DNA from: an uncultured Porphyromonadaceae bacterium | GTDB lineage: Bacteria; Bacteroidota; Bacteroidia; Bacteroidales; UBA12481 | Reading direction: 5' to 3' | NCBI GenBank assembly: GCA_964416825.1 | Contig: CAYQFT010000003.1 | Location: 1 to 53,062 of the forward strand | DNA: 53,062 nucleotides | In this document: one piece after another, positions 1-53,062 of the stretch | Layout: every line of letters begins with the position of its first letter | How positions within the stretch are numbered: the first letter of the stretch is position 1 | Notes under the pieces: model-generated | What the model was told of the DNA's origin: nothing | The model's database searches: none | Seen by the model: only the letters and a program-made list of their open reading frames with translations | Made by a program: the position numbers and the translations under genes

Positions 1-2
1 AG

Positions 3-905
3 ATCGGATACAAGCGTGAAGATGTTGTATTTATCTCCGGCATCGGCTGCTCCTCAAGATTCCCTTACTACGTGAATACCTATGGCTTTCATGGAATTCA
101 CGGCCGTGCTGCTGCCATTGCCAGCGGCGTTAAGGTAGCAAATCCCCACCTCAGCGTTTGGGTGATTACCGGCGACGGTGATGCCCTGGCTATCGGCGGA
201 AATCATTTCATTCACGTGGTACGCCGTGATATTGACCTGAACCTGATACTCTTTAATAATGCCATTTATGGCCTTACCAAAGGGCAGTACTCCCCAACTT
301 CAAAGCAGGGAGCGGTTACCAAGACTTCGCCGTTCGGCACGGTTGAGCGGCCATTTAAGCCCGGCGGGCTGGTGATCGGTGCAAATGGTAGTTTTTTTGC
401 GCGGACCATTGATTCGATGCCAAAGTATTCCACCGATATATATCTGGAGGCTGCAAAGCATAAAGGAACATCAATCGTTGAGGTTCTTCAGAATTGTGTC
501 ATATACAATGACAATATCTGGGCCGATATCGCTGACAAAGAAAACCGTGACGACCGCATCATCATGCTTAAGCACGGCGAACCCATGATCTATGGAAAGA
601 ATCAGGATAAAGGCCTGGTAATGAGGAATAACATGATTGAACCGGTACGGCTGGGCGAGAATGGAATATCGGAAAAGGATCTTCTGGTTCATGATGCCCA
701 GACAGAATTTGCCGGTATTCATCTGTTGCTTGCCAATATGGAGTATCCCAAATATCCGGTCGCACTTGGAGTAATCAGGGCTTGCGAGGCTGAGAACTCC
801 TATGACGAAAAGGTTGAGATTCAAATTGATGCCATCCATGCTAAGGGCAGGATCAAAAACATGAAGGAACTATTGCATTCCGGGGCAACCTGGGAGGTAA
901 AATAG
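3..905 (+). CDS. korB: 2-oxoglutarate/2-oxoacid:ferredoxin oxidoreductase beta (TPP-binding) subunit; 5' end lies outside the window
   Basis: The frame is open from nt 3 (IGYKREDVVFISGIGCSSRFPYY...), so GTG at 72 is not the real start. TPP-binding signature: TGDGDALAIGGNHFIHVVRRDIDLNLILFNNAIYGLTKGQYSPTS. A strong terminator follows. Confidence 0.85.
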   Translation: MGYKREDVVFISGIGCSSRFPYYVNTYGFHGIHGRAAAIASGVKVANPHLSVWVITGDGDALAIGGNHFIHVVRRDIDLNLILFNNAIYGLTKGQYSPTSKQGAVTKTSPFGTVERPFKPGGLVIGANGSFFARTIDSMPKYSTDIYLEAAKHKGTSIVEVLQNCVIYNDNIWADIADKENRDDRIIMLKHGEPMIYGKNQDKGLVMRNNMIEPVRLGENGISEKDLLVHDAQTEFAGIHLLLANMEYPKYPVALGVIRACEAENSYDEKVEIQIDAIHAKGRIKNMKELLHSGATWEVK

Positions 906-916
906 TCCATATAAAA

Positions 917-948
917 AGCCCCGGCTGGAAAGCCGGGGCTTTTTTTTT
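917..948 (+). terminator. Rho-independent terminator after korB
   Basis: Perfect 10-bp stem AGCCCCGGCT / AGCCGGGGCT with loop GGAA, followed by a 9-nt T run. Confidence 0.85.
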
Positions 949-994
949 ACCCGGTTTTTGCTAAATTGGCGATACTTAGACCAAACCCGAAAAC

Positions 995-3900
995 ATGGAA
1001 TCCAACCCCCCGAAACGTCCTGATATGCAGCGCCTACTGGCTGAACATACGGAGCGTGTTAAGGAATTGATGACGATCAACCGGACCACCTCCATCATCT
1101 CGGAGGGCCAGCCGCTTGCGGAAACGTTCCGGCAGATTGCGCTAATTATCCCGCGAGGCTGGCAATATCCCCAGAAGACCTGCGCAAGAATTGTTTACGA
1201 TAGCCAGGAATTTCTCAGCCTGCGTTTCAAGCAGACGGAGTGGCTGCAGCTGCAAGAATTCAGCTCCGCCGACGGGAAAGTTGGTCGCATTGAAGTATTC
1301 TATACGCAGCAAATGCCCGATGCCGATGAGGGACCGTTCCTGAATGAAGAGCGGGACCTGATCCATACCTTATCAGGCTTAATAACGGGTTATCTGAACG
1401 GGCTGACCGGAAAGGTTTCTGTTGTCAGACCGCCGCGGGAACGGGATGACTATAAATTCAAGAAGATAGTCTACACGGAGTCGATGAAGGACAGCCGGCT
1501 GCTTCTTCAGCAGTTCCTGAGCAAGCAGACGGCGGATAAGAATATCTTTCACGATCTGATGAAGCGAAAGGTTTCGGAGATCCTTCTTGTCGCAACGCTG
1601 TATGACACATTTATCCTGGAAAACGAGGACCGTTTTTTTGAGCAGGCGATGGGTGAGGTTTACCATTTAAGCCTCTCCTCATTGCCAAGGATTACAGGTG
1701 CCACTTCTGCTGAGGATGCGCTGGAACTTCTAAAAGAACGGGAATTCGACTTTGTGGTTCTTATGGTTGGTGTGGATACACGAAGTCCGCTCCGCCTGGC
1801 TGAGCGAATCCGGCGCAGGAATCCGGATATCAAGATTTTCCTTCTCCTCAATAACAGTTCGAAAATCGGGCTGTTCGACGAGAACCAAACTCAGCTGCCG
1901 GCTATCGACAGGATTTTCGTGTGGAACGGGGATTCAAAGATATTCTTTGCAATGGTTAAGCTCCTTGAAGATGAGCTGAACCTGGAGGAGGATACGCGTG
2001 TAGGATTGGTGCGGGTGATCCTGCTGGTTGAAGATTCACCCCGATATTATTCCCGGTATCTGCCGATGCTCTATACTCTGGTTTTCGAACAGACCCAGGA
2101 ATTGATTGCCGAAGCCAATACTAACGAGCTCGACAAGGTGAGCCGAATGCGGGCAAGAACTAAAATCATATTGGCCACACATTATGAGGAGGCCCTGAAT
2201 TACTTTATTAAGTATCAGGATTATCTGGCCTGTGTTATATCCGATGTGAAATTCAAACGGAGTGGTTTAGTTGATGACACAGCCGGAATCAGTTTCCTTC
2301 GGTATGTGCACGGACGCCGCGCTGAGCTTCCCATGATCCTGCAATCGTCGGATCCCCAGTATTCTTCAGCCGCCGTGGAACTGAAGGCAACGTTTATGAA
2401 TAAGAATTCCGAAACCTTGCTTCAGGATCTTAAGACCTTTATTACCTACTCCCTGGGTTATGGTCATTTTGTTTATCGGGATACCCAGGGACGAAAAATT
2501 GCCGTAGCCCGTTCCATGAAGGATTTTGAAAATCACCTGCGGACGATCCCGGATGAATCGATTCTCTACCATGCACTTAAAAATCACTTCTCCCTCTGGC
2601 TCATGGCCAGAGGAGAGATTCAGCTTGCCCGCATTATCAACCCGATCAAGGCCACCGATTTCAGCAGTCCGAAAGACCTCCGGGAATATATTATCGATGT
2701 TATCCAGAACTACAGAATCGACAAGGATAAAGGAAAGGTTGTCAATTTCGATGAGTCGGCAATCCTGGATTGGCGCAATATTGTGAGTCTCGGGACAGGT
2801 TCACTTGGAGGAAAAGGGAGAGGATTGGCTTTTATCAATACGCTGATCAATAACCTGGATTTTAGCCAGATAGTTCCTGACATAAATATCAGGACTCCGC
2901 GAACGGCGATTATTGGAACCGATGAATTTGAGGTGTTCATGCAAAGGAATAACCTCCTGAACCGCGTGATGGAAATTGAAGATTACGGTGAAATCCGGAA
3001 AGCCTTTATGGCCGGCGAACTCTCTTTTAATCTCCGGAAAAAGCTCAGGACTTTCCTTCAGCTTCTTAACCGGCCACTGGCCATACGTTCCTCCAGTATT
3101 TTTGAGGATTCCCTGTTACATCCCTTTGCCGGAATATTTGAAACCTATGTCCTTCCGAATTCTGATCCTGATTTCAATGTACGATTCACTCAGCTCCAGG
3201 AGGCAATACGAATGGTATATGCCTCCATCTTCTCACCAGAGGCCAGGATGTATTTTGAGGCTGTAAATTATCGGATTGAAGAGGAGAAAATGGCTGTCGT
3301 CATTCAGGAATTAGTTGGAAATCAGTTTGATAATTATTATTACCCCCATATCAGTGGCACGGCTCAATCTTATAATTATTACCCGGTGGCACACATGGAG
3401 CCGGATGATGGCTGCGCCATAGTAGCTATGGGGCTGGGCCGTTACGTGGTTGAAGGTGAAAAGGCCTGGCGCTTTTCGCCGAAGTACCCGACTCTTCAGA
3501 TTTCATCTGTGCGTGACCAGCTAAAGACCTCACAGGTATATTTTTATGCAGCAGATCTTGCGAGGAGGGAGTTGAATCTACTGGATGGCGAAGAGGCCGG
3601 TCTGTCGAAGCTGGATATCTCAGTTGCGGAAACCCACGGTGCCATGAAGCATCTGGCATCTGTTTATGATCCCAATAATGACCGGATCGAGCCCGGGTTG
3701 GCAGGAGCTGGTCCAAGAATCCTGAATTTTGCCAATATACTCCAATATGACTATATGCCTTTGGCCAAAACCATTGAAGTGATTCTGGATGTGGTGCATG
3801 AGGCTCTTGGGACGGCTGTGGAAATCGAATATGCTGTAGACCTTTTTCCTGATGCAAGCCATAAGACCTCCTTTTATTTACTGCAGATTAAGCCGATGGT

Positions 3901-4495
3901 TGGCGCCGACGAAGATTTTACGGTGGACATAGATAACATAGAACCAGGGAAGACTATTCTTTACGCCGAAAAAAGTCTTGGAAACGGAAGAATGCGCTGC
4001 ATACGGGACCTTATCTATGTAGTACCCTCAAGGTTTGACAAGCTGAAAACAGAAGAGATGGCAGTGGAGATTGAACAATTCAACGATAAAATGAGAAAAC
4101 AAAAAAAGGAATACGTTCTCATTGGACCCGGAAGATGGGGATCGCGGGACAAGTTTATCGGAATACCCGTGAAATGGTCCCAGATATCCAGTGCCCGGAT
4201 AATCGTTGAAACTGATTTGTCTGATTTCCCGCTTGATGCTTCGCTCGGATCCCATTTCTTTCATAATGTAACCTCGATGGGTGTCGGTTATTTTTCCGTC
4301 AACACCGGTGGGAAGAACTTCATTCAATATGACCTTCTGGAGCAGCAGGAGATTCTAGAGGAAGGGAAATTCTTCCGTCATATCAGGTTTGTGAATGACC
4401 TCGACATTGTCATGGACGGTAAGAAAAGGCAATCTCTGATCCGTTTAGGAAATGGGGTAGAGTGCCCGGAAGTATTCATGGATTATCAGGCTTAA
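995..4495 (+). CDS. Multidomain protein: unassigned N-terminal domain, degenerate receiver, receiver-like domain, PPDK_N-type PEP/pyruvate-binding ATP-grasp, conserved C-terminal domain of unknown function
   Basis: 1166 aa. ATP-grasp/PPDK_N motifs: SLGGKGRGLAFI, IRSSSIFEDS..PFAGIFETY, MAVVIQELVGN, LLQIKPMV. The second REC-like segment has ILLVEDS and CVISDVKF. The first REC-like segment has Met where the acceptor Asp is expected (FDFVVLMVGVD). C-terminal block: GPGRWGSRDKFIGIPVKWSQIS...GSHFFHNVTS. No TSHAAI-type phospho-His swivel motif seen. Confidence 0.7.
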   Translation: MESNPPKRPDMQRLLAEHTERVKELMTINRTTSIISEGQPLAETFRQIALIIPRGWQYPQKTCARIVYDSQEFLSLRFKQTEWLQLQEFSSADGKVGRIEVFYTQQMPDADEGPFLNEERDLIHTLSGLITGYLNGLTGKVSVVRPPRERDDYKFKKIVYTESMKDSRLLLQQFLSKQTADKNIFHDLMKRKVSEILLVATLYDTFILENEDRFFEQAMGEVYHLSLSSLPRITGATSAEDALELLKEREFDFVVLMVGVDTRSPLRLAERIRRRNPDIKIFLLLNNSSKIGLFDENQTQLPAIDRIFVWNGDSKIFFAMVKLLEDELNLEEDTRVGLVRVILLVEDSPRYYSRYLPMLYTLVFEQTQELIAEANTNELDKVSRMRARTKIILATHYEEALNYFIKYQDYLACVISDVKFKRSGLVDDTAGISFLRYVHGRRAELPMILQSSDPQYSSAAVELKATFMNKNSETLLQDLKTFITYSLGYGHFVYRDTQGRKIAVARSMKDFENHLRTIPDESILYHALKNHFSLWLMARGEIQLARIINPIKATDFSSPKDLREYIIDVIQNYRIDKDKGKVVNFDESAILDWRNIVSLGTGSLGGKGRGLAFINTLINNLDFSQIVPDINIRTPRTAIIGTDEFEVFMQRNNLLNRVMEIEDYGEIRKAFMAGELSFNLRKKLRTFLQLLNRPLAIRSSSIFEDSLLHPFAGIFETYVLPNSDPDFNVRFTQLQEAIRMVYASIFSPEARMYFEAVNYRIEEEKMAVVIQELVGNQFDNYYYPHISGTAQSYNYYPVAHMEPDDGCAIVAMGLGRYVVEGEKAWRFSPKYPTLQISSVRDQLKTSQVYFYAADLARRELNLLDGEEAGLSKLDISVAETHGAMKHLASVYDPNNDRIEPGLAGAGPRILNFANILQYDYMPLAKTIEVILDVVHEALGTAVEIEYAVDLFPDASHKTSFYLLQIKPMVGADEDFTVDIDNIEPGKTILYAEKSLGNGRMRCIRDLIYVVPSRFDKLKTEEMAVEIEQFNDKMRKQKKEYVLIGPGRWGSRDKFIGIPVKWSQISSARIIVETDLSDFPLDASLGSHFFHNVTSMGVGYFSVNTGGKNFIQYDLLEQQEILEEGKFFRHIRFVNDLDIVMDGKKRQSLIRLGNGVECPEVFMDYQA

Positions 4496-4505
4496 TTATT
4501 TACAG

Positions 4506-7493
4506 ATGAAAGAGATTGTTCCATTGGATCCGCAAAGATCGGATTTCGGTGAAGCGGAATTTAAGTTCTTGATGCAGAGAAGGATCAATAAGGTTTTGAT
4601 CATTTGCAGTAATTATGATTTCTTCATGCTGGAAGAGGACGGTAGGATTGATGAGCAGATTTTCAATGAATATGTCTCTCTGAACCTCCGGTATCCTCCC
4701 GTCTTTATTCTGGCCAATACGGCCAGGAAGGCTTTTGATTACCTGGAGAGGGAGCATATTGACCTGGTTATCTCCATGCTGAGTGTCGGGGAAATGGATC
4801 CCTTTGAACTTTCCAAACGGATCAAGACAGAATACCCTCATATCCCGATTGTGGTCCTGACCCATTTTAGCCGGGAGGTATCGATTAAGCTGGAAAAGGA
4901 AGACCTGAGTGCCATAGACTATGTTTTTTCGTGGCTGGGCAACGCAGATCTGCTTCTGGCTATCATCAAGCTGATCGAGGACCGCATGAACCTGAACTAT
5001 GACGTTAATGAAGTTGGGGTTCAGATTATTATTCTTGTGGAGGACTCCATACGATATTACTCTTCTTTCCTGCCCGCCATCTACAAGATTGTTTTTAAGC
5101 AGAGCAAGTCATTCATGCAGGAAGGGCTGAACGAGCACCGGAAAATGCTCCGCATGCGGGGCCGCCCGAAGATTTTGCTGGCCACCAATTATGAACAGGC
5201 GATGCAATTTTTCATGGACTATAAGGATAGCACGCTGGGTATTATTTCTGACATTTCTTATATACGGGAAGGGAAGAAGGATCAGGAAGCCGGTTTGAAA
5301 TTCTGCAAGGCCGTAAGGGAACAGGATCCTTATGTTCCATTTCTTCTGCAATCTTCAGAGTTGTCAAATCAGGCAGCGGCATCAGACCTCAACGCAAGTT
5401 TTCTCCATAAATACTCCAAAACCCTGGAGATTGAACTCAGAAATTTCATGCTTCGTTACATGAATTTCGGCGACTTCATATTCAGGGATCCTGATACGAG
5501 GGAAGAGATCGGCAGGGCTACGAACCTGAAAGAGATGCAGGATATTATTCTCCAGATTCCAGCTCATTCACTGAAGTACCATTTCAATAACAATGACTTT
5601 TCCAAGTGGTTTAATGCCAGGGCCTTTTTTCAGATCGGCAGCCATTTGAAACATAAGTCTCTCGATTTTTTTGGGAGTGTGGAGGGAGGAAGGCAGTATA
5701 TCTTTAATATCATTTCAAGCTACCGGCTCTCAAAAGCACGTGGGGTGATTTCGACCTTTGACCGGACTCGTTTTGATGAATACATGCTCTTTTCAAGGAT
5801 CGGCGAGGGATCCCTGGGAGGCAAGGCGAGAGGGCTGGCATTTATCGATTCATTCATCAAGCAGAATGAGCTGGGAACCCGCTGGGATGGAGTTTTGGTC
5901 ACGATCCCCAGAACCGTAGTAATCTCTACAGAAGTATTCGAGGAATTCATGGACCTCAATAACCTGTGGCGGGTTGTAACGTCGAGGCTCAGCGATGAAC
6001 AGATCCTTCAGAGTTTTGTCAATGCCACCTTGCCAGTTCGGATTTACAAGGACCTTGAGGCTTTCATCAGGGTTATTAAGAATCCTATTGCAATAAGGTC
6101 GTCAAGCATGCTGGAGGATAGTCATTACCAACCTTTTGCCGGCATCTATTCTACCTTCATGCTTCCCAAGATTGATGGTGACAAGCAGAAAATGATCTAT
6201 ATGATAGCCGATGCGATTAAGTCGGTTTATGCATCGGTCTATTTTAAAAGTTCAAAAACCTATCTGGCTGCGACCCAGAATGTGATTGATGCCGAGCGGA
6301 TGGCGATCATTCTGCAGGAAGTATGCGGAAACCGTTACAATAACCGGTTTTATCCCACCTTATCCGGTGTTGCACGGTCAATCAACTTTTATCCGATTGG
6401 CAGAGAAAAGCCCGAGGATGGAATAGCCAACATCGCATATGGACTCGGTAAACTGATCGTAGAAGGTGGTACGGGCCTCCGCTTCTCTCCAAGGTACCCC
6501 GGAAAGATACTGCAGCTGTCATCGGTTGACAGCACCCTTAGGGAAACCCAGAGAGAGTTCTATGCACTTGACCTTGAGGCGGATCACTTCCACCCGTCAG
6601 TTGACGACGGGGTCAATCTATTTAAATTAAAAGTGAAAGAAGCAGAAGGGGATGCCGCATTGCGATTTGCAGCATCAATTTATGATATGAACAACGGAAT
6701 GATCAGGGATCAGTATTCTGAGACTGGGAAAAAGGTTATTACTTTCAACAATATATTGAAGCACAATACTTTTCCTCTTGCCGATATTCTCGACACACTG
6801 ATGCAGATTGGTGAAAAGGAGATGAATAATCCGATAGAGATGGAATTTGCAGTGAATCTGGATGTTCCTCCAGGGACCCCAAAGATTTTCAATTTTCTGC
6901 AAATCCGGCCGGTTGTTGAGAATACGGATGTCATCAATTTTAAGCTTGTGGAAGTAAATCAGGCAGAAACCATCATTAATTCCTTTTCTGCTTTAGGGAA
7001 TGGCCTGATTCGGGGCATCCAGGATTTTGTTTATGTAAAACCTGACTGTTTCAGGGCAGCTGACAGCATGACCATTGCAAGATGCGTAGAGTCGGTGAAT
7101 GACCGGTTTGTTGCATCGGGGAGCAATTATGTTCTGGTCGGCCCTGGCCGCTGGGGATCCAGTGATCCCTGGCTGGGAATTCCTGTTAAATGGCCGCAGA
7201 TCTCAGCTGCCCGGGTTATTGTGGAATCCGGACTGCCAGATTATCGAATTGATCCGAGTCAGGGAACCCATTTTTTCCAGAACCTAACTTCATTCCGCGT
7301 AGGTTATCTTACAATCAATCCCTTTATTAATGACGGGTTCTACGATCTGGAATTTCTAAATCGGCTTGAGTGCGTTACCGAGGATGAGTATATTCGTCAT
7401 ATCCGGTTTCCGGGACCCTTATTGATCAAAATAGACGGAGCCCGGAACAGGGGAGTTATTTATAAACCCAGCTTTGGTGATCAAAGTGGGTAG
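4506..7493 (+). CDS. Paralogue of the preceding gene: degenerate receiver, receiver-like domain, PPDK_N-type ATP-grasp, same C-terminal domain; lacks the extra N-terminal domain
   Basis: 995 aa, starting 10 nt after the previous stop. Motifs collinear with the upstream protein: SLGGKARGLAFI, IRSSSMLEDSHYQPFAGIYSTF, MAIILQEVCGN, FLQIRPVV, GPGRWGSSDPWLGIPVKWPQIS, GTHFFQNLTS. REC1 has DLVISMLS (Met at the acceptor position). REC2 has ILVEDS and GIISDISY. Confidence 0.7.
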   Translation: MKEIVPLDPQRSDFGEAEFKFLMQRRINKVLIICSNYDFFMLEEDGRIDEQIFNEYVSLNLRYPPVFILANTARKAFDYLEREHIDLVISMLSVGEMDPFELSKRIKTEYPHIPIVVLTHFSREVSIKLEKEDLSAIDYVFSWLGNADLLLAIIKLIEDRMNLNYDVNEVGVQIIILVEDSIRYYSSFLPAIYKIVFKQSKSFMQEGLNEHRKMLRMRGRPKILLATNYEQAMQFFMDYKDSTLGIISDISYIREGKKDQEAGLKFCKAVREQDPYVPFLLQSSELSNQAAASDLNASFLHKYSKTLEIELRNFMLRYMNFGDFIFRDPDTREEIGRATNLKEMQDIILQIPAHSLKYHFNNNDFSKWFNARAFFQIGSHLKHKSLDFFGSVEGGRQYIFNIISSYRLSKARGVISTFDRTRFDEYMLFSRIGEGSLGGKARGLAFIDSFIKQNELGTRWDGVLVTIPRTVVISTEVFEEFMDLNNLWRVVTSRLSDEQILQSFVNATLPVRIYKDLEAFIRVIKNPIAIRSSSMLEDSHYQPFAGIYSTFMLPKIDGDKQKMIYMIADAIKSVYASVYFKSSKTYLAATQNVIDAERMAIILQEVCGNRYNNRFYPTLSGVARSINFYPIGREKPEDGIANIAYGLGKLIVEGGTGLRFSPRYPGKILQLSSVDSTLRETQREFYALDLEADHFHPSVDDGVNLFKLKVKEAEGDAALRFAASIYDMNNGMIRDQYSETGKKVITFNNILKHNTFPLADILDTLMQIGEKEMNNPIEMEFAVNLDVPPGTPKIFNFLQIRPVVENTDVINFKLVEVNQAETIINSFSALGNGLIRGIQDFVYVKPDCFRAADSMTIARCVESVNDRFVASGSNYVLVGPGRWGSSDPWLGIPVKWPQISAARVIVESGLPDYRIDPSQGTHFFQNLTSFRVGYLTINPFINDGFYDLEFLNRLECVTEDEYIRHIRFPGPLLIKIDGARNRGVIYKPSFGDQSG

Positions 7494-7636
7494 ACCGATA
7501 TGATTCCTGATCTTTAGGCTGATGAACCTTTTTTTTAATGAGGAAAATCATACTTCAACCTGACAAAAATTGCCTGCCAGAGACTCAATTTAAGCTACTT
7601 TTACCAATTACAATTATGTGCTAAATAATTTGTTCT

Positions 7637-8971
7637 ATGAACGTAGAAAAAATAATCATTGATCTTGAAAAGAAACACCCGGGTGAGGTGGAGTATCTTC
7701 AGGCCGTAAGAGAAGTTCTGGAATCCATCGAAGAGGTGTATAACCAGAATCCACAGTTTGAATCCGCAAAAATCATCGAACGGATGGTTGAACCAGACCG
7801 TATCCTGATGTTTAAAGTACCATGGACCGATGACCATGGTCAGGTTCAGGTTAACCTGGGCTACCGGATTCAATTCAACAATGCAATTGGGCCCTACAAA
7901 GGTGGATTGCGATTCCATCCAAGTGTAAACCTGAGTATTCTTAAGTTCCTCGGATTTGAACAGATTTTCAAGAATGCACTTACCACCCTTCCCATGGGCG
8001 GGGCTAAGGGCGGATCGGATTTCAATCCTAAAGGGAAATCCGATTCAGAAATCATGCGTTTCTGTCAGAATTTCATGCTTGAATTGTGGAAGATGATCGG
8101 TCCCGAAACCGATGTCCCGGCTGGTGATATCGGAGTTGGTGGCCGCGAAATCGGCTTCATGTATGGCATGTACCGGAAACTGGCCAGGGAGAACACAGGC
8201 GTTCTGACCGGTAAAGGTCAGGGCTGGGGCGGCTCATTGGTTCGCCCGGAAGCCACTGGTTTCGGAAACGTATATTTTGCAAATGAAATGCTGAAGACCA
8301 AAGGCGAGACCTTTGCCGGAAAAACTGTTGCCATCTCCGGATTCGGCAACGTAGCCTGGGGTGCTGCACTGAAGGCTACCGAACTGGGCGCAAAGGTTGT
8401 AACGATTTCAGGTCCTGATGGTTATGTTTATGATCCGGATGGAATCAAGGGGGAGAAAATTGAGTATATGCTCGAACTTCGTGCTTCGAATAACGACGTA
8501 GTTCAGCCTTACGCACTTGAGTTCGGCGTAGAATTCCATCCTGGAAAGCGTCCGTGGGAAGTTAAATGCGATATCGCACTGCCATGTGCTACACAGAATG
8601 AGCTTGACAAGCAGGATGCCTTGAATCTGATCGCCAATGGCTGTATATGTGTGAGTGAAGGAGCTAATATGCCTTCAACACCAGCTGCCGTTGAGGTGTT
8701 CCATCAGTCAAAAATTCTGTTTGCACCTGGTAAGGCAGCCAATGCCGGCGGTGTTGCCACATCAGGCCTCGAAATGTCGCAAAACTCAATGAAACTGAGT
8801 TGGTCGCGTGAAGAGGTTGATGCCAAACTGCACCAGATTATGAAGGACATTCACCGCCAGTGTGAAATCAATGGTAAGCAGGCCGACGGTTACGTTGATT
8901 ACGTAAAAGGAGCCAACATTGCCGGATTCCTGAAGGTAGCAAATGCTACTCTGGATCAGGGGGTAATCTAG
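7637..8971 (+). CDS. gdhA: NAD(P)-specific glutamate dehydrogenase
   Basis: 444 aa. Hallmark motifs: KGGLRFHPSVNLSILKFLGFEQIFKNALT and PMGGAKGGSDFNPKGKSD. Rossmann segment: GFGNVAWGAA. Confidence 0.95.
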   Translation: MNVEKIIIDLEKKHPGEVEYLQAVREVLESIEEVYNQNPQFESAKIIERMVEPDRILMFKVPWTDDHGQVQVNLGYRIQFNNAIGPYKGGLRFHPSVNLSILKFLGFEQIFKNALTTLPMGGAKGGSDFNPKGKSDSEIMRFCQNFMLELWKMIGPETDVPAGDIGVGGREIGFMYGMYRKLARENTGVLTGKGQGWGGSLVRPEATGFGNVYFANEMLKTKGETFAGKTVAISGFGNVAWGAALKATELGAKVVTISGPDGYVYDPDGIKGEKIEYMLELRASNNDVVQPYALEFGVEFHPGKRPWEVKCDIALPCATQNELDKQDALNLIANGCICVSEGANMPSTPAAVEVFHQSKILFAPGKAANAGGVATSGLEMSQNSMKLSWSREEVDAKLHQIMKDIHRQCEINGKQADGYVDYVKGANIAGFLKVANATLDQGVI

Positions 8972-8973
8972 GA

Positions 8974-9001
8974 GACGGACGACAGAAGACGGACGACGGA
9001 T
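8974..9001. repeat. Heptanucleotide tandem array (4 units)
   Basis: GACGGAC GACAGAA GACGGAC GACGGAT, in strict 7-nt phase. It starts 3 nt after the gdhA stop codon. Confidence 0.7.
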
Positions 9002-9002
9002 G

Positions 9003-9043
9003 AAAAAAACAGGCGTTCCCGGGTGGGGACGCCTGTTTCTTTT
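9003..9043. terminator. Bidirectional rho-independent terminator between convergent gdhA and fabD
   Basis: 9-bp stem AACAGGCGT / ACGCCTGTT around a 12-nt loop. An A run lies on the left and TTCTTTT on the right. Confidence 0.75.
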
Positions 9044-9055
9044 GGTATAAATAAC

Positions 9056-9943
9056 CTATTGAATTTTGGCGCTTTCGGTTTCGACCGAGCGGTCGACTTT
9101 TTTAATCAGGCCTTGCAGAACGGTTCCGGGGCCGACTTCGATGAATTTGGTAGCGCCGTCGGTAATCATGTTCTGAGCGGTTTGCGTCCAGCGGACAGGA
9201 CTTGTAAGCTGGCTGACCAGGTTCGTCCGGATAACTGCCGGATCGGTAACTGGCAGAGCATTGACATTTTGATAAACCGGGCAAACCGGGGCAACTATGG
9301 GTGCTTCTTCAATGGCTTTGGCTAGTTCTGCTCGTGCGGGTTCCATAAGCGGAGAGTGAAACGCTCCACCTACCTGAAGTTTCATGGCGCGCTTCGCACC
9401 CAGCTCGGTCAGCCTGGCAATGGCTTTGTCGATCCCTTCATGGGATCCTGATATTACGATCTGTCCCGTGGTATTGTAATTGGCAGGGACAACGACTTCT
9501 GTAATCTCGGAGCAGACTTTTTCAACAACTTCATTTTCCACTCCCAGAATTGCTGCCATCGTAGAAGGTTCGATCTCGCAGGCTTTCTGCATGGCCATGG
9601 CCCGCTTTGAAACCAGCCGCAGTCCATCCTCAAAGCTCAGGGCACCGGCAGCGGTAAGGGCGGAGAACTCACCAAGACTGTGTCCGGCTACCATATCGGG
9701 ATTAAACTGATCACCAAGAACTTTGGCCAATATCACTGAATGCAGGAAAATTGCCGGCTGTGTTACCTTGGTCTGTCTCAGATCCTCTTCTGTTCCGTTA
9801 AACATAATATCAGTGATGGGAAAGCCCAGTATCTCATCAGCCTTGTGAAATAATTCCCGGGCTTGCTCCGAAAAATCATACAGGTCCTTTCCCATGCCGG
9901 GAAACTGCGCTCCCTGTCCGGGAAAAACAAATGCTTTTTTCAT
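9056..9943 (-). CDS. fabD: Malonyl-CoA:ACP transacylase
   Basis: 295 aa. Motifs: FPGQGAQFPGMGKDLY, active-site GHSLGEFSAL, GGAFHSPLM. Confidence 0.93.
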   Translation of the reverse strand: MKKAFVFPGQGAQFPGMGKDLYDFSEQARELFHKADEILGFPITDIMFNGTEEDLRQTKVTQPAIFLHSVILAKVLGDQFNPDMVAGHSLGEFSALTAAGALSFEDGLRLVSKRAMAMQKACEIEPSTMAAILGVENEVVEKVCSEITEVVVPANYNTTGQIVISGSHEGIDKAIARLTELGAKRAMKLQVGGAFHSPLMEPARAELAKAIEEAPIVAPVCPVYQNVNALPVTDPAVIRTNLVSQLTSPVRWTQTAQNMITDGATKFIEVGPGTVLQGLIKKVDRSVETESAKIQ

Positions 9944-9995
9944 GTCAGGATGGTTTACGTTAAGCGCCGCAAAAATAGAAAAATTCCCATAGAGG

Positions 9996-10622
9996 CTAAT
10001 GCAGCCTGTAGTTTATCAGATGGATGAACTCTTCGCGCGTGGCGGTTCTTAGGAACGCACCCGTAAAATCGGAAGTTGTTGTCACTGAATTTTGCTTCTG
10101 CACACCGCGCATCTGCATGCACATGTGCTGAGCCTCTATGACAACCGCGACGCCCAATGGCTGAAGGGTGTCCTGTATGCAGTCGCGGATCTGCGTGGTA
10201 AGCCTCTCCTGCACCTGCAGCCGGCGGGCATAGGCGTCAACAACCCTGGCAATTTTACTGAGTCCGGTTACATGTCCGTTAGGGATATATGCAACATGGG
10301 CCTTTCCGAAAAATGGGAGGAGGTGGTGCTCACAAAGGCTGTATAACTCGATGTTTTTCACGAGGACCATCTGCCGGTAGTCTTCATGGAAGGTGGCCGA
10401 TTTCAGCATCTCAACAGGATCCATCTTGTAACCCTGAGTAAAGAACTGCATGGCTTTGGCTACCCGCGTAGGAGTTTTCAGCAACCCTTCACGTTCTGAG
10501 TCCTCACCGAGCAGATCGAGAATTTTCTTATAATGCTCGGCTATTTCCAATGTTTTTTCATCATCGTAGCGTTCAATTTTCTGATAGCCGTTGCCATTCA
10601 TTTCATTCAGGGTGATTTCCAT
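9996..10622 (-). CDS. folE: GTP cyclohydrolase I
   Basis: Motifs: [37 protein letters not shown]. The ORF is open to 10697, but the Met at 10622 (MEITLNEM...) gives a typical length. Start is uncertain. Confidence 0.9.
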
Positions 10623-10711
10623 TTTCTTAGTTTTTGACTGGATGTTAGGACAAAGTAAGGACATTTTTAGTTCAGAAGAGTTATCTTCGGTAACCATATA
10701 TCCTCCTATTG

Positions 10712-11365
10712 ATGAGCCGCCTTTTAGTAATACCCACCATGACCGAGGCAGCGGAACTGATCAGGACCGCAGGATTCAGACAGGTCGGGGTTCCTGGCTT
10801 CTTTGAACTTCCGGGCACCGACTGGAATCTGATGATTGCCGGCATCGGCACGGTGCCTGTTATTTATAACCTGACCCGGCATTTCGCTACTGCACGGTAT
10901 GAAAAAGTCATCCATGCGGGTATTGCGGGCAGCTATTTCCTGCCGCTCCAGCCGGGGGAAGTTGTCCAGGTAACGCGCGATACCTTTGCGGATGTGGGGA
11001 TCGATCACGGAGGAATCTTCAGGTGGATTTTTCACGAAGGTTTGTGGAACCCGGAAGAGAAACCTTTCCGGTTTGGATGGATGGAAGTGCCGGAGGATCC
11101 CTCCCTGAATCTGGAATGTGTCAGCAGTATCACCGTTGACCTGGTTACGGCAAGCCCAGAGAGGAAGGCCCGGATGATTGATAAATTTAATCCCCAGGCC
11201 GAAACCATGGAAGGCGCCGCTGTTTTTTATGTCTGCCTCAAGGAGGATATCCCTGTGATTCAAATAAGGGCAATCTCCAACTACACAGGCATTCGCGACC
11301 GGAAGAGCTGGAAAGTCGAAGAAGCCATTGACTCATTAACGAATGTTTTAACCAAACTCCTATGA
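10712..11365 (+). CDS. mqnB: Futalosine hydrolase-like nucleosidase (PNP/UDP_1 fold)
   Basis: About 217 aa. Small nucleosidase-like protein ([32 protein letters not shown]) directly followed by and overlapping mqnD. First ATG at 10712; the ORF track starts at TTG 10709. Confidence 0.7.
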
Positions 11366-12192
11366 AAATCAGGATCGGATACAGCACCTGTCCGAATGAT
11401 ACCTTCATCTTTGATGCCCTGGTGAACGGGAAAATCGATACTGAAGGCATAACGTTTGTCCCATACCTGAATGATGTAGAGGAACTTAATCTCCTTGCAT
11501 TCAGGGGTGAACTGGATATTACCAAATTGTCTTATCATGCCTGGCTGCACGTGTGGAAAGAGTATGTCATCCTCGAGTCAGGTAGTGCCCTGGGGCGCGG
11601 AAATGGCCCGGTCCTGGTAGCCAGGGATCAGTGCCTCGATCCACGTTACCTGAGCCTTACAGTGGCTATCCCGGGTGAGTATACAACCGCGAATCTTCTG
11701 CTACGGATGGCGTATCCTACCATCACCGAGAAAAAGTCTTTTGTTTTTTCAGATATTGAACAAGCCATTCTTGACCGGAAGGTGGATGCCGGGGTTCTGA
11801 TTCATGAAAATCGATTCACCTATTCGAAAAAGGGACTGGTCCTACTGAAGGATCTGGGCCAGTTTTGGGAGGAAACCACCTCTGCTCCTATACCGCTCGG
11901 CGGAATCATGGCCCATCGCAGACTAAGGCCTGATCTTATCCGCACCATTGACGGGCTGATCAAAAAAAGCCTCATGGTGGCCTTGAGGAATCCGGAGGGA
12001 GCTGTCCCCTACATGCGGAAATTTGCTCAAACTATTGAGCAGGACGTGATGGATGCTCATATTAAGGCGTTTGTTACAGAAAACACCATAGCCCTTGGAA
12101 CCGAAGGGAGAAATGCAATCCGGATCCTCATTGAGAAATCTCTGTCAGCTGGTTTGATTAACGAAGAACCAGCTGAGATTTTCAATCAATAA
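11362..12192 (+). CDS. mqnD: 1,4-dihydroxy-6-naphthoate synthase (futalosine menaquinone pathway)
   Basis: 276 aa. The N-terminus [26 protein letters not shown] is characteristic of MqnD/VitK2_biosynth. 4-nt overlap with mqnB. Confidence 0.8.
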   Translation: MKIRIGYSTCPNDTFIFDALVNGKIDTEGITFVPYLNDVEELNLLAFRGELDITKLSYHAWLHVWKEYVILESGSALGRGNGPVLVARDQCLDPRYLSLTVAIPGEYTTANLLLRMAYPTITEKKSFVFSDIEQAILDRKVDAGVLIHENRFTYSKKGLVLLKDLGQFWEETTSAPIPLGGIMAHRRLRPDLIRTIDGLIKKSLMVALRNPEGAVPYMRKFAQTIEQDVMDAHIKAFVTENTIALGTEGRNAIRILIEKSLSAGLINEEPAEIFNQ

Positions 12193-12200
12193 GAAGCTTA

Positions 12201-14420
12201 ATGGGCAGGCGATCAGGTTATCAAGCTTATCCTTGGTTCACGCTTAGGGCACCTTTGTTGCCCGTCGACGCATTGAAAGGAATCCCTGAGAGTCCGCTGG
12301 AACTTGACGGTTTTTTGCGGCCCATTTTCTCAAATCCCTTGGTTTCCGAGGCTTTATTGCTTGGCAGCTTTGATTTCCAGCAGGTTCTTTTCAATGAATT
12401 TCGCAACGCTCCTGAAGGGAAGGCTGATTATCGGATTCTGATATCCTTTCTCCGGTATTTTTGCCGGATGTCATCACGCTGCACCCCGTTTGGAACCTTT
12501 GCAGGGTTTGCTACCGGGTTGCTGTCGGGCCAGACAGATATAAAGATCGACCATCCGGAGAAGCACGGAGTGTATATCCGGCCGGATATGGAATACCTGA
12601 TGAGTGCGGCTAGGTACCTTGCCTCCAGTCCTGAAATCAGGGAATCCCTCTTATTTACGCCAAATACCAGCCTTTACCGGGTTGGCAGCCGCTGGCATTA
12701 TGTTCAGACCAACCCATCGTTGGCCGGAAGAAACAATGTTTATGATGTGGTGACGGTAGAGGATGCCGGAATTCTGAAGTCGCTGCTGGAATTTTGCCAT
12801 GCAGGACGTAAGTTGCACGATATCAAAGAATATCTGAATGCCGGAGGATGGGATGGGGGAGAGATAAACGACTATGTAAGTGCACTCACTATGGAACAGG
12901 TCCTTGTGAGCCAGTTGGAACCCGTTGTTTGCGGAAAGCAATACTTTGACGGACTTCTGAAGCTGATGGAATATGCTTTTCCTGAAAATGAAAAAATCCA
13001 GCCCCTTAGAAGCATTCACAGATTGCTGACTGATATTGCACATCCCGGCGACATTTCGCCGCTCAGAAACCGGTTATCCACAGAAGCGCGTAAGATTCCG
13101 GTTCCGGTCAATGAGAGTCACCTGATCCAGGCTGATATGAACCTGAGTTTTTCCAATCTAGAATTGGACCGGAACCTTGCCAACCAGATTCTCCTTGGGA
13201 TCAGGATTTCCCGGGCATTGTCGGTGAACCGACGGGCGGACCCTTTGGAGAAATTCCGGGAAGCTTTCATCAAACGATACGGAGAGCGGGAAGTTATGCT
13301 GGTGAAGGTTCTTGACCCTGAAACCGGTATCGGGCTGGAGGGGTCCGTTGAGAACTATTGGACCGATCCCGTGCCTTGGATCGATGACCTGCGCTGGGGG
13401 CCGGGATTCAGTACCCCATCCGTTTCCAAGGAGTCCGGACATACGTGGCTGGTTTCCCGGTTGTTTAAAACCGTCGCAGCCGGAGATTTATATCTTGATA
13501 TTCAGCAGCATGACATTCAGGATCTGGATATTCATTCCGGAATCTGGCCGGACCAGATCTGGGCCTTTGTTGAATTGCTCGATCCCGATAGTGAGGGCAG
13601 GAATCAGGTATATCTCAGCCTTAGTTCTCCCGGACACCCTGCTGCCATTCTTGGACGGTTTGGGTTTGCAGATCCGGCCAACACCATCGATTGGATGAAT
13701 CGGCTTATCCGGGATGAAACAGACCAGAACCCGGAAAAAATCTATGCCGAAGTCGTTCACCTGCCCGAGGATCGCACCGGCAATGTCTTGCAAAGGCCAT
13801 CCTTCTACGAGTATGATATTCCTTACCTCGCACGCTCCGAAAAACCGGCGGAGAAGCAAATCAGGGTTTCCGATATACTTGTTTCGGTCAGGAACGACCG
13901 GGTTGTGCTAACCTCTGCAACCACCGGGAGAGAGATCGTTCCAAGAATGACCAATGCCTACAATCACAATCTGGGTAATTTACCGGTATATAAATTTCTG
14001 CATCGCGTTCAACTTCAGGAAAACCTGAACGCCTGGCTTCCCTCATGGGGCGATGCTGCCAGAATGCTTTCTTATACTCCCGGCATACGTTTCCGCAATC
14101 TGATTCTGCTTGCTCCCTCATGGACTTTCAGAACGACTGATCTTGAACATTGGATCTCCATTGCCAAACAGAGCGTTGACATGGAATCTTTACTGAAGTG
14201 GAAGGAGTCCCGGTTTATGCCGGATGAGATGGTTTGGATGCACGGCGATCAGGATCTGTATTTTGACTGGAGGAACGCAAACCTGATATTGGCTCTCTGG
14301 GATGTTATTCATGGCTTTCCGTCAGTGACAGTCAGGCCATTTTATGCCCGATCGACCCCGGCGATGGGTTCTTCAGGAACCTTTGCCAACCAAATCGTAC
14401 TAGGTTATAAACAGGAATGA
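12201..14420 (+). CDS. Lantibiotic dehydratase, N-terminal (glutamylation) part of a split LanB
   Basis: 739 aa. Motifs: FTLRAPLLPVDAL near the N-terminus and RMSSRCTPFGTFAGFATG, both typical of Lant_dehydr_N. Starts 8 nt after the mqnD stop. Confidence 0.85.
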   Translation: MGRRSGYQAYPWFTLRAPLLPVDALKGIPESPLELDGFLRPIFSNPLVSEALLLGSFDFQQVLFNEFRNAPEGKADYRILISFLRYFCRMSSRCTPFGTFAGFATGLLSGQTDIKIDHPEKHGVYIRPDMEYLMSAARYLASSPEIRESLLFTPNTSLYRVGSRWHYVQTNPSLAGRNNVYDVVTVEDAGILKSLLEFCHAGRKLHDIKEYLNAGGWDGGEINDYVSALTMEQVLVSQLEPVVCGKQYFDGLLKLMEYAFPENEKIQPLRSIHRLLTDIAHPGDISPLRNRLSTEARKIPVPVNESHLIQADMNLSFSNLELDRNLANQILLGIRISRALSVNRRADPLEKFREAFIKRYGEREVMLVKVLDPETGIGLEGSVENYWTDPVPWIDDLRWGPGFSTPSVSKESGHTWLVSRLFKTVAAGDLYLDIQQHDIQDLDIHSGIWPDQIWAFVELLDPDSEGRNQVYLSLSSPGHPAAILGRFGFADPANTIDWMNRLIRDETDQNPEKIYAEVVHLPEDRTGNVLQRPSFYEYDIPYLARSEKPAEKQIRVSDILVSVRNDRVVLTSATTGREIVPRMTNAYNHNLGNLPVYKFLHRVQLQENLNAWLPSWGDAARMLSYTPGIRFRNLILLAPSWTFRTTDLEHWISIAKQSVDMESLLKWKESRFMPDEMVWMHGDQDLYFDWRNANLILALWDVIHGFPSVTVRPFYARSTPAMGSSGTFANQIVLGYKQE

Positions 14421-15250
14421 ATCAAAAAACAATCAGATATGTTCCCGGATCTTCCTGGTTGTACCTTAGGTTCTACGGAGGTACGCAGGCATTGGAAGAG
14501 TGGCTGACCGGTCCCTTTGAGCTGCTGCTTCAACCCTGGCTTGCAGCGGGTTCAGTTGAAAGTTTTCACTTCATCCGATACCTGGATCCGGATTACCACC
14601 TGCGGATCCGCCTTAGGCTGGCCGACCCGGTAAAAAGCGGTGAGGTCCTGACTTCCATCAGCAGAAGCTGCCAATCTTTTCTTGACCATGACCTGATATG
14701 GAAAGTGGAGGCGGGGACCTATGAGCCTGAAACCGAACGGTACGGTGTCAATCGTATGGAACTTGTTGAGGAGTGGTTCTTCATTGATTCTGTTTTCTGG
14801 CTCGGTGCAATCAGAAATTCCGAAGAGGATAATGATAACGACCGTTGGCATAACGGTGCCTGCCGGATAGATTGGCTGTTAAATCAATTTGGAGCCACAG
14901 CAATTGAGAAGTCGGTATTGCTGAACCGAATGCGGGAGGCCCTGTCGGCCGATTTCCATCTCTCACGATCCATGAAGAACCAGCTGGATATAAAATACCG
15001 CACTCTTTCGTCAGAACTCGAATCCTCTCTTCGAAATGCCATAAGAACCAATGAACACCTTCAGGTTCTTACTGATCTAAAGGCAACCTATGCTGACCAT
15101 GAAGCCATGATCCGCTCCAATCTGGTTCCCGACCTTGTTCACATGACCCTCAACAGGGCTTTCCGCACCCGGCACCGGCTGCAGGAGATGGTGCTGTATG
15201 ATTTTCTTGGGAGGTACTATCGCTCGGCGATGGCGAGAGCTAAGATTTGA
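14417..15250 (+). CDS. LanB C-terminal (glutamate elimination) domain protein, also called thiopeptide-type bacteriocin biosynthesis domain
   Basis: 277 aa. Motifs WLYLRFYGG and FHFIRYLDPDYHLRIRL are typical of Lant_dehydr_C/SpaB_C. ATGA overlap with the upstream dehydratase gene. Confidence 0.85.
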   Translation: MNQKTIRYVPGSSWLYLRFYGGTQALEEWLTGPFELLLQPWLAAGSVESFHFIRYLDPDYHLRIRLRLADPVKSGEVLTSISRSCQSFLDHDLIWKVEAGTYEPETERYGVNRMELVEEWFFIDSVFWLGAIRNSEEDNDNDRWHNGACRIDWLLNQFGATAIEKSVLLNRMREALSADFHLSRSMKNQLDIKYRTLSSELESSLRNAIRTNEHLQVLTDLKATYADHEAMIRSNLVPDLVHMTLNRAFRTRHRLQEMVLYDFLGRYYRSAMARAKI

Positions 15251-15348
15251 TTAGTGATTAGTGATTAGTGATTAGTGACTAGTCCTAACCTACTATTCAC
15301 CATTCACTATTCACCATTCACTATTCACTATTCACCATTCACTATTAC
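15251..15348. repeat. Two opposed heptanucleotide arrays
   Basis: TTAGTGA x4 (15251-15278) begins 1 nt after the stop codon. After a 14-nt spacer come 8 units of CTATTCA/CCATTCA (15293-15348). In another phase the second array reads TCACTAT/TCACCAT, which is 6/7 or 5/7 identical to the reverse complement (TCACTAA) of the first. This gives a long imperfect hairpin. Confidence 0.85.
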
Positions 15349-15422
15349 CTCTGCTGAACAATTATTGTCCATTAGTTGTTATTAAGACATATTCTAAGTA
15401 ACAATAACCAGGAGGAAAAAGA

Positions 15423-16022
15423 ATGTCATTCAAATTGCCCGATTTACCTTATGCTTATGATGCATTGGAGCCATATATCGATGCACGTACAATGGAGATT
15501 CATCACGGCAAGCATCATGCTGCCTACACGAATAACCTGAATAACCTTTTAGCCGGCACTGATGCCGATACCCTTACGATTGAGCAAATCCTTGCTGAAG
15601 TTTCCAAGCACCCAATGGGTGTTCGGAACAATGGCGGTGGGTTTTACAATCACAACCTTTTCTGGAACAATCTATCGCCGAATGGTGGTGGAAAGCCGAC
15701 CGGTGACCTGATGAAGGCCATTGAAACAGATTTTGGGTCTTTCGAAGCTTTTAAAGAGAAATTCTCAACGGCAGCTGCAACACGTTTTGGGTCGGGCTGG
15801 GCCTGGCTGGTTGTTGCTGACGGGAAACTTGTTGTTACCTCCTCCCCGAATCAGGACAATCCCCTGATGGATATAGCTGATGTTAAGGGTACGCCGATAT
15901 TAGCTCTCGATGTTTGGGAACATGCCTACTACCTTCACTATCAGAACCGGAGGCCGGAGTATATCGATGCTTTCTGGCACCTGGTGGACTGGAGCGAGGT
16001 TAGCCGGCGGATGGGTAAATAG
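15423..16022 (+). CDS. Fe/Mn-family superoxide dismutase, cytoplasmic type
   Basis: 199 aa. Motifs: [52 protein letters not shown] lies 8 nt upstream of the ATG. Confidence 0.95.
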
Positions 16023-16057
16023 TTACTGGTTGCTGGTTACTGGTTGCTGGTTTAGGG
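16023..16057. repeat. Heptanucleotide tandem array (5 units)
   Basis: TTACTGG TTGCTGG TTACTGG TTGCTGG TTTAGGG, beginning 1 nt after the SOD stop codon. Confidence 0.8.
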
Positions 16058-16065
16058 TATGCGGT

Positions 16066-16086
16066 CCCCGCTTTCGCGGGGATGAC
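16066..16086. repeat. REP-like GC hairpin CCCCGC-TTTC-GCGGGG followed by ATGAC
   Basis: 6-bp GC stem with a 4-nt loop. A near-identical element, CCCGGC-CTTC-GCCGGG-ATGAC, recurs at 19720-19740. Confidence 0.7.
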
Positions 16087-16088
16087 CT

Positions 16089-16114
16089 GTAGAGACGCAT
16101 AAATGCGTCTCTAC
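16089..16114. terminator. Perfect 12-bp palindrome, likely a bidirectional terminator or REP-like element
   Basis: GTAGAGACGCAT-AA-ATGCGTCTCTAC lies between the convergent SOD and DUF2961 genes. A related element with core GGACGCAT-GT-ATGCGTCC is at 18407-18424. Confidence 0.65.
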
Positions 16115-18105
16115 TAGGGTAATAGTTCTAAGATGATTTCAATCAGCGAAAGGTTTTTGCCGGAAAGCCGGAAGTAGACAACGTTGTTGCCCTGGACGGC
16201 ATTGAGTGTGCCGATCGGGAGGATGGGGCTGATGGCGGTCTCGGGGGCGTCAAGGTCGACCGGCTTGCCGAGAGGTTTATCGTGCTGCCGGGCCTGCAGG
16301 CTTCCCATATCGGGGCCTTGGATTGCTTTAACGCTGATCTGATATTTTCCGGCTTCTGGGAGATCGAGTATGAACGAAACCTCATGGGCACCAAAAACAT
16401 CCGAATTGGTTGTTTTCAGGGTAAAGCAGCGAACGCGGCCGGTTCCTACCTTCACGCTTCCTTTCTCAATCACAGCATTCTGTAGCGGGGTGGTGTGAGT
16501 CGGGACATTCCATCCGGGCACAAAAACAACTTTTTTCGGCGCGGTGATTCGGCGGTCGGCAAAATCAGGCAAGGGAACATTGGCAGAGGGTTTTTCTGTT
16601 GAATAATAGTACGTTACGCTGGTATAATCCGTGGTTTCGGCATTTCCTTCCGGCCCATGCTCGATGGTATAATCAATATTCCTGCGGAAAACATAGGTAT
16701 CCGGGATCATCCACCGGTAACCTCCGGTTCGTCCCATAGGTTTCTTGTAATCCAGGCAACCGCTGAGCGGGAATGATGCCCGTTCTTCCCAACGAGCTGG
16801 GACATCGTACCAGCCTCCATTGAAGGAATCCTCGGAGCCGGTTCCGTGGATGGCCATCTCGCCATCGATCATCACAATATCATCCCCTTCGAAGAATGTA
16901 GTGCCGCCCGGGTTAAAGCCCTGGGCCTGAAGGGAAACACCGATTACATGGCCGTTACCGGTAGTATTCAGGTAGGTAAAGGGTTTACCGGTGGTGCAGG
17001 GGTTTTCCCTGTTCCATTGACAATAGAAATACCCTTCATCGGCTTTTTTACCGTTCCGGGCAAAAACAACCTCTGCATCTACCGGTATGGCCGGGCCTGA
17101 TGTATTCTCCTGAACCAGCTCTACCCGCACTGATTTTGAGAAAGGCATCGGGAGATACAGGTAGTTGACGTTATTGCTGGTGCCTGTAAAAAGTGATTTA
17201 GTAGCCGGTTCCCCGAAACTGTAGCCAAAGAGATCGGCAACCGGACAGGTAACCGAGGGTAACGATTCTCCCTCATAATAAATATTGAGGACTGCATCCT
17301 TCCGGAGTCCGGCAAACTGGGAAGCAGGTCCCAGCTTAATTCCCAGAATCCTGCCGGGCTTGTTCATCTTAAAGATTTCCAGAGGCTTGCCCGGTGCGGC
17401 AGTTCCACTGATTTTCTTTGATTCAGGCTGGATTCCTGGCCCAGCCAGATACGAGGATATATCCGTTCCGGCGGAATTCAGGATTTTACCGGCTTCCTCA
17501 ATTTTCCGCAGCCACTCCAGTGACGGTGGATTCTGATAGGTCTGGATAAGGGTATTGGCCGGATATTTTACGTAATTGAGATCATAAAAGGTAAACACGG
17601 GACAATCCCTGATCATAATCTTGCAGGAATATTGGTATGAAATCGGGACATAGGTATAATAGCCTCCCACCCCCGACCCGGTTAGCGGTTCCAGGAAAGG
17701 CAGGTGCTTGCCGTCAAAATACTCCTTGATTTTCAGGCTGATTCGTGGTGTTTTTTCCCCATCGAGATAAAACTCCATGTAACCCTCCTGCGGATCCGGC
17801 ATGTGGATGCGGGTCACCACACCAGGCCCCTCCATTTCGGCGATGACAAGCTGATCCCCTTCTTTGCGCAGGTACGAATACTTCCCGCTAAAGCCGTCGT
17901 CGTTCCCGCCAGACCTATCGTAGCTTGTAAATGCCCCGGTTTGGACCTGTGTTTTGATTGTCGGTAGCAGGTCGAGCCGAAGCAGTGCCTCTATCCCGAT
18001 GGGTTGAACGGTTGAAATGGATTGTGCTTGTTGAGCCAGGGCGTCAGATGTACAGGCCAGGGCCGGCAATATGGCCAGGGAGAAAAGAATTCTGAGAAGT
18101 TTCAT
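16114..18105 (-). CDS. Secreted DUF2961 (GH172-like) family protein
   Basis: 663 aa. N-terminal signal peptide MKLLRILFSLAILPALA. The GPGVVTRIHMP motif and overall beta-rich composition resemble the DUF2961 family. Assignment made from memory of the family motif. Confidence 0.55.
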   Translation of the reverse strand: MKLLRILFSLAILPALACTSDALAQQAQSISTVQPIGIEALLRLDLLPTIKTQVQTGAFTSYDRSGGNDDGFSGKYSYLRKEGDQLVIAEMEGPGVVTRIHMPDPQEGYMEFYLDGEKTPRISLKIKEYFDGKHLPFLEPLTGSGVGGYYTYVPISYQYSCKIMIRDCPVFTFYDLNYVKYPANTLIQTYQNPPSLEWLRKIEEAGKILNSAGTDISSYLAGPGIQPESKKISGTAAPGKPLEIFKMNKPGRILGIKLGPASQFAGLRKDAVLNIYYEGESLPSVTCPVADLFGYSFGEPATKSLFTGTSNNVNYLYLPMPFSKSVRVELVQENTSGPAIPVDAEVVFARNGKKADEGYFYCQWNRENPCTTGKPFTYLNTTGNGHVIGVSLQAQGFNPGGTTFFEGDDIVMIDGEMAIHGTGSEDSFNGGWYDVPARWEERASFPLSGCLDYKKPMGRTGGYRWMIPDTYVFRRNIDYTIEHGPEGNAETTDYTSVTYYYSTEKPSANVPLPDFADRRITAPKKVVFVPGWNVPTHTTPLQNAVIEKGSVKVGTGRVRCFTLKTTNSDVFGAHEVSFILDLPEAGKYQISVKAIQGPDMGSLQARQHDKPLGKPVDLDAPETAISPILPIGTLNAVQGNNVVYFRLSGKNLSLIEIILELLP

Positions 18106-18310
18106 GGTTGTTTAGTCTACGTAGGTTTGACGTATTTATTTCAAATGCATGATCACAATAATCTGATTTTCCTCGCCCGTTGATTTCTCTATATAATTCA
18201 GCAGCTGATCCCGTTTCTCCGGCATCAGAAGAACAGAGAACAGGAGTAGCGTGCGGAGTTTCATGAAGGCAGGATTGCGCCTTATAAATGTAGGGAAAAT
18301 CCTGAAAGTT

Positions 18311-18424
18311 GCGCCCTTGCAGGGCGCTGGAAAAGATTTAATGGGGCGGGGGAGGCCTCCGGCTGCGCCGGAGGGTACTCAGATGCCGCCCCTGCGGGGC
18401 TGAGAAGGACGCATGTATGCGTCC
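18311..18424. repeat. Cluster of four short GC-rich hairpins
   Basis: GCGCCCT-TGC-AGGGCGC (18311-18327), CCTCCGGC-TGC-GCCGGAGG (18356-18374), GCCCC-TGC-GGGGC (18388-18400) and GGACGCAT-GT-ATGCGTCC (18407-18424). Three of the four share a TGC loop. Confidence 0.75.
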
Positions 18425-18460
18425 CTACAGCTGCCTCGCCACAAATAACGTGTTTCGGTT

Positions 18461-18509
18461 CACGGGTCACGTGTCACGTTTTCCGCGTCACGCATCACGC
18501 GTCACGATC
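18461..18509. repeat. Heptanucleotide tandem array (7 units) overlapping the stop codon of the homocysteine methyltransferase gene
   Basis: CACGGGT CACGTGT CACGTTT TCCGCGT CACGCAT CACGCGT CACGATC, all in 7-nt phase. In the gene's sense orientation the unit is CGTGACG, the same unit as at 52890-52924 and 19680-19700. Confidence 0.8.
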
Positions 18510-19386
18510 TTGCCACATCCCGCATCCGCCTGATATGCGCCGGCGTGGTGCCGCAGCAGCCGCCGATAATGTTGGCGCCGGCCTGGATAAGGCGGGGAAC
18601 GTAAGAGGCGGTGATTTCGGGAGTTTCACTGAAAACGTTCTTGCCGTCGTGGAAGTGGGGCAGGCCGGCATTGGCATGGACCAGCACGGGGATTGCCGGA
18701 TCGATTTTTCGGATCAGCTCAACGATCGGGATCATGTTTTCCATTCCGTTGCCGCAGTTGGTTCCGATTATATCTGCACCGGCTTCTTTCAGTGCAACTA
18801 CCATTTCTTCAGGTGAAACGCCCATCATGGTGCGGAAATCGCCCTGAATGGTTTTGTCGAATGTCATGGTTGTGATGACTGTCAGATCGGTATTTTCTTT
18901 GGCTGCCCGGGTGGCAATTGTGGCTTCGTCGAGGGCGGTCATGGTTTCAATGCAGATGACATCGGCACCCGCTTCGGCCAGGGCCACGCACTGTTTCTTA
19001 AAGCCTTCGTATAATTCTTCTTCAGTAACGTCTCCCATCATGAGAAGAATTCCGGTGGGACCAACGGATCCCAGAACGATCCGGTCGGGACCAATGGCCC
19101 GCCGGGTGATTTCAACGGCTTTGCGGTTGAGTTCCACAACCCGGTCCTGTAATCCGTAATGGCTCAATTTGAAGCGGTTACCGCCAAAAGTGTTTGTTTC
19201 CACGGCATCCGAGCCTGCTTCGGCATAGGCTCGGGCTATGGCTTCAACTTTATCCGGGAAATCGGCATTCCAGGTTTCCGGACAAACGCCGGGCTCGAGG
19301 CCCGCAGCCTGCAGCATGGTTCCCAGGGCGCCGTCAGATATCAGGATTCCGCCACTTTTCAGTCGGTCTATGATTGAGTGTGCCAT
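18502..19386 (-). CDS. Stand-alone homocysteine S-methyltransferase domain protein (MetH N-terminal-module-like, zinc-dependent)
   Basis: 294 aa. Motifs: ISDGALGTML, GTNCGNG and GGCCGTTPAHI, which are the Cys ligands of the Hcy-binding zinc site. No pterin-binding or B12 domains in the same polypeptide. Confidence 0.85.
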   Translation of the reverse strand: MAHSIIDRLKSGGILISDGALGTMLQAAGLEPGVCPETWNADFPDKVEAIARAYAEAGSDAVETNTFGGNRFKLSHYGLQDRVVELNRKAVEITRRAIGPDRIVLGSVGPTGILLMMGDVTEEELYEGFKKQCVALAEAGADVICIETMTALDEATIATRAAKENTDLTVITTMTFDKTIQGDFRTMMGVSPEEMVVALKEAGADIIGTNCGNGMENMIPIVELIRKIDPAIPVLVHANAGLPHFHDGKNVFSETPEITASYVPRLIQAGANIIGGCCGTTPAHIRRMRDVARS

Positions 19387-19387
19387 A

Positions 19388-20350
19388 TCAGTTCTTTTTT
19401 TGTAAAGCTAAAAACTGTTTCGAGAATTCCCGGTTATTGAGATCGGGGCCCAGGGCAATCAGCTCTGTTGGGCCGTCATAGCCGGTGATGGTTAGTATTT
19501 GAATCTGATCGAAAACGCATTGGATAGCAAGGGTTTCCTGCAGGTTGATACGGATGTAGCCTTTCAATCGGTACAGGTACGGAGATTTGTCAGCAATAAA
19601 ATTTTTAACCGCTTCCGGGTCGAAATAGCGGTTGGAGCGGACGACGCAGGAGCCGATATTTGGTCTTGGCTCCGAGTCCGCGTCACGCGTCACGCGTCCC
19701 GGATCGTTGGCGGGGAGATCCCGGCCTTCGCCGGGATGACAAAGCAGGTGAAGGAGATCGATCTGGTTTGTGGCGCCAAACGTTGTTTCGATGATGTCGG
19801 CGAAAGGGTTTATCTCGACAATTCGCTTTTTTATCAGAGAAACGTCGCTGACAAGATCGGTTTTGTTGATCCAGATGAGGTCGGCGATGCGGATCTGGTG
19901 GCGGGAGCGGGAGACGGTGTCGATGATTTTGTGGAAGTTGGCGGCGTCGACGATGCACCAGGAGGCGGCGAGATAGATTTTGTCGGTGAGCTTATCGGAA
20001 TGGATGATCTGACCGAGTGAGATGGGATCTGCGAGACCCGTGGCTTCGAGCAGGATCACATCGGGATGAACCTGATTGATAAAGGGTTCCAGCCGGTCGA
20101 TGAAGTCGCTGAGCAGACAGGCGCAGAAGACGCTTCCGTTGTTAATCTCGAGGAGTTCGAAGGGCTCTTCTGAACGGCGTAGTGTGATTCCGTCGGTGTG
20201 CCCGGGGGCGAACTCATTCTGCACAATTGCCAACCGAAGACCGCCGGAATACTTCTTTACGAGATCCAGCAGCAGCGTGGTTTTGCCGCTGCCCAGGAAC
20301 CCGGTTATCAGAATAAACGGTACCTTTTTCAGAGAATCTCCTTGATCCAT
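19388..20350 (-). CDS. CobW/COG0523-family G3E GTPase (putative metallochaperone)
   Basis: 320 aa. Motifs: P-loop GFLGSGKTTLL, EATGLADP, INKTDL, and a CobW_C-like C-terminus. The expected GCxCC metal motif reads SVFCACLL. The linker contains repeat-derived sequence (see findings). Confidence 0.8.
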   Translation of the reverse strand: MDQGDSLKKVPFILITGFLGSGKTTLLLDLVKKYSGGLRLAIVQNEFAPGHTDGITLRRSEEPFELLEINNGSVFCACLLSDFIDRLEPFINQVHPDVILLEATGLADPISLGQIIHSDKLTDKIYLAASWCIVDAANFHKIIDTVSRSRHQIRIADLIWINKTDLVSDVSLIKKRIVEINPFADIIETTFGATNQIDLLHLLCHPGEGRDLPANDPGRVTRDADSEPRPNIGSCVVRSNRYFDPEAVKNFIADKSPYLYRLKGYIRINLQETLAIQCVFDQIQILTITGYDGPTELIALGPDLNNREFSKQFLALQKKN

Positions 20351-21957
20351 TCCTTGATCACATCGGTTCCCGGGTTGCCGGCCTCGCTCCGAATCTTGTA
20401 TTTGATCGCCACCCAGGCGGGAGTCTGTGCCACGCCCAGAGAGCGGATTACTTCGGGATTGGTTTCCTGCCGAAGCTCCACAGAAACGCCCAGCTCGGCT
20501 ATCGCCTGTCGGGTTTTCTCAAGCAGCGGTTCAATTTCTTCGGATGTTTTGCCGAGCAGGAGGATTTCCCCTTGTTTCACCCGCAGCCTGATTTTCAGTT
20601 TCTCGTTGATCCGGTTCTGGATGGCCCGGATCAGTTCGTTCCTGGGTGGGATCTGTGAAACAAAGGTGATTTTCCCGTCGATGCAGATGGTGGGAATATT
20701 CTTGACAAACAGGGAGGACATGAAGGTGACGCCTTCAAGGTTTTTGATCGAATGTTCGCGCCACTCAACCAGGCCCTCGAAGTGGGGAGCCACTTCCTTA
20801 ACGGCCTCCACCATGTACTGGCAGGGGGCGCAGGATTCTGAGTCCAATGTGATGATGTCCACGATTACCTGGTCGCTCTTTCCGTATTCATCGAGGTTGA
20901 GCAGGTGCGGCTTGCCCTCCTTGTGCTCAAGGGTACGGACGATATCCTGGCGATAGGAATCCCTTACAAGTTGTGATACGGCCTGAATGTTCGCTACGGG
21001 TGTTTTCATGGGCAGGTCGCAGCCAGGGGCAAGAACGAAACCAGTAGTGCCGGCTATATCCATGCATTCCAATGCGTTACGCTGACAGTCCTCCGGCGTG
21101 CCCATCAGCATCACCAGAGTCAGCTGCAGGTTGCCGCCGAAGCTGATGCCGTATCGGCTGCAGATATTTTTTACATAATCCAGGGGGATATTTTCATCGA
21201 TCGAAATGTTATCCGGACCCGATTTACACATCACCTCGATGTTCTGCTGAGCGTGACCGCATACGAAGAACGAACTCAATCCCTTATTGCTCCGGATGTA
21301 GCTGAACACATCGGCCATTGGCTGGTGGATATATTCGGTGAACTGATCGGGCCCGATCTGGGAGGTCATGGGGTCAACCACGGCAATCACATCGCAGCCG
21401 GCTTCCAGATAATAGCCTGCCATGGCTTTGGTAACCGAAGCGGTGAAGGCGAGCAGTGATTTCGTATAGGCCGGGTCTTCGAACATTTTCATAAAGATGT
21501 CGGTCCCGAGCAGGTGGAGACCCAGGGTGAACGGGCCCGTGACGAGACCGTACAGGCAGATATCGGGATATTTTTTCCGGAGTTCCCGGGCGGCTTCAAC
21601 TGAGACGGGTATCCTTCCGGCGTTGGGTCCGGGAACCTGAAGTCCAGTCAGGTCATTTTTACCTGCGAGTGGGTGAGTTACCACGGCCGGGGGATTCTCA
21701 TCGGCCCAGGCCAGTTCGCAGCCCAGGGCTTCGGCTTCAATCTGGAGGTCGAAACAGACGGGGATTCCGTCGGGTTGATAGAGTTCGATTGCCTTACTGA
21801 TACCCTCGATAATGAGTTTTGAGGATTTGAGGTATTCAGTTGCAGTTTTCCCGATGAGGTATCCTCCATGGACGCCCACGAAGGGAACCCAGGGAATAAT
21901 CGGGGTCTGGCCGCCCTTGAAGGCGGCCACTACCAAATTTTTTCCTGTCATAATCAA
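20329..21957 (-). CDS. URO-D/MtaA-family methyltransferase fused to two C-terminal thioredoxin-like domains
   Basis: 542 aa. The N-terminal ~345 aa form a URO-D-like barrel (FFVCGHAQQN). Next comes a Trx/Grx-like domain with CxxC (DSESCAPCQYMVEAV ... IPTICIDGKI). A second Thioredoxin_3-like domain lacks the cysteines (ILLLGKTSEEIEPLLE ... TPAWVAIKYKI). ATGA overlap with the upstream gene. Confidence 0.7.
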   Translation of the reverse strand: MIMTGKNLVVAAFKGGQTPIIPWVPFVGVHGGYLIGKTATEYLKSSKLIIEGISKAIELYQPDGIPVCFDLQIEAEALGCELAWADENPPAVVTHPLAGKNDLTGLQVPGPNAGRIPVSVEAARELRKKYPDICLYGLVTGPFTLGLHLLGTDIFMKMFEDPAYTKSLLAFTASVTKAMAGYYLEAGCDVIAVVDPMTSQIGPDQFTEYIHQPMADVFSYIRSNKGLSSFFVCGHAQQNIEVMCKSGPDNISIDENIPLDYVKNICSRYGISFGGNLQLTLVMLMGTPEDCQRNALECMDIAGTTGFVLAPGCDLPMKTPVANIQAVSQLVRDSYRQDIVRTLEHKEGKPHLLNLDEYGKSDQVIVDIITLDSESCAPCQYMVEAVKEVAPHFEGLVEWREHSIKNLEGVTFMSSLFVKNIPTICIDGKITFVSQIPPRNELIRAIQNRINEKLKIRLRVKQGEILLLGKTSEEIEPLLEKTRQAIAELGVSVELRQETNPEVIRSLGVAQTPAWVAIKYKIRSEAGNPGTDVIKEWIKEIL

Positions 21958-23027
21958 TGTCTTGGATATAATTCCAGGGCAGCCTCTTTCATGGCCACCA
22001 GGTTTTCAAAGGGCACTTCGGGTTCGACTAAATGGGTTGGTCCCAGGATCAGCCCGCCTTTAGTTCCACACGTGCGAATACGCTCAATAGACAGCTCCCG
22101 GACTTGTTCTGGTGTTCCGAATGGCATAAGTTGTTGTGTGCCAAGAGTTCCCCAGAAAGATAACCGGTTTCCATACTGGGCATGCACAGCATTGAAATCC
22201 ATGCATTCGGGCTGTATGGGATTCAGAATATCCACGCCGGCGTCTATCAGTCCCTCGATAAATAGGGTAGCGTCGCCGCAGGAGTGGTAGAAAATCAGGA
22301 TATCGGGATTTATATTCCGGGCGGCATCGATCACTCTGCGGAGGCGGGGTTTGATCCACTGTTCCCAAAGTTCGACGCTCATCATGGGGCCTGTTTGCAT
22401 GCCAACGTCATCACCTAAAGATATGATGTCAACACCGGCCTGTGCATGAAGGGTTACACGGTTTATCTGATAACCGAGAATTTTATCGAACAGGATGGTG
22501 GCTTTTTCGTCCTCCAGCATCATGTCCATGAGCATGTCCTCCATGGATCGCAGGTACCAGGCGGCTTCCCAGATCGTCATTTGCATCATGCACATGGCGG
22601 CAAGTCCGCGTTGGTGCAGGGAGGCAACCTGATCGAAAAGCGGTTGGTTCTCTTCCCGTTTTACGGCCGGAAGAGGGTAGTTGAGAATCTCTTCCACCGA
22701 ATCGGCCCCGGCAAGCGGATGGTGCATGCGGGTCATGTGGAAGGCAGCTTCGGAACCTTTGGAATGGCCGAGCCCCAGAACGTCAAACTCAGTATCGGCT
22801 GGCAGGATTTCTCTCGGATAAAGTAAACGGGGATTGACGGATCCCGGGTTTTCATTCAGTTCAACCCAGCGGAAATCCACGCCGAACCAATCAAAATAGT
22901 CTTCATGGCCGAATCGCTTCCGGAAGGATTTAACCTGGGAATCGCAGAGAACCAGATCAATGGGAACCCAGTCGAACCCTTGCCGGCGCGCTGCACGGAT
23001 CAGGTTTTCACGGGGTGTGATCTTCAT
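21954..23027 (-). CDS. URO-D/MtaA-family (methylcobamide-type) methyltransferase
   Basis: 357 aa. Uroporphyrinogen-decarboxylase-like fold signature (LIFYHSCGDAT). Its start overlaps the stop of the corrinoid protein gene by 1 nt. Confidence 0.7.
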   Translation of the reverse strand: MKITPRENLIRAARRQGFDWVPIDLVLCDSQVKSFRKRFGHEDYFDWFGVDFRWVELNENPGSVNPRLLYPREILPADTEFDVLGLGHSKGSEAAFHMTRMHHPLAGADSVEEILNYPLPAVKREENQPLFDQVASLHQRGLAAMCMMQMTIWEAAWYLRSMEDMLMDMMLEDEKATILFDKILGYQINRVTLHAQAGVDIISLGDDVGMQTGPMMSVELWEQWIKPRLRRVIDAARNINPDILIFYHSCGDATLFIEGLIDAGVDILNPIQPECMDFNAVHAQYGNRLSFWGTLGTQQLMPFGTPEQVRELSIERIRTCGTKGGLILGPTHLVEPEVPFENLVAMKEAALELYPRH

Positions 23028-23701
23028 CAGGCTATATGTTTGTTCAGGAATTCAACGGCTCCCTGCGGATCCGGTGAATACCAGTCGGCCCCTATGCGAA
23101 CCCTGAAATCATCGGTTACCGGCGCACCACCGACAAGAATTTTTGTATCAGGTTTTGCAGCCTTGATCTCATGAACAATCTTTTCCATATTGAGCATGGT
23201 GGTTGTGAGCAGGCAGCTCAGGCCAATAAATGCTCCCGGGTGCTGATCCACTGCGGCCATGAATTTGGCAGCAGGAACGTCGATGCCAAGGTCGACAACT
23301 TCCCAGCCTGCACCTTCAACGATCATGCCAAGCAGGTTTTTACCGATGTCATGGAGGTCCCCCATGACCGTACCGATAATGAAAACGCCTTTACGCTTTA
23401 CTGCACCCGACTGAAAATAGGGCTTAAGGTGCTTCATCCCTGCGCTCATGGATTTGGCTGCCATTAAAACTTCGGGAACGAAAACCTTGTTTTCACGAAA
23501 TTTTACTCCAATAATCTGCATGCCGGGCACCAATCCCTTCTGCAGCACCTCATCTGCCGGAATTCCGGCAGCAAGAGCCTGAACGGTAAGTTCATCGGCA
23601 CCGTCCTGTTCTTTCATATCGGGTGGGAAAGGAGAGGTTTTATTAACTTTACCTCTTTCAACGCATTTTGCAATCTTGGCAAGTAATTCTTCAGGGTTCA
23701 T
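23027..23701 (-). CDS. Corrinoid (cobalamin-binding) methyl-carrier protein
   Basis: 224 aa. B12-binding_2 cap followed by a Rossmann domain with DxHxxG (GDLHDIGKNLL), SCLLTTTM and VGGAPV motifs. Confidence 0.9.
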   Translation of the reverse strand: MNPEELLAKIAKCVERGKVNKTSPFPPDMKEQDGADELTVQALAAGIPADEVLQKGLVPGMQIIGVKFRENKVFVPEVLMAAKSMSAGMKHLKPYFQSGAVKRKGVFIIGTVMGDLHDIGKNLLGMIVEGAGWEVVDLGIDVPAAKFMAAVDQHPGAFIGLSCLLTTTMLNMEKIVHEIKAAKPDTKILVGGAPVTDDFRVRIGADWYSPDPQGAVEFLNKHIA

Positions 23702-23747
23702 TCTCGTAAAATTTAGTTGATCACAAATATATAAATCCTGTTCTGAT

Positions 23748-24326
23748 ATGTTAAATGAATTAGTACTGAAAAACCGCAGCTACAGAAGATTCGATGCAGC
23801 CGTCCCTGTTCCGGCAGACACGTTGGAGGCACTGGTCGGTTTGGCACGGATCTGCCCCTCAAGCCGGAATCAACAAGCCTTAAAGTTTGTCTGTATAAAT
23901 GAGAAAAACCAAACCGGCGAGGTTTTCAAAACCCTGGCGTGGGCAGGGTATCTTAAGGATTGGAAAGGTCCCGCTGAAAACGAGCATCCAACGGGGTACA
24001 TAATAATTCTCGGCGATACCAACCTGGGTACCCGCTTTGACATTGACCTTGGAATAGCCGCCCAAACCATTCTGCTAGGCGCCGTTGAACAAGGGCTGGG
24101 GGGCTGCATGATTGCTTCCGTCAAGAAAGATGAGCTGAGATCATTCTTGAAAATCCAGGAACATTTGGAAATATTATTGGTTATTGCCCTTGGAAAGCCT
24201 GTGGAAACAGTAGTTATTGATCCGGTTATTGATGGTGAAATCCGCTATTTCAGAGATCAAAACCAGGTTCACCATGTTCCCAAAAGAGAAATGGATGATA
24301 TCCTGATCCGGATACATAATGCTTAA
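23748..24326 (+). CDS. Nitroreductase-family flavoprotein
   Basis: 192 aa. NRSYRRFD motif near the N-terminus, PSSRNQQ, and a size typical of the family. Confidence 0.8.
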   Translation: MLNELVLKNRSYRRFDAAVPVPADTLEALVGLARICPSSRNQQALKFVCINEKNQTGEVFKTLAWAGYLKDWKGPAENEHPTGYIIILGDTNLGTRFDIDLGIAAQTILLGAVEQGLGGCMIASVKKDELRSFLKIQEHLEILLVIALGKPVETVVIDPVIDGEIRYFRDQNQVHHVPKREMDDILIRIHNA

Positions 24327-24594
24327 CAACAGGTTTTTATAACGGGTTGAAAAGCAGAAGTTTAACAGCCACAAGGTGGTATTGTTAATAATTCAGACTG
24401 TTAATTAGTGAAATTAATTTGGCAGCTTATGATTTTGAGTTTATCTTTATCATGCAAAAGGTTAGACAGGAAGGAGCCTTTGAGAAAAGGAATTCAGACA
24501 AGGGATTTTTAGGCTTAGTTGCAATAACTTCTTTCTTCTCACTTCTTCTTATCTGTAAGGTGGTTCTTGATTGTGGGGACATGATAGGTGATGT

Positions 24595-24626
24595 TGGTAA
24601 AAAAGGCGGCTCCCAACCGCCTTTTT
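24595..24626 (-). terminator. Rho-independent terminator of the exported SOD gene
   Basis: The minus strand reads AAAAGGCGG-TTGGGAG-CCGCCTTTT followed by TT directly after the TAA stop. 9-bp stem. Confidence 0.8.
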
Positions 24627-25367
24627 TTATTTCAACAAGCCATCAAGCTGGGCCGATACTGAATCCCAGTTTACAACCTGCAGGAATCCGCTTATATAAT
24701 CCGCCCGTTTATTCTGATATTTAAGGTAATACGCATGTTCCCATACATCGCAGACCAATATCGGAATGGTGGTCCATTGGGATTGGTTCTGATGCTTTTC
24801 TGCCTGAAGAACGACCAGCCTGTCTGCATCGGGCTCATAACCCAGAATTCCCCAGCCGCTGCCTTCAACGGATGCGGATGCCTGCTTGAAAAGGCTGATA
24901 AAACGGTCGAAAGAGCCGAAGGATTTGATAATATATTTTTCCAGGGTTTCACTTCTTTTACCGGTTTTAGGGCCCATGTTGTTCCAGAACAGAACATGCA
25001 GAAAGTGACCGGCACCGTGAAAAGCCATTTCTCTTTCCCAATGCTTGATCAGGCTGAAATCTCCTGAATCCATTGCTTCACCAACTTTTTTTATGGCCGT
25101 GTTTAACCCTTTTACATAGCTTGCATGATGAATGCTGTGATGAAGTTTCATCGTAGCTTCATCAATATAGGGTTCAAGGGCATTATAGGCATAGGGGAGG
25201 GCAGGAAGTGTATATTCTCCGGCCTGATTAAGGGTAGACTGGGAAAACACAAAACCATTTGCAGCCGTTGAGGAATTTCCGCGGACAATTCCAGCGGCAA
25301 GACCCGCTCCGATCAGAGCAGTGGATTTAAGAAATTCTCTTTTATTCATGATCGTGTTATTTTTCAT
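24627..25367 (-). CDS. Fe/Mn-family superoxide dismutase with N-terminal Tat-like export signal
   Basis: 246 aa. N-terminus: NKREFLKSTALIGAGLAAGIV (KR variant of the RRxFLK twin-arginine motif). Mature part: LPALPYAYNALEPYIDEATMKLHHSIHH and [15 protein letters not shown]. Confidence 0.9.
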   Translation of the reverse strand: MKNNTIMNKREFLKSTALIGAGLAAGIVRGNSSTAANGFVFSQSTLNQAGEYTLPALPYAYNALEPYIDEATMKLHHSIHHASYVKGLNTAIKKVGEAMDSGDFSLIKHWEREMAFHGAGHFLHVLFWNNMGPKTGKRSETLEKYIIKSFGSFDRFISLFKQASASVEGSGWGILGYEPDADRLVVLQAEKHQNQSQWTTIPILVCDVWEHAYYLKYQNKRADYISGFLQVVNWDSVSAQLDGLLK

Positions 25368-25398
25368 ACTAACACACGATCATGGAAAATGTTCAGAC

Positions 25399-28300
25399 CT
25401 ACTTAAAAGCTTTTTCCAACAGTCCGTCGCCGGTCATTGCCAGTTGTCTGAAATATTCAGGAACGGGTTTGCCTGTGAGTGAATCGACATACAGTTTTGC
25501 AAGATATTGCCCGAGCATGAAGCCTTGTCCCCGTAGGCCAAGGAACAGCCCAAGGCTAGGATCAAGGATCATTCTGGGCTCAACGTAGTAACCGGCCCAG
25601 ACAGCCTGGAACCCAACGGAGGAAAGCTCCGGAATCCAGTTAACAAATACCTCCGAAGCGATTTCCAGGAAGTCCTGAGAGTTGATTTTCAGATTTTTAT
25701 CTGATTCCTGAGGGTCTGTAGCGGGTGATGCACATCCGATAACCTGACCGGTCTCGCCCAGCTGCTGTCCGTAGACTGCACTGAATCCCTTGTATTTCTG
25801 GCGGTCGATAACCATCGGAAGCGGTGCACCATTGACCCCAAGCATGGGTAATCTTCGTGTGATGAAGGCCTGATGCTTTACCGGGTACATTCCGGTTTCA
25901 ATTCCAAGCTTTCTCGCAAAATGGTGACCTTCCGGTCCCATGGCATTGATAAAATTGGGGGTCGTAATCTCGAGGTACTTCTTGTCATGGTTCTGCACCA
26001 GAACATTAAACTCTCGGCCATCTTTCCTTACATCAATCAGTTTGCAGTCTTCCCAGATCGTCCCGCCTTTTGCGATTCCCAGAGTCCGGATCAGGTCGAT
26101 GACCCTGCCGGGTGTGGCCTGCCAGCAATCATGGGTAATAAGGGCAGCAGGATAGCTTTCTGCCAGACGGTCGTTGATGAATGGGGAAATCCTGGTAGAA
26201 TATTTTTCCGGACCGATCATCTCGGCATCCGACCAGGACATTGAGGCTTCGAGCGCCTTAAGCATGTCTTCGTCGTGGGCAAAGGTTACATAGTCTATCG
26301 GGCGAAAATCGATATTCTTGATTTTCTGAAGTTCCTTGAATATTTCGAGATTATGCCGTGCAATGTCGGATAATTCGGGGACGCTGAAATTGGGCCGTCC
26401 ACCTGCAATATTCCTCCAGGAAGCACCCCGGCCTGAATTAACCAGAACCGGTTTTTTACCAGCTTCGCTAAGGTACCGGAAAAGGGCCGAGCCCCCAATT
26501 CCCCCGCCAACAACCAGCGCTTCAACCCTGATTTTTTCCGGCTGGCGGCTTCGGTCGACGATATGTATTTGCTCACTGGTTACTTTTGGATAAAGTTCTC
26601 CCATTCCCACCTGGTTTGACAGGGGACCACGAGGAGTGGCATCGCCGACAATCTGAATGCCAGACCCATGAAGAGCGGTTTTCAGACGCTTGATGCAACG
26701 CTTACCCCGGCAGGCACCCATCCCAAGCCGGGTGGTATGCTTGATTTCATCGACGGAAATGAACTTCCTGTCACCAATCCGTTCCAGGATTTCATCCATG
26801 GTAACATCGTCACAGTGGCAAACATAGGTTGGATTTTCAACCTCCGTTTGAACCGGACGTATGCGCACAGGCTCCGGGTATCTGGCCTTAATAATAAAGC
26901 CTCTCACTTCAACAAGCTTCTCGCCATGAATGTCGAGGGCTTTTACCCGGGCTACGTCTGTTTTGTTAGCCTTTTTCAGAATCTTTTCAAGCATCCCTGT
27001 TCCCAGGATATTTCCGTTGTTGTCTACCAGGTATACTTCCGAACCGGCTTCAGCTGTGTATTCAATCGGAAGAAACAGCCAGTCTTTCGGAAGGTTGTAC
27101 CCGAAAATGGCCAGACCTGGACACTGGTATACACAATCCATGCATCCTATGCACTTATCGAAATCTATCTGGGGAACCGTGCTGGTTGATGTTTTGGTGA
27201 TGGCCCCGTGAGGGCAGGCAAATTCACAGGGATTGCAGGCAAATCCATACAGACAATCAATCTGCACAAATCCTTTGCCATTCATCCGGTTGGCAGACGG
27301 CAGGTAAGGTGTGTCAATGATTTTGATAGGATGCTGCTGACTGTCAATATATTCCTTTGATAATGCCAGATATGCGTCATAATCAAACCGTTCACCCATC
27401 TCTTCCAGAAGTTCATAGGCAACCTGCTTGCCGCGCAGCACGGCGCTGGTCCCTTCTCCGATCCTGATCGCGTCTCCGGCGCCATAAACATTTCTGCCAA
27501 AAACCTCTTTACCCTTGATTAAAAGCTGATCATCTGGTACCAGACCTGTACAGATATTGATTGCGTCGATACCTTCAATGATTTTTTCCGTACCTGGAAC
27601 CGGCTGGAAATTAACAGATTCCGCCACCACAGCACCGACAATTCCGGTGCGGTCTTCATTTGGAATGGCTTTGATCAGGAGGTGGTTTAGCATGACCGGA
27701 ATTCCCAGCCTTCTGACCCTGTTGGCCTGAACAGGGAATCCACCCTCGCGGGGCATGGCCTCTACAATAGCCTTAACCGTAGCACCTGCTTGCATCAGCT
27801 GATAGGATGTGAGATAGCCGATATTCCCGGCACCAACGGTTAAAATGTTCTTGCCGAGCAGGGTAAACTCATTATTCATCATCTTCTGAACGACCGCAGC
27901 AGTGTATACACCCGGCAGGTCATCGTTTTCAAACGTCGGCATAAAAGGTACCGCGCCCGTGGCGATTACCAGGTGCTCAGTATCGATATAGAAGATTTCC
28001 TGAGTAACTATATTTTTTATAGCCAGACGTTTACCTTCCAGGATATCCCACACCGTACAATTCAGGAAAATCCCATCGAGGTTTTCTCCAGCCAGGGTTT
28101 TAGCAATATCAAATCCACGCATTCCTCCAAACTTCTTCTCCTTCTCAAAGAAAAAGAACTGGTGAGTCTGCATGAGGAATTGCCCTCCGATTTTGTCATT
28201 ATTGTCGATAACAATGTTATCTATTCCATGCCGGTTTAAGATTTCGCGGGTTGCCAAACCGGCCGGCCCGGCTCCGATGATGGTCACGGCGGAGCGATAA

Positions 28301-28641
28301 ACCCGGGTTGGAGTTTTCTTGTCTACCGGACGTGGCGCAGGACGATAATCCCGGGGAACTTCCTTAACCTCTTTTACTCCATCAACACGGGTTATACAAA
28401 TTCTCTTAATCTCCCCGTCAACCAGCATTTCGCAAGCACCGCATTTCCCAATGCCGCATTCAAGACTCCTGTTCCTTCCCTGGATACTATGGCTATGCAC
28501 CGGGAAACCAGCCTGATGCAGCGCTGCTGCAATGGTGAAGCCTTGCTCGCCGGTTACCTTTACGCCTTCAAAATTAAAAGTCAGCTGTTCGCGCTTTTCA
28601 ATATCCAGAATCGGATGTTCAATAATTTTCAACATGATCAA
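25399..28641 (-). CDS. Giant fused iron-sulfur flavoprotein: 2Fe-2S, pyridine-nucleotide-disulfide oxidoreductase, 2x[4Fe-4S], BFD-like 2Fe-2S, DAO-type FAD dehydrogenase
   Basis: 1080 aa. Motifs in order: CGIGKCGACEMLVDGE; IIGAGPAGLA and VGAGNIGYL; CNPCEFACPHGAI and CIGCMDCVYQCPGLAI; CHCDDVTMDEI..GMGACRGKRC; VVGGGIGGSALF. The architecture resembles fused HcnA/B/C, sarcosine oxidase or archaeal proline dehydrogenase subunits. Confidence 0.75.
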   Translation of the reverse strand: MIMLKIIEHPILDIEKREQLTFNFEGVKVTGEQGFTIAAALHQAGFPVHSHSIQGRNRSLECGIGKCGACEMLVDGEIKRICITRVDGVKEVKEVPRDYRPAPRPVDKKTPTRVYRSAVTIIGAGPAGLATREILNRHGIDNIVIDNNDKIGGQFLMQTHQFFFFEKEKKFGGMRGFDIAKTLAGENLDGIFLNCTVWDILEGKRLAIKNIVTQEIFYIDTEHLVIATGAVPFMPTFENDDLPGVYTAAVVQKMMNNEFTLLGKNILTVGAGNIGYLTSYQLMQAGATVKAIVEAMPREGGFPVQANRVRRLGIPVMLNHLLIKAIPNEDRTGIVGAVVAESVNFQPVPGTEKIIEGIDAINICTGLVPDDQLLIKGKEVFGRNVYGAGDAIRIGEGTSAVLRGKQVAYELLEEMGERFDYDAYLALSKEYIDSQQHPIKIIDTPYLPSANRMNGKGFVQIDCLYGFACNPCEFACPHGAITKTSTSTVPQIDFDKCIGCMDCVYQCPGLAIFGYNLPKDWLFLPIEYTAEAGSEVYLVDNNGNILGTGMLEKILKKANKTDVARVKALDIHGEKLVEVRGFIIKARYPEPVRIRPVQTEVENPTYVCHCDDVTMDEILERIGDRKFISVDEIKHTTRLGMGACRGKRCIKRLKTALHGSGIQIVGDATPRGPLSNQVGMGELYPKVTSEQIHIVDRSRQPEKIRVEALVVGGGIGGSALFRYLSEAGKKPVLVNSGRGASWRNIAGGRPNFSVPELSDIARHNLEIFKELQKIKNIDFRPIDYVTFAHDEDMLKALEASMSWSDAEMIGPEKYSTRISPFINDRLAESYPAALITHDCWQATPGRVIDLIRTLGIAKGGTIWEDCKLIDVRKDGREFNVLVQNHDKKYLEITTPNFINAMGPEGHHFARKLGIETGMYPVKHQAFITRRLPMLGVNGAPLPMVIDRQKYKGFSAVYGQQLGETGQVIGCASPATDPQESDKNLKINSQDFLEIASEVFVNWIPELSSVGFQAVWAGYYVEPRMILDPSLGLFLGLRGQGFMLGQYLAKLYVDSLTGKPVPEYFRQLAMTGDGLLEKAFK

Positions 28642-28793
28642 GTCATAGTATTTGGACGTTCAAAAGTAGGGCGGGTATCACCAGGTATAAATGACCTTTA
28701 TCATCCGTGTTAATGATATGAAACAGGGTTTTCATTATGTTTGAGGAGCAGGTTTTCTAATCAGGGAATAGTGCACATAATCTTAATGATACA

Positions 28794-29858
28794 ATGGAAG
28801 CGCCCAGAATCGATGAACGTACGATCATGTTTTCCAGAGCGGAACTCGTGCCGGGAACGGAGCGTTATGAAGCTTATTACCAGGATCATCCCGATCATCT
28901 CGATTCCGACTTAAAATTCCGGGCTTTACCGGGGTTATTGAATCCTTCTGCCACTTATTTCAGTCCTCTGGCTTTTGCAGCTGCAGAAGCAGGATTCTTT
29001 ACAACAGGCTGTCTGGCTGAGCAGGTAGATGGTCCGGTTAATCCGGAAAGAACTTCACAGTCCCCCGAACGGGTGCTTGGATTTATTAGAAATTGGGCTT
29101 TTGACATGGGAGTTCATTCAATTGGGGTCACCACTATCAAACCCAGCCATCTTTATTCCGTCGGAGGACGGGCAAGAAACTATGGAAAGCCGGTCATATT
29201 AAGCCATACAAAAGCGATTGTCTTTACTGTTGAAATGGATTACAACAGGGTTTCCGCTGCTCCAAAGGCCCCAATAATAATGGAGTCTTCCAATCAGTAC
29301 CTCCATGCTGGGACGGTTGCTTTGCAGATTGCTGCCATGTTAAGAAATCTGGGTTATTCAGCCCGGGCACATATTGACGCAAATTATCTGGTAAGATGTC
29401 CTCAGATTGCCCGGGATGCCGGTCTGGGTGACCTTGGCAGAATGGCACTGTTAATGACTCCCCGGTTGGGACCCCGTGTCAGGATTGCTGTGGTTTCTAC
29501 TGACCTTAACTTGCCGGACAGCATCAGGAAAGAGAATCCAGCTATGAAAGATTTTTGCGGAATCTGCAAGAAATGTGCTGATAATTGCCCCGCAAGGGCT
29601 ATTTCTTTTGACTCCGCTCCACCCGGCGAGGACTGGAAAGTCAATCAGGAATCCTGTTACACCTACTGGTGTCGTTCTGGAACCGATTGCGGCAGATGCA
29701 TGTCAGTTTGTCCCTATGCTCACAAGAATAATTACTTTCATAATCTTGTTAGGTGGATCATCACCCAAGCTCATTTTCTTAGAAGAATCGCACTTTTTGC
29801 CGACCATATTATCTACGGAAAAAGGCCGAGGATAGGAAAGCTGCCAAACTGGATGTAG
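28794..29858 (+). CDS. RdhA/QueG-superfamily Fe-S protein (reductive dehalogenase-like), cytoplasmic
   Basis: 354 aa. Motifs: CGICKKCADNCPARAISF and CRSGTDCGRCMSVCPY (two ferredoxin-type cluster motifs), and DAGLGDLGRMALLMTPRLGPRVRIAVVSTD. No Tat signal. QueG-specific N-terminal motifs not recognised. Confidence 0.5.
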   Translation: MEAPRIDERTIMFSRAELVPGTERYEAYYQDHPDHLDSDLKFRALPGLLNPSATYFSPLAFAAAEAGFFTTGCLAEQVDGPVNPERTSQSPERVLGFIRNWAFDMGVHSIGVTTIKPSHLYSVGGRARNYGKPVILSHTKAIVFTVEMDYNRVSAAPKAPIIMESSNQYLHAGTVALQIAAMLRNLGYSARAHIDANYLVRCPQIARDAGLGDLGRMALLMTPRLGPRVRIAVVSTDLNLPDSIRKENPAMKDFCGICKKCADNCPARAISFDSAPPGEDWKVNQESCYTYWCRSGTDCGRCMSVCPYAHKNNYFHNLVRWIITQAHFLRRIALFADHIIYGKRPRIGKLPNWM

Positions 29859-29913
29859 AATTTTAATAACTTTACACCCTCGATATTTATAAATCTCAGA
29901 TTAACAGAAGAAT

Positions 29914-30528
29914 ATGGAAAAGTCGTATAAAGGTATTATTGGGGCACTCGCAGTTGCAGTCGTTGTATTGTTCATCCTGCATTTTACGGATTCCGGAAGT
30001 GGATCATCTAAAGATCAAAAAAATGTTGAAAGTGCAGTTGTACAGAAACCAGGCGAACTCAAGGTAGCTTATGTTTTTGTGGATTCAGTGCTGGCTAATT
30101 ATGAGTATTACAAAGTTCTGACCGATAAGCTCCTTGCAAACAAATCAGGCCTTGAAAAGGAACTGGGTTCCAAAGGGGAAGCTTTTCAGAAGGAAGTCAA
30201 TGAATTTCAGTATAAAGTTGAGAAGAAACTTATAACATCCTGGGATGCGGAATCAAGGCAGAAGCAGCTAACTGAAAAACAGCAGGTTTTGGTCAATCTG
30301 CAGAACGACATGCAGCAAAGATTGTTACAGGATGAGCAGGCTGTTAACATCCAGTTACATGACAGTGTGATGTCCGCTGTTACGGATGTTAACCGGATTC
30401 TGGGCTACAATGTGATCCTCAGCAATACTTTTGGCGGGGGATTGTTGTATGCCGAAGATTATATGAATATTACCTCAAAAATACTCGACAGGCTGAATGA
30501 ATCCTTCCGCAAATCTCAGGCGAAATAA
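29914..30528 (+). CDS. OmpH/Skp-family periplasmic chaperone
   Basis: 204 aa. N-terminal hydrophobic segment, then a K/E/Q-rich coiled-coil body typical of OmpH. Confidence 0.75.
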   Translation: MEKSYKGIIGALAVAVVVLFILHFTDSGSGSSKDQKNVESAVVQKPGELKVAYVFVDSVLANYEYYKVLTDKLLANKSGLEKELGSKGEAFQKEVNEFQYKVEKKLITSWDAESRQKQLTEKQQVLVNLQNDMQQRLLQDEQAVNIQLHDSVMSAVTDVNRILGYNVILSNTFGGGLLYAEDYMNITSKILDRLNESFRKSQAK

Positions 30529-31807
30529 GCCTGGTTTTGCTGAACTGTACCTCGAAAGGTATTCATCCGGACCGGGATCAGGGCTTCCTGAACCCGATCC
30601 GGATCTGCTTTTATCTGTAGTTATCCCAGCATTCAAAGAGCCTGATATTGAAGTTTGCCTACGGTCGCTCCTGAATTGCATTCCGCCAGGAATTGTCTGG
30701 GAGATTATCGTAGTCATCAATTATCCGGATAATTCATCAGATGAAATATTGAATATCAGTAAGTTATCTTTTGATTGTATCGAAAGGATCAGGGATGATA
30801 CAGATCGTGGAGATGTTAGAATTTATGCTATTTGGTGTCCCGATTTGCCACAAAAACATGCTGGTGTCGGGTTGGCCCGGAAAATTGGAATGGACGAAGC
30901 CATCAGGCGGTTCAACAGCCTGCAAAGGCCAGAAGGTGTCATCGTTTCTTTTGATGCCGATTCAACCTGTGATGTGAATTATCTTACCGGGATCGTGAAG
31001 TTTTTTCAGGAAAACCCAAAAGCCATGACGGCAAACCTGTTCTTCGAGCATCCGCTTGAGGGGCCGCTGCAGGCTGAGAATTATGTCTCCATTACCGATT
31101 ATGAACTCTATCTGAGATATCTGAGGTTGGCGCTCGAACTAGCCGGACATCCCCATGCTATCCATACTGTTGGCTCGAGTTTCTCCCTAAGGGCTTCAAT
31201 GTATGTGAAGGTCAACGGGATGGGCCGACACCGGGCAGGTGAGGATTTTTATTTTTTGCATAAGTGCATTCAGCTTGGCCACTTTTATGAAGTCAATACC
31301 GTAAGTGTATTTCCTTCACCGAGACGATCAGACCGCGTGATTTTCGGAACAGGAGCGTCGATCCAAAAGCAGGCAGGAAGGGTTGAATCTCTTTCGGTAT
31401 ATTGCCTTGAATCCATAGAGGCTTTATCAGGATTTTTTTCTTTCCTGCCGGAGTTTTATGGCAAAAGGAAAGGACCAAAAATGGTAACGATTATCCCGGA
31501 TTTCCTGCCAGATCCCTTGGTTAGCTTTCTGAACGGAATTTCAGCGGGTCAAAAGATCTCGGAACTGGTCTGGACGAGCAATACCTACCCGGTCTTCAGA
31601 AATCGTTTTTTTGCCTGGTTTAACGGTTTCTTGGTTCTGCGTTACCTCAACAGTTACAATGGATCCCAAAATGAAGGGCTGCCTGTTTTGGGCGAGGCCA
31701 ACAAACTAGCCGCCAGGGCAGGTATAACCATGGAAAGCCTAACCATAAAGCTTTTGAGAAATTACCGGAATTTTGAAAAGGCTAGGGGAATCAGGCGGGT
31801 TACTTAG
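30497..31807 (+). CDS. Family 2 glycosyltransferase
   Basis: 436 aa. Motifs: LSVVIPAFKEPD, FDADS (DxD). 32-nt overlap with ompH. Confidence 0.7.
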   Translation: MNPSANLRRNKPGFAELYLERYSSGPGSGLPEPDPDLLLSVVIPAFKEPDIEVCLRSLLNCIPPGIVWEIIVVINYPDNSSDEILNISKLSFDCIERIRDDTDRGDVRIYAIWCPDLPQKHAGVGLARKIGMDEAIRRFNSLQRPEGVIVSFDADSTCDVNYLTGIVKFFQENPKAMTANLFFEHPLEGPLQAENYVSITDYELYLRYLRLALELAGHPHAIHTVGSSFSLRASMYVKVNGMGRHRAGEDFYFLHKCIQLGHFYEVNTVSVFPSPRRSDRVIFGTGASIQKQAGRVESLSVYCLESIEALSGFFSFLPEFYGKRKGPKMVTIIPDFLPDPLVSFLNGISAGQKISELVWTSNTYPVFRNRFFAWFNGFLVLRYLNSYNGSQNEGLPVLGEANKLAARAGITMESLTIKLLRNYRNFEKARGIRRVT

Positions 31808-32114
31808 CCTGATCTTTTTTAAGAATTATAAATAGATCTTCATCAGGGGCTTTCATCAGATACTGTTCTCTGGCAAACTTTTCAAGGTTGGCCGGACTTG
31901 TCTGCAATTGGTTGATTTTTTCTTTTTCTTCCCTGATTTTATCACGGTAAAACGAGGTGTCCTGTTTTAACTGATTCAGCTTTTTCTTTGTTTCGTTCCT
32001 GTCAATCAAGTTGTTCTGGTCGAAAAAAACGATCCAGACAGTAAAGACTACCAACCCCAGAAAAAACTTATTTCTGAGAACGTTCCACACAATATGCCAA
32101 AACTTCTTAGTCAT
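31800..32114 (-). CDS. Septum formation initiator (FtsB/DivIC family)
   Basis: 104 aa. A single N-terminal TM helix followed by a coiled coil (KKKLNQLKQDTSFYRDKIREEKEKINQL) and REQYLMKAPDEDLF. Confidence 0.7.
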   Translation of the reverse strand: MTKKFWHIVWNVLRNKFFLGLVVFTVWIVFFDQNNLIDRNETKKKLNQLKQDTSFYRDKIREEKEKINQLQTSPANLEKFAREQYLMKAPDEDLFIILKKDQAK

Positions 32115-32152
32115 ATGCTACGGACAAAGATACCTTATTACATCAAAATCGG

Positions 32153-32854
32153 TTAAAGGTGAAAGAATTTTCGAAGGCTGGTTCCTCTTTTAAGCCGATA
32201 GTGAAAATATAGTAGGAAAACAGCAAAAGGAAGTATTGCGGATGCCACAACGATCGACCATGTTGGGGTTACTGTCCGATGTTTTATCCAGCTGATGCAA
32301 AGGTCAATAACAATCACGTATGCTGCAATACCCATGGAAACAGCTGCAATTATGTTGAGCCCTTTATGGAGGGTGAGCCTGCTGAAAAGGATAATCAAGG
32401 CGATGAACAGAACTAGGAATACAACCAGTGGCAGGGCGGGAACAACAAACCAGGTAAGGGTGCCATTTAGCATGTCAATGGTAAACAGGAGGGCACAGGT
32501 ATTAACCAGTATTCCTGACAGAAAGATAAAGGGCAATCGTGCAGTGAATACGAGGAGTGTAATATAGATAAACGAAGCAGTCAGACCTGAGATTGCGTAC
32601 CAGGACCAACCAGGTTGCTTGTTTAATATCAGGTCGATAAAAAAAATCATCAGCAGACTTGAAAAATGCAGAATGCCGGATAATTCCCAGAAAAGGTTGA
32701 CCGACTCTTTACGAGTTAGAGGCTTTTCAAGTCCGGGGTAAGTTGATTTCCTTTCGGGTTTGCCGCCACGGTCTTCTTCAAACCGGTTGTGGCAAAGGGG
32801 GCATTCGCTGTAACCCGATTCATGCTCAATGCCGCAGTTTGGACAGGTTTTCAT
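32153..32854 (-). CDS. Polytopic membrane protein with N-terminal zinc ribbon
   Basis: CPNCG..x13..CPLCHN followed by about 6 predicted TM helices. The start at 32854 (MKTCPNCG) lies 4 nt after the upstream stop. The ORF is open to 32893. Confidence 0.6.
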   Translation of the reverse strand: MKTCPNCGIEHESGYSECPLCHNRFEEDRGGKPERKSTYPGLEKPLTRKESVNLFWELSGILHFSSLLMIFFIDLILNKQPGWSWYAISGLTASFIYITLLVFTARLPFIFLSGILVNTCALLFTIDMLNGTLTWFVVPALPLVVFLVLFIALIILFSRLTLHKGLNIIAAVSMGIAAYVIVIDLCISWIKHRTVTPTWSIVVASAILPFAVFLLYFHYRLKRGTSLRKFFHL

Positions 32855-32858
32855 CGCA

Positions 32859-34157
32859 TCAGGGGTCAATAATTTTAATCCGGAGCTGATCATTCGAGAG
32901 AAACTGGAGAAATGTTTTCTCCAGTTGACGTGAGGTGGAGGTGTTAGAAAAAGTGAGGATCATTTTTTCATTGTAGGTCATTACGGCGAGCGATACCCTG
33001 CTTCTGTCGGGTGGGGGTGGGAAAACCCTGAGCCTTTGAATAAACTTGGAAAATTCACCTTCAAAACTAATACGGCCAAGGTTTGTAACAAGGCCGGAAT
33101 AAAGGGTTATTCCTGACCTTTTAAAATAGTATTTGAGGACACGATCCTTCAGCAGAAGAGGAATGATTCGGATGAGCAGGCTTCTTTCTCCATGAACATT
33201 CCGGTGAATAATCTTCTTCATGAGTTTGGGATCGGTCTGATGCTGCATATAGTGATGCACAGAGCGGGATATTTCTTCGAAGGTGTAGGTTCCAAGCCTC
33301 ATGTCGATCTCAGGGGTCACAAACAAAGAAAAATTCCGGAGTGTCCGACTGGGAAAAAGGCTGCGGAGGTTTACCGGGACCTGAATCCGTATAACTGGCC
33401 GCCGACCTAAATTCCTGATATTTCTTACATTCTGGTAAATGTCCTGAAGTGTCCACAGATAAATAGAAACAAAGTACTCAGTAATGGTAATGCCCAGGCT
33501 TCTGGCCCTCTCCCTGACAGGTCCTGGTTCGGTTTCACAATGCAGCATCTGAAGGCTTGCGGGCCTGATTGCTGCAAAGGGCAGATGGTAGGCTTTGGAT
33601 ATCTTTGGCGGTGACTGAACCTGCGGTTCAAAGAACCGGTTATAAGCGTCTTCGGTTTCGTCCGGATCAGGAGTTGATGAGTAATGGTTAAAACCCGCGT
33701 GCGGAACAGATATTCCTTCAATCTCAGCGTAGGCAGCGAGCAGGGTTTTAAAAAACTCGAGCCCTCCGGTGCCATCCGTTATAACATGGTAAAACTCCGC
33801 AGAGATTTTATTATCCCGTGCAAGTATCCTGCACAGCGGTTGCTGGCTCCAGGTGGACCGGAATACCTGACAGGGCTCTCCGGTGTCCTGCATAATCGGA
33901 ATTTCAGAAGAATCCTCATCCAGCCAATACCAAAAGAAACCCTTTCTCAGATGCATGGTGAGGTATGGGTAGCGAAGGGATGCCAGACGGGTGGCTTCTG
34001 CCAGAGTGCTGAACTTGACTGGCCTGTCGATATCAGCCATAAGGCGGAAAACCAGCGTGCGGGTCTTGTTTGTACCGGCTGGGAATATCTTGGCTGCATT
34101 ATCCAGAGGAAGCCATCGTCCCTCAGCTCCAAGGCCCGGTTTTATAGCAAAAGGCAT
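32859..34157 (-). CDS. Condensation-domain-like acyltransferase (HxxxDG family)
   Basis: About 432 aa from Met at 34157 (MPFAIKPGL...). Catalytic-type motif YHVITDGTGGLEFFK. The longer ORF to 34259 would overlap pruA. Confidence 0.55.
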   Translation of the reverse strand: MPFAIKPGLGAEGRWLPLDNAAKIFPAGTNKTRTLVFRLMADIDRPVKFSTLAEATRLASLRYPYLTMHLRKGFFWYWLDEDSSEIPIMQDTGEPCQVFRSTWSQQPLCRILARDNKISAEFYHVITDGTGGLEFFKTLLAAYAEIEGISVPHAGFNHYSSTPDPDETEDAYNRFFEPQVQSPPKISKAYHLPFAAIRPASLQMLHCETEPGPVRERARSLGITITEYFVSIYLWTLQDIYQNVRNIRNLGRRPVIRIQVPVNLRSLFPSRTLRNFSLFVTPEIDMRLGTYTFEEISRSVHHYMQHQTDPKLMKKIIHRNVHGERSLLIRIIPLLLKDRVLKYYFKRSGITLYSGLVTNLGRISFEGEFSKFIQRLRVFPPPPDRSRVSLAVMTYNEKMILTFSNTSTSRQLEKTFLQFLSNDQLRIKIIDP

Positions 34158-34207
34158 CTGGCAAGATTCATACCTATAAAGGTACGAAACAGAATGCTTA
34201 ATTGCAC

Positions 34208-35836
34208 TTATTCTTCCCGCAAGAATGGGTAAGAATGGTCGACCGGAGGCAGAAAACACTCTTTTATGGTTCTTGGGGAGACCCAGCGAAGCAGGTTCAG
34301 CATGCTGCCTGCTTTATCATTGGTGCCGGATCCCCTTGAGCCTCCGAATGGCTGGCGGCCGACTACCGCTCCGGTCGGCTTGTCGTTGATATAAAAGTTC
34401 CCTGCAGTGTTGACCAGCTTCTTACTGGCCAGGTCAAGCGCGTAGCGGTCGCGTCCGAAGATCGCACCGGTCAGCGCATAGGGCGAGGTATGGTTAACCA
34501 GGTCAATGGTTTTTTCAAAGTCTATATCCGGATAGACGAAAATAGTGAGTACGGGGCCAAACAACTCAGTGTGCATGGTTTCGTAATTCGGGTCACGGGT
34601 AAGGAGGACAGTGGGTTCTATGAAATACCCTACCTCTTTGCTGTATCTGCCTCCGGCTATAATCTCAACATCCGGGCTTTGACGGGCTTTCTCAATATAC
34701 CCCGATAATTTGTCAAAAGACTTTTCATCAATGACCGCATTGACAAAATTGGTCAGATCCTCAGGACTGCCCATTTTGAACTGACGCAGATCATCCAGAA
34801 GATGGCACATGACTTCGGGCCAGATGGATTCCGGTATGTATGCCCTTGAAGCTGCCGAGCATTTTTGTCCCTGGTATTCAAAAGCTCCCCTCGATAATGC
34901 TGTTGCCACCTCCAGAGGCCGCGCACTTGGATGTGCAAGAACGTAATCCTTGCCTCCAGTTTCCCCGACCAAACGCGGGAAGGACTTATAATTCCTTATG
35001 TTCTTTCCAACCTCAGACCAGATTGACTGAAATACTTCGGTTGATCCGGTAAAATGGATACCGGCGAGTTCAGGATGGGCCATTACCGTATCTGCTGATT
35101 CCTTGCCAGGAGCAAAAACCATATTTATGACCCCATCAGGCAGTCCGGCAGCACGATAAACATCCATCAAAACTTTTGCAGAATAAACCTGCGTGTGCGC
35201 TGGTTTCCACACCACCACATTTCCCATCAACGCCGGGGCTGTTGCCAGATTCAGCGCAATTGAGGTGAAATTGAAAGGACTGACGGCATAGATAAAACCT
35301 TCCAAAGGTCTCTGTTCCAGACGATTCCAGGTATATCGGTTATTTTCAGGCTGAATCGAATAGATATCAGCCATAAACTGAACGTTAAAATTCAAGAAGT
35401 CAATGGACTCAGAAGCAGCATCAATCTCAGCCTGATGAATGTTCTTAGATTGGCCCAGCATGGTAGCAGCATTTATCTTGTACCTGAAAGGCCCCGAGAG
35501 GAGACTTGCTGCCTTGAGGAAAACGGAGGCTCTCTGTTCCCAGCTTGTTTGTGACCACTGCTCACGTGCCTTGAGTGCCGATTCAATAGCCAGGTTAACA
35601 TGTTCACCCGTTCCCATATGGTAGTGCGCCAGAATGGTTTGATGATCGTGAGGGGCATGGATCGGTTCGAGGTTGCCTGTTTTGATTTCATTTCCACCAA
35701 TGATCATCGGTATTTCCCGGATCACCGACTTCAGTTCCCTCAGGGTCTCTTCAAGTTGCTTACGTTCAGGAGATCCCGGCGAATAGGATTTGATTTCTTC
35801 GTTAACAGGTTTCGGAGGCGTGGAAATACTAATCAT
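34208..35836 (-). CDS. pruA: L-glutamate gamma-semialdehyde (1-pyrroline-5-carboxylate) dehydrogenase
   Basis: Aldehyde dehydrogenase motifs: FTGSTEVF, VGETGGKD, FEYQGQKCSAASR. The start at 35836 is preferred because the ORF extension to 35869 would run into the upstream terminator hairpin. Confidence 0.9.
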   Translation of the reverse strand: MISISTPPKPVNEEIKSYSPGSPERKQLEETLRELKSVIREIPMIIGGNEIKTGNLEPIHAPHDHQTILAHYHMGTGEHVNLAIESALKAREQWSQTSWEQRASVFLKAASLLSGPFRYKINAATMLGQSKNIHQAEIDAASESIDFLNFNVQFMADIYSIQPENNRYTWNRLEQRPLEGFIYAVSPFNFTSIALNLATAPALMGNVVVWKPAHTQVYSAKVLMDVYRAAGLPDGVINMVFAPGKESADTVMAHPELAGIHFTGSTEVFQSIWSEVGKNIRNYKSFPRLVGETGGKDYVLAHPSARPLEVATALSRGAFEYQGQKCSAASRAYIPESIWPEVMCHLLDDLRQFKMGSPEDLTNFVNAVIDEKSFDKLSGYIEKARQSPDVEIIAGGRYSKEVGYFIEPTVLLTRDPNYETMHTELFGPVLTIFVYPDIDFEKTIDLVNHTSPYALTGAIFGRDRYALDLASKKLVNTAGNFYINDKPTGAVVGRQPFGGSRGSGTNDKAGSMLNLLRWVSPRTIKECFLPPVDHSYPFLREE

Positions 35837-35869
35837 GGCGGAGCTGTTTTTATACCCTCTTAAACGCAA

Positions 35870-35896
35870 AAAGCAGCCTTTTGTTAAGGCTGCTTT
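35870..35896 (-). terminator. Rho-independent terminator after the DUF4097 gene
   Basis: 9-bp stem AAAGCAGCC / GGCTGCTTT with a 9-nt loop. The minus strand continues TTGCGTTT. Confidence 0.7.
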
Positions 35897-35927
35897 CGCG
35901 GGAATTATGATCTGTTTGGTTTGAGTG

Positions 35928-36947
35928 TTATTTCAGCTTGATTGAACCCATTGTCATGCCAATTTTGATTTTTCCGGATCCATCACCAAAGGTTCCGGAA
36001 ACCTTTTCATTAGTAACACCTGGCACGTGTTCCTTTTCATTCTTTTCGGCCTTGAATCCGGATGGAACCGAAATCTCGCCCATGGTAGCCGATGCTGACA
36101 ATTTGTAACCGGCTTTGGGATCCATTGTCAGTCTGATGTCACCCATATTTTGTTCAATTTCAATCGATGTGAAGCCGGGGGCTACGTTTTTTACCGTTGT
36201 TGAACCCATATTAGCTTCGAGGGTCAGGCTGCCGGTGAGCTTTTCAACATCACTGTTGCAGTTAGCGAATTCACCGTCCAATTTGTTTACTGTACCGATT
36301 GAAAGCGTACTCAACTGTGCTTCAATTTCGAGCGATGAAACGGAGGTTATTTTAAACATGTCACTGTGCTGAAGGTCAACGGAAGCATTTTTAAGTTCCC
36401 CGATCGTGGCTTTCCCAAACTGAAGTTCAATGCTTGTTTCTGGTCCCGTAAGGCTGACTGCATTGATCGAACCGAACTGGACGCTCAGGTCTGCCTTACC
36501 GGTAAGGGAGCTGACGCTTATATCGCCAAACTGGTTGGATAGACTGATCGGGATGTTTTTCGGGCACTTGATGTGATAATCAATTTTGAAGGATTGTTTT
36601 TCTCCACTATCATTTTTCATGTTCATTTCGCCATCTTTCCCGATTCTGGTTTTGGCAAAAATCTCATTTCCGCCCTCACTGAACTCAATCCTGATCTGTT
36701 CCATGAGTTTTTTTGCCTTTGATTCAGGCGTAGCGGTAACTTCAACAATGTAGGTGATCACTACTTTGTTTTGATCCCAGTCGGTGACAGTGATGTTTCC
36801 AAACTGATTCTCAATTTTCAGGGTTGAAGCTGAATTGGTGGTAAACTCCTTCTGATTCTCTTCCCGAAGGGTTTGTGACTGGAGGCTAATCGCAGCTGTT
36901 AGAAAACCTGCCAGTAAGAGCAGTGATTTAAAGTAACGTGTTTTCAT
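35928..36947 (-). CDS. DUF4097-type beta-strand repeat protein (putative adhesin fold), secreted
   Basis: 339 aa. Signal peptide. Repetitive G-x-I/V-x-V/L beta-strand pattern (FGNITV, FGDISV, FGSINA, MGDIRL, MGEISV, MGSIKL). Last gene of the ECF sigma operon. Confidence 0.65.
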   Translation of the reverse strand: MKTRYFKSLLLLAGFLTAAISLQSQTLREENQKEFTTNSASTLKIENQFGNITVTDWDQNKVVITYIVEVTATPESKAKKLMEQIRIEFSEGGNEIFAKTRIGKDGEMNMKNDSGEKQSFKIDYHIKCPKNIPISLSNQFGDISVSSLTGKADLSVQFGSINAVSLTGPETSIELQFGKATIGELKNASVDLQHSDMFKITSVSSLEIEAQLSTLSIGTVNKLDGEFANCNSDVEKLTGSLTLEANMGSTTVKNVAPGFTSIEIEQNMGDIRLTMDPKAGYKLSASATMGEISVPSGFKAEKNEKEHVPGVTNEKVSGTFGDGSGKIKIGMTMGSIKLK

Positions 36948-37488
36948 GATTTACATTTTTTGAATTATTGTTTTGTTTGATCTGGTTTAGCATATCAACG
37001 AAGTTTTGCATGACTTTCAACCGCGCCTGGTAGTAACATATCATGGCATTAACAATCCGTTCATCTCCCGGATTCAGGCCCATTTTCTTTTGCAGATCCG
37101 TGTGCAGCGAGTCCATTCTTGCTATTTCCTGATGCATCGCATCCATGGTCATTTTATCCGTATAGTGTGATAAAGAGTCAATTCCAGTTGTTGTTTGATC
37201 GATCTGGCTGGTGAAGAAGTATTCTACTTTCTGCAATTCCGGGCTAATGTCACCCAGTCTGAAGCTGGCCGGAGCTGCATCGAAATATCGGTCATAAACG
37301 AATATTGACGAGGCTATCAGGAGGAGCCCAACCGCGGCAATGGAAGTTATCCTGTAAAGTTTTCGGATACGGTTTCTCCGCTGCTGGAACTTAAGCCGGT
37401 CTTCAAATCTTTCGAAGTGACCCTCCAGCGGTTCCTCATTTGTGAACATCTCTTTGTTCTCCATTATAAACTTTTCTAACTCGTCCAT
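36928..37488 (-). CDS. Putative anti-sigma factor, single-pass membrane protein
   Basis: 186 aa. One TM helix (ITSIAAVGLLLIASSIFVY). Positioned directly downstream of the ECF sigma gene. Confidence 0.5.
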   Translation of the reverse strand: MDELEKFIMENKEMFTNEEPLEGHFERFEDRLKFQQRRNRIRKLYRITSIAAVGLLLIASSIFVYDRYFDAAPASFRLGDISPELQKVEYFFTSQIDQTTTGIDSLSHYTDKMTMDAMHQEIARMDSLHTDLQKKMGLNPGDERIVNAMICYYQARLKVMQNFVDMLNQIKQNNNSKNVNHENTLL

Positions 37489-37496
37489 CTTATCTC

Positions 37497-37530
37497 ATTT
37501 CAACATTTCCACATTTCCACTTTTCAACAT
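37497..37530. repeat. Octanucleotide tandem array (4 units)
   Basis: ATTTCAAC ATTTCCAC ATTTCCAC TTTTCAAC, abutting the sigma-factor stop codon (37531-37533) and ending 8 nt before the anti-sigma start codon. Confidence 0.75.
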
Positions 37531-38094
37531 TTATACTGCTGCCATAATCTGCAACAGTTTCTGCTTCCCCCTCGAGAGCTGCGCCCGGCTTGTTGAGGCG
37601 GGCACCCCGAGTATCTGTCCGATCTCATCATGATCGTATCCTTCAAAAAGGCTCAGATTAAGGACCATCCGATATTTTTCGGGAAGCAACTGCATCGCGC
37701 GTTTCACTTTGCGTACCTTTTCCTCAACTGTTTCCTCTTCATTTTGCCAATCCGGTTCAGGAATGATCTCGTCTGGTATGTCAGCAACCAGATCAACCTG
37801 GTCTTTCCTTTTTCTCAACGCATCTAAAGAACGATTTACCACAATCCTTTTCAGCCATCCGCCGAAACTCGTATTCAGGTCAACGGTTCCCAGGTTCTGA
37901 AAAGCGGTAAGAAAGGCTTCCTGCATAACATCTTCTGCTTCCATCCGGTCACCTAATATTCTTAGGCTCACGTGGTACATCGGCCTGAAGTAGAGACGGT
38001 ATACCTTCATTTGTGCTTCCGTGTTGCCTTTTTTGCAACTTTCCAGCAACTCATGGTGCATGATCCTATTTACGGTTCCGGGTTCCATTTTCAA
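37531..38094 (-). CDS. ECF-type RNA polymerase sigma-70 family factor
   Basis: 187 aa. Region 2: EDVMQEAFLTAF. Region 4 HTH: MVLNLSLFEGYDHDEIGQILGVPASTSRAQLSRGKQKL. Confidence 0.9.
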   Translation of the reverse strand: MKMEPGTVNRIMHHELLESCKKGNTEAQMKVYRLYFRPMYHVSLRILGDRMEAEDVMQEAFLTAFQNLGTVDLNTSFGGWLKRIVVNRSLDALRKRKDQVDLVADIPDEIIPEPDWQNEEETVEEKVRKVKRAMQLLPEKYRMVLNLSLFEGYDHDEIGQILGVPASTSRAQLSRGKQKLLQIMAAV

Positions 38095-38110
38095 TCATAA
38101 GACGTGATGG

Positions 38111-38150
38111 AAAAAAAAATGCTGCAATTTTCAGGAAAAAGTTGCAGCAC
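38111..38150 (-). terminator. Rho-independent terminator after the thiS-like gene
   Basis: The minus strand forms an 8-bp stem TGCTGCAA / TTGCAGCA followed by a 9-nt T run. Confidence 0.75.
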
Positions 38151-38173
38151 TTAAATAATATGTGGACATGATG

Positions 38174-38377
38174 TCAGCCTCCTGAGATCATATGAATTAT
38201 CTCAACGATATCGCCTTCCTTAATTGCAGCTTCCTCCCATTGCGGCTTCCGAACCAGCTGCCCGTTAATCTTTATCACCAGGTTTGGGAACGTAAAGTTC
38301 TTTAATATCAGAACCTGACGGATGGTGAGTTCATCGCCAGGAAGCTGTTCGGAGTTGTTGTTCAGCGTAATGTTCAT
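38174..38377 (-). CDS. thiS: ThiS/MoaD-family sulfur-carrier protein
   Basis: 67 aa with a beta-grasp-like pattern, ending in the diagnostic C-terminal GG (IIHMISGG). Confidence 0.75.
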   Translation of the reverse strand: MNITLNNNSEQLPGDELTIRQVLILKNFTFPNLVIKINGQLVRKPQWEEAAIKEGDIVEIIHMISGG

Positions 38378-38387
38378 TGTACTTGTA

Positions 38388-38406
38388 GGGGCGCCCTGCG
38401 GGCGCC
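38388..38406. repeat. REP-like GC hairpin with TGC loop
   Basis: GGGCGCCC-TGC-GGGCGCCC has the same stem-TGC-stem design as three hairpins at 18311-18400. It lies in the 54-nt gap between the lipoprotein gene and thiS. Confidence 0.7.
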
Positions 38407-38431
38407 CGTTTTGCCCTATTTCTTGGTTCGA

Positions 38432-39571
38432 TTAAAGATTCCGGTAGTTATTCCTCAGGAAGTTTTTTACCTGTTCCATGATTGGTTTGGTGAATTCAAG
38501 GAAAAGATCCTGCGCGGGCGGGGGCATCATGGCTTTTCTCTTGCAGAGTTCCAGCTGCTGCGGAGAAAGTGCGCGACCGTCACCATTGTAACTGGCCCAT
38601 TCGGTAACCCAGGCATAGGTTCCGGGATACTTCTGCGAAGCCCTCGGCTTATTTGTTTTCGCATCTATAATTTGGACCATAAGCACTCCGCTGGATATTA
38701 CTTCCCGGCGGTGTGTTGTGAGTTTAGCTTTAACCTGGTTATAAACGTTAACCTTCTGACCGTTAACAGTGGTATTTCCTACAAGCACCGAATCCTTGCT
38801 GGTGTATTCCTTCTCAGATTCCTTGTCGCTTGTGGCGCCCACAACAAAGTCATCAAATTCCATCACCAGTATCTCGTCAACATAAGGCAGGCTCTTTGCT
38901 GCTGACGGGCTGTAAAACTCTACGAATTCCTGCCTTAGGCCTTTTGCCAGGAAGGAATAAACCTGATCATAAAAAAACTCCGAACTGATTTTGTACCTGC
39001 CGGGCACGGGGATCTGCTCAACCGTAACCTTGAGAGTTGCTTCGAACTTAGCTTTTTCAATTCTTTCTTTAACGTCCTGGTAACCGGGAACAAACCGATC
39101 GGCATTGAGGAACTGATAATAGGCGTCTTTCGCGGAAAGCCTTGTGCCCTGTTTCATCAGGTTAAGGCCAGAATTATAAGCTTCCGGTGCAGCCTTCTGC
39201 CGGGCTTCAGCAAGCTGGTCACCATAATACTCAGGAGATTTGATGATTTTCAAAGCGGCCGGACAATGACGGATCTCGTCCGACATTTTGTTCAGTGCTT
39301 CATATCGGTCAACCACTCCGGCATACCGGAACGGATCCTTACTGGTCAGCAGTTGGTCGATCTCATCGTTTGCGGTACTAACCGCCAGCGGATAGGCCTC
39401 TTTTAGGGTCTCTGCAGACTTCTTACTGTCGGGATTGTCACGAAGCCGCTCAACGGCTTTGAGCACTGCTGCTGAATAATTGCCTTCCTGAAGTGCCTTT
39501 TTGCCAGTTGAACAGGAGGTGATCATGAGAACCGCAGCAACCAGGGTTGCTGAAAGTAAAAGTTTTTTCAT
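38432..39571 (-). CDS. Lipoprotein of unknown function
   Basis: 379 aa. Lipobox signal MKKLLLSATLVAAVLMITSCS. No family recognised. Confidence 0.6.
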   Translation of the reverse strand: MKKLLLSATLVAAVLMITSCSTGKKALQEGNYSAAVLKAVERLRDNPDSKKSAETLKEAYPLAVSTANDEIDQLLTSKDPFRYAGVVDRYEALNKMSDEIRHCPAALKIIKSPEYYGDQLAEARQKAAPEAYNSGLNLMKQGTRLSAKDAYYQFLNADRFVPGYQDVKERIEKAKFEATLKVTVEQIPVPGRYKISSEFFYDQVYSFLAKGLRQEFVEFYSPSAAKSLPYVDEILVMEFDDFVVGATSDKESEKEYTSKDSVLVGNTTVNGQKVNVYNQVKAKLTTHRREVISSGVLMVQIIDAKTNKPRASQKYPGTYAWVTEWASYNGDGRALSPQQLELCKRKAMMPPPAQDLFLEFTKPIMEQVKNFLRNNYRNL

Positions 39572-39587
39572 CTTTTATAATGGAAAG

Positions 39588-40280
39588 TTAAAGTTGTACT
39601 TTTTTCCCTTTAGAACTGAAGGATTGAGTGCCCAGACCCTGTCCGATTAATTCCAACACAGCAAATTCATACGGATCAAATATCATCCCGAACAAACTGG
39701 TAAAACCAAAAGCATCCTTCATCTGCCCATTAAGGGGCGTTGATGGTCCTAACAGATAGAGTTCGGTTTTTGTTTTAGAATTGGCCAGGATGTCAGAAAG
39801 CGATTTGTTGATCAGACTCGTAGCGGAGATAATTACCTGGCAGGCATCAAGAATGGCTGACGGCAGTTCGGCTGCCGGCGACAGATCCTCGTTTTCTTTT
39901 TGCAGATCGAATGCTTTCAGCGGAAGGCCTTCGCTTTTAAACTTCTCAACAAGAGGCGGAAAGTATCCGATCATGACGGTGGGTTGACTCCTGCTGAACT
40001 GCACCCTGTCGAAGATGTCACCCGCGAGGGTATACTCCTGCTCGTAATTCAGTACGGCATTGGAATAGGCAAGCTGAAAAACTCTGTGATCCTGCCGGTT
40101 TAGATCGATTTTCGTAATCATTTGAGGATCAGATTCAAGAGTGATTCCCAGAGTAGAGGATACCCCAATCTGACCGTTTGCCAGCATGACCCCGAAATAC
40201 ATGTCACCTTTTACCGAAGCGAGTATCTTGCCAGCATCATAGGGGCACTTTTCTGCAAGAAATTCCAGTGGGTCTGTCAT
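39588..40280 (-). CDS. DUF364 (putative heavy-metal chelation domain) protein
   Basis: About 230 aa from Met at 40280. The C-terminal half (IISATSLINKSLSDIL ... LYLLGPSTPL ... FGMIF) matches the Rossmann-like DUF364 pattern as I remember it. The ORF is open to 40322. Confidence 0.55.
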   Translation of the reverse strand: MTDPLEFLAEKCPYDAGKILASVKGDMYFGVMLANGQIGVSSTLGITLESDPQMITKIDLNRQDHRVFQLAYSNAVLNYEQEYTLAGDIFDRVQFSRSQPTVMIGYFPPLVEKFKSEGLPLKAFDLQKENEDLSPAAELPSAILDACQVIISATSLINKSLSDILANSKTKTELYLLGPSTPLNGQMKDAFGFTSLFGMIFDPYEFAVLELIGQGLGTQSFSSKGKKVQL

Positions 40281-40430
40281 GGCTGTATTAAAAATCCAAA
40301 GGTAAAAAACTTGAGAACACATTTGCGATATGCATAAATATGCATAATGACATAAATCATCTAATCATAGGGGGTTGGGTGGCTTTAATGTGCTATTTTT
40401 GTCACAAACGAAAGCAAAAAATTAAGTTTT

Positions 40431-42587
40431 ATGGACGTAAAAACAATGCTTGAAACCCACAAACTTCTGGCTGAATTCCGATACGAAGTTACACCGCTTG
40501 ATAAAGGGTATACGGATAAGGTCCTCTATATTAATATCTCGGATAATACCTTTAAAATAAAGGATGTTCCGCCCGTAATGAAAGAAAAGTTCATCGGAGG
40601 GAAGGGATATGGCCTCAAGTTGCTATGGGATGCCACAAAACCTGATACCAAATGGAACGATCCGGAAAATGAGATCATTATTTCTTCGGGTCCCATTGCC
40701 GGGATTACACAGTATTCCGGCACCGGAAAATCATTGGTGGTGACCCTTTCTCCTGCAAGTAATTCTGTTACAGATAGTAATGCGGGCGGCTATTTCGGGC
40801 CGTTTGTAAAGTTCTCCGGTTTTGATGCCATCGAACTCCAGGGCAAGGCGAAATCCGAAGTGATCATAGTCATCGATGGAACCACCGGAACAGTTAGCAT
40901 CGAGGAGGCTCCCCGGGAGCCGCTTGACAGCCATGTGCTCAGCGAAATCCTGACAGAGATGTACGCATCGGACGCCGACAGCAAGCACAATGTCTCCGTG
41001 ATTACAACCGGAATGGCAGCAGAGCACAGCTGGGTCGGAATGATGAACTTCAGTTTCTTTGATAAGAAGAAAAATCGCGTACGCTTGAAGCAGGCCGGAC
41101 GCGGAGGAACCGGAACCGTTCTGAGGAACAAGAAGGTAAAAGCCATCGTCTGCAAGATTCCGGGTGTGAAAGGAAATCTCAACAATGTTGTTGACCTGCC
41201 GGCCATCATGGAAAGGGGGAAGCGGTTTAACACAGAAATCCGGGAACTGGATGACAAGCAATGTGAAATGCGCACCAAGGGAACTGCCCACCTAATGGAG
41301 ATCATGAATGACTATGATCTGCTGCCAACAATGAATTACAAATATGGTTCTCACCCTGATGCATACAAGATTGATTCGGAAATATGGAAATCCAGGTTTA
41401 AGCAAGGTACACCTGACGGTTGCTGGATTGGATGTAACATGGGCTGCGCAAAAGCAGTAGATCCCTATATCGTAAAAACGGGTCCCTATGCTGGTGAAGA
41501 CGTGCTGGTTGATGGCCCTGAATATGAGAATGCTGCCGGATTAGGTTCAAACTGTGGAATCTTTGATCCGGACTATATTATCGAGGCCAATTTCTATTGC
41601 GACACCTACGGTATGGATACCATCAGCTGGAGCACCATGATGGCTTTCATCATGGAGTGCTATGAAGCTGGTGTCCTCACCAAGGAACGGACCGGCGGTC
41701 TGGAGCTGAACTGGGGTAATACCGAAGCTGCAATTGAACTGCTGCACCAGGTTGCCCGCGGAGAAGGATTTGGGTTGATTGCAGGCAAAGGTATCCGCAA
41801 GATGAAGGAACATTTTACGAAGGAATTCGGTGCGGATCCGAAATTCCTGCAGGATATCGGAATGGAAAACAAGGGACTGGAATATTCAGAGTACGTGTCC
41901 AAGGAGTCGCTCGCCCAGCAGGGAGGTTTTGCCATGACAAACAAAGGCCCGCAACATGATGAAGCCTGGCTGATTTTTATGGATATGGTTAATAATCACA
42001 TTCCTACGTTTGAAGCCAAGGCTGAAGCCTTACACTATTTTCCGATGTTCAGAACCTGGTTTGGCCTGGTCGGATTATGCAAGCTTCCTTGGAATGATGT
42101 GGAACCCGCCAATAATGCCGAAACAAGCGAACCGGCCAAGGTCCCGGAACATGTTGATAATTACGTTACTATTTATAAAGCGGTTACGGGACGCGACTTT
42201 GACAACAAGCGTTTGATTGAAGACTCAGAGCGAGTCTATAATTTCCAGCGGGTTTTCAACCTGAGGAGAGGCTATGGCGTAAGAAAATATGACGCACAAC
42301 CCTTCAGGGCTGCCGGACCGGTTACTCAGGAAGAATATGAAAGCCGCGCCGAGCGCTATGATAAACAGCTGAAAGAACAGGTTGGCTTTGACCCTGAAGG
42401 AAAGACCACAGAGGAAAAGCATAATGCGCTCCGGGCATACCGCGAAGGACGTTATGAGCAACTCCTTGATGCCGTATACAATCGCAGGGGCTGGAATAAG
42501 AATGGCGTACCTAAGATCGAGTTTCTCAAGAAGATCGGCATGGACCTCCCGGAAGTACTGGAGGTGGTTGCGCCGTTTCAAGAGTAG
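40431..42587 (+). CDS. Aldehyde:ferredoxin oxidoreductase family (tungstopterin enzyme)
   Basis: 718 aa. AFOR_N start: DKVLYINISDNTFKIKDVP..KFIGGKGYGLKLLWD. Cluster/pterin region: DGCWIGCNMGCAK. Long AFOR_C domain. Confidence 0.88.
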   Translation: MDVKTMLETHKLLAEFRYEVTPLDKGYTDKVLYINISDNTFKIKDVPPVMKEKFIGGKGYGLKLLWDATKPDTKWNDPENEIIISSGPIAGITQYSGTGKSLVVTLSPASNSVTDSNAGGYFGPFVKFSGFDAIELQGKAKSEVIIVIDGTTGTVSIEEAPREPLDSHVLSEILTEMYASDADSKHNVSVITTGMAAEHSWVGMMNFSFFDKKKNRVRLKQAGRGGTGTVLRNKKVKAIVCKIPGVKGNLNNVVDLPAIMERGKRFNTEIRELDDKQCEMRTKGTAHLMEIMNDYDLLPTMNYKYGSHPDAYKIDSEIWKSRFKQGTPDGCWIGCNMGCAKAVDPYIVKTGPYAGEDVLVDGPEYENAAGLGSNCGIFDPDYIIEANFYCDTYGMDTISWSTMMAFIMECYEAGVLTKERTGGLELNWGNTEAAIELLHQVARGEGFGLIAGKGIRKMKEHFTKEFGADPKFLQDIGMENKGLEYSEYVSKESLAQQGGFAMTNKGPQHDEAWLIFMDMVNNHIPTFEAKAEALHYFPMFRTWFGLVGLCKLPWNDVEPANNAETSEPAKVPEHVDNYVTIYKAVTGRDFDNKRLIEDSERVYNFQRVFNLRRGYGVRKYDAQPFRAAGPVTQEEYESRAERYDKQLKEQVGFDPEGKTTEEKHNALRAYREGRYEQLLDAVYNRRGWNKNGVPKIEFLKKIGMDLPEVLEVVAPFQE

Positions 42588-42684
42588 TCAGGAGTCTGGA
42601 GCCAGGAGTCGGGAGTCGGGAGTCGGGAGTCGGGAGTCGGGAGTCGGAAGTCAGGAGACTCCTGACTCCAGACTCCCGACTTTT
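42588..42684 (+). repeat. Heptanucleotide array (10 direct plus 3 inverted units) forming a terminator-like hairpin
   Basis: Starts 1 nt after the AOR stop: TCAGGAG TCTGGAG CCAGGAG TCGGGAG x5 TCGGAAG TCAGGAG, then A, then CTCCTGA CTCCAGA CTCCCGA, then C TTTT. The last 21 nt of the direct array pair with the inverted units at 19/21 positions. Confidence 0.9.
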
Positions 42685-42701
42685 CATATCTTTGCGCCCC
42701 G

Positions 42702-44156
42702 ATGACTGAAGAAAGACTAGAGGCAAAGAGCAGGGAGCTGGGCGACGAAAAAATTCCCCGACTAATGTGGAAGTACTTTCTTCCGGCGTTTGTCGGGGTT
42801 ATCATGAATGCTACATACAACATCGTTGACCGGATCTTTATCGGTCAGGGTGTCGGGTCCATGGCGCTCTCCGGACTTAGTGTGGTTTTCCCAATTATGC
42901 TCATCGTGATGGCCTTTGGCATGCTGATTGGCATGGGTGCAGGGGTGCAGGTTTCCATCAATATGGGAAGGAAAGATTTCTCCCGGGCCGAAAAGGTGCT
43001 GGGGAACGGAGTATTCCTGATGGTTGTGGTGGGCCTTTTTGTCACCTTTCTGGGGTTCCTGATTAAGGGCCCGATGCTAAGAGCTTTCGGAGCCACCGAC
43101 GAAACCATCCGGTATGCTCAGGATTACCTCAACATCATCCTGGTCGGTGTGGTGTTTCAGATGATCGGCTTTGGCCTCAACAACATAATCCGCGCTGAAG
43201 GGAACGCCCGGATCGCCATGCTTTCCATGCTCCTGAGCGGTGGCATCAACCTGGTGCTGGACCCTATTTTTATTTTCGTTTTCGATCTTGGTGTTAAAGG
43301 AGCTGCTTATGCTACCGTCATTGCCATGATGGCACTGGATGTTTGGGTCCTACTGCATTTTACAAGCAAGCGTGCAGTAATCAGACTTCGGATGCCTAAT
43401 ATCAGGCCCAACTGGAAAATTATCGGGCTCATCATTTCCATCGGAATGGCGCCATTCTTTATGCAGTTGGGATCCAGCGCAGTTAATGCACTCTTCATGA
43501 ATCAGCTGATCAAACATGGAGGAGACCTTGCAGTCGGCGCCCTGGGGATCATTGCATCAGTAGCCCAATTATTGGTCATGTCAATGGTTGCCATTAACAT
43601 GGCCAGCCAGCCAATCGTGGGTTTCAATTTCGGAGCGCGGAACTACTCCCGCGTTAAGGAAACTGTCAGAACCGGGATTCTGGCCGCTACTGCTATTGGT
43701 GTTTTCGGATGGCTGATCGTCCAGATCTTCCCCCATTTTATTGTACGCCTGTTTAATTCCGATGACCCGGTGCTCTTTGATATCGCGGATAAAGGATTAC
43801 GTATCTTTTTGCTGACATTACCGCTGGTCGGTTTCCAGGTAATAGCCGCCAATTTTTTTCAGAGCATCGGTAAGGCTAAAATGGCCACCTTCCTGTCACT
43901 GCTGCGGCAACTGATCATACTGGTCCCGGCCCTGCTTATCCTGCCTGAGATATTCGGTCTGAAGGGAGTATGGCTTTGCAGCCCGGTGGCCGATGTGACT
44001 TCAGCCATCATTACCGGATCATTCCTCCTTTGGCAGGTCAGAAAACTCGGAACAGAGGATCCTGATAAGATTGCTGGCGGAAAGCCCCATCCCGGACCTG
44101 ATGATGATGCAGCAACACGTGCCGTTGAGTCTTTTCAGATTGTTACACCGGAATAA
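42702..44156 (+). CDS. MATE-family efflux transporter
   Basis: 484 aa with 12 predicted TM segments. N-terminal IPRLMWKYFLPAFVGVIMNATYNIVDRIFIGQ is typical of MatE. Confidence 0.85.
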   Translation: MTEERLEAKSRELGDEKIPRLMWKYFLPAFVGVIMNATYNIVDRIFIGQGVGSMALSGLSVVFPIMLIVMAFGMLIGMGAGVQVSINMGRKDFSRAEKVLGNGVFLMVVVGLFVTFLGFLIKGPMLRAFGATDETIRYAQDYLNIILVGVVFQMIGFGLNNIIRAEGNARIAMLSMLLSGGINLVLDPIFIFVFDLGVKGAAYATVIAMMALDVWVLLHFTSKRAVIRLRMPNIRPNWKIIGLIISIGMAPFFMQLGSSAVNALFMNQLIKHGGDLAVGALGIIASVAQLLVMSMVAINMASQPIVGFNFGARNYSRVKETVRTGILAATAIGVFGWLIVQIFPHFIVRLFNSDDPVLFDIADKGLRIFLLTLPLVGFQVIAANFFQSIGKAKMATFLSLLRQLIILVPALLILPEIFGLKGVWLCSPVADVTSAIITGSFLLWQVRKLGTEDPDKIAGGKPHPGPDDDAATRAVESFQIVTPE

Positions 44157-44188
44157 TCTTCTACTTTTATCAGGATAAATCAAACCTG

Positions 44189-46585
44189 ATGAATAAGCCT
44201 GTTTTTTACCTGCTGTGGCTGGCTCTTGCCGCATTCCTGTCCTTAACCTCCTGCCAGTTTCAAGGTGACTCTTCACCATTGAGCGAAGCGGTCTGGATTT
44301 CTGATAATGAACCTCTTCCTTCGGAAGACAGCCTTTTTTATCTGGATCATCCGGCTCCGCTTTTTCGGACTTCATTTTCAATAGAAGGCCAAGTTCGGAA
44401 GGCAGAATTGTACATAACGGCAGCCGGATATTATGAAACCTGGATAAACGGCCGGCCGGTTGGCGGCCAGCAGCTGGATCCAGCCTGGACCGACTACCGA
44501 AAGCGGATTTATGTAACCAAAATTGACGTTACGGATCAGTTAGTCAAGGGGGAAAATATCTGGGGAATCATGCCGGGGAACGGATTCTATAATCCCCTGC
44601 CGCTGAAAATGTGGGGTGGGCGGAATATCCGAAAAGCCCTACCAGTAGGGAAGCCTTCGGTCATTGCATCCCTGTGCGTGACTCTTCGGAGCGGGAAGGA
44701 AGTCAAGATATCAACATCCGGCGACTGGCTTTGGACTAGCGGACCGGTTATTCGCAATAGCGTATATCTGGGAGAATGGTTTGATGCCAGAAAGGCAACT
44801 GCGAATTGGTGTCTGCCCGGAACTGACCTTGTGGCCTGGAAGCCGGTTACCGCGGTGGAAGGGCCGGGTGGCAAGCTCCTGGAGGCAGGTTTTCCGCCCA
44901 TACGGGTGACTAAATGGATCGACCCAATTGCAATACGGAGTGATTCACTAAACCGGACGATTGTTGATTTCGGACAGAACCTGGCCGGTGTGCCAAGGAT
45001 CAGGATCAAGGCCGATCAGGGAGACACCATACGCTTCCGGTATGGTGAGCTTTTATATGCCGATGGCTCAGTCAACCCGATGACCACCGTCTGCGGTCAA
45101 ATCAAAAGGCATGGGGTAGGAGGGCCCGGTGCTCCCGATGTGGCTGAACAGGTCGATATATACATTGCCGGGGGCGCCGATCCTGAGTTTTTCCAGCCCC
45201 GTTTCACCTTCAATGGCTTCAGGTACATGGAAATATCAGGCTTGGACTATATTCCTGCAAAAGAAGATATTCAGGCAGGACGAATGAATACGGATGTGCA
45301 GGCTGCTGGCCGGATTAAGAGTTCATCGGAGTATCTGAATAAACTGAATGAAGTGTGCCAATGGACCTTCCTGAGCAATCTGTTCAGTGTTCAATCCGAT
45401 TGTCCTGCCCGTGAAAAGTTTGGTTATGGAGGTGATATTAATGCAACGGCAGAAGCATATATATACAATTTCGACATGCAGTCCATTTACCAGAAGGTGA
45501 TCTATGACTGGGTGGATGCCATGAAGAAGGATGGTTTCATCGACACGGCCCCTTTCGTGGGTATAGAGTACTGCGGCATCAGCTGGGAATCAGCCTTTTT
45601 GTTTTTACAGGATTGGCTTCTGATTCATTACCAGGATATTGATCTCATTCGTGAGCTCTATGAAATGGACCGTGAGTGGATGGATAAAGTGGCCAGGCTG
45701 CATCCGGGATTATTGGTGGATGACGGATTAAGCGACCATGAGAGCCTGCTGAAAGTACCGGTAGAACTTACCGGGACCTGCCATTACCTGCAGGCTGCCC
45801 GAACCATGGAACGTTTTGCCAGGCTTCTCGGAAAGGAAAGTGAAGCGGGAAGTTATGCAGGACTTGCAGAGAAGATCCGGACCGTTTTGATAGATAAATT
45901 CTGGAACGAGCCGGATATTGAGGTACCCAACAAACAGACTCTTCTGGCTTCTTTGCTGTACTTCAAAGTTTTGGATCCGGATCAGGAAAAACTAGCTCTG
46001 GCTCGGCTGCTAGAAACAATACAACAAAATGATTATCATGTAACTACTGGTATTTTTGGGACCAAGTACCTGCTAGATGCCCTCTCTTCAAACGGCCGTA
46101 CCGACATCGCCTACAAAATGGTTACCCAATCCGGTTTTCCGGGCTGGAAACATATGTTGGATCAGGGAGCTACGACATTGTGGGAAACGTGGAAGGAGAG
46201 TGACAATACCTATTCTCAGAACCATCCGATGTTCGGCTCCGTTTCAGAATGGTACATCAAATGGCTCGGTGGCATCCAGCCCGATCAGGAGAATCCGGGA
46301 TCCGGCGTAATCCTGTTGCAGCCCCGGCCGGTGAAGGACCTTGGTGCGCTCACATCGGAAAAAACAGTTGCAGGAGGTACCATTCGCAGCAAATGGTGGT
46401 GGGAAGGTGAAAAGCTTCATCTGGAATTTGATGTGCCACCGGGAAAAGAGGCTGAATGGGTTCCTGAATCGAAAAAATCCGCCATTGAGGTTATTGACCA
46501 TCCTAAAGGGTGGAGCAACAAAGAGTTAGCCGGTGAGGGACGGGTACGGCTTCATAAAAGCGGTAAGTACCATTTTATCATATAG
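44189..46585 (+). CDS. Alpha-L-rhamnosidase (GH78) with signal or lipoprotein leader
   Basis: 798 aa. Leader ...LSLTSCQ. The six-hairpin domain motif SDCPAREKFGYGGD and overall length fit GH78. Confidence 0.75.
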   Translation: MNKPVFYLLWLALAAFLSLTSCQFQGDSSPLSEAVWISDNEPLPSEDSLFYLDHPAPLFRTSFSIEGQVRKAELYITAAGYYETWINGRPVGGQQLDPAWTDYRKRIYVTKIDVTDQLVKGENIWGIMPGNGFYNPLPLKMWGGRNIRKALPVGKPSVIASLCVTLRSGKEVKISTSGDWLWTSGPVIRNSVYLGEWFDARKATANWCLPGTDLVAWKPVTAVEGPGGKLLEAGFPPIRVTKWIDPIAIRSDSLNRTIVDFGQNLAGVPRIRIKADQGDTIRFRYGELLYADGSVNPMTTVCGQIKRHGVGGPGAPDVAEQVDIYIAGGADPEFFQPRFTFNGFRYMEISGLDYIPAKEDIQAGRMNTDVQAAGRIKSSSEYLNKLNEVCQWTFLSNLFSVQSDCPAREKFGYGGDINATAEAYIYNFDMQSIYQKVIYDWVDAMKKDGFIDTAPFVGIEYCGISWESAFLFLQDWLLIHYQDIDLIRELYEMDREWMDKVARLHPGLLVDDGLSDHESLLKVPVELTGTCHYLQAARTMERFARLLGKESEAGSYAGLAEKIRTVLIDKFWNEPDIEVPNKQTLLASLLYFKVLDPDQEKLALARLLETIQQNDYHVTTGIFGTKYLLDALSSNGRTDIAYKMVTQSGFPGWKHMLDQGATTLWETWKESDNTYSQNHPMFGSVSEWYIKWLGGIQPDQENPGSGVILLQPRPVKDLGALTSEKTVAGGTIRSKWWWEGEKLHLEFDVPPGKEAEWVPESKKSAIEVIDHPKGWSNKELAGEGRVRLHKSGKYHFII

Positions 46586-46588
46586 ACT

Positions 46589-47539
46589 ATGAGAGGGTTA
46601 CGATTTTTGATAGCGGCATGTGCAGCAGGAATGACGTTAGGGCTATGCTCGTGCGGAAATCGGCAAAAAACTGGAAAATCTGAGACATTAACAATTATAC
46701 ATGCCGGAAGTCTTTCTGTTCCCATGCGGAATTTGAAGGATGCGTTTATTCTTGAAAACCCGGGAGTTGAAGTCAGGATGGAAGCAGCTGGAAGCATCCA
46801 GTGCATCCGTAAGATTACCGATTTACACCAGCCTTGTGATGTCCTTGCTGTTGCAGATTTTTCGCTGATTGATGATCTGATGTTTCCGGAATATGCGGAT
46901 TGGAATATCCGGTTCGCGACCAACGAGCTTTGCCTTGCATATACTGAAAAATCAAGAGGAAGCCAGGAAATTAATGCCAGCAACTGGTTCACTTTTTTGC
47001 TGAAACCTGATATCTCTTTTGGGCGGAGTGATCCGGATTCCGATCCCTGCGGTTACCGGACCCTTATGGCTCTTCAATTATCTGAAAAATACTATGCGGG
47101 TGGAATCGAATGGGAAGAGATCGCGACTAAGGATCAGCAATACATCCGGTCTAAAGAGACCGACCTGAATGCTTTGCTGGAATCCAGGGCTATTGATTAC
47201 ATTTTTACCTACCGGTCTGTGGCGGTTCAGCATAACTTCCTGCATATTAGGTTCCCTGATTCCATTAACCTCAGTGACCCGGGGCTGGATAACTGGTATT
47301 CAACCGTTTCAGTTGAAATACCCGGATCGGAACCCGGTAAACGCATTGTAAAAAACGGAGCTTCAATGTATTACGGGATTACAATACCGAAACATAGTGA
47401 AAATCCTGCCCTGGCGAAACGATTTATTCAGTTCATTCTGGATCCGGCAAAGGGAGGCAAAATCATCCGGGCAACCGGCCAAAATGTGATACCCCCGGCC
47501 TTCACAGAAAAAAGCATCGGAACCGATGGACTTTTTTAA
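46589..47539 (+). CDS. wtpA: Tungstate/molybdate ABC transporter substrate-binding lipoprotein, WtpA type
   Basis: 316 aa. Lipobox LGLCSC. Motifs: IIHAGSLSVPM, EAAGSIQCIRKIT, DPCGYRTLMALQL, YGITIPKHSENPALAKRFIQF, closely matching archaeal/bacterial WtpA as I recall it. Confidence 0.8.
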   Translation: MRGLRFLIAACAAGMTLGLCSCGNRQKTGKSETLTIIHAGSLSVPMRNLKDAFILENPGVEVRMEAAGSIQCIRKITDLHQPCDVLAVADFSLIDDLMFPEYADWNIRFATNELCLAYTEKSRGSQEINASNWFTFLLKPDISFGRSDPDSDPCGYRTLMALQLSEKYYAGGIEWEEIATKDQQYIRSKETDLNALLESRAIDYIFTYRSVAVQHNFLHIRFPDSINLSDPGLDNWYSTVSVEIPGSEPGKRIVKNGASMYYGITIPKHSENPALAKRFIQFILDPAKGGKIIRATGQNVIPPAFTEKSIGTDGLF

Positions 47540-47569
47540 CAATCCTGATAAAAATTAGGATTTGTGATA

Positions 47570-47597
47570 TTCGATATGTTTTTATTTGCATATCGAA
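47570..47597. promoter_or_regulatory. 9-bp perfect inverted repeat in the wtpA-TonB receptor spacer (candidate operator or RNA stem-loop)
   Basis: TTCGATATG-N10-CATATCGAA. The half-site ATATCG loosely resembles molybdate-regulator operator half-sites. No regulator gene in the window. Confidence 0.3.
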
Positions 47598-47614
47598 ACC
47601 ATAATTGAAACAAT

Positions 47615-49918
47615 ATGAAAAAAAGGATTCTTATTTCTGCTTTGCTTGCTTTGACACTCTTTTCAACCGCGATTGGCCAGATGGTTATCCGGGGGATTGT
47701 TATGGATGCTCAAAACGGACAAGCCTTATCGGGTGCAAATATTCAGGACAGCAGGACGGGCAAAGGTACTGCAGCCGCGACTGATGGCAAGTTTACCCTG
47801 GACCTTGGCAGCGATAAACAAACAACCCTCCGGATCAGTTTCCTGGGATATGAGCCGGAAGAGCTAAGCGTAAATAAGAAATCCGGAGCCAGCCTTATCG
47901 AAATAAAGTTGAGTCCAACCTCCATAAATTCCAATGCCGTGGTTGTGACCGGTACAAAGAACCAGCGGCGCATTCGCGAGATTCCCGGGCGCACGGAATG
48001 GCTGACGGCTAAACAGCTGGAGGCAATTCCCGCTACTCAGGCGGATGATTACCTGCGGACCTTGCCGGGTATTCAGGTCAGCCGGGAACATGGAATCCTG
48101 GATCACAACAGCACCGTTAGCATGCGAGGATTGGGGGGCAGCCAGCAGGGAAGGTATCTGGTCCTGATGGATGGAGTACCGATGAATAAGGCAGATGGCG
48201 GATCAGTGAACTGGAACAGCATCAATACGGATGATATTATGCAGGTAGAGGTTGCCAAAGGCCCCGGGTCTTCCCTTTATGGCGGCAATGCCATGGGCGG
48301 GGTCATGAACTATATCCGGAGAAAGCCGTCAACGCCCCTTGAAGGATCTGCCCATGTTGAATACGGGAGCCTGAATACCCGGCGCGGACGTTTTTCAATC
48401 GGTGGGAATCCTGCCTCACTCGATAACAAGTTCTATTGGTCGGTTCAGGGATTTGGCGCACTCAGCGATGGTTACAATCAGGTGCCTGAGGCGGATCGTG
48501 ATTCAACCGATGTTGCCGGTGGTTTGCAGGAATGGGGTGGGGGAATACGCGCCGGCTACCGGATCAATAAAAACCATCAGGTTGAAATAAGTTCCGGATA
48601 TTGGTCGGATCGCCGCGGGTCCGGAACAAAAATCTTCAGTGAAACCGGTACCTTTTTCGGTCATCAGGTTTGGGATAATTCAGTAAAATATACGGGCAGA
48701 GCCGGGAAAACCAACTGGTCAGCTGTTGGCTATATCACCGATGAAGATTACGAAAGGCTGAATGAATCCATCAAACCCAAGGGGAATTCATATACCTACA
48801 CATCCTATTCGGTAACCTCTGACCGGAAGGACAAGGGAATCATGCTCCATGCGGACCACAGGGCCGGTATAAACCTGATTTCGGTAGGCGGTGATTACAA
48901 GGATGGATCGGTTTTGGGCAAGGATGTCTATACAACTTCATCCGATGTTGTAAATAACATGGGAAAACTCCGGAGCTTTTCTGCCTATATTCAGGATCAG
49001 CTGACAGTTATTAATGAAAAACTTTTCCTTGTTGGCGGATTGCGCTACGACCGGGCGGTTTTTTATGACGGAGCTTTCTTTGTAACGGACCCGACATCGG
49101 CAACCAGCATACTCGGAGAATTGCAGAAACTGGAGCTGGAAAAGAATGTCTGGTCGGAGCTAAGTCCAAAACTGGCACTGAAATATTCCTCACCTGCCGG
49201 TATCGGAGCCTATATTTCCTACGGTCACGGTTTCAGGCCCTCCATCCTTGATGATATGTGCAGGTCGGGCTTCATCAGCGGAGGTTTTAAACGTGCAAAC
49301 CCTTACCTGGGGCCCGAGAAACTGAACAACTTCGAAATCGGTGCAGATATCCCCTTCCTTAAACGGTTAAATTTCTCAGCGAGCGCTTATTATTCAATGG
49401 GAAAGGATTTTATCTACCTGGTAAGTTCTGGAGATTCCATTTTGCAGGGAACGAAATTGAAGCCTCTTCTCGAAGCTCAAAACATATCCGGAGTCAGGAT
49501 CATGGGAATGGAAACCTCACTCCGCGCCGAACTCGGAAACGGGCTAACCGGCTATCTGAATTATGCCTATACAAATGCTCTGGTTTCCGATTATCAGCCT
49601 ACATTTGGCAAGGCTGACCTGAAAGGGAAGGTTCTTGTGTATGTTCCGGAACATCAGGTTTCAGCGGGAATGACCTGGAGAAATCGATGGGTGAACCTGC
49701 ATGTTCAGGGATCCTGGTTAAGTGAGCAATGGATGGATGATGTGAATACAGTTTCCATACCGGCCTTTTTCAAGCTGGATGCGAGAATCTGGAAGGAATA
49801 CAGAGGCTTTCAGGTTTTCATAAACGGACAGAATCTGACCAATACCGTTTATCTGGAAGGGCATGGATTATTATCGCTGGGACGTTTTATTACAGGAGGT
49901 ATCGGATATCAATTTTAA
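47615..49918 (+). CDS. TonB-dependent outer-membrane receptor with CarboxypepD_reg-like N-terminal domain
   Basis: 767 aa. Signal peptide, VIRGIVMDAQNGQALSGANI (carboxypeptidase-regulatory-like), plug region, and a beta-barrel ending in GGIGYQF. Confidence 0.85.
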   Translation: MKKRILISALLALTLFSTAIGQMVIRGIVMDAQNGQALSGANIQDSRTGKGTAAATDGKFTLDLGSDKQTTLRISFLGYEPEELSVNKKSGASLIEIKLSPTSINSNAVVVTGTKNQRRIREIPGRTEWLTAKQLEAIPATQADDYLRTLPGIQVSREHGILDHNSTVSMRGLGGSQQGRYLVLMDGVPMNKADGGSVNWNSINTDDIMQVEVAKGPGSSLYGGNAMGGVMNYIRRKPSTPLEGSAHVEYGSLNTRRGRFSIGGNPASLDNKFYWSVQGFGALSDGYNQVPEADRDSTDVAGGLQEWGGGIRAGYRINKNHQVEISSGYWSDRRGSGTKIFSETGTFFGHQVWDNSVKYTGRAGKTNWSAVGYITDEDYERLNESIKPKGNSYTYTSYSVTSDRKDKGIMLHADHRAGINLISVGGDYKDGSVLGKDVYTTSSDVVNNMGKLRSFSAYIQDQLTVINEKLFLVGGLRYDRAVFYDGAFFVTDPTSATSILGELQKLELEKNVWSELSPKLALKYSSPAGIGAYISYGHGFRPSILDDMCRSGFISGGFKRANPYLGPEKLNNFEIGADIPFLKRLNFSASAYYSMGKDFIYLVSSGDSILQGTKLKPLLEAQNISGVRIMGMETSLRAELGNGLTGYLNYAYTNALVSDYQPTFGKADLKGKVLVYVPEHQVSAGMTWRNRWVNLHVQGSWLSEQWMDDVNTVSIPAFFKLDARIWKEYRGFQVFINGQNLTNTVYLEGHGLLSLGRFITGGIGYQF

Positions 49919-49929
49919 AATTGTAAAAC

Positions 49930-50997
49930 ATGATTATGAAAATATTACCATTCATTTCGCTGGTGGCACTGCTGTTGCCGGCCTGTAATTCAGCCGAGAA
50001 ATCCGGGCAAGGACCATCCGGGATTCAGGTGGCAGCCATTGACTCCGCCGACCAGACCAATGATTTTTACGACAATGTGCCTGCATTTGATCTGCAGGGC
50101 TCACAGATAGTGGAAATTGGGGGCGAAGTCGCCGAAACCATGCAGGTTGACCTCAAGACTCTCCCCCGAAGAAGTGTTATCGTTAAGGAAACAAATTTCC
50201 TTGAGGGTAAGGTCGGCTTTGTTGGCGCCTATCGCTATGATGGGGTGTCTCTGTACGACATTCTCAACCGGGTTCAGGTGCGCAAGAAGAATCTGGAGGA
50301 ATTCAAGCCGATTATTGACCAGTACGTAGTTGTGTACGGAGCCTCCGGGGATTCGGTCGTGTTCAGCTGGGGCGAGATATACTACCCGATAGTGCCGCAT
50401 CAGATCATCATTGCTGACAAAGTTTTGAGGATTGTCCCGAGTAAAACAAAGGATCAGTGGCCGCTGCCGGTGAAAATGAAGGTTATTGCCGGGATTGACC
50501 TGGTTACCGAAAGGAACATTGACGACCCGGTCAGAATCATAGTCCGGACCGTCGGCATTCAGTATAAAGTGGATCGGACCGTTAAGTTTTGGGCGCCAGA
50601 TATGCTTCTCAAGGGCATGGGTGACCAGGAGGCAACCTTAACGGAGCTTCCATCGGGATTGAATCCGCAGGTACTGGATCAGGTTTTTTATGGACGGGGA
50701 ATGGGTATTCATGGAATCACACAGTTCAAAGGAGCATGGCTCAAAGATCTTCTTTTTGATAAATTGCCGCTGACACCGGAAAGAATAAAAGCCGGACTTT
50801 TCGTAATTGCCGCAGTTGACGGATATCGTTGTGCAATGACCTATTCAGAACTGATGAACCGGAATGACAATGCCGGGGTTCTTGTTATGGATGAGAATAA
50901 TTATGAAAATGCCGGAAAGTTCTCATGCATTTTCGGGGCTGATTTTTTCTCAGACCGCGCAATAAAATCCATGACGGAGATCCGGTTGGTACATTGA
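49930..50997 (+). CDS. Lipoprotein of unknown function with internal duplication
   Basis: 355 aa. Leader ...LLLPACNS. Two roughly 120-aa halves share the pattern G-x-V...L..LP...G...F/Y.G..L.D.L...V....DG. No family securely recognised. Confidence 0.5.
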   Translation: MIMKILPFISLVALLLPACNSAEKSGQGPSGIQVAAIDSADQTNDFYDNVPAFDLQGSQIVEIGGEVAETMQVDLKTLPRRSVIVKETNFLEGKVGFVGAYRYDGVSLYDILNRVQVRKKNLEEFKPIIDQYVVVYGASGDSVVFSWGEIYYPIVPHQIIIADKVLRIVPSKTKDQWPLPVKMKVIAGIDLVTERNIDDPVRIIVRTVGIQYKVDRTVKFWAPDMLLKGMGDQEATLTELPSGLNPQVLDQVFYGRGMGIHGITQFKGAWLKDLLFDKLPLTPERIKAGLFVIAAVDGYRCAMTYSELMNRNDNAGVLVMDENNYENAGKFSCIFGADFFSDRAIKSMTEIRLVH

Positions 50998-51033
50998 TGG
51001 TTACCTTAGCAGGGTAATTTTTCCGATGTACAG

Positions 51034-51831
51034 ATGAAGCGATCCGGACTAACGCTTGTGTTTGCAATCCTTGGCGGGTTGGTGCTTCTTTTTATCGTAG
51101 CCCCTCTTGCGGGTCTCTTCCTGAAGACTACTCCGGCTCAGTTTTTTGAAACGGCAGCAGATCAGGAGGTTACAGGAAGTATTTATCTTACGCTCGGGGT
51201 CTCCTTTGCAACTACCCTGGTTTTTGCTCTGGGTGCGGTACCGCTGGCTTTCCTGCTTGCACGGCATTCATTTAAGGGCAAGATTGTGGTTCAGTCGCTG
51301 GTGGACCTGCCAATAGTGATCCCGCACTCAGCCGCTGGTATCGCTTTGCTGGGAATGGTATCGAGGGATACCTGGCTCGGACAGGCTGCTTCTGCAATCG
51401 GGCTTGATTTTGTCGGGCATCCTTTAGGGATCGGTATCGCCATGGCTTTTGTGAGTGTCCCTTTCCTTATCCAGTCGGCCCAGGATGGATTTTTACAGGT
51501 GCCGGCAAGGCTTGAGCAGGCAGCCATGAACCTCGGCGCTTCCGGCTGGAAAACCTTTTTGACAATAAGCCTCCCATTGGCCCGAAGGAACATCCTGACC
51601 GGACTGGTGATGATGTTTTCCCGGGGGCTAAGCGAGTTTGGCGCTATCGTGATTATTGCTTATCATCCCATGGTGACACCAGTATTGATTTACGAGCGTT
51701 TCGGAGCATTCGGATTAAAATACTCCCGCCCTATAGCGGCGCTTTTTGTCCTGATATGCCTGGTGTTTTTTGTCATGCTCCGAATTCTTGCCAACAAACG
51801 TTACAATGATCCGGCTTCAAAACATATCTAA
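51034..51831 (+). CDS. wtpB: Tungstate/molybdate ABC transporter permease
   Basis: 265 aa, about 6 TM segments. EAA loop: LEQAAMNLGASGWKTFLTISLPLARRNILTG. Confidence 0.8.
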   Translation: MKRSGLTLVFAILGGLVLLFIVAPLAGLFLKTTPAQFFETAADQEVTGSIYLTLGVSFATTLVFALGAVPLAFLLARHSFKGKIVVQSLVDLPIVIPHSAAGIALLGMVSRDTWLGQAASAIGLDFVGHPLGIGIAMAFVSVPFLIQSAQDGFLQVPARLEQAAMNLGASGWKTFLTISLPLARRNILTGLVMMFSRGLSEFGAIVIIAYHPMVTPVLIYERFGAFGLKYSRPIAALFVLICLVFFVMLRILANKRYNDPASKHI

Positions 51832-52864
51832 AAAAATCGGGGACTTTAGGTTGCAGGGTATTACCCTTGAGATTACCGAGGGCAGCTATACGGTTTTACT
51901 GGGAGACTCAGGATCCGGAAAAACCCTTCTGCTTGAATTATTGGCAGGCCTTCACCGTGCGGACAGCGGCAAAATTTTGGTTGATGATGTTGAAGTCCAG
52001 GGCAGGCCAATACAGGACCGGCCTTTCGGAATCGTATTCCAGGATCTGGCTCTTTTCCCGCACATGAGTGTGCGTAAAAACATTTCCTATCCCCTATTTA
52101 TGAAAAAGGTGTTGCGATCCTCTGTTGATGATGAGGTCGCTGGGCTTGCCCGAAAATTTGAGATTTCCCACCTGCTCGATCGCTTCCCCGGAACTTTGTC
52201 AGGAGGGGAGAAGCAGCGGGTGGCAATTGCCCGCACACTGGCCACGCATCCGGCGTGTCTGCTGCTCGATGAACCCCTGACGGCCCTGGATGCAAGGATA
52301 CGCAAGGAGATAAAATCTGTTCTGCGGTGGCTGCATCGTGAAGGCCAGACTGTCATTCACGTTACCCATGATTACCAGGAAGCCATTGAACTGGCCAGTA
52401 ATATCGGCATCATGGAAAAGGGCCGGCTGATTCAGTTCGGGCCGGCAGAAGAGATTCTCCGCAATCCGGTTAACACGTTTACCGCACATTTTACCGGAAT
52501 CCGCAATTTCATTAAAGTCACACTGGAGAAGGATCCCGTAACCGGAAACACCCGGAGCATGACCGGGAATGGTATCCCGATTGCGTTAGAAACTCACAAA
52601 TCGGACGGGTGGGGGTATGTCATCATTCCCGAGGATGCCATCTTCCTCTCCACTCATCCGGTTGATACCAGTGCTGCCAATACGTTTCGGGGCATCATCA
52701 CGGACATGGCATCGGTGCCGCATGGGATCGAGGTGACCATTGATGCGGGATTTCCGCTGTATGCCCTGCTAACCAGGGAAGGAATCGACCGGCTGAACCT
52801 TGCGATCGGCTGCACCGTATGGGCAAGTTTCAAGGCCACCGCCGTGCGGTTTGTTAAGAAGTAG
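51806..52864 (+). CDS. wtpC: Tungstate/molybdate ABC transporter ATPase with C-terminal TOBE/Mop-like domain
   Basis: Start at ATG 51806 (MIRLQNISKK) preferred over the ORF start at 51770. Walker A GDSGSGKT, signature LSGGEKQRVAIAR, Walker B LLLDEPL. A roughly 120-aa C-terminal extension. Confidence 0.85.
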   Translation: MIRLQNISKKIGDFRLQGITLEITEGSYTVLLGDSGSGKTLLLELLAGLHRADSGKILVDDVEVQGRPIQDRPFGIVFQDLALFPHMSVRKNISYPLFMKKVLRSSVDDEVAGLARKFEISHLLDRFPGTLSGGEKQRVAIARTLATHPACLLLDEPLTALDARIRKEIKSVLRWLHREGQTVIHVTHDYQEAIELASNIGIMEKGRLIQFGPAEEILRNPVNTFTAHFTGIRNFIKVTLEKDPVTGNTRSMTGNGIPIALETHKSDGWGYVIIPEDAIFLSTHPVDTSAANTFRGIITDMASVPHGIEVTIDAGFPLYALLTREGIDRLNLAIGCTVWASFKATAVRFVKK

Positions 52865-52889
52865 GGGCGGACCCGTGGTCAGCCTGGAT

Positions 52890-52924
52890 CGTGACGCGTG
52901 ACGCGCTACCCGTGAAGCGAGATC
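52890..52924. repeat. Heptanucleotide tandem array (5 units)
   Basis: CGTGACG CGTGACG CGCTACC CGTGAAG CGAGATC, located 26 nt after the wtpC stop. The unit and gene-relative orientation match the array at 18461-18509. Confidence 0.8.
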
Positions 52925-53000
52925 CCCCATGCCCTTCTGCCCCTATGCCCCTATGCCCCTATGCCCCTATTCCCTTATGCCCCCATACCCCTATGCCCCA
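52924..53000. repeat. Octanucleotide tandem array (about 9.5 units) followed by a T run
   Basis: CCCCCATG CCCTTCTG CCCCTATG x3 CCCCTATT CCCTTATG CCCCCATA CCCCTATG CCCCA, then TTTTT. Confidence 0.85.
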
Positions 53001-53032
53001 TTTTTATTATCTTGCATTCAAATCTTAATCCC

Positions 53033-53062
53033 ATGTTTAAAACCAACGAATATTTCGACGGG
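53033..53062 (+). CDS. ppnP: Start of a PpnP/DUF1255-like nucleoside phosphorylase gene (only 10 codons in the window)
   Basis: MFKTNEYFDG resembles the conserved N-terminus of E. coli PpnP/YaiE (MLQSNEYFSG). Too short for certainty. Confidence 0.4.
   Translation, partial: MFKTNEYFDG

Follow-up and report, generated by a model that had tools for sequence, protein, structure and literature searches.

The 53,062-nucleotide stretch of DNA analysed here (the window), from an uncultured Bacteroidales bacterium, carries two adjoining genes for a two-protein LanB enzyme, lanBN and lanBC, directly behind two genes of the futalosine route to menaquinone, mqnB and mqnD. The lanBN/lanBC pair is under purifying selection and appears to be active, encoding a putative catalytically competent split class-I-type (LanB) dehydratase. 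In our judgement it is probably an accessory, trans-acting Ser/Thr dehydratase that is expressed from the mqn promoter, with a link to menaquinone that is positional, not biochemical.

The four genes lie on the forward strand in the order mqnB-mqnD-lanBN-lanBC, with junctions of -4, +8 and -4 nt. mqnB (10712–11365, 217 aa) begins with the ATG at 10712, just behind an in-frame TTG at 10709, and shares 4 nt (11362–11365) with mqnD (11362–12192, 276 aa). An 8-nt gap separates the mqnD stop at 12192 from the start of lanBN at 12201 (12201–14420, 739 aa), which in turn overlaps lanBC (14417–15250, 277 aa) by the four letters ATGA (14417–14420). These ORF coordinates bear out the positions, gene order and tight packing given in a first-pass annotation of the sequence, and the four genes are presumably co-transcribed. 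The same annotation had raised the possibility of a misassembly at 12190–12200. This is excluded, because the same mqnD–lanBN junction recurs in many independent assemblies, and GC content is continuous across it.

The sequences flanking the operon were also analysed. Homologues of the divergent folE gene in related genomes are called at 208 aa, so the folE start likely lies near 10622, ~89 nt ahead of mqnB; the intergenic region between the two genes (10623–10711) presumably contains the operon's promoter. Promoter-like matches numbered 6 against 7.3 in shuffled sequence, using a sigma-70 model that does not fit Bacteroidota, and the only TAnnTTTG match falls within mqnB; terminator-like matches numbered 10 against 6.0 (sd 2.2) in shuffled sequence. 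Downstream of lanBC, the 172-nt spacer (15251–15422) is filled by (TGATTAG)x5 and (ACTATTC)x8 as called by TRF, and its sole ORF, 36 codons from a GTG, is built from these repeats, in keeping with the earlier description of a heptamer-filled region without an ATG-initiated ORF of note. At the operon's 3' end the two arrays (15248–15346, forward strand) are predicted to fold into a long, imperfect hairpin (-29.9 kcal/mol, z -5.25), which may serve as a terminator or RNA stabiliser. The closest relatives carry different 7–8-nt arrays at the same position; the sequence of the array is therefore not conserved.

Both upstream genes belong to the futalosine (mqn) pathway, with MqnB and MqnD orthologues present. 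In a profile search MqnB matched the futalosine hydrolase model TIGR03664 (130 bits, cutoff 124.7) as well as PF01048. MqnD matched PF02621 (Pfam, E 2e-63), its best solved relative is the Thermus MqnD TTHA1568 (2czl/3a3u, E 1e-61), and its homologues carry the source name 1,4-dihydroxy-6-naphthoate synthase. Assignment of this protein as MqnA (chorismate dehydratase) was considered and rejected, since its top structure was MqnD TTHA1568 and no MqnA structure was found at E<=0.01. Had the protein been MqnA, some redundancy with a ‘dehydratase’ would have been suggested.

The arrangement is not peculiar to this contig. The LanB proteins of the window fall in a monophyletic clade, found in Bacteroidales MAGs only and spanning 33–78% identity, that we call group A; other Bacteroidota split LanBs that we fetched (27–32% identity) make up group B. 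Every group A locus fetched with its upstream DNA (28 loci, a count that includes the window and some duplicate assemblies) has mqnB-mqnD-lanBN-lanBC, which answers the question, posed in the first-pass annotation, of whether the mqn–lanB adjacency is kept in related genomes. Spacing is -4, 8–12 and -4 nt in subclade A1, the gap before lanBN widens to 26–93 nt in locus L017 and in subclade A2, and the ATGA overlap of lanBN and lanBC is present throughout. A superoxide dismutase (SOD) gene follows in most members. In subclade A2 (L007, L019–L021, L024), lipoprotein-like ORFs, MatE and VTC lie downstream of lanBC; we rejected these as a conserved partner because they are not shared between loci.

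In a LanBN tree group A was monophyletic (21/21 sequences), midpoint rooting set it against all other sequences, and its branching agrees with that of a FolE+FabD+MqnD tree. Across ~140 further split-LanB loci of Bacteroidota, the fetched DNA contains no mqn gene. As judged from these comparisons, the mqn–LanB linkage is of single origin. Nor is LanB a regular companion of mqn genes. The outgroup locus L092 (GCA_942492595.1) shares the synteny (mqnB-mqnD, MatE on the reverse strand, SOD) but is without LanB; L090, which groups as sister of subclade A1 (bootstrap 100%), has SOD directly after mqnD and no LanB, and its position nested in group A implies secondary loss; L093 has mqnD alone. In one further lineage (L013 and L100) lanBC is truncated after ~20 codons.

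Next we asked whether the two LanB proteins retain the hallmarks of working enzymes. The translations contain the motifs on which the original LanB assignments were based (FTLRAPLLP, RMSSRCTPFGTFAG, WLYLRFYGG and FIRYLDPDYHLRIRL), and all three profiles proposed at that time as a check were matched: LanBN by PF04738 (Pfam, E 1e-105, 643/649 model positions covered) and LanBC by PF14028 (E 1e-51) and TIGR03891 (161 bits, cutoff 48). LanBC, a separate protein encoded next to LanBN, gives the enzyme the split form of class I LanBs. The catalytic residues of NisB glutamylation are, as we take them from the NisB mutagenesis literature, R83, R87, T89, D121, D299 and R464. These, together with NisB Y80, correspond to LanBN R89, R93, T95, D129, D312, R486 and Y86, respectively, all invariant in group A. 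By alignment, LanBC R65, E105 and R108 correspond to NisB R786, E823 and R826, while H242, within a VHMTLNR motif, is the presumed equivalent of NisB H961 based on the conserved HxxxNR motif. These four LanBC residues are invariant in 18/18 group A and 59/59 group B sequences, and all eleven catalytic residues of the two proteins are invariant throughout group A. Neither protein was matched in a PADLOC search for anti-phage defence systems.

An AF2 model of LanBN (pLDDT 85, pTM 0.84) had MadB and NisB as its top Foldseek matches, and it was closer to the lanthipeptide enzymes MadB, NisB and MibB (TM 0.79–0.83) than to TbtB and GodF (0.63–0.65). The stretch aligned to the leader-binding region of NisB (~150–240) is full length, and its conservation within group A matches that in LanC-linked relatives; in the model, residues ~164–237 form strands followed by three helices. 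The model thus predicts a NisB-like fold that includes a putative leader-binding winged-helix region. Complete group A LanBN proteins are also tightly kept in length, at 733–743 aa.

We then compared the pair with known LanB systems. The nearest are the pinensin-type class I split LanBs of Bacteroidota (PMC7268733), from the same phylum, which have the same two-protein architecture of PF04738 and PF14028, an ATGA-type overlap and, at 27–32% full-length identity, all catalytic residues in common with group A. They differ in setting. Most of their loci have LanC adjoining lanBN together with 1–11 Cys-rich precursors bearing an LxLxKx5L/GG leader, and some (L005 among them) also have a C39-ABC exporter. 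None of these occurs within 10 kb of the group A genes, which, unlike them, lie inside an mqnB-mqnD operon. At 17 positions that are otherwise conserved, group A also departs from its LanC-linked relatives. Near the catalytic Arg, for example, the relatives read GGSSAANLxGRFCH and group A reads xGxPxxxLGRFGF, and such differences could point to a different kind of substrate. Precedents for parts of this setting exist among the relatives: three LanC-less loci from Flavobacteriia (L060, L067, L082) have local GG-leader precursors, some with few or no Cys, and a LanC-linked Bacteroidales clade (L005, L008, L034, L086) has no recognisable local precursors. What looked like a second menaquinone link in L005 and L008 was rejected, as the PNP_UDP_1 gene there encodes an AMP nucleosidase (NF005500, 417 bits) and the ‘UbiE-like’ methyltransferase falls below every NCBIfam cutoff.

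Better characterized enzymes also resemble the pair only in part. NisB, MadB and MibB (PDB 4wd9, 9g05, 5ehk) have the same fold and catalytic residues as LanBN and LanBC, and the NisB leader-binding stretch is retained in LanBN, but they are single polypeptides, are 18–20% identical in structural alignments, and work with an adjacent LanC and LanA, neither of which adjoins lanBN/lanBC here. TbtB/TbtC (thiopeptide) and GodF/GodG (goadsporin) are split and lack LanC, as here; however, TbtB and GodF are structurally more distant from LanBN, and their systems need YcaO-type azoline formation and clustered precursors, neither of which occurs in the window. PEARLs, small LanB-like peptide aminoacyl-tRNA ligases, use a LanB glutamylation-type fold with aminoacyl-tRNA. 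They append amino acids to a scaffold peptide and possess neither an elimination domain nor a partner for that step, whereas here the elimination protein LanBC is encoded in overlap with LanBN, is conserved, and has intact catalytic residues.

To look for missing cluster partners, we searched all 39 large ORFs of the 53-kb window with Pfam and found no LanC (PF05147), YcaO, C39 peptidase or bacteriocin-type ABC exporter. Its sole ABC system is an importer consisting of solute-binding protein, permease and ATPase-TOBE components (46589–52864), and a MatE gene lies at 42702–44156. Neither YcaO nor other azoline-forming genes of thiopeptide or linear azol(in)e pathways were found in the window, and no LanA-like ORF. 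Using the leader motif LxLxKx5L from Walker et al., 2020 (PMC7268733), we found no precursor in the window or in group A, while in most group B loci, our positive control, the same search picked up canonical precursors. A looser filter for GG plus Ser/Thr/Cys yielded no local precursor, and the intergenic small ORFs of the window, compared with relatives by tblastn, included none that was precursor-like or conserved as coding sequence. One 51-codon ORF (24427–24582, reverse strand) is conserved at the nucleotide level but has indels of 1, 2 and 4 nt between species, so it is not coding. The window also has no tRNA gene and no Rfam family at gathering score. By tblastn, LanC was absent from every group A locus and present in most group B loci; gene lists of L001–L004 and L007 contained no leader peptidase or exporter within 10 kb, and no RiPP partner gene was found within 10 kb of any group A member. 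The absence of cyclase, precursor, protease and exporter reported in the first-pass annotation therefore holds, and none of the three partners expected in a class I lanthipeptide cluster (LanC, LanA, leader peptidase/exporter) is present nearby. For a RiPP pathway it is unusual that the dehydratase stands apart from any cyclase, protease or exporter gene and depends constitutively on a housekeeping operon, which speaks against the role that we favour.

The genes are nonetheless maintained. Among unsaturated genome pairs, dN/dS was 0.16–0.22 for lanBN and 0.16–0.27 for lanBC; for fabD, folE, mqnB and mqnD it was 0.02–0.05 in the same pairs, so that the lanB values are 4–8 times those of the mqn genes. 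Both frames are intact in >20 lineages, with identities as low as 33%.

We propose the following model. The gene pair would have inserted once, downstream of mqnD, in the ancestor of an uncultured anaerobic Bacteroidales lineage and would have been passed on vertically ever since, forming the distal half of the mqnB-mqnD transcript, so that its expression rides on a housekeeping promoter. LanBN, presumably dependent on Glu-tRNA(Glu), would attach glutamate as an ester to Ser/Thr side chains in a peptide that carries a leader, and LanBC would then eliminate the glutamate to leave dehydroalanine or dehydrobutyrine. Since neither cyclase nor precursor is encoded in cis, the dehydratase would work in trans, its target being a peptide (or protein) whose gene lies elsewhere. 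That such a substrate exists, and lies elsewhere in the genome, is our assumption; a distal precursor, while unproven, is the most likely reading. On the more speculative idea of the first-pass annotation, a tRNA-Glu-dependent modification unrelated to lanthipeptides, the data speak neither for nor against.

A functional tie to menaquinone would explain some of the same observations. The target of the pair might be a small molecule, or a peptide or protein that belongs to the menaquinone pathway or the respiratory chain, with the operon reflecting shared function. The 8–12-nt gap and ATGA overlaps have been kept while LanBN diverged to 33% identity, the group-specific substitutions lie beside the catalytic Arg, and the lack of RiPP partners within 10 kb in all members and the SOD gene that follows in most would also fit. 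We nevertheless consider this unlikely. The association has a single origin with no mqn gene near ~140 other split-LanB loci, L090 and L092 keep mqnB-mqnD without LanB, one lineage has lost lanBC, the lanB genes evolve at several times the dN/dS of the mqn genes, the apparent second link in L005/L008 dissolved, and the residues and fold of a peptide dehydratase are kept; to our knowledge, moreover, the futalosine pathway is biochemically complete without a LanB-type enzyme. A functional tie is thus not supported. We give a similarly small chance to group A LanBN/LanBC being a housekeeping-style constitutive dehydratase, not a natural-product enzyme, whose cellular target, a peptide or protein connected with quinones, respiration or oxidative stress, would receive Dha/Dhb. 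If true, this would account for the long-kept translational coupling to mqnB-mqnD, usually near sod.

Slightly less probable still is that the genes are a decaying remnant of a lanthipeptide cluster which lost LanC and LanA and persists only through a selected transcript. The loss in L090, the truncated lanBC of L013/L100, rates far above those of neighbouring genes and the lack of partners nearby are what decay might leave, but dN/dS well below 1 (0.16–0.27), intact frames across the diverged lineages, uniform LanBN length and the eleven invariant catalytic residues argue against it. Least probable, in our estimation, is a dispersed pathway with its other enzymes elsewhere, either thiopeptide- or goadsporin-like (LAP) or adding amino acids as PEARLs do. 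Thiopeptide and goadsporin pathways typically have split LanBs, TIGR03891 is named ‘thiopeptide-type’, and LanC is absent; yet the pair is nearest in sequence to LanC-linked lanthipeptide enzymes, the structural matches favour MadB and NisB over TbtB and GodF, the window has no YcaO or azoline-forming genes, and an intact, conserved lanBC is unlike PEARLs, which have no elimination partner.

The known settings of LanB enzymes are self-contained RiPP gene clusters. The first-pass annotation knew of no description of coupling to futalosine genes, and our literature search on futalosine or mqnD with LanB or lantibiotic dehydratase likewise returned nothing relevant. Here a whole LanB clade without any neighbouring cluster partner is embedded in a primary-metabolism operon, under purifying selection and with an intact predicted active site. 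According to a survey of Bacteroidales genomes associated with humans, LanB is absent from the order (PMC10352776); our data show that environmental Bacteroidales do carry LanB genes. Should the substrate be a distal peptide, the pair would clearly exemplify a class I dehydratase working in trans, which cluster-based genome mining with antiSMASH or RODEO would list as a coreless cluster or miss altogether. If it is not a classical precursor, Glu-tRNA-dependent dehydration would extend beyond natural products.

The four ORFs lie at the positions given by the first-pass annotation. The first, mqnB (10712-11365; ATG start, with an in-frame TTG just before it at 10709), scored 130 bits with the TIGR03664 futalosine hydrolase model (cutoff 124.7). 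It overlaps by 4 nt with mqnD (11362-12192; PF02621, E 2e-63), whose product has Thermus MqnD as its closest solved structure (2czl/3a3u, E 1e-61). After an 8-nt gap comes lanBN (12201-14420; PF04738, E 1e-105), encoding the glutamylation protein of a split LanB dehydratase, which shares an ATGA overlap with lanBC (14417-15250; PF14028, E 1e-51; TIGR03891, 161 bits), encoding the elimination protein. The LanB motifs quoted earlier were found in the two translations, and the family assignments of all four proteins are strong on sequence grounds. From the spacing, we infer that the four genes are co-transcribed; Bacteroidota promoters lie outside the coverage of the promoter scan used.

We searched 5.8 billion proteins for LanBN homologues. 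Among the matches listed, these formed a tight family of 733-743 aa, plus a few shorter or partial sequences, with 33-78% identity to the window LanBN and with Bacteroidales or Bacteroidota MAGs as sources (organism names as in the MAG records). We fetched 80 loci from one-genome-per-species contigs and 80 from metagenomes, and scored their neighbouring genes by tblastn. Group A was defined by a LanBN at least 33% identical to that of the window (the window, L001-L004, L007, L010-L024, L031, L094-L100, L102 and L174). With L022, L024 and L102 left out, as their contigs begin within lanBN, the order mqnB-mqnD-lanBN-lanBC was present in all group A loci spanning the upstream DNA (28/28, counting the window and some duplicate assemblies); the adjacency that the first-pass annotation had proposed to check in related genomes is thus conserved. 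No group A locus had a tblastn match to the cyclase LanC. Group B, with LanBN 24-32% identical to that of the window, comes from Flavobacteriia, other Bacteroidales, Sphingobacteriia and a few others; by tblastn its loci never contain the mqn genes, and most have LanC immediately upstream. A misassembly at about 12190-12200, raised earlier as a possible artefact, is excluded because numerous independent assemblies share the mqnD-lanBN junction and the window shows no shift in GC content there.

In neighbour-joining trees based on BLOSUM distances, group A LanBN was monophyletic (21/21 sequences) and comprised two subclades, A1, which holds the window, and A2 (L007, L019, L020, L021 and L024). 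The four genes are spaced by -4, 8-12 and -4 nt in A1, while L017 and A2 have a 26-93 nt gap before lanBN. Branching within group A agrees with a FolE+FabD+MqnD tree (778 columns). Synteny is kept without LanB in the outgroup locus L092 (mqnB-mqnD, MatE on the minus strand, superoxide dismutase (SOD)) and in L090, where SOD follows mqnD after 114 nt. The FolE+FabD+MqnD tree places L090 as the sister of A1 (100% bootstrap), and hence inside the A1+A2 clade. The simplest history is a single insertion just 3' of mqnD before the A1/A2 split, with vertical inheritance and one or more losses afterwards. In a single group A lineage, represented by L013 (12220-12290) and L100 (6567-6640), which are 99.9% identical over 6.1 kb, lanBC ends after about 20 codons, despite which lanBN is intact at 740 aa; unrelated or foreign genes follow, including ORFs of 120, 142, 320 and 495 aa, and are possibly an integrated element. 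Identity between the window and L007 is 33% for LanBN, 85% for FolE and 51% for MqnD, and LanB is evolving much faster than its neighbours. Selection on both genes is still purifying, with dN/dS in unsaturated pairs of 0.16-0.22 for lanBN, 0.16-0.27 for lanBC and 0.02-0.05 for fabD, folE, mqnB and mqnD.

The residues that, from mutagenesis work, we take to be needed by NisB for glutamylation (Y80, R83, R87, T89, D121, D299 and R464) correspond to Y86, R89, R93, T95, D129, D312 and R486 of LanBN, and those presumably needed for elimination (R786, E823, R826 and H961) to R65, E105, R108 and H242 of LanBC, with H242 putatively paired to H961 through the conserved HxxxNR motif. After alignment to NisB, every one was invariant across the 18-19 group A and 59-66 group B sequences counted. 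The AF2 model of LanBN (pLDDT 85, pTM 0.84) matched MadB, NisB and MibB with TM 0.79-0.83, and thiopeptide TbtB and goadsporin GodF more weakly (TM 0.63-0.65). The segment of residues ~150-240, which aligns to the NisB leader-binding region, is full length and equally conserved in the two groups; in the model it forms strands and then three helices. Seventeen otherwise conserved positions differ between the groups, three of them in this putative leader-binding region (K179 for R, Y181 for H, and loss of a conserved A222); beside the catalytic Arg, group B has GGSSAANLxGRFCH whereas group A has xGxPxxxLGRFGF. Such differences would fit a changed substrate or leader, and judging from alignment and model the window pair appears to be active and peptide-directed.

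Every sequence and structure test identified the window proteins as a split LanB, and none identified the locus as a lanthipeptide gene cluster: LanC, the precursor LanA and any protease or exporter are missing. Pfam scans of the full set of 39 large window ORFs bore out the earlier reading, with no match to LanC, YcaO, a C39 peptidase or a bacteriocin exporter, and the sole ABC system (46589-52864) is a TOBE-domain importer. We ran the Bacteroidetes leader motif LxLxKx5L with its GG cleavage site (Walker et al., 2020; PMC7268733) as a regular expression. As a positive control, in most loci of group B it picked out canonical MKK...LxLxK...GG precursors whose cores are Cys/Ser/Thr-rich; it returned nothing precursor-like in the 53-kb window, as the first-pass annotation had held, nor in any group A locus. 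None of the small intergenic ORFs of the window was precursor-like, and the only small ORFs conserved beyond the closest relatives lie inside a non-coding conserved element. In A2, the genes 3' of lanBC included none common between loci and no conserved partner. Some Flavobacteriia loci (L060, L067 and L082) have a split LanB without LanC, yet carry Cys-poor GG-leader precursors. A Bacteroidales clade with LanC-lanBN-lanBC (L005, L008, L034 and L086), in which L005 (8776-21883) additionally has a C39-ABC exporter and an HlyD-family adaptor, showed no recognisable local precursor by the filters applied. Because of both observations a distal substrate for the window pair is plausible, and because of the second, LanB systems of Bacteroidales may often have precursors encoded in trans.

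The 172-nt spacer 3' of lanBC is indeed repeat-filled, with two heptamer arrays (15248-15346; TGATTAG and ACTATTC units) that can fold as a long imperfect hairpin (-29.9 kcal/mol, z -5.25). Short tandem arrays of 7-8-nt units also fill intergenic spacers at the window end (52890-53000; GTGACGC and CCCCTATG), in L010 (13060-13215) and in L011 (13055-13200). Among the three closest genomes, the units at the same position as TGATTAG and ACTATTC are GTGACCA, GTGACGC and CCCCTGTG in L010 and GGTTGCC, CCCCACA and CCCTATGC in L011, and the arrays appear to be a fast-evolving repeat class. A conserved spacer (24442-24626) separates a nitroreductase gene (23748-24326, +) from a second SOD gene (24627-25367, -). 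It shows 80-86% nucleotide identity in 14 related loci, and its last ~86 nt (~24541-24626) are near-invariant in 9 species whose neighbouring genes are saturated at synonymous sites. It terminates in a bidirectional terminator hairpin AAAAAAGGCGGCTCCCAACCGCCTTTTT, matched no Rfam family at gathering score (only sub-threshold matches, E<1), and is non-coding since no reading frame is conserved; it could represent a plus-strand small RNA.

The nitroreductase gene comes next after a conserved minus-strand cluster adjoining the operon (within 18502-24326) and syntenic in all A1 relatives. Its products are a homocysteine S-methyltransferase-like protein, a member of the CobW family, a corrinoid-binding protein and two URO-D/MtaA-like methyltransferases, of which one carries a fused thioredoxin-like domain; as a set they resemble a system for corrinoid-dependent methyl transfer or demethylation. 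Two adjoining giant proteins at 995-7493 (1166 and 995 aa), with a weak response-regulator receiver and a PPDK_N (PEP-utilising, ATP-binding) domain, are kept upstream in relatives, LanB-less L092 among them. An unannotated 67-codon ORF with a Gly-Gly end (38174-38377, -) resembles, by reading of its sequence, a ThiS/MoaD sulfur carrier; in the same region are genes for a tungsten-type aldehyde:ferredoxin oxidoreductase (40431-42587), a DUF364 protein and the tungstate/molybdate-type ABC importer (46589-52864).

We consider it probable that the window LanB pair is an accessory, catalytically competent dehydratase: a class I lanthipeptide dehydratase of Bacteroidota would have been inserted 3' of mqnB-mqnD in a single event, would be expressed from that operon's promoter, and would act in trans on Ser/Thr. 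The link to menaquinone is positional, because the association had a single origin and does not recur in ~140 other split-LanB loci, and because syntenic relatives have mqnB-mqnD without LanB; that the pair is truly coupled in function to quinone or redox physiology is unlikely. That the pair is a decaying remnant seems more doubtful, the reading frames being intact, dN/dS well below 1 and the catalytic residues invariant. Least likely is membership in a pathway of thiopeptide, LAP or PEARL type whose genes are dispersed; structure, phylogeny and the conserved elimination partner speak against it.

A literature search for futalosine or mqnD with LanB or lantibiotic dehydratase returned nothing relevant, in line with the earlier remark that such coupling was not known to be described. 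According to a survey that covered human-associated Bacteroidales, LanB is missing from the order (PMC10352776). The mqn-linked pair does not amount to evidence of new chemistry; the main interest is a conserved orphan LanB clade embedded in a housekeeping operon.

Follow-up and report, generated by a model that had tools for sequence, protein, structure and literature searches.

A conserved Bacteroidota operon that looks like a folate-independent methyl-X:corrinoid:homocysteine relay

Five closely spaced minus-strand genes in an uncultured Porphyromonadaceae bacterium encode a corrinoid protein, two URO-D-family proteins, a CobW-type GTPase and a stand-alone homocysteine (Hcy) module, which raises the question of where the methyl group carried by the corrinoid comes from and where it goes. 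The genes lie within a stretch of 53,062 nucleotides of contig CAYQFT010000003.1, hereafter the window. A preliminary description had reported these five ORFs and named their products, the third being a URO-D protein fused to thioredoxin-like domains (hereafter UT) and the second a URO-D/MtaA-like methyltransferase (U1). The ORF list and translations placed all five at the same coordinates, and Pfam searches and motifs bore out the gene content (Table 1). The junctions were likewise as described for genes 1 and 2 (TGATG, overlap of 1 nt), for genes 3 and 4 (overlap of 22 nt, with the CobW start inside the UT end) and for genes 4 and 5 (TGAtATG, gap of 1 nt), but the 4-nt overlap given for genes 2 and 3 probably does not hold. 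Since UT homologues are 538-542 aa long in nearly all of the 120 matches listed, mostly 539 or 540 aa, and the gene is called from ATG on a 96%-identical contig, UT probably starts with the ATG at position 21951, so that genes 2 and 3 are separated by 2 nt. A scan of about 40 window ORFs, non-nested and 150 aa or longer, gave no match to a pterin-binding (PF00809), RACo/RamA or PF02965 domain, in agreement with the earlier remark that a pterin module and a RamA-type activase are missing, and no reactivation factor is encoded within the window.

Table 1. Coordinates of the operon, the domains of UT and the flanking features in the window
Feature	Position	Strand	Remarks
Gene 1, corrinoid protein	23027-23701	-	224 aa
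Gene 2, U1	21954-23027	-	357 aa
Gene 3, UT	20329-21957	-	542 aa with TTG start; 20329..21951 = 540 aa with ATG
UT, MtaA-like URO-D domain	20932-21951	-	about aa 1-340
UT, thioredoxin-like domain with invariant CAPC	20602-20880	-	about aa 358-450
UT, degenerate thioredoxin-like domain without CxxC	20332-20574	-	about aa 460-540
Gene 4, CobW GTPase	19388-20350	-	320 aa
Gene 5, Hcy module	18502-19386	-	294 aa
Candidate -7 promoter box TATATTTG	23724..23731	-	motif match only; TAnnTTTG, Bacteroidetes type
Divergent gene, nitroreductase-family flavoprotein	23748..24326	+	192 aa; Pfam Nitroreductase 3.3e-17
GC-rich, hairpin-filled spacer 3' of Hcy gene	18106..18501	-	396 bp

The flanks of the operon were also inspected. 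The Bacteroides promoter -7 consensus is TAnnTTTG, and the candidate box is located 22 nt upstream of the ATG of the corrinoid gene, inside a 46-bp divergent spacer. The downstream spacer folds as RNA at -97.3 kcal/mol (z = -5.5 versus shuffles) and separates the Hcy gene from the next gene, a GH172 gene with a start of its own 396 bp further on, so that it is the probable end of the operon. The divergent nitroreductase, whose best PDB match is the uncharacterised structural-genomics protein 2r01, adjoins the operon in 10 of 52 well-flanked loci, all of which carry U1 as in the clade of the window and have no nearby activation-domain gene. In this clade it may act as a redox helper, and whether it belongs to the system is uncertain.

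The corrinoid protein consists of a cap domain and a Rossmann B12-binding domain (Pfam PF02607 and PF02310, 1.4e-24) with the motifs GDLHDIG (DxHxxG), SCL (SxL) and GGAPV (GG), and GDLHDIGKN, GLS.LLTTTM and GGAPV are kept across 61 orthologues. Its nearest NCBIfam models are of the MtgC/MtbC type (189 and 148 bits, both below the cut-off), and it also matches the B12 region of MetH. The Hcy module belongs to the S-methyl_trans family (PF02574, 2.4e-71) and contains GTNCGNG, GGCCGT, DGAxGT and IET motifs with the zinc ligands Cys211, Cys277 and Cys278; the zinc triad and the Hcy-binding motifs are conserved in 58 orthologues. It matches the Hcy domain of T. maritima MetH at 1e-50, compared with 2e-18 for BHMT and 3e-14 for MmuM, and is 40-50% identical to MetH Hcy domains and 47-51% identical to the Hcy module of proteins in which Pfam detects Hcy, pterin and B12 domains. 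A betaine- or SMM-dependent enzyme of the BHMT/MmuM type was accordingly rejected, and the corrinoid-type assignment made earlier was retained. The GTPase is a COG0523/CobW-family G3E protein (cobW 7.3e-36, with CobW_C) with a Walker A motif GFLGSGKT and an NKTD (NKxD) motif. Its C76-x-C78 is invariant in 61 orthologues and is not the canonical CxCC; the protein is a putative metallochaperone.

The two URO-D-family proteins are not HemE, since they score 64.5 and 18.7 bits against TIGR01464, whose cut-off is 303, and the methyltransferase reading proposed earlier was supported. UT has a URO-D domain (1.2e-55), a Thioredoxin_3 domain and a second thioredoxin-like match at residues 467-539 (NCBIfam), and its thioredoxin domains align to Mj0307 (1FO5) and MTH895 (1ILO). 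MtaA is its nearest relative in both sequence (4ay7, 1.4e-24) and fold (AlphaFold model, pLDDT 86; Foldseek TM 0.89, rmsd 2.1 Å), although UT reaches 158 bits against the MtaA/CmuA model TIGR01463, whose cut-off is 235. At the metal site, Cys231 and Cys311 are retained, but the position of MtaA His240 is taken by an invariant Phe229; with the His-Cys-Cys zinc site thus lacking its His, the site is only putative. U1 is a divergent member of the URO-D superfamily (2.5e-22), and in a profile search of the PDB its only relative was MtaA (6.5e-7). Its HSCG and GPTH segments align to the MtaA zinc ligands, giving a candidate site of His248-x-Cys250, Glu274 and His332, residues invariant in 35 sequences, and its model (pLDDT 89) matches MtaA at TM 0.66-0.69, about as well as UroD. 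The two proteins do not play equivalent roles; U1 is a putative substrate-specific donor-side methyltransferase.

In order to see how widely the arrangement occurs, we searched a one-genome-per-species collection with UT and obtained 583 matches, mostly in Bacteroidales, Prolixibacteraceae and Cytophagales. In the 52 UT loci with adequate flanks, UT is accompanied by CobW in 49, by the corrinoid protein in 47 and by the Hcy module in 43; the other nine have no adjacent Hcy gene. The linkage is thus conserved, and the arrangement is beyond chance since it is repeated in dozens of independent genomes. Elsewhere the usual order is an AraC gene followed by corrinoid-UT-Hcy-CobW, often then a stand-alone MetH activation domain; a PF02965 protein is found in 24/52 loci. 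Five loci (L035, L043, L045, L048 and L092) have a RACo-type activase. No pterin domain adjoins L092, the one full Bacteroidota module covered by a pterin tblastn probe. U1 is inside the operon only in the clade of the window, so that it is a clade-specific addition to a conserved core of four genes. U1-like and UT genes occur together in 15 of the 52 loci, and locus L035 has both with a corrinoid protein and RACo but without an Hcy gene. On two unrelated high-GC contigs (L101 and L106), an MttB-family methyltransferase, an activation domain, a corrinoid protein and an Hcy module are encoded by overlapping genes. We found no paper describing the present operon.

Based on these observations, we suggest that the operon encodes a folate-independent, B12-dependent methyl-X:corrinoid:homocysteine relay ending in methionine, a reading to which we give a probability of roughly 0.55. 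The preliminary description had proposed methionine formation from a donor other than methyl-THF, and the MetH-type Hcy module, the conserved linkage, the non-HemE URO-D proteins, the activation-domain or RACo genes added in sister loci and the parallel MttB operons support this. In such a relay, a URO-D-family zinc methyltransferase would demethylate a heteroatom-methyl donor and methylate the Co(I) of the corrinoid protein (224 aa), and the MetH-type Hcy module would take it from CH3-Co(III) to form methionine. UT would perform the donor-side step in the conserved core, where we place it by analogy because L101 and L106 have the same design with an MttB-family enzyme on the donor side, and U1 would be an extra substrate-specific enzyme in the clade of the window. 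The GTPase, translationally coupled to UT, may load the unusual Cys/Cys(/Glu) metal site of UT, and the CxxC thioredoxin-like domain may have a redox or metal-handling role. Co(II) would be rescued in sister lineages by the stand-alone MetH activation (SAM) domain or the RACo activase, and in the clade of the window by a factor encoded outside the operon.

As for the donor, methylated sugars or sugar acids are the candidates most strongly suggested by the neighbouring genes. All five U1 orthologues sampled elsewhere have sugar transporter, glycoside hydrolase or sugar-acid enzyme genes as neighbours (AraC-U1-SSF-GH2; GH9-U1-SSF-GH3; GH116/SSF; sugar-isomerase/GFO-IDH-MocA/GH2; a sugar-acid pathway operon). 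UT has been found immediately after NanM-SSF, PfkB and DUF5703 genes, and with GH120-like and 3-keto-disaccharide hydrolase genes close by; the adjoining regulators are of the AraC or LacI type, and genes for a GntP permease and for a 2-hydroxyacid dehydrogenase are repeatedly seen near the module. The sugar link of the core is only moderate, because an unbiased census of its neighbours was diffuse (116 distinct families, the top ones with 2-3 members each) and sugar genes abound in Bacteroidota genomes.

Here, we need to consider that the closest characterised relative of UT, MtaA, acts on the acceptor side, from methyl-Co to a thiol, so that UT might serve as a methyl outlet instead of supplying the methyl group. 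In the corresponding arrangement, U1-type proteins, many of them in distant sugar operons, would be the only donor-side enzymes, UT would pass methyl groups to a thiol as a disposal route, possibly helped by its CxxC domain, and the Hcy module would be a second, anabolic outlet. The similarity of UT to the methyl-Co:CoM enzymes MtaA and MtbA agrees with this, as does genome OW818695.1, where the AraC-U1-SSF-GH2 operon with a U1 orthologue is about 1.4 Mb away from the core module, and for L035 and the co-occurrence in 15 loci an MT1/MT2 pair of U1-like protein and UT fits at least as well as the relay. With a growth substrate as the donor, homocysteine is a poor bulk methyl sink, a problem that a second outlet removes. 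However, the canonical corrinoid-UT-Hcy-CobW-activation operon would be left without a donor-side enzyme, the MttB operons show that such modules normally bring their own, we saw no candidate pathway for a thiol cofactor in the vicinity, and UT lacks the His-Cys-Cys site said to be characteristic of thiol-methylating URO-D enzymes and of S/Se enzymes (PMC10418091); we consider two outlets possible but doubtful. The same missing site, absent from U1 as well, weighs against a relay fed by methanethiol, dimethyl sulfide, methylthio-acids or methylselenol, with the CxxC domain handling released sulfide or selenide, a salvage scheme akin to the one proposed for the type 1 mlp clusters of Firmicutes. 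MtaA-like proteins with corrinoid partners have been proposed as methyl-S/Se demethylases, and ClMlp2 uses selenide in vitro (PMC10418091); UT also retains both active-site Cys, and its thioredoxin-like domain and the GTPase weakly match NCBIfam models whose names refer to relatives of selenoproteins (HUIPC thioredoxin-like, 42.9 bits; CobW-related selenoprotein, 31 bits). These matches are far below their cut-offs, and in the sampled neighbourhoods we noticed no sulfur or selenium metabolism genes while sugar genes and AraC/LacI regulators recur, so that a sulfur or selenium donor seems rather unlikely.

Two further explanations appear very improbable. Of the four MetH modules, the canonical operon has three (Hcy, B12 and activation), together with exactly one extra methyltransferase, as would be expected of a folate-dependent methionine synthase in pieces in which UT, a non-homologous substitute for the pterin module, takes the methyl group from methyl-tetrahydrofolate; MetE, of the same structural superfamily, binds methyl-folate and is found by Foldseek (E about 1e-6). 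Folate binding needs neither the two metal-site Cys of UT nor a dedicated metallochaperone, and to our knowledge no URO-D/MtaA-family enzyme uses folate. With its AraC/LacI regulators, its transporter neighbours and its lack of SAM or B12 riboswitches, the operon resembles an inducible utilisation system and not one for the housekeeping synthesis of methionine. With a similarly small chance, UT and CobW could stand outside the methyl path and process the cofactor, UT by thiol-dependent cobamide dealkylation and the G3E chaperone by loading the corrinoid protein, in analogy to human CblC and MMAA/MeaB. UT and CobW are the tightest pair, they occur in several loci without an adjacent corrinoid or Hcy gene, the B12 chaperone MeaB is a G3E GTPase, and the CxxC domain could supply the thiol. 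On the contrary, the GTPase is of the COG0523 type with a Cys-x-Cys metal motif and not of the MeaB type, UT retains a substrate-activating metal site, an MtaA-like cofactor-processing enzyme is without precedent, and here too the canonical operon would have no donor-side enzyme.

The relay to homocysteine can be compared with several known systems. The split MetH of Phaeobacter inhibens (PGA1_c13370/c13350/c16040) has a separate Hcy module and a separate corrinoid protein (PMC5764234), and in Ruegeria pomeroyi MtgBCDE the PF02574 module MtgE works with the corrinoid protein MtgC, which is also methylated from glycine betaine, a non-folate donor, via MtgB (PMC12478193). The present operon resembles these Rhodobacterales systems in its stand-alone Hcy module, separate corrinoid protein, predicted dedicated non-folate methyltransferase and, in sister loci, separate reactivation protein. 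However, they include a pterin-binding methyl-THF module (MtgD), and none was found in the present operon; their donor-side enzyme is of the MttB family, in contrast to a URO-D/MtaA-like protein with fused thioredoxin-like domains. They have no described COG0523 GTPase, RamA-like and DUF1638 proteins take the place of the PF02965 domain or RACo of our sister loci, and their hosts are aerobic Proteobacteria rather than mostly anaerobic Bacteroidota. Type 1 mlp clusters of non-methanogens also combine several MtaA-like proteins with a corrinoid protein and no folate methyltransferase, as in the present operon, and a methyl-heteroatom role was proposed for them; they differ in the His-Cys-Cys sites of Mlp2 and Mlp3, in their Ram/RACE activase, in having no Hcy module, thioredoxin fusion or CobW, and in occurring mainly in Firmicutes, with Bacteroidetes unmentioned by Kountz and Balskus (PMC10418091). 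MesA and MesB, folate-independent 'core' methionine synthases to which corrinoid proteins deliver the methyl group for homocysteine, share the predicted formation of methionine without methyl-folate, but they are MetE-related whereas the Hcy protein here is a MetH-type PF02574 module (PMC7857596).

The OdmB/VdmB/MtvB-type O-demethylases of anaerobes are divergent URO-D-superfamily donor-side enzymes that move methyl groups from methyl ethers to a corrinoid, and U1 is comparably far from MtaA, a likeness at the superfamily level. Their systems comprise MT I, a corrinoid protein, MT II and an activating enzyme, and as far as known they use phenyl methyl ethers, with tetrahydrofolate as the acceptor via a pterin-type MT II, in contrast to the carbohydrate context and Hcy-type acceptor module of the present operon. 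With the methylotrophic MtaA/MtbA/MtsA/CmuA systems, in which MtsA and CmuA are donor-side members of the URO-D family, it shares the MtaA fold of UT and the adjoining MtbC/MtgC-like corrinoid protein. Unlike MtaA-type enzymes, UT falls below the TIGR01463 cut-off, has Phe for the zinc His and carries two fused thioredoxin-like domains, and the predicted final acceptor is homocysteine, not coenzyme M or tetrahydrofolate. MetH itself (E. coli; T. maritima TM0268) has the same Hcy module, B12 cap and B12 domain, from which the operon differs by its separate proteins, its URO-D-family proteins instead of a pterin (methyl-THF) module and its extra GTPase. In Thermotoga the activation domain of MetH is a separate protein, TM0269, and it is a separate gene both in the sister loci and in MetH loci of other taxa. 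Taken together, the operon is real and widely conserved in Bacteroidota, and it looks like MetH taken apart, with the folate module replaced by MtaA-like zinc methyltransferases whose methyl donor may be a methylated sugar.

The five minus-strand open reading frames of the operon lie exactly where the preliminary description had placed them, and their Pfam domains, in the order B12 cap with B12-binding, URO-D, URO-D with Thioredoxin_3, cobW with CobW_C, and homocysteine S-methyltransferase, bear out the gene identities given there. The 1-nt overlap (TGATG), the 22-nt overlap and the 1-nt gap between the genes were also confirmed, but the 4-nt overlap was not. The gene of UT, the URO-D protein fused to two thioredoxin-like domains, probably starts at the ATG at 21951 and encodes 540 amino acids, since nearly all of 120 listed homologues are 538-542 aa long (mostly 539 or 540) and the gene of a contig 96% identical to the window is called from the corresponding ATG; this start leaves a 2-nt gap before UT. 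A match to the Bacteroidetes-type -7 box, TATATTTG, was located 22 nt upstream of the corrinoid gene, within a 46-bp divergent spacer. The 396-bp spacer 3' of the Hcy gene is rich in hairpins (fold z = -5.5 against shuffled controls), and its counterpart in the 96%-identical contig is about 1.1 kb long and contains small ORFs, one of them for a PemK toxin. Seven copies of the 12-mer CGTGACNCGTGA, with at most one mismatch, are present in the window, against 0.37 expected; four overlapping copies run from the Hcy stop codon onward and two fall within the CobW gene. When the window and eight related loci were searched for B12 and SAM riboswitches, no Rfam match reached the gathering score.

All five proteins score under every curated NCBIfam family cut-off, and thus none of them has a named equivalog. 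The corrinoid protein consists of a PF02607 cap (62.7 bits) followed by a Rossmann domain of PF02310 (86.7 bits), both above the Pfam cut-offs, and the DxHxxG...SxL...GG motif reported previously reads GDLHDIG, SCL and GGAPV in translation and is kept across 61 orthologues. The Hcy module matches PF02574 with 241 bits across positions 1-281 of the 283 in the profile. Its zinc cysteines, described as intact, are Cys211, Cys277 and Cys278, and they are kept in 58 orthologues together with SDGA.GT and iETM, the DGAxGT and IET motifs of homocysteine binding. When the module was compared with characterized enzymes, the E-value was 1e-50 for the Hcy domain of Thermotoga maritima MetH, 2e-18 for BHMT and 2.8e-14 for MmuM. 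When 1.8 billion cluster representatives were scanned, its relatives were mainly stand-alone proteins of about 300 aa, interspersed with proteins of 770-870 aa at 42-51% identity, and the two long relatives whose domains were analysed, of 769 and 867 aa and 47-51% identity, turned out to be MetH with Hcy, pterin and B12 domains. The module is of the MetH type, and the BHMT/MmuM-type enzyme that the preliminary description had considered was rejected on these comparisons. No record was found with exactly the sequence of the Hcy protein of the window. From its family and gene context, we infer that the module takes its methyl group from methylcobalamin or a methyl-corrinoid protein. The GTPase (cobW 123.9 bits, CobW_C 36 bits) is of the COG0523 type and contains the Walker A sequence GFLGSGKT and NKTD. 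The canonical metal-binding motif of COG0523 is CxCC; the GTPase has only FC76-x-C78LL, lacking the third Cys, and this form is invariant in 61 orthologues. Roles for this GTPase and for the CxxC-bearing domain of UT are putative.

Neither URO-D protein is a genuine HemE, the other alternative raised previously, because UT and U1 (the divergent 357-aa URO-D protein) scored 64.5 and 18.7 bits against TIGR01464, whose equivalog cut-off is 302.95. Against TIGR01463 (MtaA/CmuA) they scored 158.1 and 64 bits, respectively, both below the cut-off of 235.4. By sequence, UT is nearest to the methylcobalamin:CoM methyltransferase MtaA (1.4e-24), and its predicted structure (pLDDT 86) superposed on MtaA (4ay7) with a TM-score of 0.89 and an rmsd of 2.1 Å, compared with TM-scores of 0.75-0.82 for UroD. 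However, the zinc site differs from the His-x-Cys...Cys of MtaA and CmuA: UT contains Phe229-x-Cys231...Cys311, with Phe in place of the zinc His of MtaA, and the Phe and both Cys residues are invariant. UT also has an invariant Glu 22 residues past the first Cys, a spacing that we take to be the same as that of the zinc-binding Glu of MetE. The first thioredoxin-like domain aligns to Mj0307 of Methanocaldococcus jannaschii (1FO5) with an invariant CxxC in register, and the second, C-terminal domain, which was added by NCBIfam, aligns to MTH895 and has lost its CxxC. U1 is a far more divergent member of the URO-D family than UT. A single-sequence search with U1 gave no match in the PDB; a profile search reached MtaA (6.5e-7) and placed His248-x-Cys250 and His332 on the ligand positions of MtaA, so that U1 shows His248-x-Cys250...His332 rather than His-x-Cys...Cys. 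The predicted structure of U1 (pLDDT 89) resembles MtaA and UroD alike (TM-scores of 0.66-0.69). Both URO-D genes of the window directly follow the corrinoid gene.

A scan for UT motifs in a one-genome-per-species collection gave at least 583 matching stretches. The best 80 of these loci (58-80% identity) belong mostly to Bacteroidales, Prolixibacteraceae, Cytophagales and Cyclobacteriaceae, and they include the cultured carriers Mariniphaga anaerophila DSM 26910 and M. sediminis SY21, which makes direct testing possible. UT genes of 58-59% identity were also observed on contigs that binning had assigned to Verrucomicrobiota, Candidatus Kuenenia and Chitinivibrionales (L065, L075 and L078), reflecting either horizontal transfer or mis-binned Bacteroidota contigs. 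Among the 52 UT loci with sufficient flank, UT is accompanied by CobW in 49, by the corrinoid protein in 47 and by the Hcy gene in 43; the operon linkage is conserved, and this synteny rules out a chance juxtaposition of the genes. The order seen most often is corrinoid-UT-Hcy-CobW, preceded by a divergent AraC regulator. A protein of about 235 aa, which Pfam identifies as a stand-alone MetH activation domain, is encoded near UT in 24 of the 52 loci, usually just downstream. Five loci contain a RACo-type activase. At their C-terminus, the activation-domain proteins beside the Bacteroidota module have a conserved Cys-rich tail (such as YTCRLCNFKNCNYR), and a further Cys lies within their RYSPGYCGW motif, a possible sign of a bound metal or an iron-sulfur centre that E. 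coli MetH lacks. The window's clade is a variant in which U1 is inserted 3' of the corrinoid gene and a nitroreductase-family gene is divergent, with no AraC gene and no activation gene nearby; that the nitroreductase-like protein acts there as a reactivation factor is only a guess. The absence of pterin-binding and RamA-type genes noted in the preliminary description holds: among the scanned non-nested window ORFs of at least 150 aa we found no pterin-binding domain (PF00809), no RACo/RamA domain and no activation domain (PF02965), the last being present in sister loci only. The activation-domain, AraC, GntP and 2-hydroxyacid dehydrogenase families gave no tblastn match in the window. A pterin probe, for which L092 was the one full Bacteroidota module covered, gave no match adjoining that module.

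We then compared the operon with known modular corrinoid methyltransferase systems, to which it belongs. A full-length MetH has Hcy, PF00809, B12 and PF02965 domains in one chain or locus, unlike the window operon. The nearest system is the split MetH/MtgBCDE, which shares the separate Hcy module and the separate corrinoid protein; however, it also has the pterin-binding MtgD and the MttB-family MtgB, and neither domain was found in the window ORFs scanned. Published genetics show that a separate Hcy module and a corrinoid protein cooperate and that the corrinoid protein can take a non-folate methyl group (PMC5764234; PMC12478193). With its two URO-D genes and its corrinoid protein the operon resembles the type 1 mlp clusters, but by comparison with their published description membership was rejected on the differing architecture and zinc sites: neither URO-D protein of the window has His-Cys-Cys, and the window has none of the Ram/RACE of these clusters. 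The operon differs from the modular corrinoid systems in its putative donor-side enzyme, which joins an MtaA-like barrel of altered metal site to thioredoxin-like domains, in its dedicated COG0523 GTPase and in having no folate module. Full-text searching of the literature found no description of this gene cluster. In a metagenome scan anchored on the Hcy protein, the matches at 36-48% identity were for the most part ordinary genes of MetH, frequently preceded by a separate activation gene. Two high-GC contigs, L101 and L106, carry four overlapping genes that include an MttB-family methyltransferase and have no pterin domain, and this set seems to be a B12-dependent operon for methyl transfer from quaternary amines to homocysteine. 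Since these sets share the design of the window operon with another donor-side enzyme, they provide the strongest argument that the modules are folate-independent methyl-X:corrinoid:homocysteine relays with UT in the donor slot.

A serious rival places UT on the other side of the corrinoid protein, as a thiol-methylating outlet, because the characterized enzyme nearest to UT works on the acceptor side, UT is often accompanied by U1-like genes, and one locus contains U1-like, UT, corrinoid and RACo genes but no Hcy gene; the MttB-type sets, in which a donor-side enzyme stands beside corrinoid and Hcy proteins, argue for the relay with UT as donor-side methyltransferase. As to the donor used by such a relay, a methyl-sulfur or methyl-selenium compound is possible. 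Donors of this kind were proposed for the Firmicute mlp clusters, in which a His-Cys-Cys site is associated with S/Se substrates (PMC10418091); however, UT and U1 both lack that site.

Gene context points mostly to sugars. All five U1 orthologues examined outside the module (56-59% identical) lie among sugar genes (Table). In loci without an adjacent corrinoid gene, UT comes after NanM-SSF fusions, a PfkB kinase or DUF5703 proteins, and extended UT clusters also contain GH120-like, GFO/IDH/MocA and 3-keto-disaccharide hydrolase genes as well as further URO-D paralogues. Genes of the LacI, GntP and 2-hydroxyacid dehydrogenase types recur near the UT module. However, an unbiased count of the neighbours of the UT module by Pfam family, with 116 distinct families, was too diffuse to prove a sugar link of the core module, and Bacteroidota genomes are rich in sugar genes; a sugar-borne methyl donor is therefore rated as the leading candidate only, and a doubtful one. 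The next gene 3' of the operon, in the same orientation, encodes a GH172 (DUF2961) protein; it is also there in the related loci L001, L002 and L007 and may be a further carbohydrate link or a mere neighbour. Somewhat speculatively, anaerobic Bacteroidota might strip methyl ethers off methylated sugars or sugar acids by means of B12, with the U1-type proteins of sugar operons as substrate-specific demethylases and corrinoid-UT-Hcy-CobW as a shared hub carrying the methyl groups into methionine; this picture is rather unlikely as a whole. Homocysteine is an awkward bulk sink for methyl groups.

Several other features of the window were observed (Table). The single-chain flavoprotein encoded a short way upstream of the operon resembles a fused enzyme of the HcnABC/opine- or sarcosine-oxidase type, and most loci of the window's clade have it beside the operon, at 77-84% identity. 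The pairing of receiver and PPDK_N domains in two adjacent proteins is an unusual signalling architecture. The transport genes past the aldehyde:ferredoxin oxidoreductase (solute-binding protein, TonB-dependent receptor, permease and TOBE-domain ABC ATPase) look like a set for tungstate/molybdate uptake that supplies the tungsten enzyme; together with the oxidoreductase, they support an anaerobic host.

Table. Positions of features in the window and in related loci.
Feature	Position	Strand	Remarks
Two adjacent proteins, 1166 and 995 aa	995-7493	+	each response-regulator receiver + PPDK_N (PEP-utilising, ATP-binding)
Futalosine-pathway menaquinone genes	10709-12192	+	PNP_UDP_1-like, VitK2_biosynth; adjoin dehydratase
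Split lanthipeptide-type dehydratase	12201-15250	+	Lant_dehydr_N 739 aa, Lant_dehydr_C 277 aa
GH172 (DUF2961) protein, 663 aa	16114-18105	-	
12-mer CGTGACNCGTGA sites	18460-18506, 19683-19701, 52890-52901		window
Fe/Mn superoxide dismutase, 246 aa	24627-25367	-	long N-terminal extension; after flavoprotein
Single-chain flavoprotein, 1080 aa	25399-28641	-	2Fe-2S, Pyr_redox_2, 4Fe-4S dicluster, BFD-like 2Fe-2S, DAO
4Fe-4S protein, 354 aa	28794-29858	+	divergent from flavoprotein
Aldehyde:ferredoxin oxidoreductase (718 aa) with adjacent DUF364 'heavy-metal chelation' protein; transport genes beyond	39588-42587 and 46589-52864		
MttB-family methyltransferase, activation domain, corrinoid protein, Hcy module	L101 133-3863; L106 26-3385		
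Activation-domain proteins with Cys-rich tail	L014 11830-12546; L022 11432-12139		also 26 other loci
U1 orthologue locus			AraC-U1-SSF-GH2; same chromosome as core module, ~1.4 Mb apart
U1 orthologue locus			GH9-U1-SSF-GH3
U1 orthologue locus			GH116/SSF/DUF4185
U1 orthologue locus			sugar isomerase-like, GFO/IDH/MocA, GH2 genes
U1 orthologue locus			operon with lactonase, enolase-superfamily dehydratase, SDR, RraA-like genes

Bacteroidota are major polysaccharide degraders and heavy users of scavenged B12, yet the usual lists of their B12-dependent enzymes are short. UT, with its MtaA-like barrel, altered metal site, CxxC thioredoxin fusion and COG0523 GTPase partner, is an uncharacterized type of enzyme. 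If the sugar link is true, it would provide a mechanism by which methyl groups that obstruct the breakdown of sugars are taken off without oxygen, an anaerobic equivalent of the P450 enzymes that demethylate sugars in aerobic marine Bacteroidota. A B12-dependent module that makes methionine without methyl-folate and is as widespread as the UT matches suggest would give Bacteroidota a further reason for cobamide competition, and it would be a route to methionine that metabolic reconstructions now miss.

Follow-up and report, generated by a model that had tools for sequence, protein, structure and literature searches.

The STRR elements of heterocystous cyanobacteria, reportedly described by Mazel and colleagues in 1990, are said to be tandem heptanucleotide arrays that lie between genes, occur many times per genome, and belong to a few families with fixed units (CCCCAGT, TTGGTCA, and CAACAGT). 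What causes intergenic tandem repeats of exactly 7 (and 8) bases is a question that has stood since that description. Heptamers are also found as intergenic tandem repeats in Xanthomonas (GGGAATC) and Nostoc PCC 7120 (GGGGAYT), where they show a strong bias toward positions less than 50 bp from a stop codon or overlapping it, with the G-rich strand as the sense strand (Rehm et al. 2015, PMC4692102). The same study found these repeats under-represented between divergent open reading frames, with tandemly inverted pairs that can form stem-loops and transcripts that often stop at the repeats.

Direct repeats of TAACTGA are present in Beggiatoaceae, cyanobacteria, and five Bacteroidetes, including the Bacteroidales member Paludibacter (MacGregor 2015, PMC4679880). 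They lie mostly just upstream of start codons, and both horizontal spread and translational control have been proposed for them. Other heptamer arrays occur in the TAACTGA spacers, close relatives have shorter, repeat-free spacers, and repeats that contain stop triplets necessarily end open reading frames. Huang and Mrazek (2014, PMC4060949) report nothing specific on Bacteroidetes heptamers. Stop-proximal, sense-G-rich heptamers have already been reported for Xanthomonas and Nostoc, as have heptamer arrays for Bacteroidetes, and the stop-codon placement noted in a sequence-only reading of the present DNA was known for the Xanthomonas and Nostoc repeats.

Here we describe arrays of this kind in a 53,062-nucleotide stretch of DNA (the window) from an uncultured Porphyromonadaceae bacterium (contig CAYQFT010000003.1, GenBank assembly GCA_964416825.1), compared with 80 related Bacteroidales loci in a set that totals 1.46 Mb with the window. 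On balance, we think it probable that the arrays are microsatellites that arise locally, by slippage at the stop codon, and are kept where a change in length is harmless.

The array between the AOR and MatE genes

The focal array follows a gene for an aldehyde:ferredoxin oxidoreductase (AOR; 40431-42587, forward strand), whose TAG stop lies at 42585-42587. The Pfam domains AFOR_N and AFOR_C extend to residue 703 of 718, and the C-terminus (VVAPFQE, then stop) is common to relatives. Ten direct heptamer units, seen both by Tandem Repeats Finder (TRF) at period 7 and by direct reading, occupy 42588-42657 on the forward strand and form the 5' arm of a hairpin. In order they are TCAGGAG, TCTGGAG, CCAGGAG, five copies of TCGGGAG, TCGGAAG, and TCAGGAG, giving a homogeneous middle with degenerate edges. 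The number of units thus agrees with the sequence-only reading, but two of the ten depart from the TCNGGAG consensus that it gave. TRF places the direct array at 42586-42657 (period 7, 10.3 copies, score 102), and the AOR coding tail, TCAAGAG, is one base off the array unit.

The 3' arm (42658-42680, forward strand) is made up of three inverted units, ACTCCTG, ACTCCAG, and ACTCCCG (42658-42678), followed by AC; TRF reports it as 42656-42681, with period 7 and 3.7 copies. Every inverted unit is the exact complement of some unit variant in the direct array. Directly after the stem, a T-run of just 4 consecutive T (42681-42684, forward strand) opens a U-rich tail (TTTTCATATCTTT); TTTT is followed by CATATCTTT, and two relatives (L085 and L086) have TTTTT at the equivalent place. 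At 42687-42694 on the forward strand, TATCTTTG matches TAnnTTTG, which PMC4747536 and others employ as the consensus of the -7 promoter element in Bacteroides. The match lies 7 nt before the start of a MatE efflux gene (42702-44156, forward strand), which is identified by its Pfam domain and by ortholog comparison and whose start is supported by a conserved N-terminus, M-[TP]-E-E-R.

The focal region folds with a predicted energy of -59.9 kcal/mol (z = -4.5), and none of 200 shuffled sequences was equally stable. In the minimum free energy structure, 42615-42638 is paired with 42657-42680 in a GC-rich stem of 22 to 24 bp for which several pairing registers are possible. The stem-loop is stable, rich in GC, and located 3' of AOR, and on the folding model this AOR-array hairpin is likely to be a transcription terminator. 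Like intrinsic terminators, it places a GC-rich stem-loop at a gene end, here directly before what may be a U-tract; unlike them, it has a multi-register stem of heptamer repeats, unusually long, and only four consecutive U. The shortness of the T-run and the absence of the site from the output of a simple terminator consensus scan count against this reading. That scan and one for sigma-70 promoters gave background-level results that are uninformative for Bacteroidales. Rfam covariance models at their gathering scores gave no matches across the whole window, and a tRNA and tmRNA scan of the window found none.

The focal array also contains a canonical G-quadruplex motif on the forward strand, (GGG N4)x4 GGG at 42611-42641, one of only two found by a regular-expression scan of the window, both within arrays. 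This motif bears on another reading, in which the arrays are themselves functional 3'-UTR or intergenic RNA or DNA elements. G-rich arrays could act as G-quadruplexes, with an influence on termination, on the stability of the mRNA, or on expression downstream; alternatively, arrays could offer a platform to single-strand-binding proteins that have a footprint of roughly 7 nt (such as Csp/OB-fold or RRM proteins), and Csp or S1-type binders have been proposed for heptamer repeats (MacGregor 2015, PMC4679880). We consider that the arrays are unlikely to be such elements. Most of them cannot form a quadruplex, the focal array alone satisfying (G3N1-7)x4 while the other sense-strand arrays are without G3 tracts. 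With the G-quadruplex option of ViennaRNA, even the focal quadruplex is favored only until the inverted units are transcribed, and we rejected it as the main structure of the focal RNA since the energy model prefers the hairpin once those units exist.

Occurrence of arrays in the window and in relatives

TRF recovered every array listed in the sequence-only reading. The window has ten intergenic arrays and one within a CDS, and 7 of its 23 spacers of at least 15 nt are occupied; 50 dinucleotide-preserving shuffles of the window gave no arrays (at least 3 copies, score at least 36), compared with 8 observed. Two nucleotides past the stop of the GDH gene, GACGGAC is repeated 3.9 times (8974-9000, forward strand, period 7). 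In this convergent spacer the array is followed by a predicted terminator with an A-tract, a 14-bp stem, and a T-tract (9003-9043; -30.4 kcal/mol, z = -4.9). TGATTAG/TTAGTGA is repeated 5.1 times at 15248-15283 (forward strand, period 7); the TGA of the first unit is the stop of a Lant_dehydr_C gene, and the unit carries both TAG and TGA. An imperfect complement of this array, ACTATTC/ACCATTC, is repeated 7.9 times at 15292-15346 (forward strand, period 7), and the two are predicted to form a long hairpin (-29.9 kcal/mol, z = -6.3) that has no T-run behind it. TTRCTGG, repeated 4.4 times (16022-16052, forward strand, period 7), begins at the last base of the SOD stop and has two hairpins downstream. 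Both this array and the one at 8974 reach up to separate terminator hairpins. A REP-like palindrome at 16089-16114 adjoins a stop codon and recurs in the relative L004.

Three loci have CGTGACG-type units in the sense of the gene. At 18460-18506 (reverse strand, period 7, 6.7 copies), the array is at the stop end of a 396-nt spacer and its first unit includes the stop TGA of a homocysteine S-methyltransferase-like gene. At 19679-19698 (reverse strand, period 7, 2.9 copies), CGTGACG lies in a linker of a cobW-like CDS, where it spans about 7 codons and keeps the frame. At 52890-52905 (forward strand, period 7, 2.3 copies), it lies 25 nt past the stop of an ABC/TOBE gene. Octamers are present as well. 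ATGTKGAA, repeated 4.6 times (37496-37532, reverse strand, period 8), fills the 42-nt spacer from the stop of an ECF sigma gene to the next start. CCCCTATG, whose sense strand is C-rich, is repeated 9.5 times at 52924-52999 (forward strand, period 8) and stops 8 nt short of an imperfect -7 box, TATCTTGC (53008-53015), of a PpnP-like gene that starts at 53033. When unit dimers were searched with at most one mismatch in the 53 kb of genome available, each occurred at a single locus except CGTGACG, which occurred at three.

Among 109 strong arrays in the 1.46 Mb, 55 have period 7 and 23 have period 8, as against 6 with period 6 and 4 with period 9. The relatives are Bacteroidales MAGs, which bears out the description of the arrays as STRR-like heptamers and octamers in a noncyanobacterial genome. 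Neither are the arrays an assembly artifact, a possibility that the sequence-only reading had raised: an independent JGI contig (L081) has an identical GDH array although the 30 nt of GDH coding sequence that precede it differ by 2 SNPs, another contig (L083) begins within the focal inverted units, and arrays are also present in complete, chromosome-level MAG assemblies (L010 and L013). Looked up by exact protein, strain variants were not found for AOR, SOD, homocysteine methyltransferase, Lant_dehydr_C, the 186-aa protein, or the DUF2961 protein. The same look-up gave one contig for GDH, with the short array unchanged, and one for MatE, starting inside the focal array. A contig retrieved from a metagenome scan with a degenerate AOR-tail pattern (L082) was discarded as a chance match without similarity to the window.

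These observations bear on whether the arrays could be remnants or products of mobile or enzyme-driven elements (REP/RAYT, MITE, or reverse transcriptase), or else artifacts of assembly. The recurrence of CGTGACG at three window loci could be read in this way, as could the stop-abutting palindrome that recurs in L004 and the breaking of a short-read contig within the focal array. However, the other units are single-locus, terminal inverted repeats and target duplications are absent, none of the 40 window proteins has a transposase, RAYT, or reverse transcriptase domain, and the arrays are reproduced in an independent sample and in many MAGs. We regard this as the most improbable of the explanations considered. 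The specific generating mechanism that had been suggested from the sequence likewise finds no evident machinery in the window, which lacks a reverse transcriptase, transposase, or RAYT gene, and most units are locus-specific.

Placement at stop codons

Six window arrays (8974, 15248, 16022, 18460, 37496, and 42586) overlap a stop codon or start 0 to 2 nt past it, in keeping with the earlier count of six within 0 to 3 nt. These stops are native, since Pfam domains in the window proteins extend to native C-termini. The enrichment holds beyond the window: across the 1.46 Mb, 17 array-bearing spacers have a stop within 3 nt of the array as compared with 5.9 expected under a conservative null (P < 5e-6), whereas 3 adjoin a start as compared with 3.8 expected. 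In 20 of 25 co-directional spacers, the gene boundary nearer to the array is the stop and not the next start. Of convergent spacers, 14% contain an array, compared with 5% of tandem and 4% of divergent ones. It had also been claimed that all intergenic arrays of the window lie on the 3' side of a gene and that none are found in its 5' or promoter spacers. The first claim does not extend to relatives, in which eight divergent (5'-5') spacers carry arrays (e.g., upstream of AOR in L040, L047, L054, and L056), and the second was a small-sample effect, the window having only 3 divergent spacers. Moreover, the window arrays at 37496, 42656, and 52924 are only 7, 20, and 33 nt, respectively, from the start of the gene that follows.

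The periodicity begins within the stop codon itself. Self-match at a distance of one period is 0.05 to 0.48 in the coding tail. Over the stop codon it is 0.33 for the first base, 0.67 for the second, and 0.86 for the third, and within arrays it is 0.6 to 0.95. The entire stop codon is repeated one period downstream in 7 of 21 arrays. Stop-rich units were considered as a trivial cause of this anchoring and rejected: a stop triplet is present in about half of the units that abut a stop, which is near the value expected from composition, and the focal unit, GACGGAC, and TTRCTGG have none. The unit clearly resembles the coding tail of its own gene in 5 of 21 arrays; as a general rule, this origin is not significant (KS p = 0.18), and it is claimed here only for a subset.

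Stop-abutting arrays are purine-rich on the sense strand and have more G than C there in 19 of 23 cases, against a baseline of 40% (p = 5e-5). Purine-rich stop codons serving as seeds account for only part of this bias. Arrays nearer the next gene are C/pyrimidine-rich (11/14 vs. 5/16, p = 0.014). This orientation rule, which is equally seen in the Xanthomonas and Nostoc repeats, speaks for a functional role of the arrays themselves, as does an ATTTGCG array of 4 copies upstream of AOR that is kept at similar copy number in four related MAGs. Against such a role, units differ between almost all loci and orthologous sites and so offer no common binding motif, and many close relatives are array-free at an equal site that is otherwise unchanged.

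Alternatively, the arrays might be created and expanded by a mutational process linked to translation termination. For example, ribosome release could bare the nascent RNA and lead to R-loops on G-rich non-template DNA, followed by stalling of replication and slippage. The sharp boundary inside the stop codon, the sense-strand G>C bias of stop-abutting arrays, and the enrichment of convergent spacers would all suit such a process and are not simply due to free space. On the other hand, arrays are also found in divergent 5' spacers and, at the stops in L002 and L072, with a C-rich sense strand; the boundary can also be explained by coding constraint together with microhomology at the stop purines, and the period of 7 or 8 nt is left unexplained. 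We consider this process decidedly unlikely. Also quite unlikely, in our view, is the broader statement that the arrays are not passive microsatellites filtered by selection but footprints of either a translation-end-coupled process (R-loop expansion) or a lineage-spanning 3'-UTR code read by a single-strand-binding protein with a 7- to 8-nt footprint. Either version would explain the onset at stop base 2, the G/purine bias, and the equal rules in Xanthomonas, Nostoc, and Bacteroidales.

The AOR-MatE spacer across relatives

The spacer between AOR and MatE can be followed across several relatives. It has no array in L001 and L084, a plain, ordinary intrinsic terminator in L003, two REP-like hairpins in L004, and a different heptamer array in each of the window, L005, L085, and L086. 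The TAnnTTTG motif keeps its position in each of the seven relatives with room for it (L001, L003, L004, L005, L084, L085, and L086); in L002, the spacer is 9 nt and too short for a -7 box. A similar turnover is seen between the ABC and PpnP genes, where the window has 9.5 copies of CCCCTATG, L002 has 9.6 copies of ACCCGAT, and L001 has only about 13 nt from the stop to the -7 box. In these comparisons, units are mostly locus-specific and orthologous spacers turn over quickly.

The window, L085, and L086 have a common layout: a stop codon, direct heptamers with a GGAG core, CTCC heptamers, a T-run, and TAnnTTTG. The unit pairs differ between the species yet match mutually within each, and the hairpins fold at -59.9, -44.6, and -29.1 kcal/mol (z = -4.5, -4.2, and -6.6, respectively). 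Retention of this layout in three species, with units that differ yet remain complementary to each other, argues for a selected terminator hairpin. The terminator-like hairpin of direct and inverted units that had been read from the window is therefore confirmed as an architecture kept in two other species with different units.

The spacer also carries traces of how an array may begin. TCAGGAG, a focal unit, is identical to the last 7 AOR coding bases in L084 and L003, and the L086 unit, GGAGTAA, is equal to the last 4 AOR coding bases of L084/L003 plus TAA. In L001, a degenerate copy of the AOR coding tail follows the stop. TCAGGAG matches the ancestral AOR coding tail, which suggests that the array arose locally by slippage, with selection as a filter. 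L084, the closest relative by AOR identity (92%), is without an array, so that either gain or loss of the array may have come first.

The position of some arrays close to promoter boxes raises the question of phase variation. In Haemophilus influenzae, 7-bp repeats upstream of the hmw genes act as a copy-number expression switch. The arrays described here might similarly be phase-variation or expression-tuning switches, in which copy number alters downstream promoter geometry or 5'-UTR structure. Several of them have a -7 box shortly after their end (the focal array, 52924, and L002), one fills an intercistronic spacer and ends 7 nt before a start, and SSR-dependent control from intergenic repeats has been documented (PMC12721329). 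However, the arrays lie upstream of the -7 box instead of separating promoter elements. Enrichment is highest in convergent spacers, where there is no promoter downstream, and the neighboring genes are housekeeping or metabolic and not surface or contingency genes. That the arrays are switches is accordingly very unlikely in our view.

Origin and retention of the arrays

The evidence is best accommodated by slippage, which we infer as the generator, together with selection. An STRR-type array with units of 7 or 8 nt would arise by tandem duplication and replication slippage from a short seed right where the gene ends; in most cases the seed would take in the final two stop-codon bases, and at times the coding tail as well. 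Such an array would then grow and shrink, surviving where changes in length that are not multiples of three are harmless, that is, between the stop and the next functional signal, namely the hairpin of a terminator or the -7 box of a Bacteroides-type promoter. Arrays would abut the stop because the stop codon is the upstream limit imposed by purifying selection. Some arrays would gain an inverted partial copy and be retained in the role of an intrinsic-terminator stem. In the AOR-MatE spacer, the hairpin and its U-rich tail would end AOR transcription, and MatE would be transcribed from its own putative promoter as a near-leaderless mRNA. A purely passive filter does not obviously explain the strong preference for a period of 7 or 8, the very sharp onset at stop base 2, or the sense-strand G/purine bias of stop-abutting arrays.

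The spacers form a tractable series for the question standing since 1990. One spacer occurs in an empty form, in a form with an ordinary terminator, and in several forms with different arrays; one array is traceable to the last codons of its own gene, and one hairpin is kept while its unit changes across species. This makes the birth of new terminators and 3' UTRs from slippage testable in Bacteroidales, along with the choice between stop anchoring by selection alone and by a translation-coupled mutational process. The arrays also matter for annotation of MAGs, as they break short-read assemblies and can shift predicted stop codons (L085 and L086).

Comparison with known repeat systems

The window arrays share with STRR elements a 7-nt tandem repeat, an intergenic location, and a high number per genome. 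Their units (GACGGAC, TTAGTGA, TTRCTGG, CGTGACG, TCGGGAG, and others) fall outside the STRR families, and the host belongs to the Bacteroidales and is not a cyanobacterium. REP/BIME elements are likewise short intergenic repeats found after stop codons; in contrast to these dispersed palindromes, the arrays are tandem direct repeats, and no RAYT gene was seen in the window. From the TAACTGA repeats, the window arrays are set apart by their many units, their stop anchoring, and the evidence for local origin.

The repeats of Rehm et al. are also stop-proximal, G-rich on the sense strand, and depleted between divergent open reading frames, all of which is true of the Bacteroidales arrays. The focal unit, written as GGGAGTC, is one base apart from the Xanthomonas GGGAATC and has the same (G3N4)n quadruplex motif. 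The Xanthomonas and Nostoc genomes have one dominant unit family, whereas nearly every locus in the 53 kb examined here has its own unit; most units here are not capable of forming a quadruplex, octamers are common, and the lineage is Bacteroidales. Two features seen here and not described by Rehm et al. are the evidence that units originate from a gene's own coding tail and the unit-level compensatory change within a conserved hairpin.

Tandem arrays at gene ends

Tandem Repeats Finder (TRF) recovers every array that the sequence-only reading had listed, with period 7 at 8974, 15248, 15292, 16022, 18460, 19679, 42586, 42656 and 52890 and period 8 at 37496 and 52924. In the real window 8 arrays reach 3 copies and a score of 36, vs none in 50 dinucleotide-preserving shuffles. 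On a gene map built from an ORF list and Pfam, six arrays overlap a stop codon or start 0-2 nt past it, in line with the six at 0-3 nt claimed from sequence. These stops belong to GDH (8971), the C-terminal protein of a split LanB (15250), SOD (16022), a homocysteine S-methyltransferase-like gene (18502, minus strand), an ECF sigma factor (37531, minus strand) and the aldehyde:ferredoxin oxidoreductase AOR (42587). All six are native stops, because Pfam domains reach within a few residues of each C-terminus. Arrays occupy 7 of the 23 window spacers of at least 15 nt (convergent 2/3, co-directional 5/17, divergent 0/3). In folding of the window, arrays 8974 and 16022 each occupy the stretch from the stop to an ordinary terminator hairpin distinct from the array, and the pairs 15248/15292 and 42586/42656 are direct-plus-inverted and themselves form the hairpin. 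The octamer array that separates the sigma gene from the gene after it (37489-37530, minus-strand sense) contains four ATGs, the first of which opens an 11-codon mini-ORF whose TGA lies 7 nt before the real start.

The possibility that the arrays are assembly artefacts, raised in the sequence-only reading, is rejected. The GDH array is identical in an independent JGI contig that differs by two SNPs in the 30 coding nt directly upstream. A second contig from the same sample starts within the inverted units of the AOR array, which shows that the array exists there too and interrupts assembly from short reads. Two complete, chromosome-level MAG assemblies (L010, L013) have arrays as well. The host is non-cyanobacterial, as proposed: the closest AOR loci in a species-representative genome collection are all from Bacteroidales/Bacteroidota MAGs (69-88% protein identity), and closer homologues (90-92%) come from a large protein collection.

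Genes and hairpins around the arrays

The split LanB-type lanthipeptide/thiopeptide dehydratase (12201-15250) is encoded as separate Lant_dehydr_N (739 aa) and Lant_dehydr_C (277 aa) ORFs with a 4-nt overlap, and adjoins a futalosine-type menaquinone gene (VitK2_biosynth). Positions 18502-23701 (minus strand) hold a corrinoid methyltransferase-type cluster made up of two URO-D/MtaA-like proteins, one with a fused thioredoxin-like domain, together with a B12-binding protein, a CobW GTPase and a homocysteine S-methyltransferase-like protein. Its cobW linker contains CGTGACG repeats, and so does the sequence past its last gene. Two tandem large proteins (995-7493; 1166 and 995 aa) both carry PPDK_N (PEP-utilising, ATP-binding), joined in the second by a response-regulator receiver domain. 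AOR likely sits within a tungsten/molybdopterin supply neighbourhood (38174-38377, minus strand, and 39588-52864) that includes a ThiS-like 67-aa ORF, DUF364, a TonB-dependent receptor and an SBP/permease/ABC-TOBE transporter; in the relatives L084 and L085, MoeA and a radical-SAM MoaA-like gene also occur.

A REP-like palindrome, GTAGAGAC-N10-12-GTCTCTAC, lies at 16089-16114 with a 1-nt overlap with the DUF2961 gene stop, and in L004 the AOR-MatE spacer is taken up by two copies (12177-12204, 12226-12253). The palindrome may represent a dispersed hairpin family of the lineage, using the same niche as the arrays. At the position of the window's 8-mer array, the sigma-to-next-gene spacer forms a hairpin in L085 (CCCGGACTTCAGTCCGGGG, ~7085-7110) and L086 (CCCCAGACTTCAGTCTGGGGG, ~2990-3015), with compensatory stem changes.

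Placement in related loci

The window and 80 related loci (1.46 Mb) were surveyed with TRF and a simple longest-ORF gene caller. Period 7 accounts for 55 of the 109 arrays that reach the same limits of 3 copies and score 36, followed by periods 8 (23), 6 (6) and 9 (4). Arrays of period 7 or 8 occur in 50 spacers: 17/118 convergent (14%), 25/470 co-directional (5%) and 8/188 divergent (4%; convergent vs divergent, p = 0.002). In co-directional spacers the array is nearer the stop than the next start in 20/25 (p = 0.004). Under a conservative null that places each array block uniformly in the remainder of its spacer, 5.9 array-bearing spacers are expected to abut a stop (within 3 nt); 17 do, a number reached in 0 of 200,000 simulations, while starts are abutted in 3 vs 3.8 expected. 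The stop enrichment suggested by the window thus extends beyond it, and together with the co-directional and spacer-type biases it makes stop anchoring real and lineage-wide.

Stop anchoring is general in the lineage but not exclusive. The claim that promoter spacers lack arrays stands for the window's three divergent spacers but fails for the relatives, as in L040, L047, L054 and L056, where an ATTTGCG x4 array with hypervariable neighbours lies upstream of AOR. This array (around 9676-9880) is kept in all four MAGs, ~20 nt from the divergent gene's -7 box, so that a conserved array adjoins a hypervariable one. The adjoining segment is a different array in three of the four (CTACTGC, AATTCTT, CCTTTCAA, CTTCAGAC), and L056 has a longer non-array insert there.

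The onset at the stop is sharp. In arrays lying no more than 5 nt from a stop (n = 21), one-period self-match is 0.05-0.48 in the coding tail, 0.33, 0.67 and 0.86 at stop bases 1, 2 and 3, and 0.6-0.95 inside the arrays; in seven of them the whole stop codon repeats one period downstream. Stop-abutting arrays are 65% purine on the sense strand, where G exceeds C in 19/23 vs 40% of 691 array-free 3' flanks (p = 5e-5). In co-directional spacers G exceeds C in 11/14 stop-abutting vs 5/16 non-abutting arrays (p = 0.014); the latter tend to be C/pyrimidine-rich, and some are inverted partners of stop-abutting arrays.

A repeat-built hairpin between AOR and MatE

The AOR stop (TAG, 42585-42587) is followed by ten direct heptamers (42588-42657) with a homogeneous core (TCGGGAG x5) and degenerate edge units, then by three inverted heptamers (42658-42678), AC and TTTT. 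Every inverted unit is the exact complement of some unit variant within the direct array. The predicted stem of 22-24 bp pairs 42615-42638 with 42657-42680 (-59.9 kcal/mol, z = -4.5 against shuffles), and the identity of five direct units allows pairing in several registers. Direct reading and predicted fold bear out the terminator-like hairpin described earlier. The window has just two canonical G-quadruplex motifs, one of which (42611-42641) lies within this array; in the energy model the hairpin beats the quadruplex once the inverted units are present.

Two bases past the T-run, TATCTTTG (42687-42694) matches the Bacteroides -7 promoter consensus TAnnTTTG and ends 7 nt before the start codon of MatE, the efflux gene. 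All seven relatives with an AOR-MatE spacer that can hold it carry the motif at the corresponding place; the 9-nt spacer of L002 is too short for it. We infer that the hairpin would terminate AOR transcription and that MatE is probably driven by its own putative promoter with a very short leader.

The layout of stop, GGAG-core direct heptamers, complementary CTCC heptamers, T-run, TAnnTTTG and MatE is common to the window, L085 and L086, and all three hairpins are far more stable in folding than shuffles. The unit pairs (TCAGGAG/CTCCTGA, GGAGGAA/TTCCTCC and GGAGTAA/TTACTCC) change between species yet match within each, which amounts to compensatory change at the level of the repeat unit. This comparative evidence, the strongest for function, argues that the hairpin is under selection. 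In all three hairpins (window 42588-42680, L085 12164-12250, L086 8039-8100) the direct arm is also a run of Shine-Dalgarno (SD)-like GGAG(G), and the inverted arm resembles an anti-SD, CCUCC. MatE lacks an SD of its own and has a leader of at most 7 nt; SD pairing is rarely used in the host phylum.

Turnover and origin of the units

Orthologous spacers change fast. Between AOR and MatE, L003 has an ordinary terminator, L004 the two REP-like palindromes, L001 and L084 no repeat, and L005, L085, L086 and the window arrays of TAAAGGC, GGAGGAA, GGAGTAA and TCGGGAG, respectively. Between ABC/TOBE and a PpnP-like gene, the window has CCCCTATG x9.5, L002 has ACCCGAT x9.6 starting 1 nt past the stop, and L001 has only ~13 nt from stop to -7 box; the -7 box follows in all three. 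Units are locus-specific, CGTGACG alone recurring (three loci), and Pfam/domain searches of the window proteins found no reverse transcriptase, transposase or RAYT gene, which speaks against a link to such an enzyme.

The ancestral AOR coding tail, ...TTT CAG GAG TAA, is preserved in L084 and L003. Its last seven coding bases, TCAGGAG, are the first and last units of the window array, and its last four coding bases plus stop give the L086 unit GGAGTAA. In L085 and L086 the array extends 8 nt into the ORF, providing the final two codons and the stop, and L001 has a degenerate coding-tail copy directly past the stop. As a general rule, derivation of the unit from the coding tail is rejected, as resemblance is clear in only 5/21 arrays.

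We consider it fairly probable that the arrays are microsatellites that arose where they now lie, by slippage from a seed at the stop codon. Coding constraint would limit them on the upstream side and terminator or promoter signals on the downstream side, and some would have been co-opted as terminator stems. The 7/8-nt preference, the sense-strand G/purine bias and the exact boundary are not obviously accounted for by such passive filtering and leave a translation-coupled or protein-binding mechanism a low probability.

Comparison with known repeat systems

Heptameric repeats rich in G have been described from Xanthomonas (GGGAATC) and from Nostoc (Rehm et al. 2015, PMC4692102). These repeats overlap the stop or lie within 50 bp of it, the sense strand being the G-rich one; they are under-represented between divergent ORFs, at times form tandemly inverted pairs, and often coincide with transcript ends. 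TAACTGA and other heptamer arrays occur in five Bacteroidetes, in which close relatives' spacers are array-free (MacGregor 2015, PMC4679880), and a 2025 survey (PMC12699852) finds that bacterial short tandem repeats favour sites downstream of gene ends and that repeat density is high in Bacteroidota. The observation is confirmed and the sequence-only interpretation partly supported: it stands as to the STRR-like class, stop anchoring and terminator-like hairpin, but not as to exclusivity, given the arrays in divergent spacers, or a specific generating mechanism, no RT or RAYT gene being evident in the window. Cyanobacterial STRRs have the same tandem 7-nt design, but their unit families are fixed; the window arrays likewise share the structural and positional features of the known class and differ in the absence of a few dominant unit families. 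What is new is the uncultured Bacteroidales lineage, the unit diversity, the 8-mers, one unit whose origin can be traced to a coding tail, the abrupt start at stop base 2, and a predicted repeat-built terminator conserved with changed units.

What the first reader, a model, noticed from the sequence alone, without database searches (positions are those of the whole stretch)
46589..52864. wtpA-wtpB-wtpC tungstate/molybdate transporter interrupted by a TonB-dependent receptor and a lipoprotein
**What the sequence shows.**
- The gene order is wtpA (lipoprotein SBP), TonB-dependent receptor, duplicated-domain lipoprotein, wtpB permease, wtpC ATPase (26-nt overlap with wtpB).
- All five are on one strand, with 11-75-nt gaps.
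- wtpA starts 3 nt after the GH78 stop.

**Background.** Oxyanions such as tungstate and molybdate are generally assumed to cross the outer membrane through porins.

**Inference.**
- A dedicated TBDT plus surface-lipoprotein pair, analogous to SusC/SusD logic, inside the operon suggests energised outer-membrane uptake. The cargo could be the oxyanion or a metallophore-bound form.
- This would feed the nearby AOR.
Basis: partly seen in the sequence, partly recalled or inferred. Interest (0 to 1): 0.6.

Follow-up and report, generated by a model that had tools for sequence, protein, structure and literature searches.

The report
TonB-powered tungsten/molybdenum uptake locus in Bacteroidales
An outer-membrane TonB-dependent transporter and a novel periplasmic partner protein are conserved, co-regulated parts of the tungstate/molybdate import system of many anaerobic Bacteroidales. 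This suggests these trace oxyanions are pulled across the outer membrane actively rather than only leaking through porins.

Summary
The gene order wtpA, TonB-dependent transporter (TBDT), 355-aa lipoprotein, wtpB, wtpC is real, with the stated gaps.

The arrangement is not a one-off insertion.
- The lipoprotein family occurs in 88 of 401 sampled Bacteroidales genomes. Of these, 87 have WtpA and 86 have an AOR-family enzyme.
- In 61 loci it lies next to the TBDT and/or wtp genes in many permutations.
- Natural lipoprotein::WtpA fusion proteins exist.

A 24-bp palindrome, CGWTATG-N10-CATAWCG, has the core and spacing of an experimentally validated ModE box.
- It sits 19 nt upstream of the TBDT start and 82 nt upstream of the nearby AOR gene.
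- It recurs in front of TBDT, wtpA, AOR and regulator genes in 34 of 61 loci.

- It is a tandem, cysteine-less, sulfite-oxidase-like (Moco-domain fold) protein.
- It has no surface-export signal, and many orthologues are plain secreted proteins, so it is most likely periplasmic and works with WtpA.
- The likely surface partner is a different lipoprotein (DUF4466-like). It is encoded with a ModE-like regulator just beyond the window, on contig C296.

The cargo (free oxyanion or complexed W/Mo) and the W-versus-Mo preference remain untested. I found no paper describing this system, and the scan has not reported it on other DNA.

The parts
40326..40349 (.). ModE-type operator (CGATATGCATAAATATGCATAATG; 1 mismatch to CGWTATG-N10-CATAWCG). 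It lies in the divergent DUF364/AOR intergenic region, 82 nt upstream of the AOR ATG.
   Evidence: Equivalent sites lie 82-86 nt upstream of AOR in L037, L043 and L045.
40431..42587 (+). Aldehyde:ferredoxin oxidoreductase family enzyme (AFOR_N + AFOR_C). It is the likely consumer of the imported metal.
   Evidence: It shares the operator motif. AOR is found in 86 of 88 genomes that have the lipoprotein.
46589..47539 (+). WtpA, the tungstate/molybdate substrate-binding lipoprotein of the ABC importer.
   Evidence: TIGR03730 scores 287 bits, above the 242.75 cut-off. SBP_bac_11.
47572..47595 (.). Perfect ModE-type operator CGATATG-N10-CATATCG, ending 19 nt before the TBDT start codon.
   Evidence: It is conserved at the same place in the three same-genus relatives L035-L037. 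Its core and spacing match the validated M. acetivorans ModE box RTTATGT-N8-RCATAAY (PMC12327845).
47615..49918 (+). TonB-dependent outer-membrane transporter (767 aa; N-terminal CarbopepD_reg domain, plug, 22-strand-type barrel). It belongs to an orthologous group tied to W/Mo loci.
   Evidence: No full-length paralogue in the own genome. Orthologues of 33-46% identity sit next to the lipoprotein in other genera. Tree.
49930..50997 (+). 355-aa lipoprotein: a tandem sulfite-oxidase-like (Oxidored_molyb fold) protein with no cofactor cysteine. It is predicted to be a periplasmic partner of WtpA.
   Evidence: AF2 pLDDT 87.6. Foldseek to SorA/sulfite oxidase, E 4e-5. Weak PF00174 hits. No LES. 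Fusions to WtpA.
51034..51831 (+). WtpB-like ABC permease.
   Evidence: NF040839 is the best hit at 262 bits, below the 340 cut-off. BPD_transp_1.
51806..52864 (+). WtpC-like ABC ATPase with a C-terminal TOBE domain.
   Evidence: NF040840 is the best hit at 337 bits, below the 440 cut-off. ABC_tran + TOBE.

Best explanation
The window holds most of a multi-compartment tungsten/molybdenum acquisition system of anaerobic Bacteroidales. It is controlled by a short ModE-like repressor.

Proposed path:
1. A surface-exposed DUF4466-like lipoprotein captures a W/Mo species at the cell surface. In this genome it is on contig C296; in relatives a T9SS-anchored protein is also present.
2. The TonB-dependent transporter (47615-49918) moves the W/Mo species across the outer membrane, using the proton-motive force via TonB.
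3. In the periplasm, the tandem sulfite-oxidase-like protein (49930-50997) works physically with WtpA. It may receive, hold or convert the metal species.
4. WtpA delivers the metal to the WtpBC ABC importer.

When W/Mo is sufficient, the ModE-like HTH protein binds the 24-bp box in front of the TBDT, and also the box in front of AOR, and adjusts expression.

Shown here by sequence and comparative evidence:
- gene identities;
- conservation of the linkage;
- the shared operator;
- the predicted compartment of each protein;
- the fusions.

Inferred:
- the cargo of the TBDT;
- the direction of regulation;
- what the sulfite-oxidase-like protein does chemically.
For: (1) Linkage. In 61 loci from about 45 genera:
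- the lipoprotein has the TBDT directly upstream in 30 and within 9 kb in 41;
- wtp genes lie within 9 kb in 42;
- one or the other is present in 53;
- the gene orders vary: WtpA-TBDT-LIPO-WtpBC, TBDT-LIPO-WtpABC, WtpA-LIPO-WtpBC and WtpABC-LIPO.

(2) Phyletic nesting in 401 Bacteroidales genomes:
- AOR is in 160 genomes;
- WtpA is in 132, of which 128 have AOR;
- the lipoprotein is in 88, of which 87 have WtpA and 86 have AOR.

TBDT orthogroup frequency by genome class:
- 64 of 80 lipoprotein-positive genomes;
- 24 of 31 AOR-positive, WtpA-negative genomes;
- 12 of 45 WtpA-positive, lipoprotein-negative genomes;
- 6 of 75 genomes lacking all three.

(3) Operator.
- CGWTATG-N10-CATAWCG gives 49 hits in 34 of 61 loci, against 0-2 hits in 10 shuffles.
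- The hits lie 1-90 nt upstream of the surface lipoprotein, HTH, TBDT, AOR, wtpA and ThiF genes.
- The window holds exactly two good sites, before the TBDT and before AOR.
- The core TTATG-N10-CATAA equals the EMSA-validated ModE box of M. acetivorans (PMC12327845).
- The HTH protein matches the ModE repressor domain TIGR00637, E 2e-22.

(4) Compartments.
- Surface lipoprotein family: 42 of 46 have a lipobox followed by C-(K/S)-K-(D/E)(D/E).
- The 355-aa family: only 1 of 34 lipobox forms has two or more acidic residues there, and 27 of 61 showed no lipobox.

(5) Rosetta-stone fusions.
- 621-658-aa proteins made of the lipoprotein module plus WtpA occur in several clusters on many contigs. P0294 is 38% identical to the window protein over its mature length.
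- In Chloroflexota, WtpA carries a C-terminal Oxidored_molyb-like domain and is followed by a lipoprotein-like gene.

(6) Where the lipoprotein sits with wtp genes but without a TBDT, 4 of 5 genomes carry the TBDT elsewhere, together with the surface lipoprotein. One of these loci (L105) also has the box.
Against: - There are no expression, binding or transport data.
- The TBDT's nearest curated families are haem and siderophore receptors. All scores are far below cut-off, so sequence gives no substrate call.
- Tungstate and molybdate are small enough for porins, so a TBDT is not strictly required.
- The HTH protein lacks the molybdate-binding Mop domains of ModE, so metal responsiveness is inferred from regulon content only.
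- 45 WtpA-positive genomes lack the lipoprotein and 33 of those also lack the TBDT, so the outer-membrane module is an optional add-on.
- The phyletic counts are not phylogenetically independent.
- wtpA itself has no box directly upstream in this genus, and it may be transcribed separately from TBDT-lipoprotein-wtpBC.
Confidence: 0.68

Rival explanations
1. The TBDT module imports something other than W/Mo that is needed together with the tungsten enzyme, and it is merely co-regulated with wtp and AOR. Candidates are a pterin or cofactor fragment, haem or iron for the Fe-S-rich AOR, or an organic metallophore that need not carry W/Mo.
For: - The best curated TBDT matches are the haem/haemoglobin and siderophore receptor subfamilies (TIGR01785, 168 bits).
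- The sulfite-oxidase fold normally binds a pterin cofactor.
- Distant relatives of the lipoprotein module are fused to a tetrapyrrole-methylase domain.
Against: - All those TBDT scores are far below cut-off.
- The lipoprotein module is fused to WtpA, an oxyanion-binding protein, not to a haem, B12 or pterin binder.
- In many loci the TBDT sits inside or beside the WtpABC genes, and the locus shown for this genome contains no other inner-membrane importer gene.
- No iron-type regulation signal was seen.
Confidence: 0.14
2. The 355-aa protein is a periplasmic converting enzyme rather than a passive binding partner. It would release tungstate/molybdate from thio-, poly- or ligand-complexed forms brought in by the TBDT, so that WtpA can bind it. 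This refines the main model and does not exclude it.
For: - The fold is that of an oxyanion-handling enzyme family.
- Many polar residues are invariant: K119, N121, K172, R195, N196, H261, R311, R343 and several D/E.
- Carriers are anaerobes, and in such habitats Mo and W occur partly as thio-anions. Tetrathiomolybdate has been shown to be a usable Mo source for a methanogen (abstract of PMC11484787).
Against: - There is no invariant cysteine and no Tat signal, so no pterin cofactor is expected.
- No catalytic motif is known for this family.
- The fusion to WtpA fits a hand-over role equally well.
Confidence: 0.2
3. Chance juxtaposition: an unrelated TBDT-lipoprotein cassette was inserted into a wtp operon in this lineage.
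For: - Unrelated GH78 and MATE genes do sit between AOR and wtpA, and their presence varies within the genus.
- The TBDT has its own 75-nt upstream spacer.
Against: - The linkage is conserved in many gene orders across dozens of genera.
- The operator is shared.
- The phyletic patterns are nested.
- Gene fusions exist.
Confidence: 0.02

Closest known systems
WtpABC tungstate/molybdate ABC transporter (Pyrococcus furiosus type; NCBIfam TIGR03730, NF040839, NF040840)
   Same: The substrate-binding protein, permease and TOBE-bearing ATPase are the best family matches. WtpA passes the TIGR03730 cut-off.
   Different: Here the system is in a diderm bacterium. It is extended by an outer-membrane TBDT, a surface lipoprotein and a periplasmic sulfite-oxidase-like partner. 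WtpB and WtpC score below the archaeal equivalog cut-offs.
Bacteroidota TBDT-plus-surface-lipoprotein uptake systems (SusC/SusD, BtuB/BtuG, HmuR/HmuY; from general knowledge)
   Same: A TBDT is encoded next to lipoproteins with the Bacteroidota surface-export signal, for capture of a scarce nutrient. The DUF4466-like lipoprotein fills that slot.
   Different: The TBDT is not SusC-type. The adjacent 355-aa lipoprotein is neither SusD-like nor predicted to be surface-exposed. The regulon and the inner-membrane partner point to W/Mo, a cargo I found no report of for any TBDT in the searched literature.
ModE regulon and ModE box (E. coli; Methanosarcina acetivorans RTTATGT-N8-RCATAAY, PMC12327845)
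   Same: The DNA-binding domain is homologous (TIGR00637, E 2e-22). The palindrome has the same core and spacing. The targets are W/Mo transport genes and a metal-dependent enzyme.
   Different: The regulator is only 128-135 aa and has no Mop domain, so how it senses the metal is unknown. The regulon includes a TBDT and surface proteins.
Sulfite oxidase / SorA / YedY molybdenum-cofactor domain (Pfam PF00174)
   Same: Fold similarity (Foldseek probability 1.0, E 4e-5). Weak PF00174 hits occur in 12 of 56 family members, and hits above the cut-off occur in distant relatives.
   Different: It has two tandem copies, no cofactor-ligand cysteine, a Sec/lipoprotein signal instead of Tat, and no dimerisation domain. 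It is very unlikely to carry Moco.
Pseudomonas aeruginosa T6SS-secreted ModA with outer-membrane IcmP (as summarised in PMC11734730)
   Same: It is another case where molybdate acquisition involves a dedicated outer-membrane component rather than porins alone.
   Different: The machinery is entirely different: a T6SS-secreted binding protein with a non-TBDT outer-membrane protein.

Membership tests
WtpABC tungstate transporter | Substrate-binding protein matches the WtpA equivalog model above its cut-off | tested here: met
   TIGR03730 scores 287.1 bits against a cut-off of 242.75. The second model, NF003196, scores 333.9 against 355, just below.
WtpABC tungstate transporter | Permease and ATPase match the WtpB and WtpC equivalogs above their cut-offs | tested here: not met
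   NF040839 scores 261.8 against 340, and NF040840 scores 337 against 440. Both are the best hits but below cut-off. The proteins are WtpB/C-like and are not certified equivalogs.
WtpABC tungstate transporter | High-affinity binding of tungstate over molybdate | not testable with these tools
   This needs ITC or a competition assay.
TonB-dependent transporter | Plug domain plus C-terminal beta-barrel | tested here: met
   PF07715 at 89.6 bits and PF00593 at 145.3 bits.
SusC/RagA-type TBDT | Match to TIGR04056 above cut-off; about 1000 aa | tested here: not met
   134.4 bits against a cut-off of 368.25. The protein is 767 aa.
SusD-like surface lipoprotein | SusD/RagB fold and surface exposure | tested here: not met
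   No SusD Pfam hit. The fold is sulfite-oxidase-like. There is no acidic export signal after the lipobox Cys.
Sulfite oxidase family (Oxidored_molyb) enzymes | Moco-binding domain fold | tested here: met
   Foldseek to 2blf, 2ca4 and 3r18, E 4e-5 to 2e-3, but TM is only 0.29 over the whole two-domain protein. PF00174 is weak in 12 of 56 members.
Sulfite oxidase family (Oxidored_molyb) enzymes | Conserved cysteine ligand to the metal, and Tat export of the folded cofactor protein | tested here: not met
   The list of invariant columns has no Cys. The signal peptide has no twin-arginine motif.
ModE-type regulation | ModE N-terminal DNA-binding domain | tested here: inconclusive
   TIGR00637 gives E 2.3e-22 and 78.9 bits, below the 98.5 cut-off. 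There are two copies in the genome.
ModE-type regulation | Molybdate-binding Mop/TOBE domains in the regulator | tested here: not met
   The protein is 128-135 aa and holds the HTH domain only.
ModE-type regulation | Palindromic box upstream of W/Mo genes | tested here: met
   49 sites in 34 of 61 loci against 0-2 in shuffles. Same core as the validated RTTATGT-N8-RCATAAY box.
Bacteroidota surface-exposed lipoproteins | Lipobox Cys followed by an acidic export signal | tested here: met
   This applies to the DUF4466-like lipoprotein family, not the 355-aa protein. 30 of 42 have two or more D/E at +2..+6, typically C-K-K-D/E-D/E. The own-genome copy reads C-GKDNG, a weaker match.

The most novel reading that the evidence does not exclude
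Anaerobic Bacteroidales actively scavenge tungsten (and perhaps molybdenum) with a dedicated TonB-dependent outer-membrane system. Its cargo is not the free oxyanion but an environmentally dominant complexed form, such as thiotungstate/thiomolybdate or an organic W/Mo chelate. The widespread cofactor-less sulfite-oxidase-like protein would be a new kind of periplasmic 'metal-releasing' partner that hands tungstate to WtpA. The same module works with WtpA in Chloroflexota without any outer-membrane part.
Probability: 0.2. Interest if true: 0.88.

Novelty: new variant of a known kind. Interest (0 to 1): 0.72.

Why it matters
Textbook accounts have tungstate and molybdate crossing the outer membrane passively. 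No TonB-dependent route for them turned up in the literature I could search.

A conserved, ModE-box-controlled TBDT module in W/Mo loci would have several consequences.
- It would add a new cargo class to TonB-dependent transport.
- It would explain how gut, sediment and digester Bacteroidales supply tungsten enzymes such as AOR at trace metal levels.
- It would give a function to three large 'hypothetical' families: the tandem sulfite-oxidase-like WtpA partner, the DUF4466-like surface lipoprotein and the short ModE-like regulators.
- It yields a directly testable regulon and operator for tungsten/molybdenum homeostasis in Bacteroidota.

Tried and rejected
- Rfam scan of the whole window for a Moco/Tuco riboswitch: no family reached threshold.
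- Sigma-70 promoter and terminator scan: no more sites than in shuffles, and uninformative for Bacteroidota.
- Profile search of the lipoprotein family against PDB sequences: no hit even at E 10. Only fold comparison worked.
- Single-protein scan of genome contigs: only 3 loci. I replaced it with the genome search plus fetch from genomes.
- Phylum-wide even sample: only 2 of 401 genomes. The family is concentrated in one order.
- Literature searches for a TBDT linked to tungstate, molybdate, WtpA or ModE, and for DUF4466: nothing relevant.
Both were re-sent corrected.
- I considered and rejected the idea that the lipoprotein is a true Moco/Wco enzyme whose presence merely demands W/Mo. It has no Tat signal and no conserved Cys, and it is fused to an SBP.
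- I considered and rejected SusD-like or BtuG-like roles for the 355-aa protein.

Full report
**1. Observation**

The five ORFs exist as described.
- 46589-47539 is WtpA. TIGR03730 scores 287 bits against a cut-off of 242.75, and SBP_bac_11 also hits.
- 47615-49918 is a 767-aa TonB-dependent transporter with CarbopepD_reg_2, Plug and barrel domains.
- 49930-50997 is a 355-aa lipoprotein with no Pfam or NCBIfam family.
- 51034-51831 has WtpB as its best hit.
- 51806-52864 has WtpC as its best hit and carries a TOBE domain.

The spacing also matches.
- The gaps are 75, 11 and 36 nt.
- The wtpB/wtpC overlap is 26 nt.
- wtpA starts 3 nt after the GH78 stop.
- Upstream lie GH78, a MATE exporter and an AOR-family gene.
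- No Rfam family, including the Moco riboswitch, is present in the window.

**2. The window truncates the locus**

The window is a complete contig of an 89%-complete MAG.
- In the three same-genus relatives the operon continues after wtpC with ppnP, a ModE-like HTH gene and, in two of them, a second lipoprotein.
- In this genome those genes are on contig C296 (L095): ppnP at 5-307, HTH at 314-721, lipoprotein at 776-1645.
- C296 is separated from the window's end by a multi-copy short repeat that breaks many contigs.

**3. Conservation**

The 355-aa protein belongs to a large, unnamed family.
- 1625 hits were found in the 90% clusters.
- A search of the representative library with a profile of the family alignment gave 274 50%-identity clusters at E<=1e-10.
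- An even sample of its phylum gave 2 of 401 genomes.
- An even sample of its order gave 88 of 401 genomes, in 60 of 236 genera.

I cut out +-9 kb around 60 of these loci, mapped the window's proteins onto them, and clustered all ORFs. Counting the window as the 61st locus:
- the TBDT is directly upstream on the same strand in 30 loci, mostly with gaps under 50 nt, and within 9 kb in 41;
- a wtp gene is within 9 kb in 42;
- at least one of the two is present in 53.

The gene orders differ between lineages: WtpA-TBDT-LIPO-WtpBC, TBDT-LIPO-WtpABC, WtpA-LIPO-WtpBC and WtpABC-LIPO. Repeated linkage through rearrangement is the classical sign of a functional association.

Other recurrent neighbours are:
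- a ~300-aa lipoprotein (30 loci, one or two copies just upstream of the TBDT);
- a T9SS-sorted protein in the same slot (16 loci);
- a ~130-aa HTH protein (23 loci, usually just upstream of wtpA);
- AOR, a ThiF/MoeB-like gene, an aldehyde dehydrogenase and ppnP.

**4. Phyletic patterns**

In the same 401 genomes:
- AOR (PF01314) is found in 160;
- WtpA is found in 132, of which 128 have AOR;
- the lipoprotein is found in 88, of which 87 have WtpA and 86 have AOR.

The window's TBDT has no full-length paralogue in its own genome. The best paralogue is 29% identical over the N-terminal 310 residues only. Single full-length matches of 33-46% identity occur in other genera.

At E<=1e-60 this orthogroup is present in:
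- 64 of 80 lipoprotein-positive genomes;
- 24 of 31 AOR-positive, WtpA-negative genomes;
- 12 of 45 WtpA-positive, lipoprotein-negative genomes;
- 6 of 75 genomes with none of the three.

Additional context:
- In the AOR-positive, WtpA-negative genomes the TBDT lies in a module HTH-c14-membrane protein-surface lipoprotein-TBDT. Of the ten such loci I fetched, four have AOR in the stretch and four carry the operator.
- These 'type 1' TBDTs form one well-supported clade inside the family (100/99).
- Where the lipoprotein sits with wtp genes but without a TBDT, 4 of 5 genomes have the TBDT elsewhere, together with the surface lipoprotein.
- Related genomes are not independent, so these ratios are descriptive only.

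**5. Shared operator**

The 75-nt spacer before the TBDT holds a perfect palindrome, CGATATG-N10-CATATCG, at 47572-47595. The search pattern was CGWTATG-N10-CATAWCG, allowing one mismatch.
- It hits 49 times in 34 of the 61 loci (1.1 Mb), against 0-2 hits in ten shuffles.
- The sites lie 1-90 nt upstream of the surface-lipoprotein, HTH, TBDT, AOR, wtpA, T9SS-protein and ThiF genes.
- In the window only two sites have one mismatch or fewer: the one before the TBDT, and one at 40326-40349, 82 nt before the AOR start.
- A whole-genome scan adds a site before an ALDH-HTH-XdhC-DUF364 operon on contig C68.

The HTH protein matches the ModE repressor DNA-binding domain (TIGR00637, E 2e-22, below cut-off) but has no Mop domain. 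The box has the same core and spacing (TTATG-N10-CATAA) as the ModE box RTTATGT-N8-RCATAAY, which was shown by EMSA to bind M. acetivorans ModE (PMC12327845).

This is the strongest evidence that the TBDT answers to the W/Mo regulon and not to iron or glycans.

**6. What the 355-aa protein is**

Structure and fold:
- AlphaFold2 with 56 homologues gives a confident model (pLDDT 87.6, pTM 0.84).
- Foldseek's only significant PDB matches are SorA sulfite dehydrogenase and chicken sulfite oxidase. E is 4e-5 to 2e-3 and probability is 0.92-1.0, but TM is only 0.29, so the similarity is at domain level.
- 12 of 56 members hit PF00174 weakly. Distant relatives exceed its cut-off.
- The two halves align to each other.
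- No cysteine is invariant, and the signal is Sec/lipoprotein type. It is therefore not a Moco enzyme.

Predicted compartment:
- 27 of 61 orthologues showed no lipobox in my scan. At least 19 of these have a plain 'A-Q' signal-peptidase-I site and no Cys, and the mature protein begins at the conserved TNDFYDN motif.
- In the 34 lipobox forms, the residues after the Cys are N/Q/T/K-rich. They average 0.41 acidic residues, and only 1 of 34 has two or more.
- By contrast, the ~300-aa lipoprotein family shows C-(K/S)-K-(D/E)(D/E) in most members. It averages 2.1 acidic residues, and 30 of 42 have two or more. By general knowledge this is the Bacteroidota lipoprotein export signal.

The 355-aa protein is therefore predicted to be periplasmic, and the ~300-aa lipoprotein to be surface-exposed. 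The AF2 model of the latter (pLDDT 85.9) best matches a DUF4466 protein of Parabacteroides merdae (4ei0, E 7e-10).

**7. Fusions**

- The representative search uncovered proteins of 621-658 aa in which the whole lipoprotein module is followed by a WtpA domain without its own signal peptide. They fall into several 90% clusters, and one cluster is seen on 44 contigs.
- P0294, from a Rikenellaceae MAG, is 38% identical to the window protein over residues 43-354 (E 7e-70). Its gene lies near AOR, ThiF and ThiS.
- In Chloroflexota, WtpA carries a C-terminal Oxidored_molyb-like domain. It is followed by a 331-aa Oxidored_molyb-like gene, ABC transporter genes with TOBE, and DUF364.
- The module is thus a partner of WtpA, also in a phylum where no TBDT lies in the locus.

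**8. Model and limits**

The best-supported reading is a four-stage import path:
1. surface capture by the DUF4466-like lipoprotein, plus a T9SS protein in relatives;
2. TonB-energised passage through the TBDT;
3. periplasmic handling by the sulfite-oxidase-like protein together with WtpA;
4. import by WtpBC.

All of this would be under a short ModE-like repressor that also controls AOR.

What is not established:
- the identity of the cargo;
- W versus Mo. The genome also has three PF00384 genes, two xanthine-dehydrogenase-type genes and MoeA, while no ModA was found;
- how a Mop-less regulator senses metal;
- whether wtpA is co-transcribed with the downstream genes;
- the chemistry of the sulfite-oxidase-like protein.

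I found no paper describing a TBDT for W/Mo or any of these accessory families. The held library is incomplete, however.

**9. Verdict**

- It is wrong in casting the adjacent lipoprotein as a SusD-like surface partner.
- I rate this a new variant of a known kind of system (TBDT-based micronutrient scavenging). It has a new cargo class and a new periplasmic accessory family.

Noticed in passing
P0299-P0304; HTH/WtpA overlaps in L043, L045, L087, L092, L093: Proteins of 416-418 aa fuse the ModE-like HTH domain to a WtpA-type substrate-binding domain. These may be one-component W/Mo sensors. They could explain how the Mop-less regulator family senses metal.
   Followed up: partly
P0218, P0222, P0241, P0283, P0237: Distant relatives of about 590 aa carry an N-terminal signal/anchor, the same tandem Oxidored_molyb-like module (above the Pfam cut-off) and a C-terminal tetrapyrrole-methylase (TP_methylase) domain. 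This is an unexplained architecture.
   Followed up: no
L107-L116; also L041, L047, L048, L055, L063, L083: A second module, HTH-c14 (244 aa, weak TiaS/methanogenesis-marker-11 similarity)-c11mem (196-aa polytopic membrane protein)-surface lipoprotein-TBDT, is found in AOR-positive genomes that lack WtpA. The small membrane protein may be an alternative inner-membrane route for W/Mo.
   Followed up: partly
Own genome contig C68:9961-13483: An operon of aldehyde dehydrogenase, a second ModE-like HTH, XdhC-like and DUF364 genes is preceded by a ModE-type box (C68:13460-13483). The same ALDH family is inserted between wtpA and the lipoprotein in L043, L045, L057, L087 and L092.
   Followed up: partly
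L068, L070, L071, L082, L090: A pair of membrane proteins lies between the lipoprotein and wtpA in five loci. They are c17, with faint CcsB/cytochrome-c-assembly similarity, and c15. Function unknown.
   Followed up: no
window 39588-40322 (-), L122 12027-12746, C68:9961-10661: DUF364 ('putative heavy-metal chelation') recurs with the W/Mo regulon in three places. It is divergent from AOR with the shared box, it is in the C68 operon, and it is in the Chloroflexota wtp locus.
   Followed up: partly
window 42702-46585 versus L036, L037: The MATE and GH78 genes between AOR and wtpA vary within the genus. GH78 is absent in L037, and an extra 234-aa gene is present in L036. They look like passengers. 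wtpA has no ModE box directly upstream in this genus.
   Followed up: partly
window 52865-53062 and many contig ends: The short repeat after wtpC matches dozens of places in the assembly, often at contig ends. This explains why the locus is split between contigs C3 and C296.
   Followed up: partly
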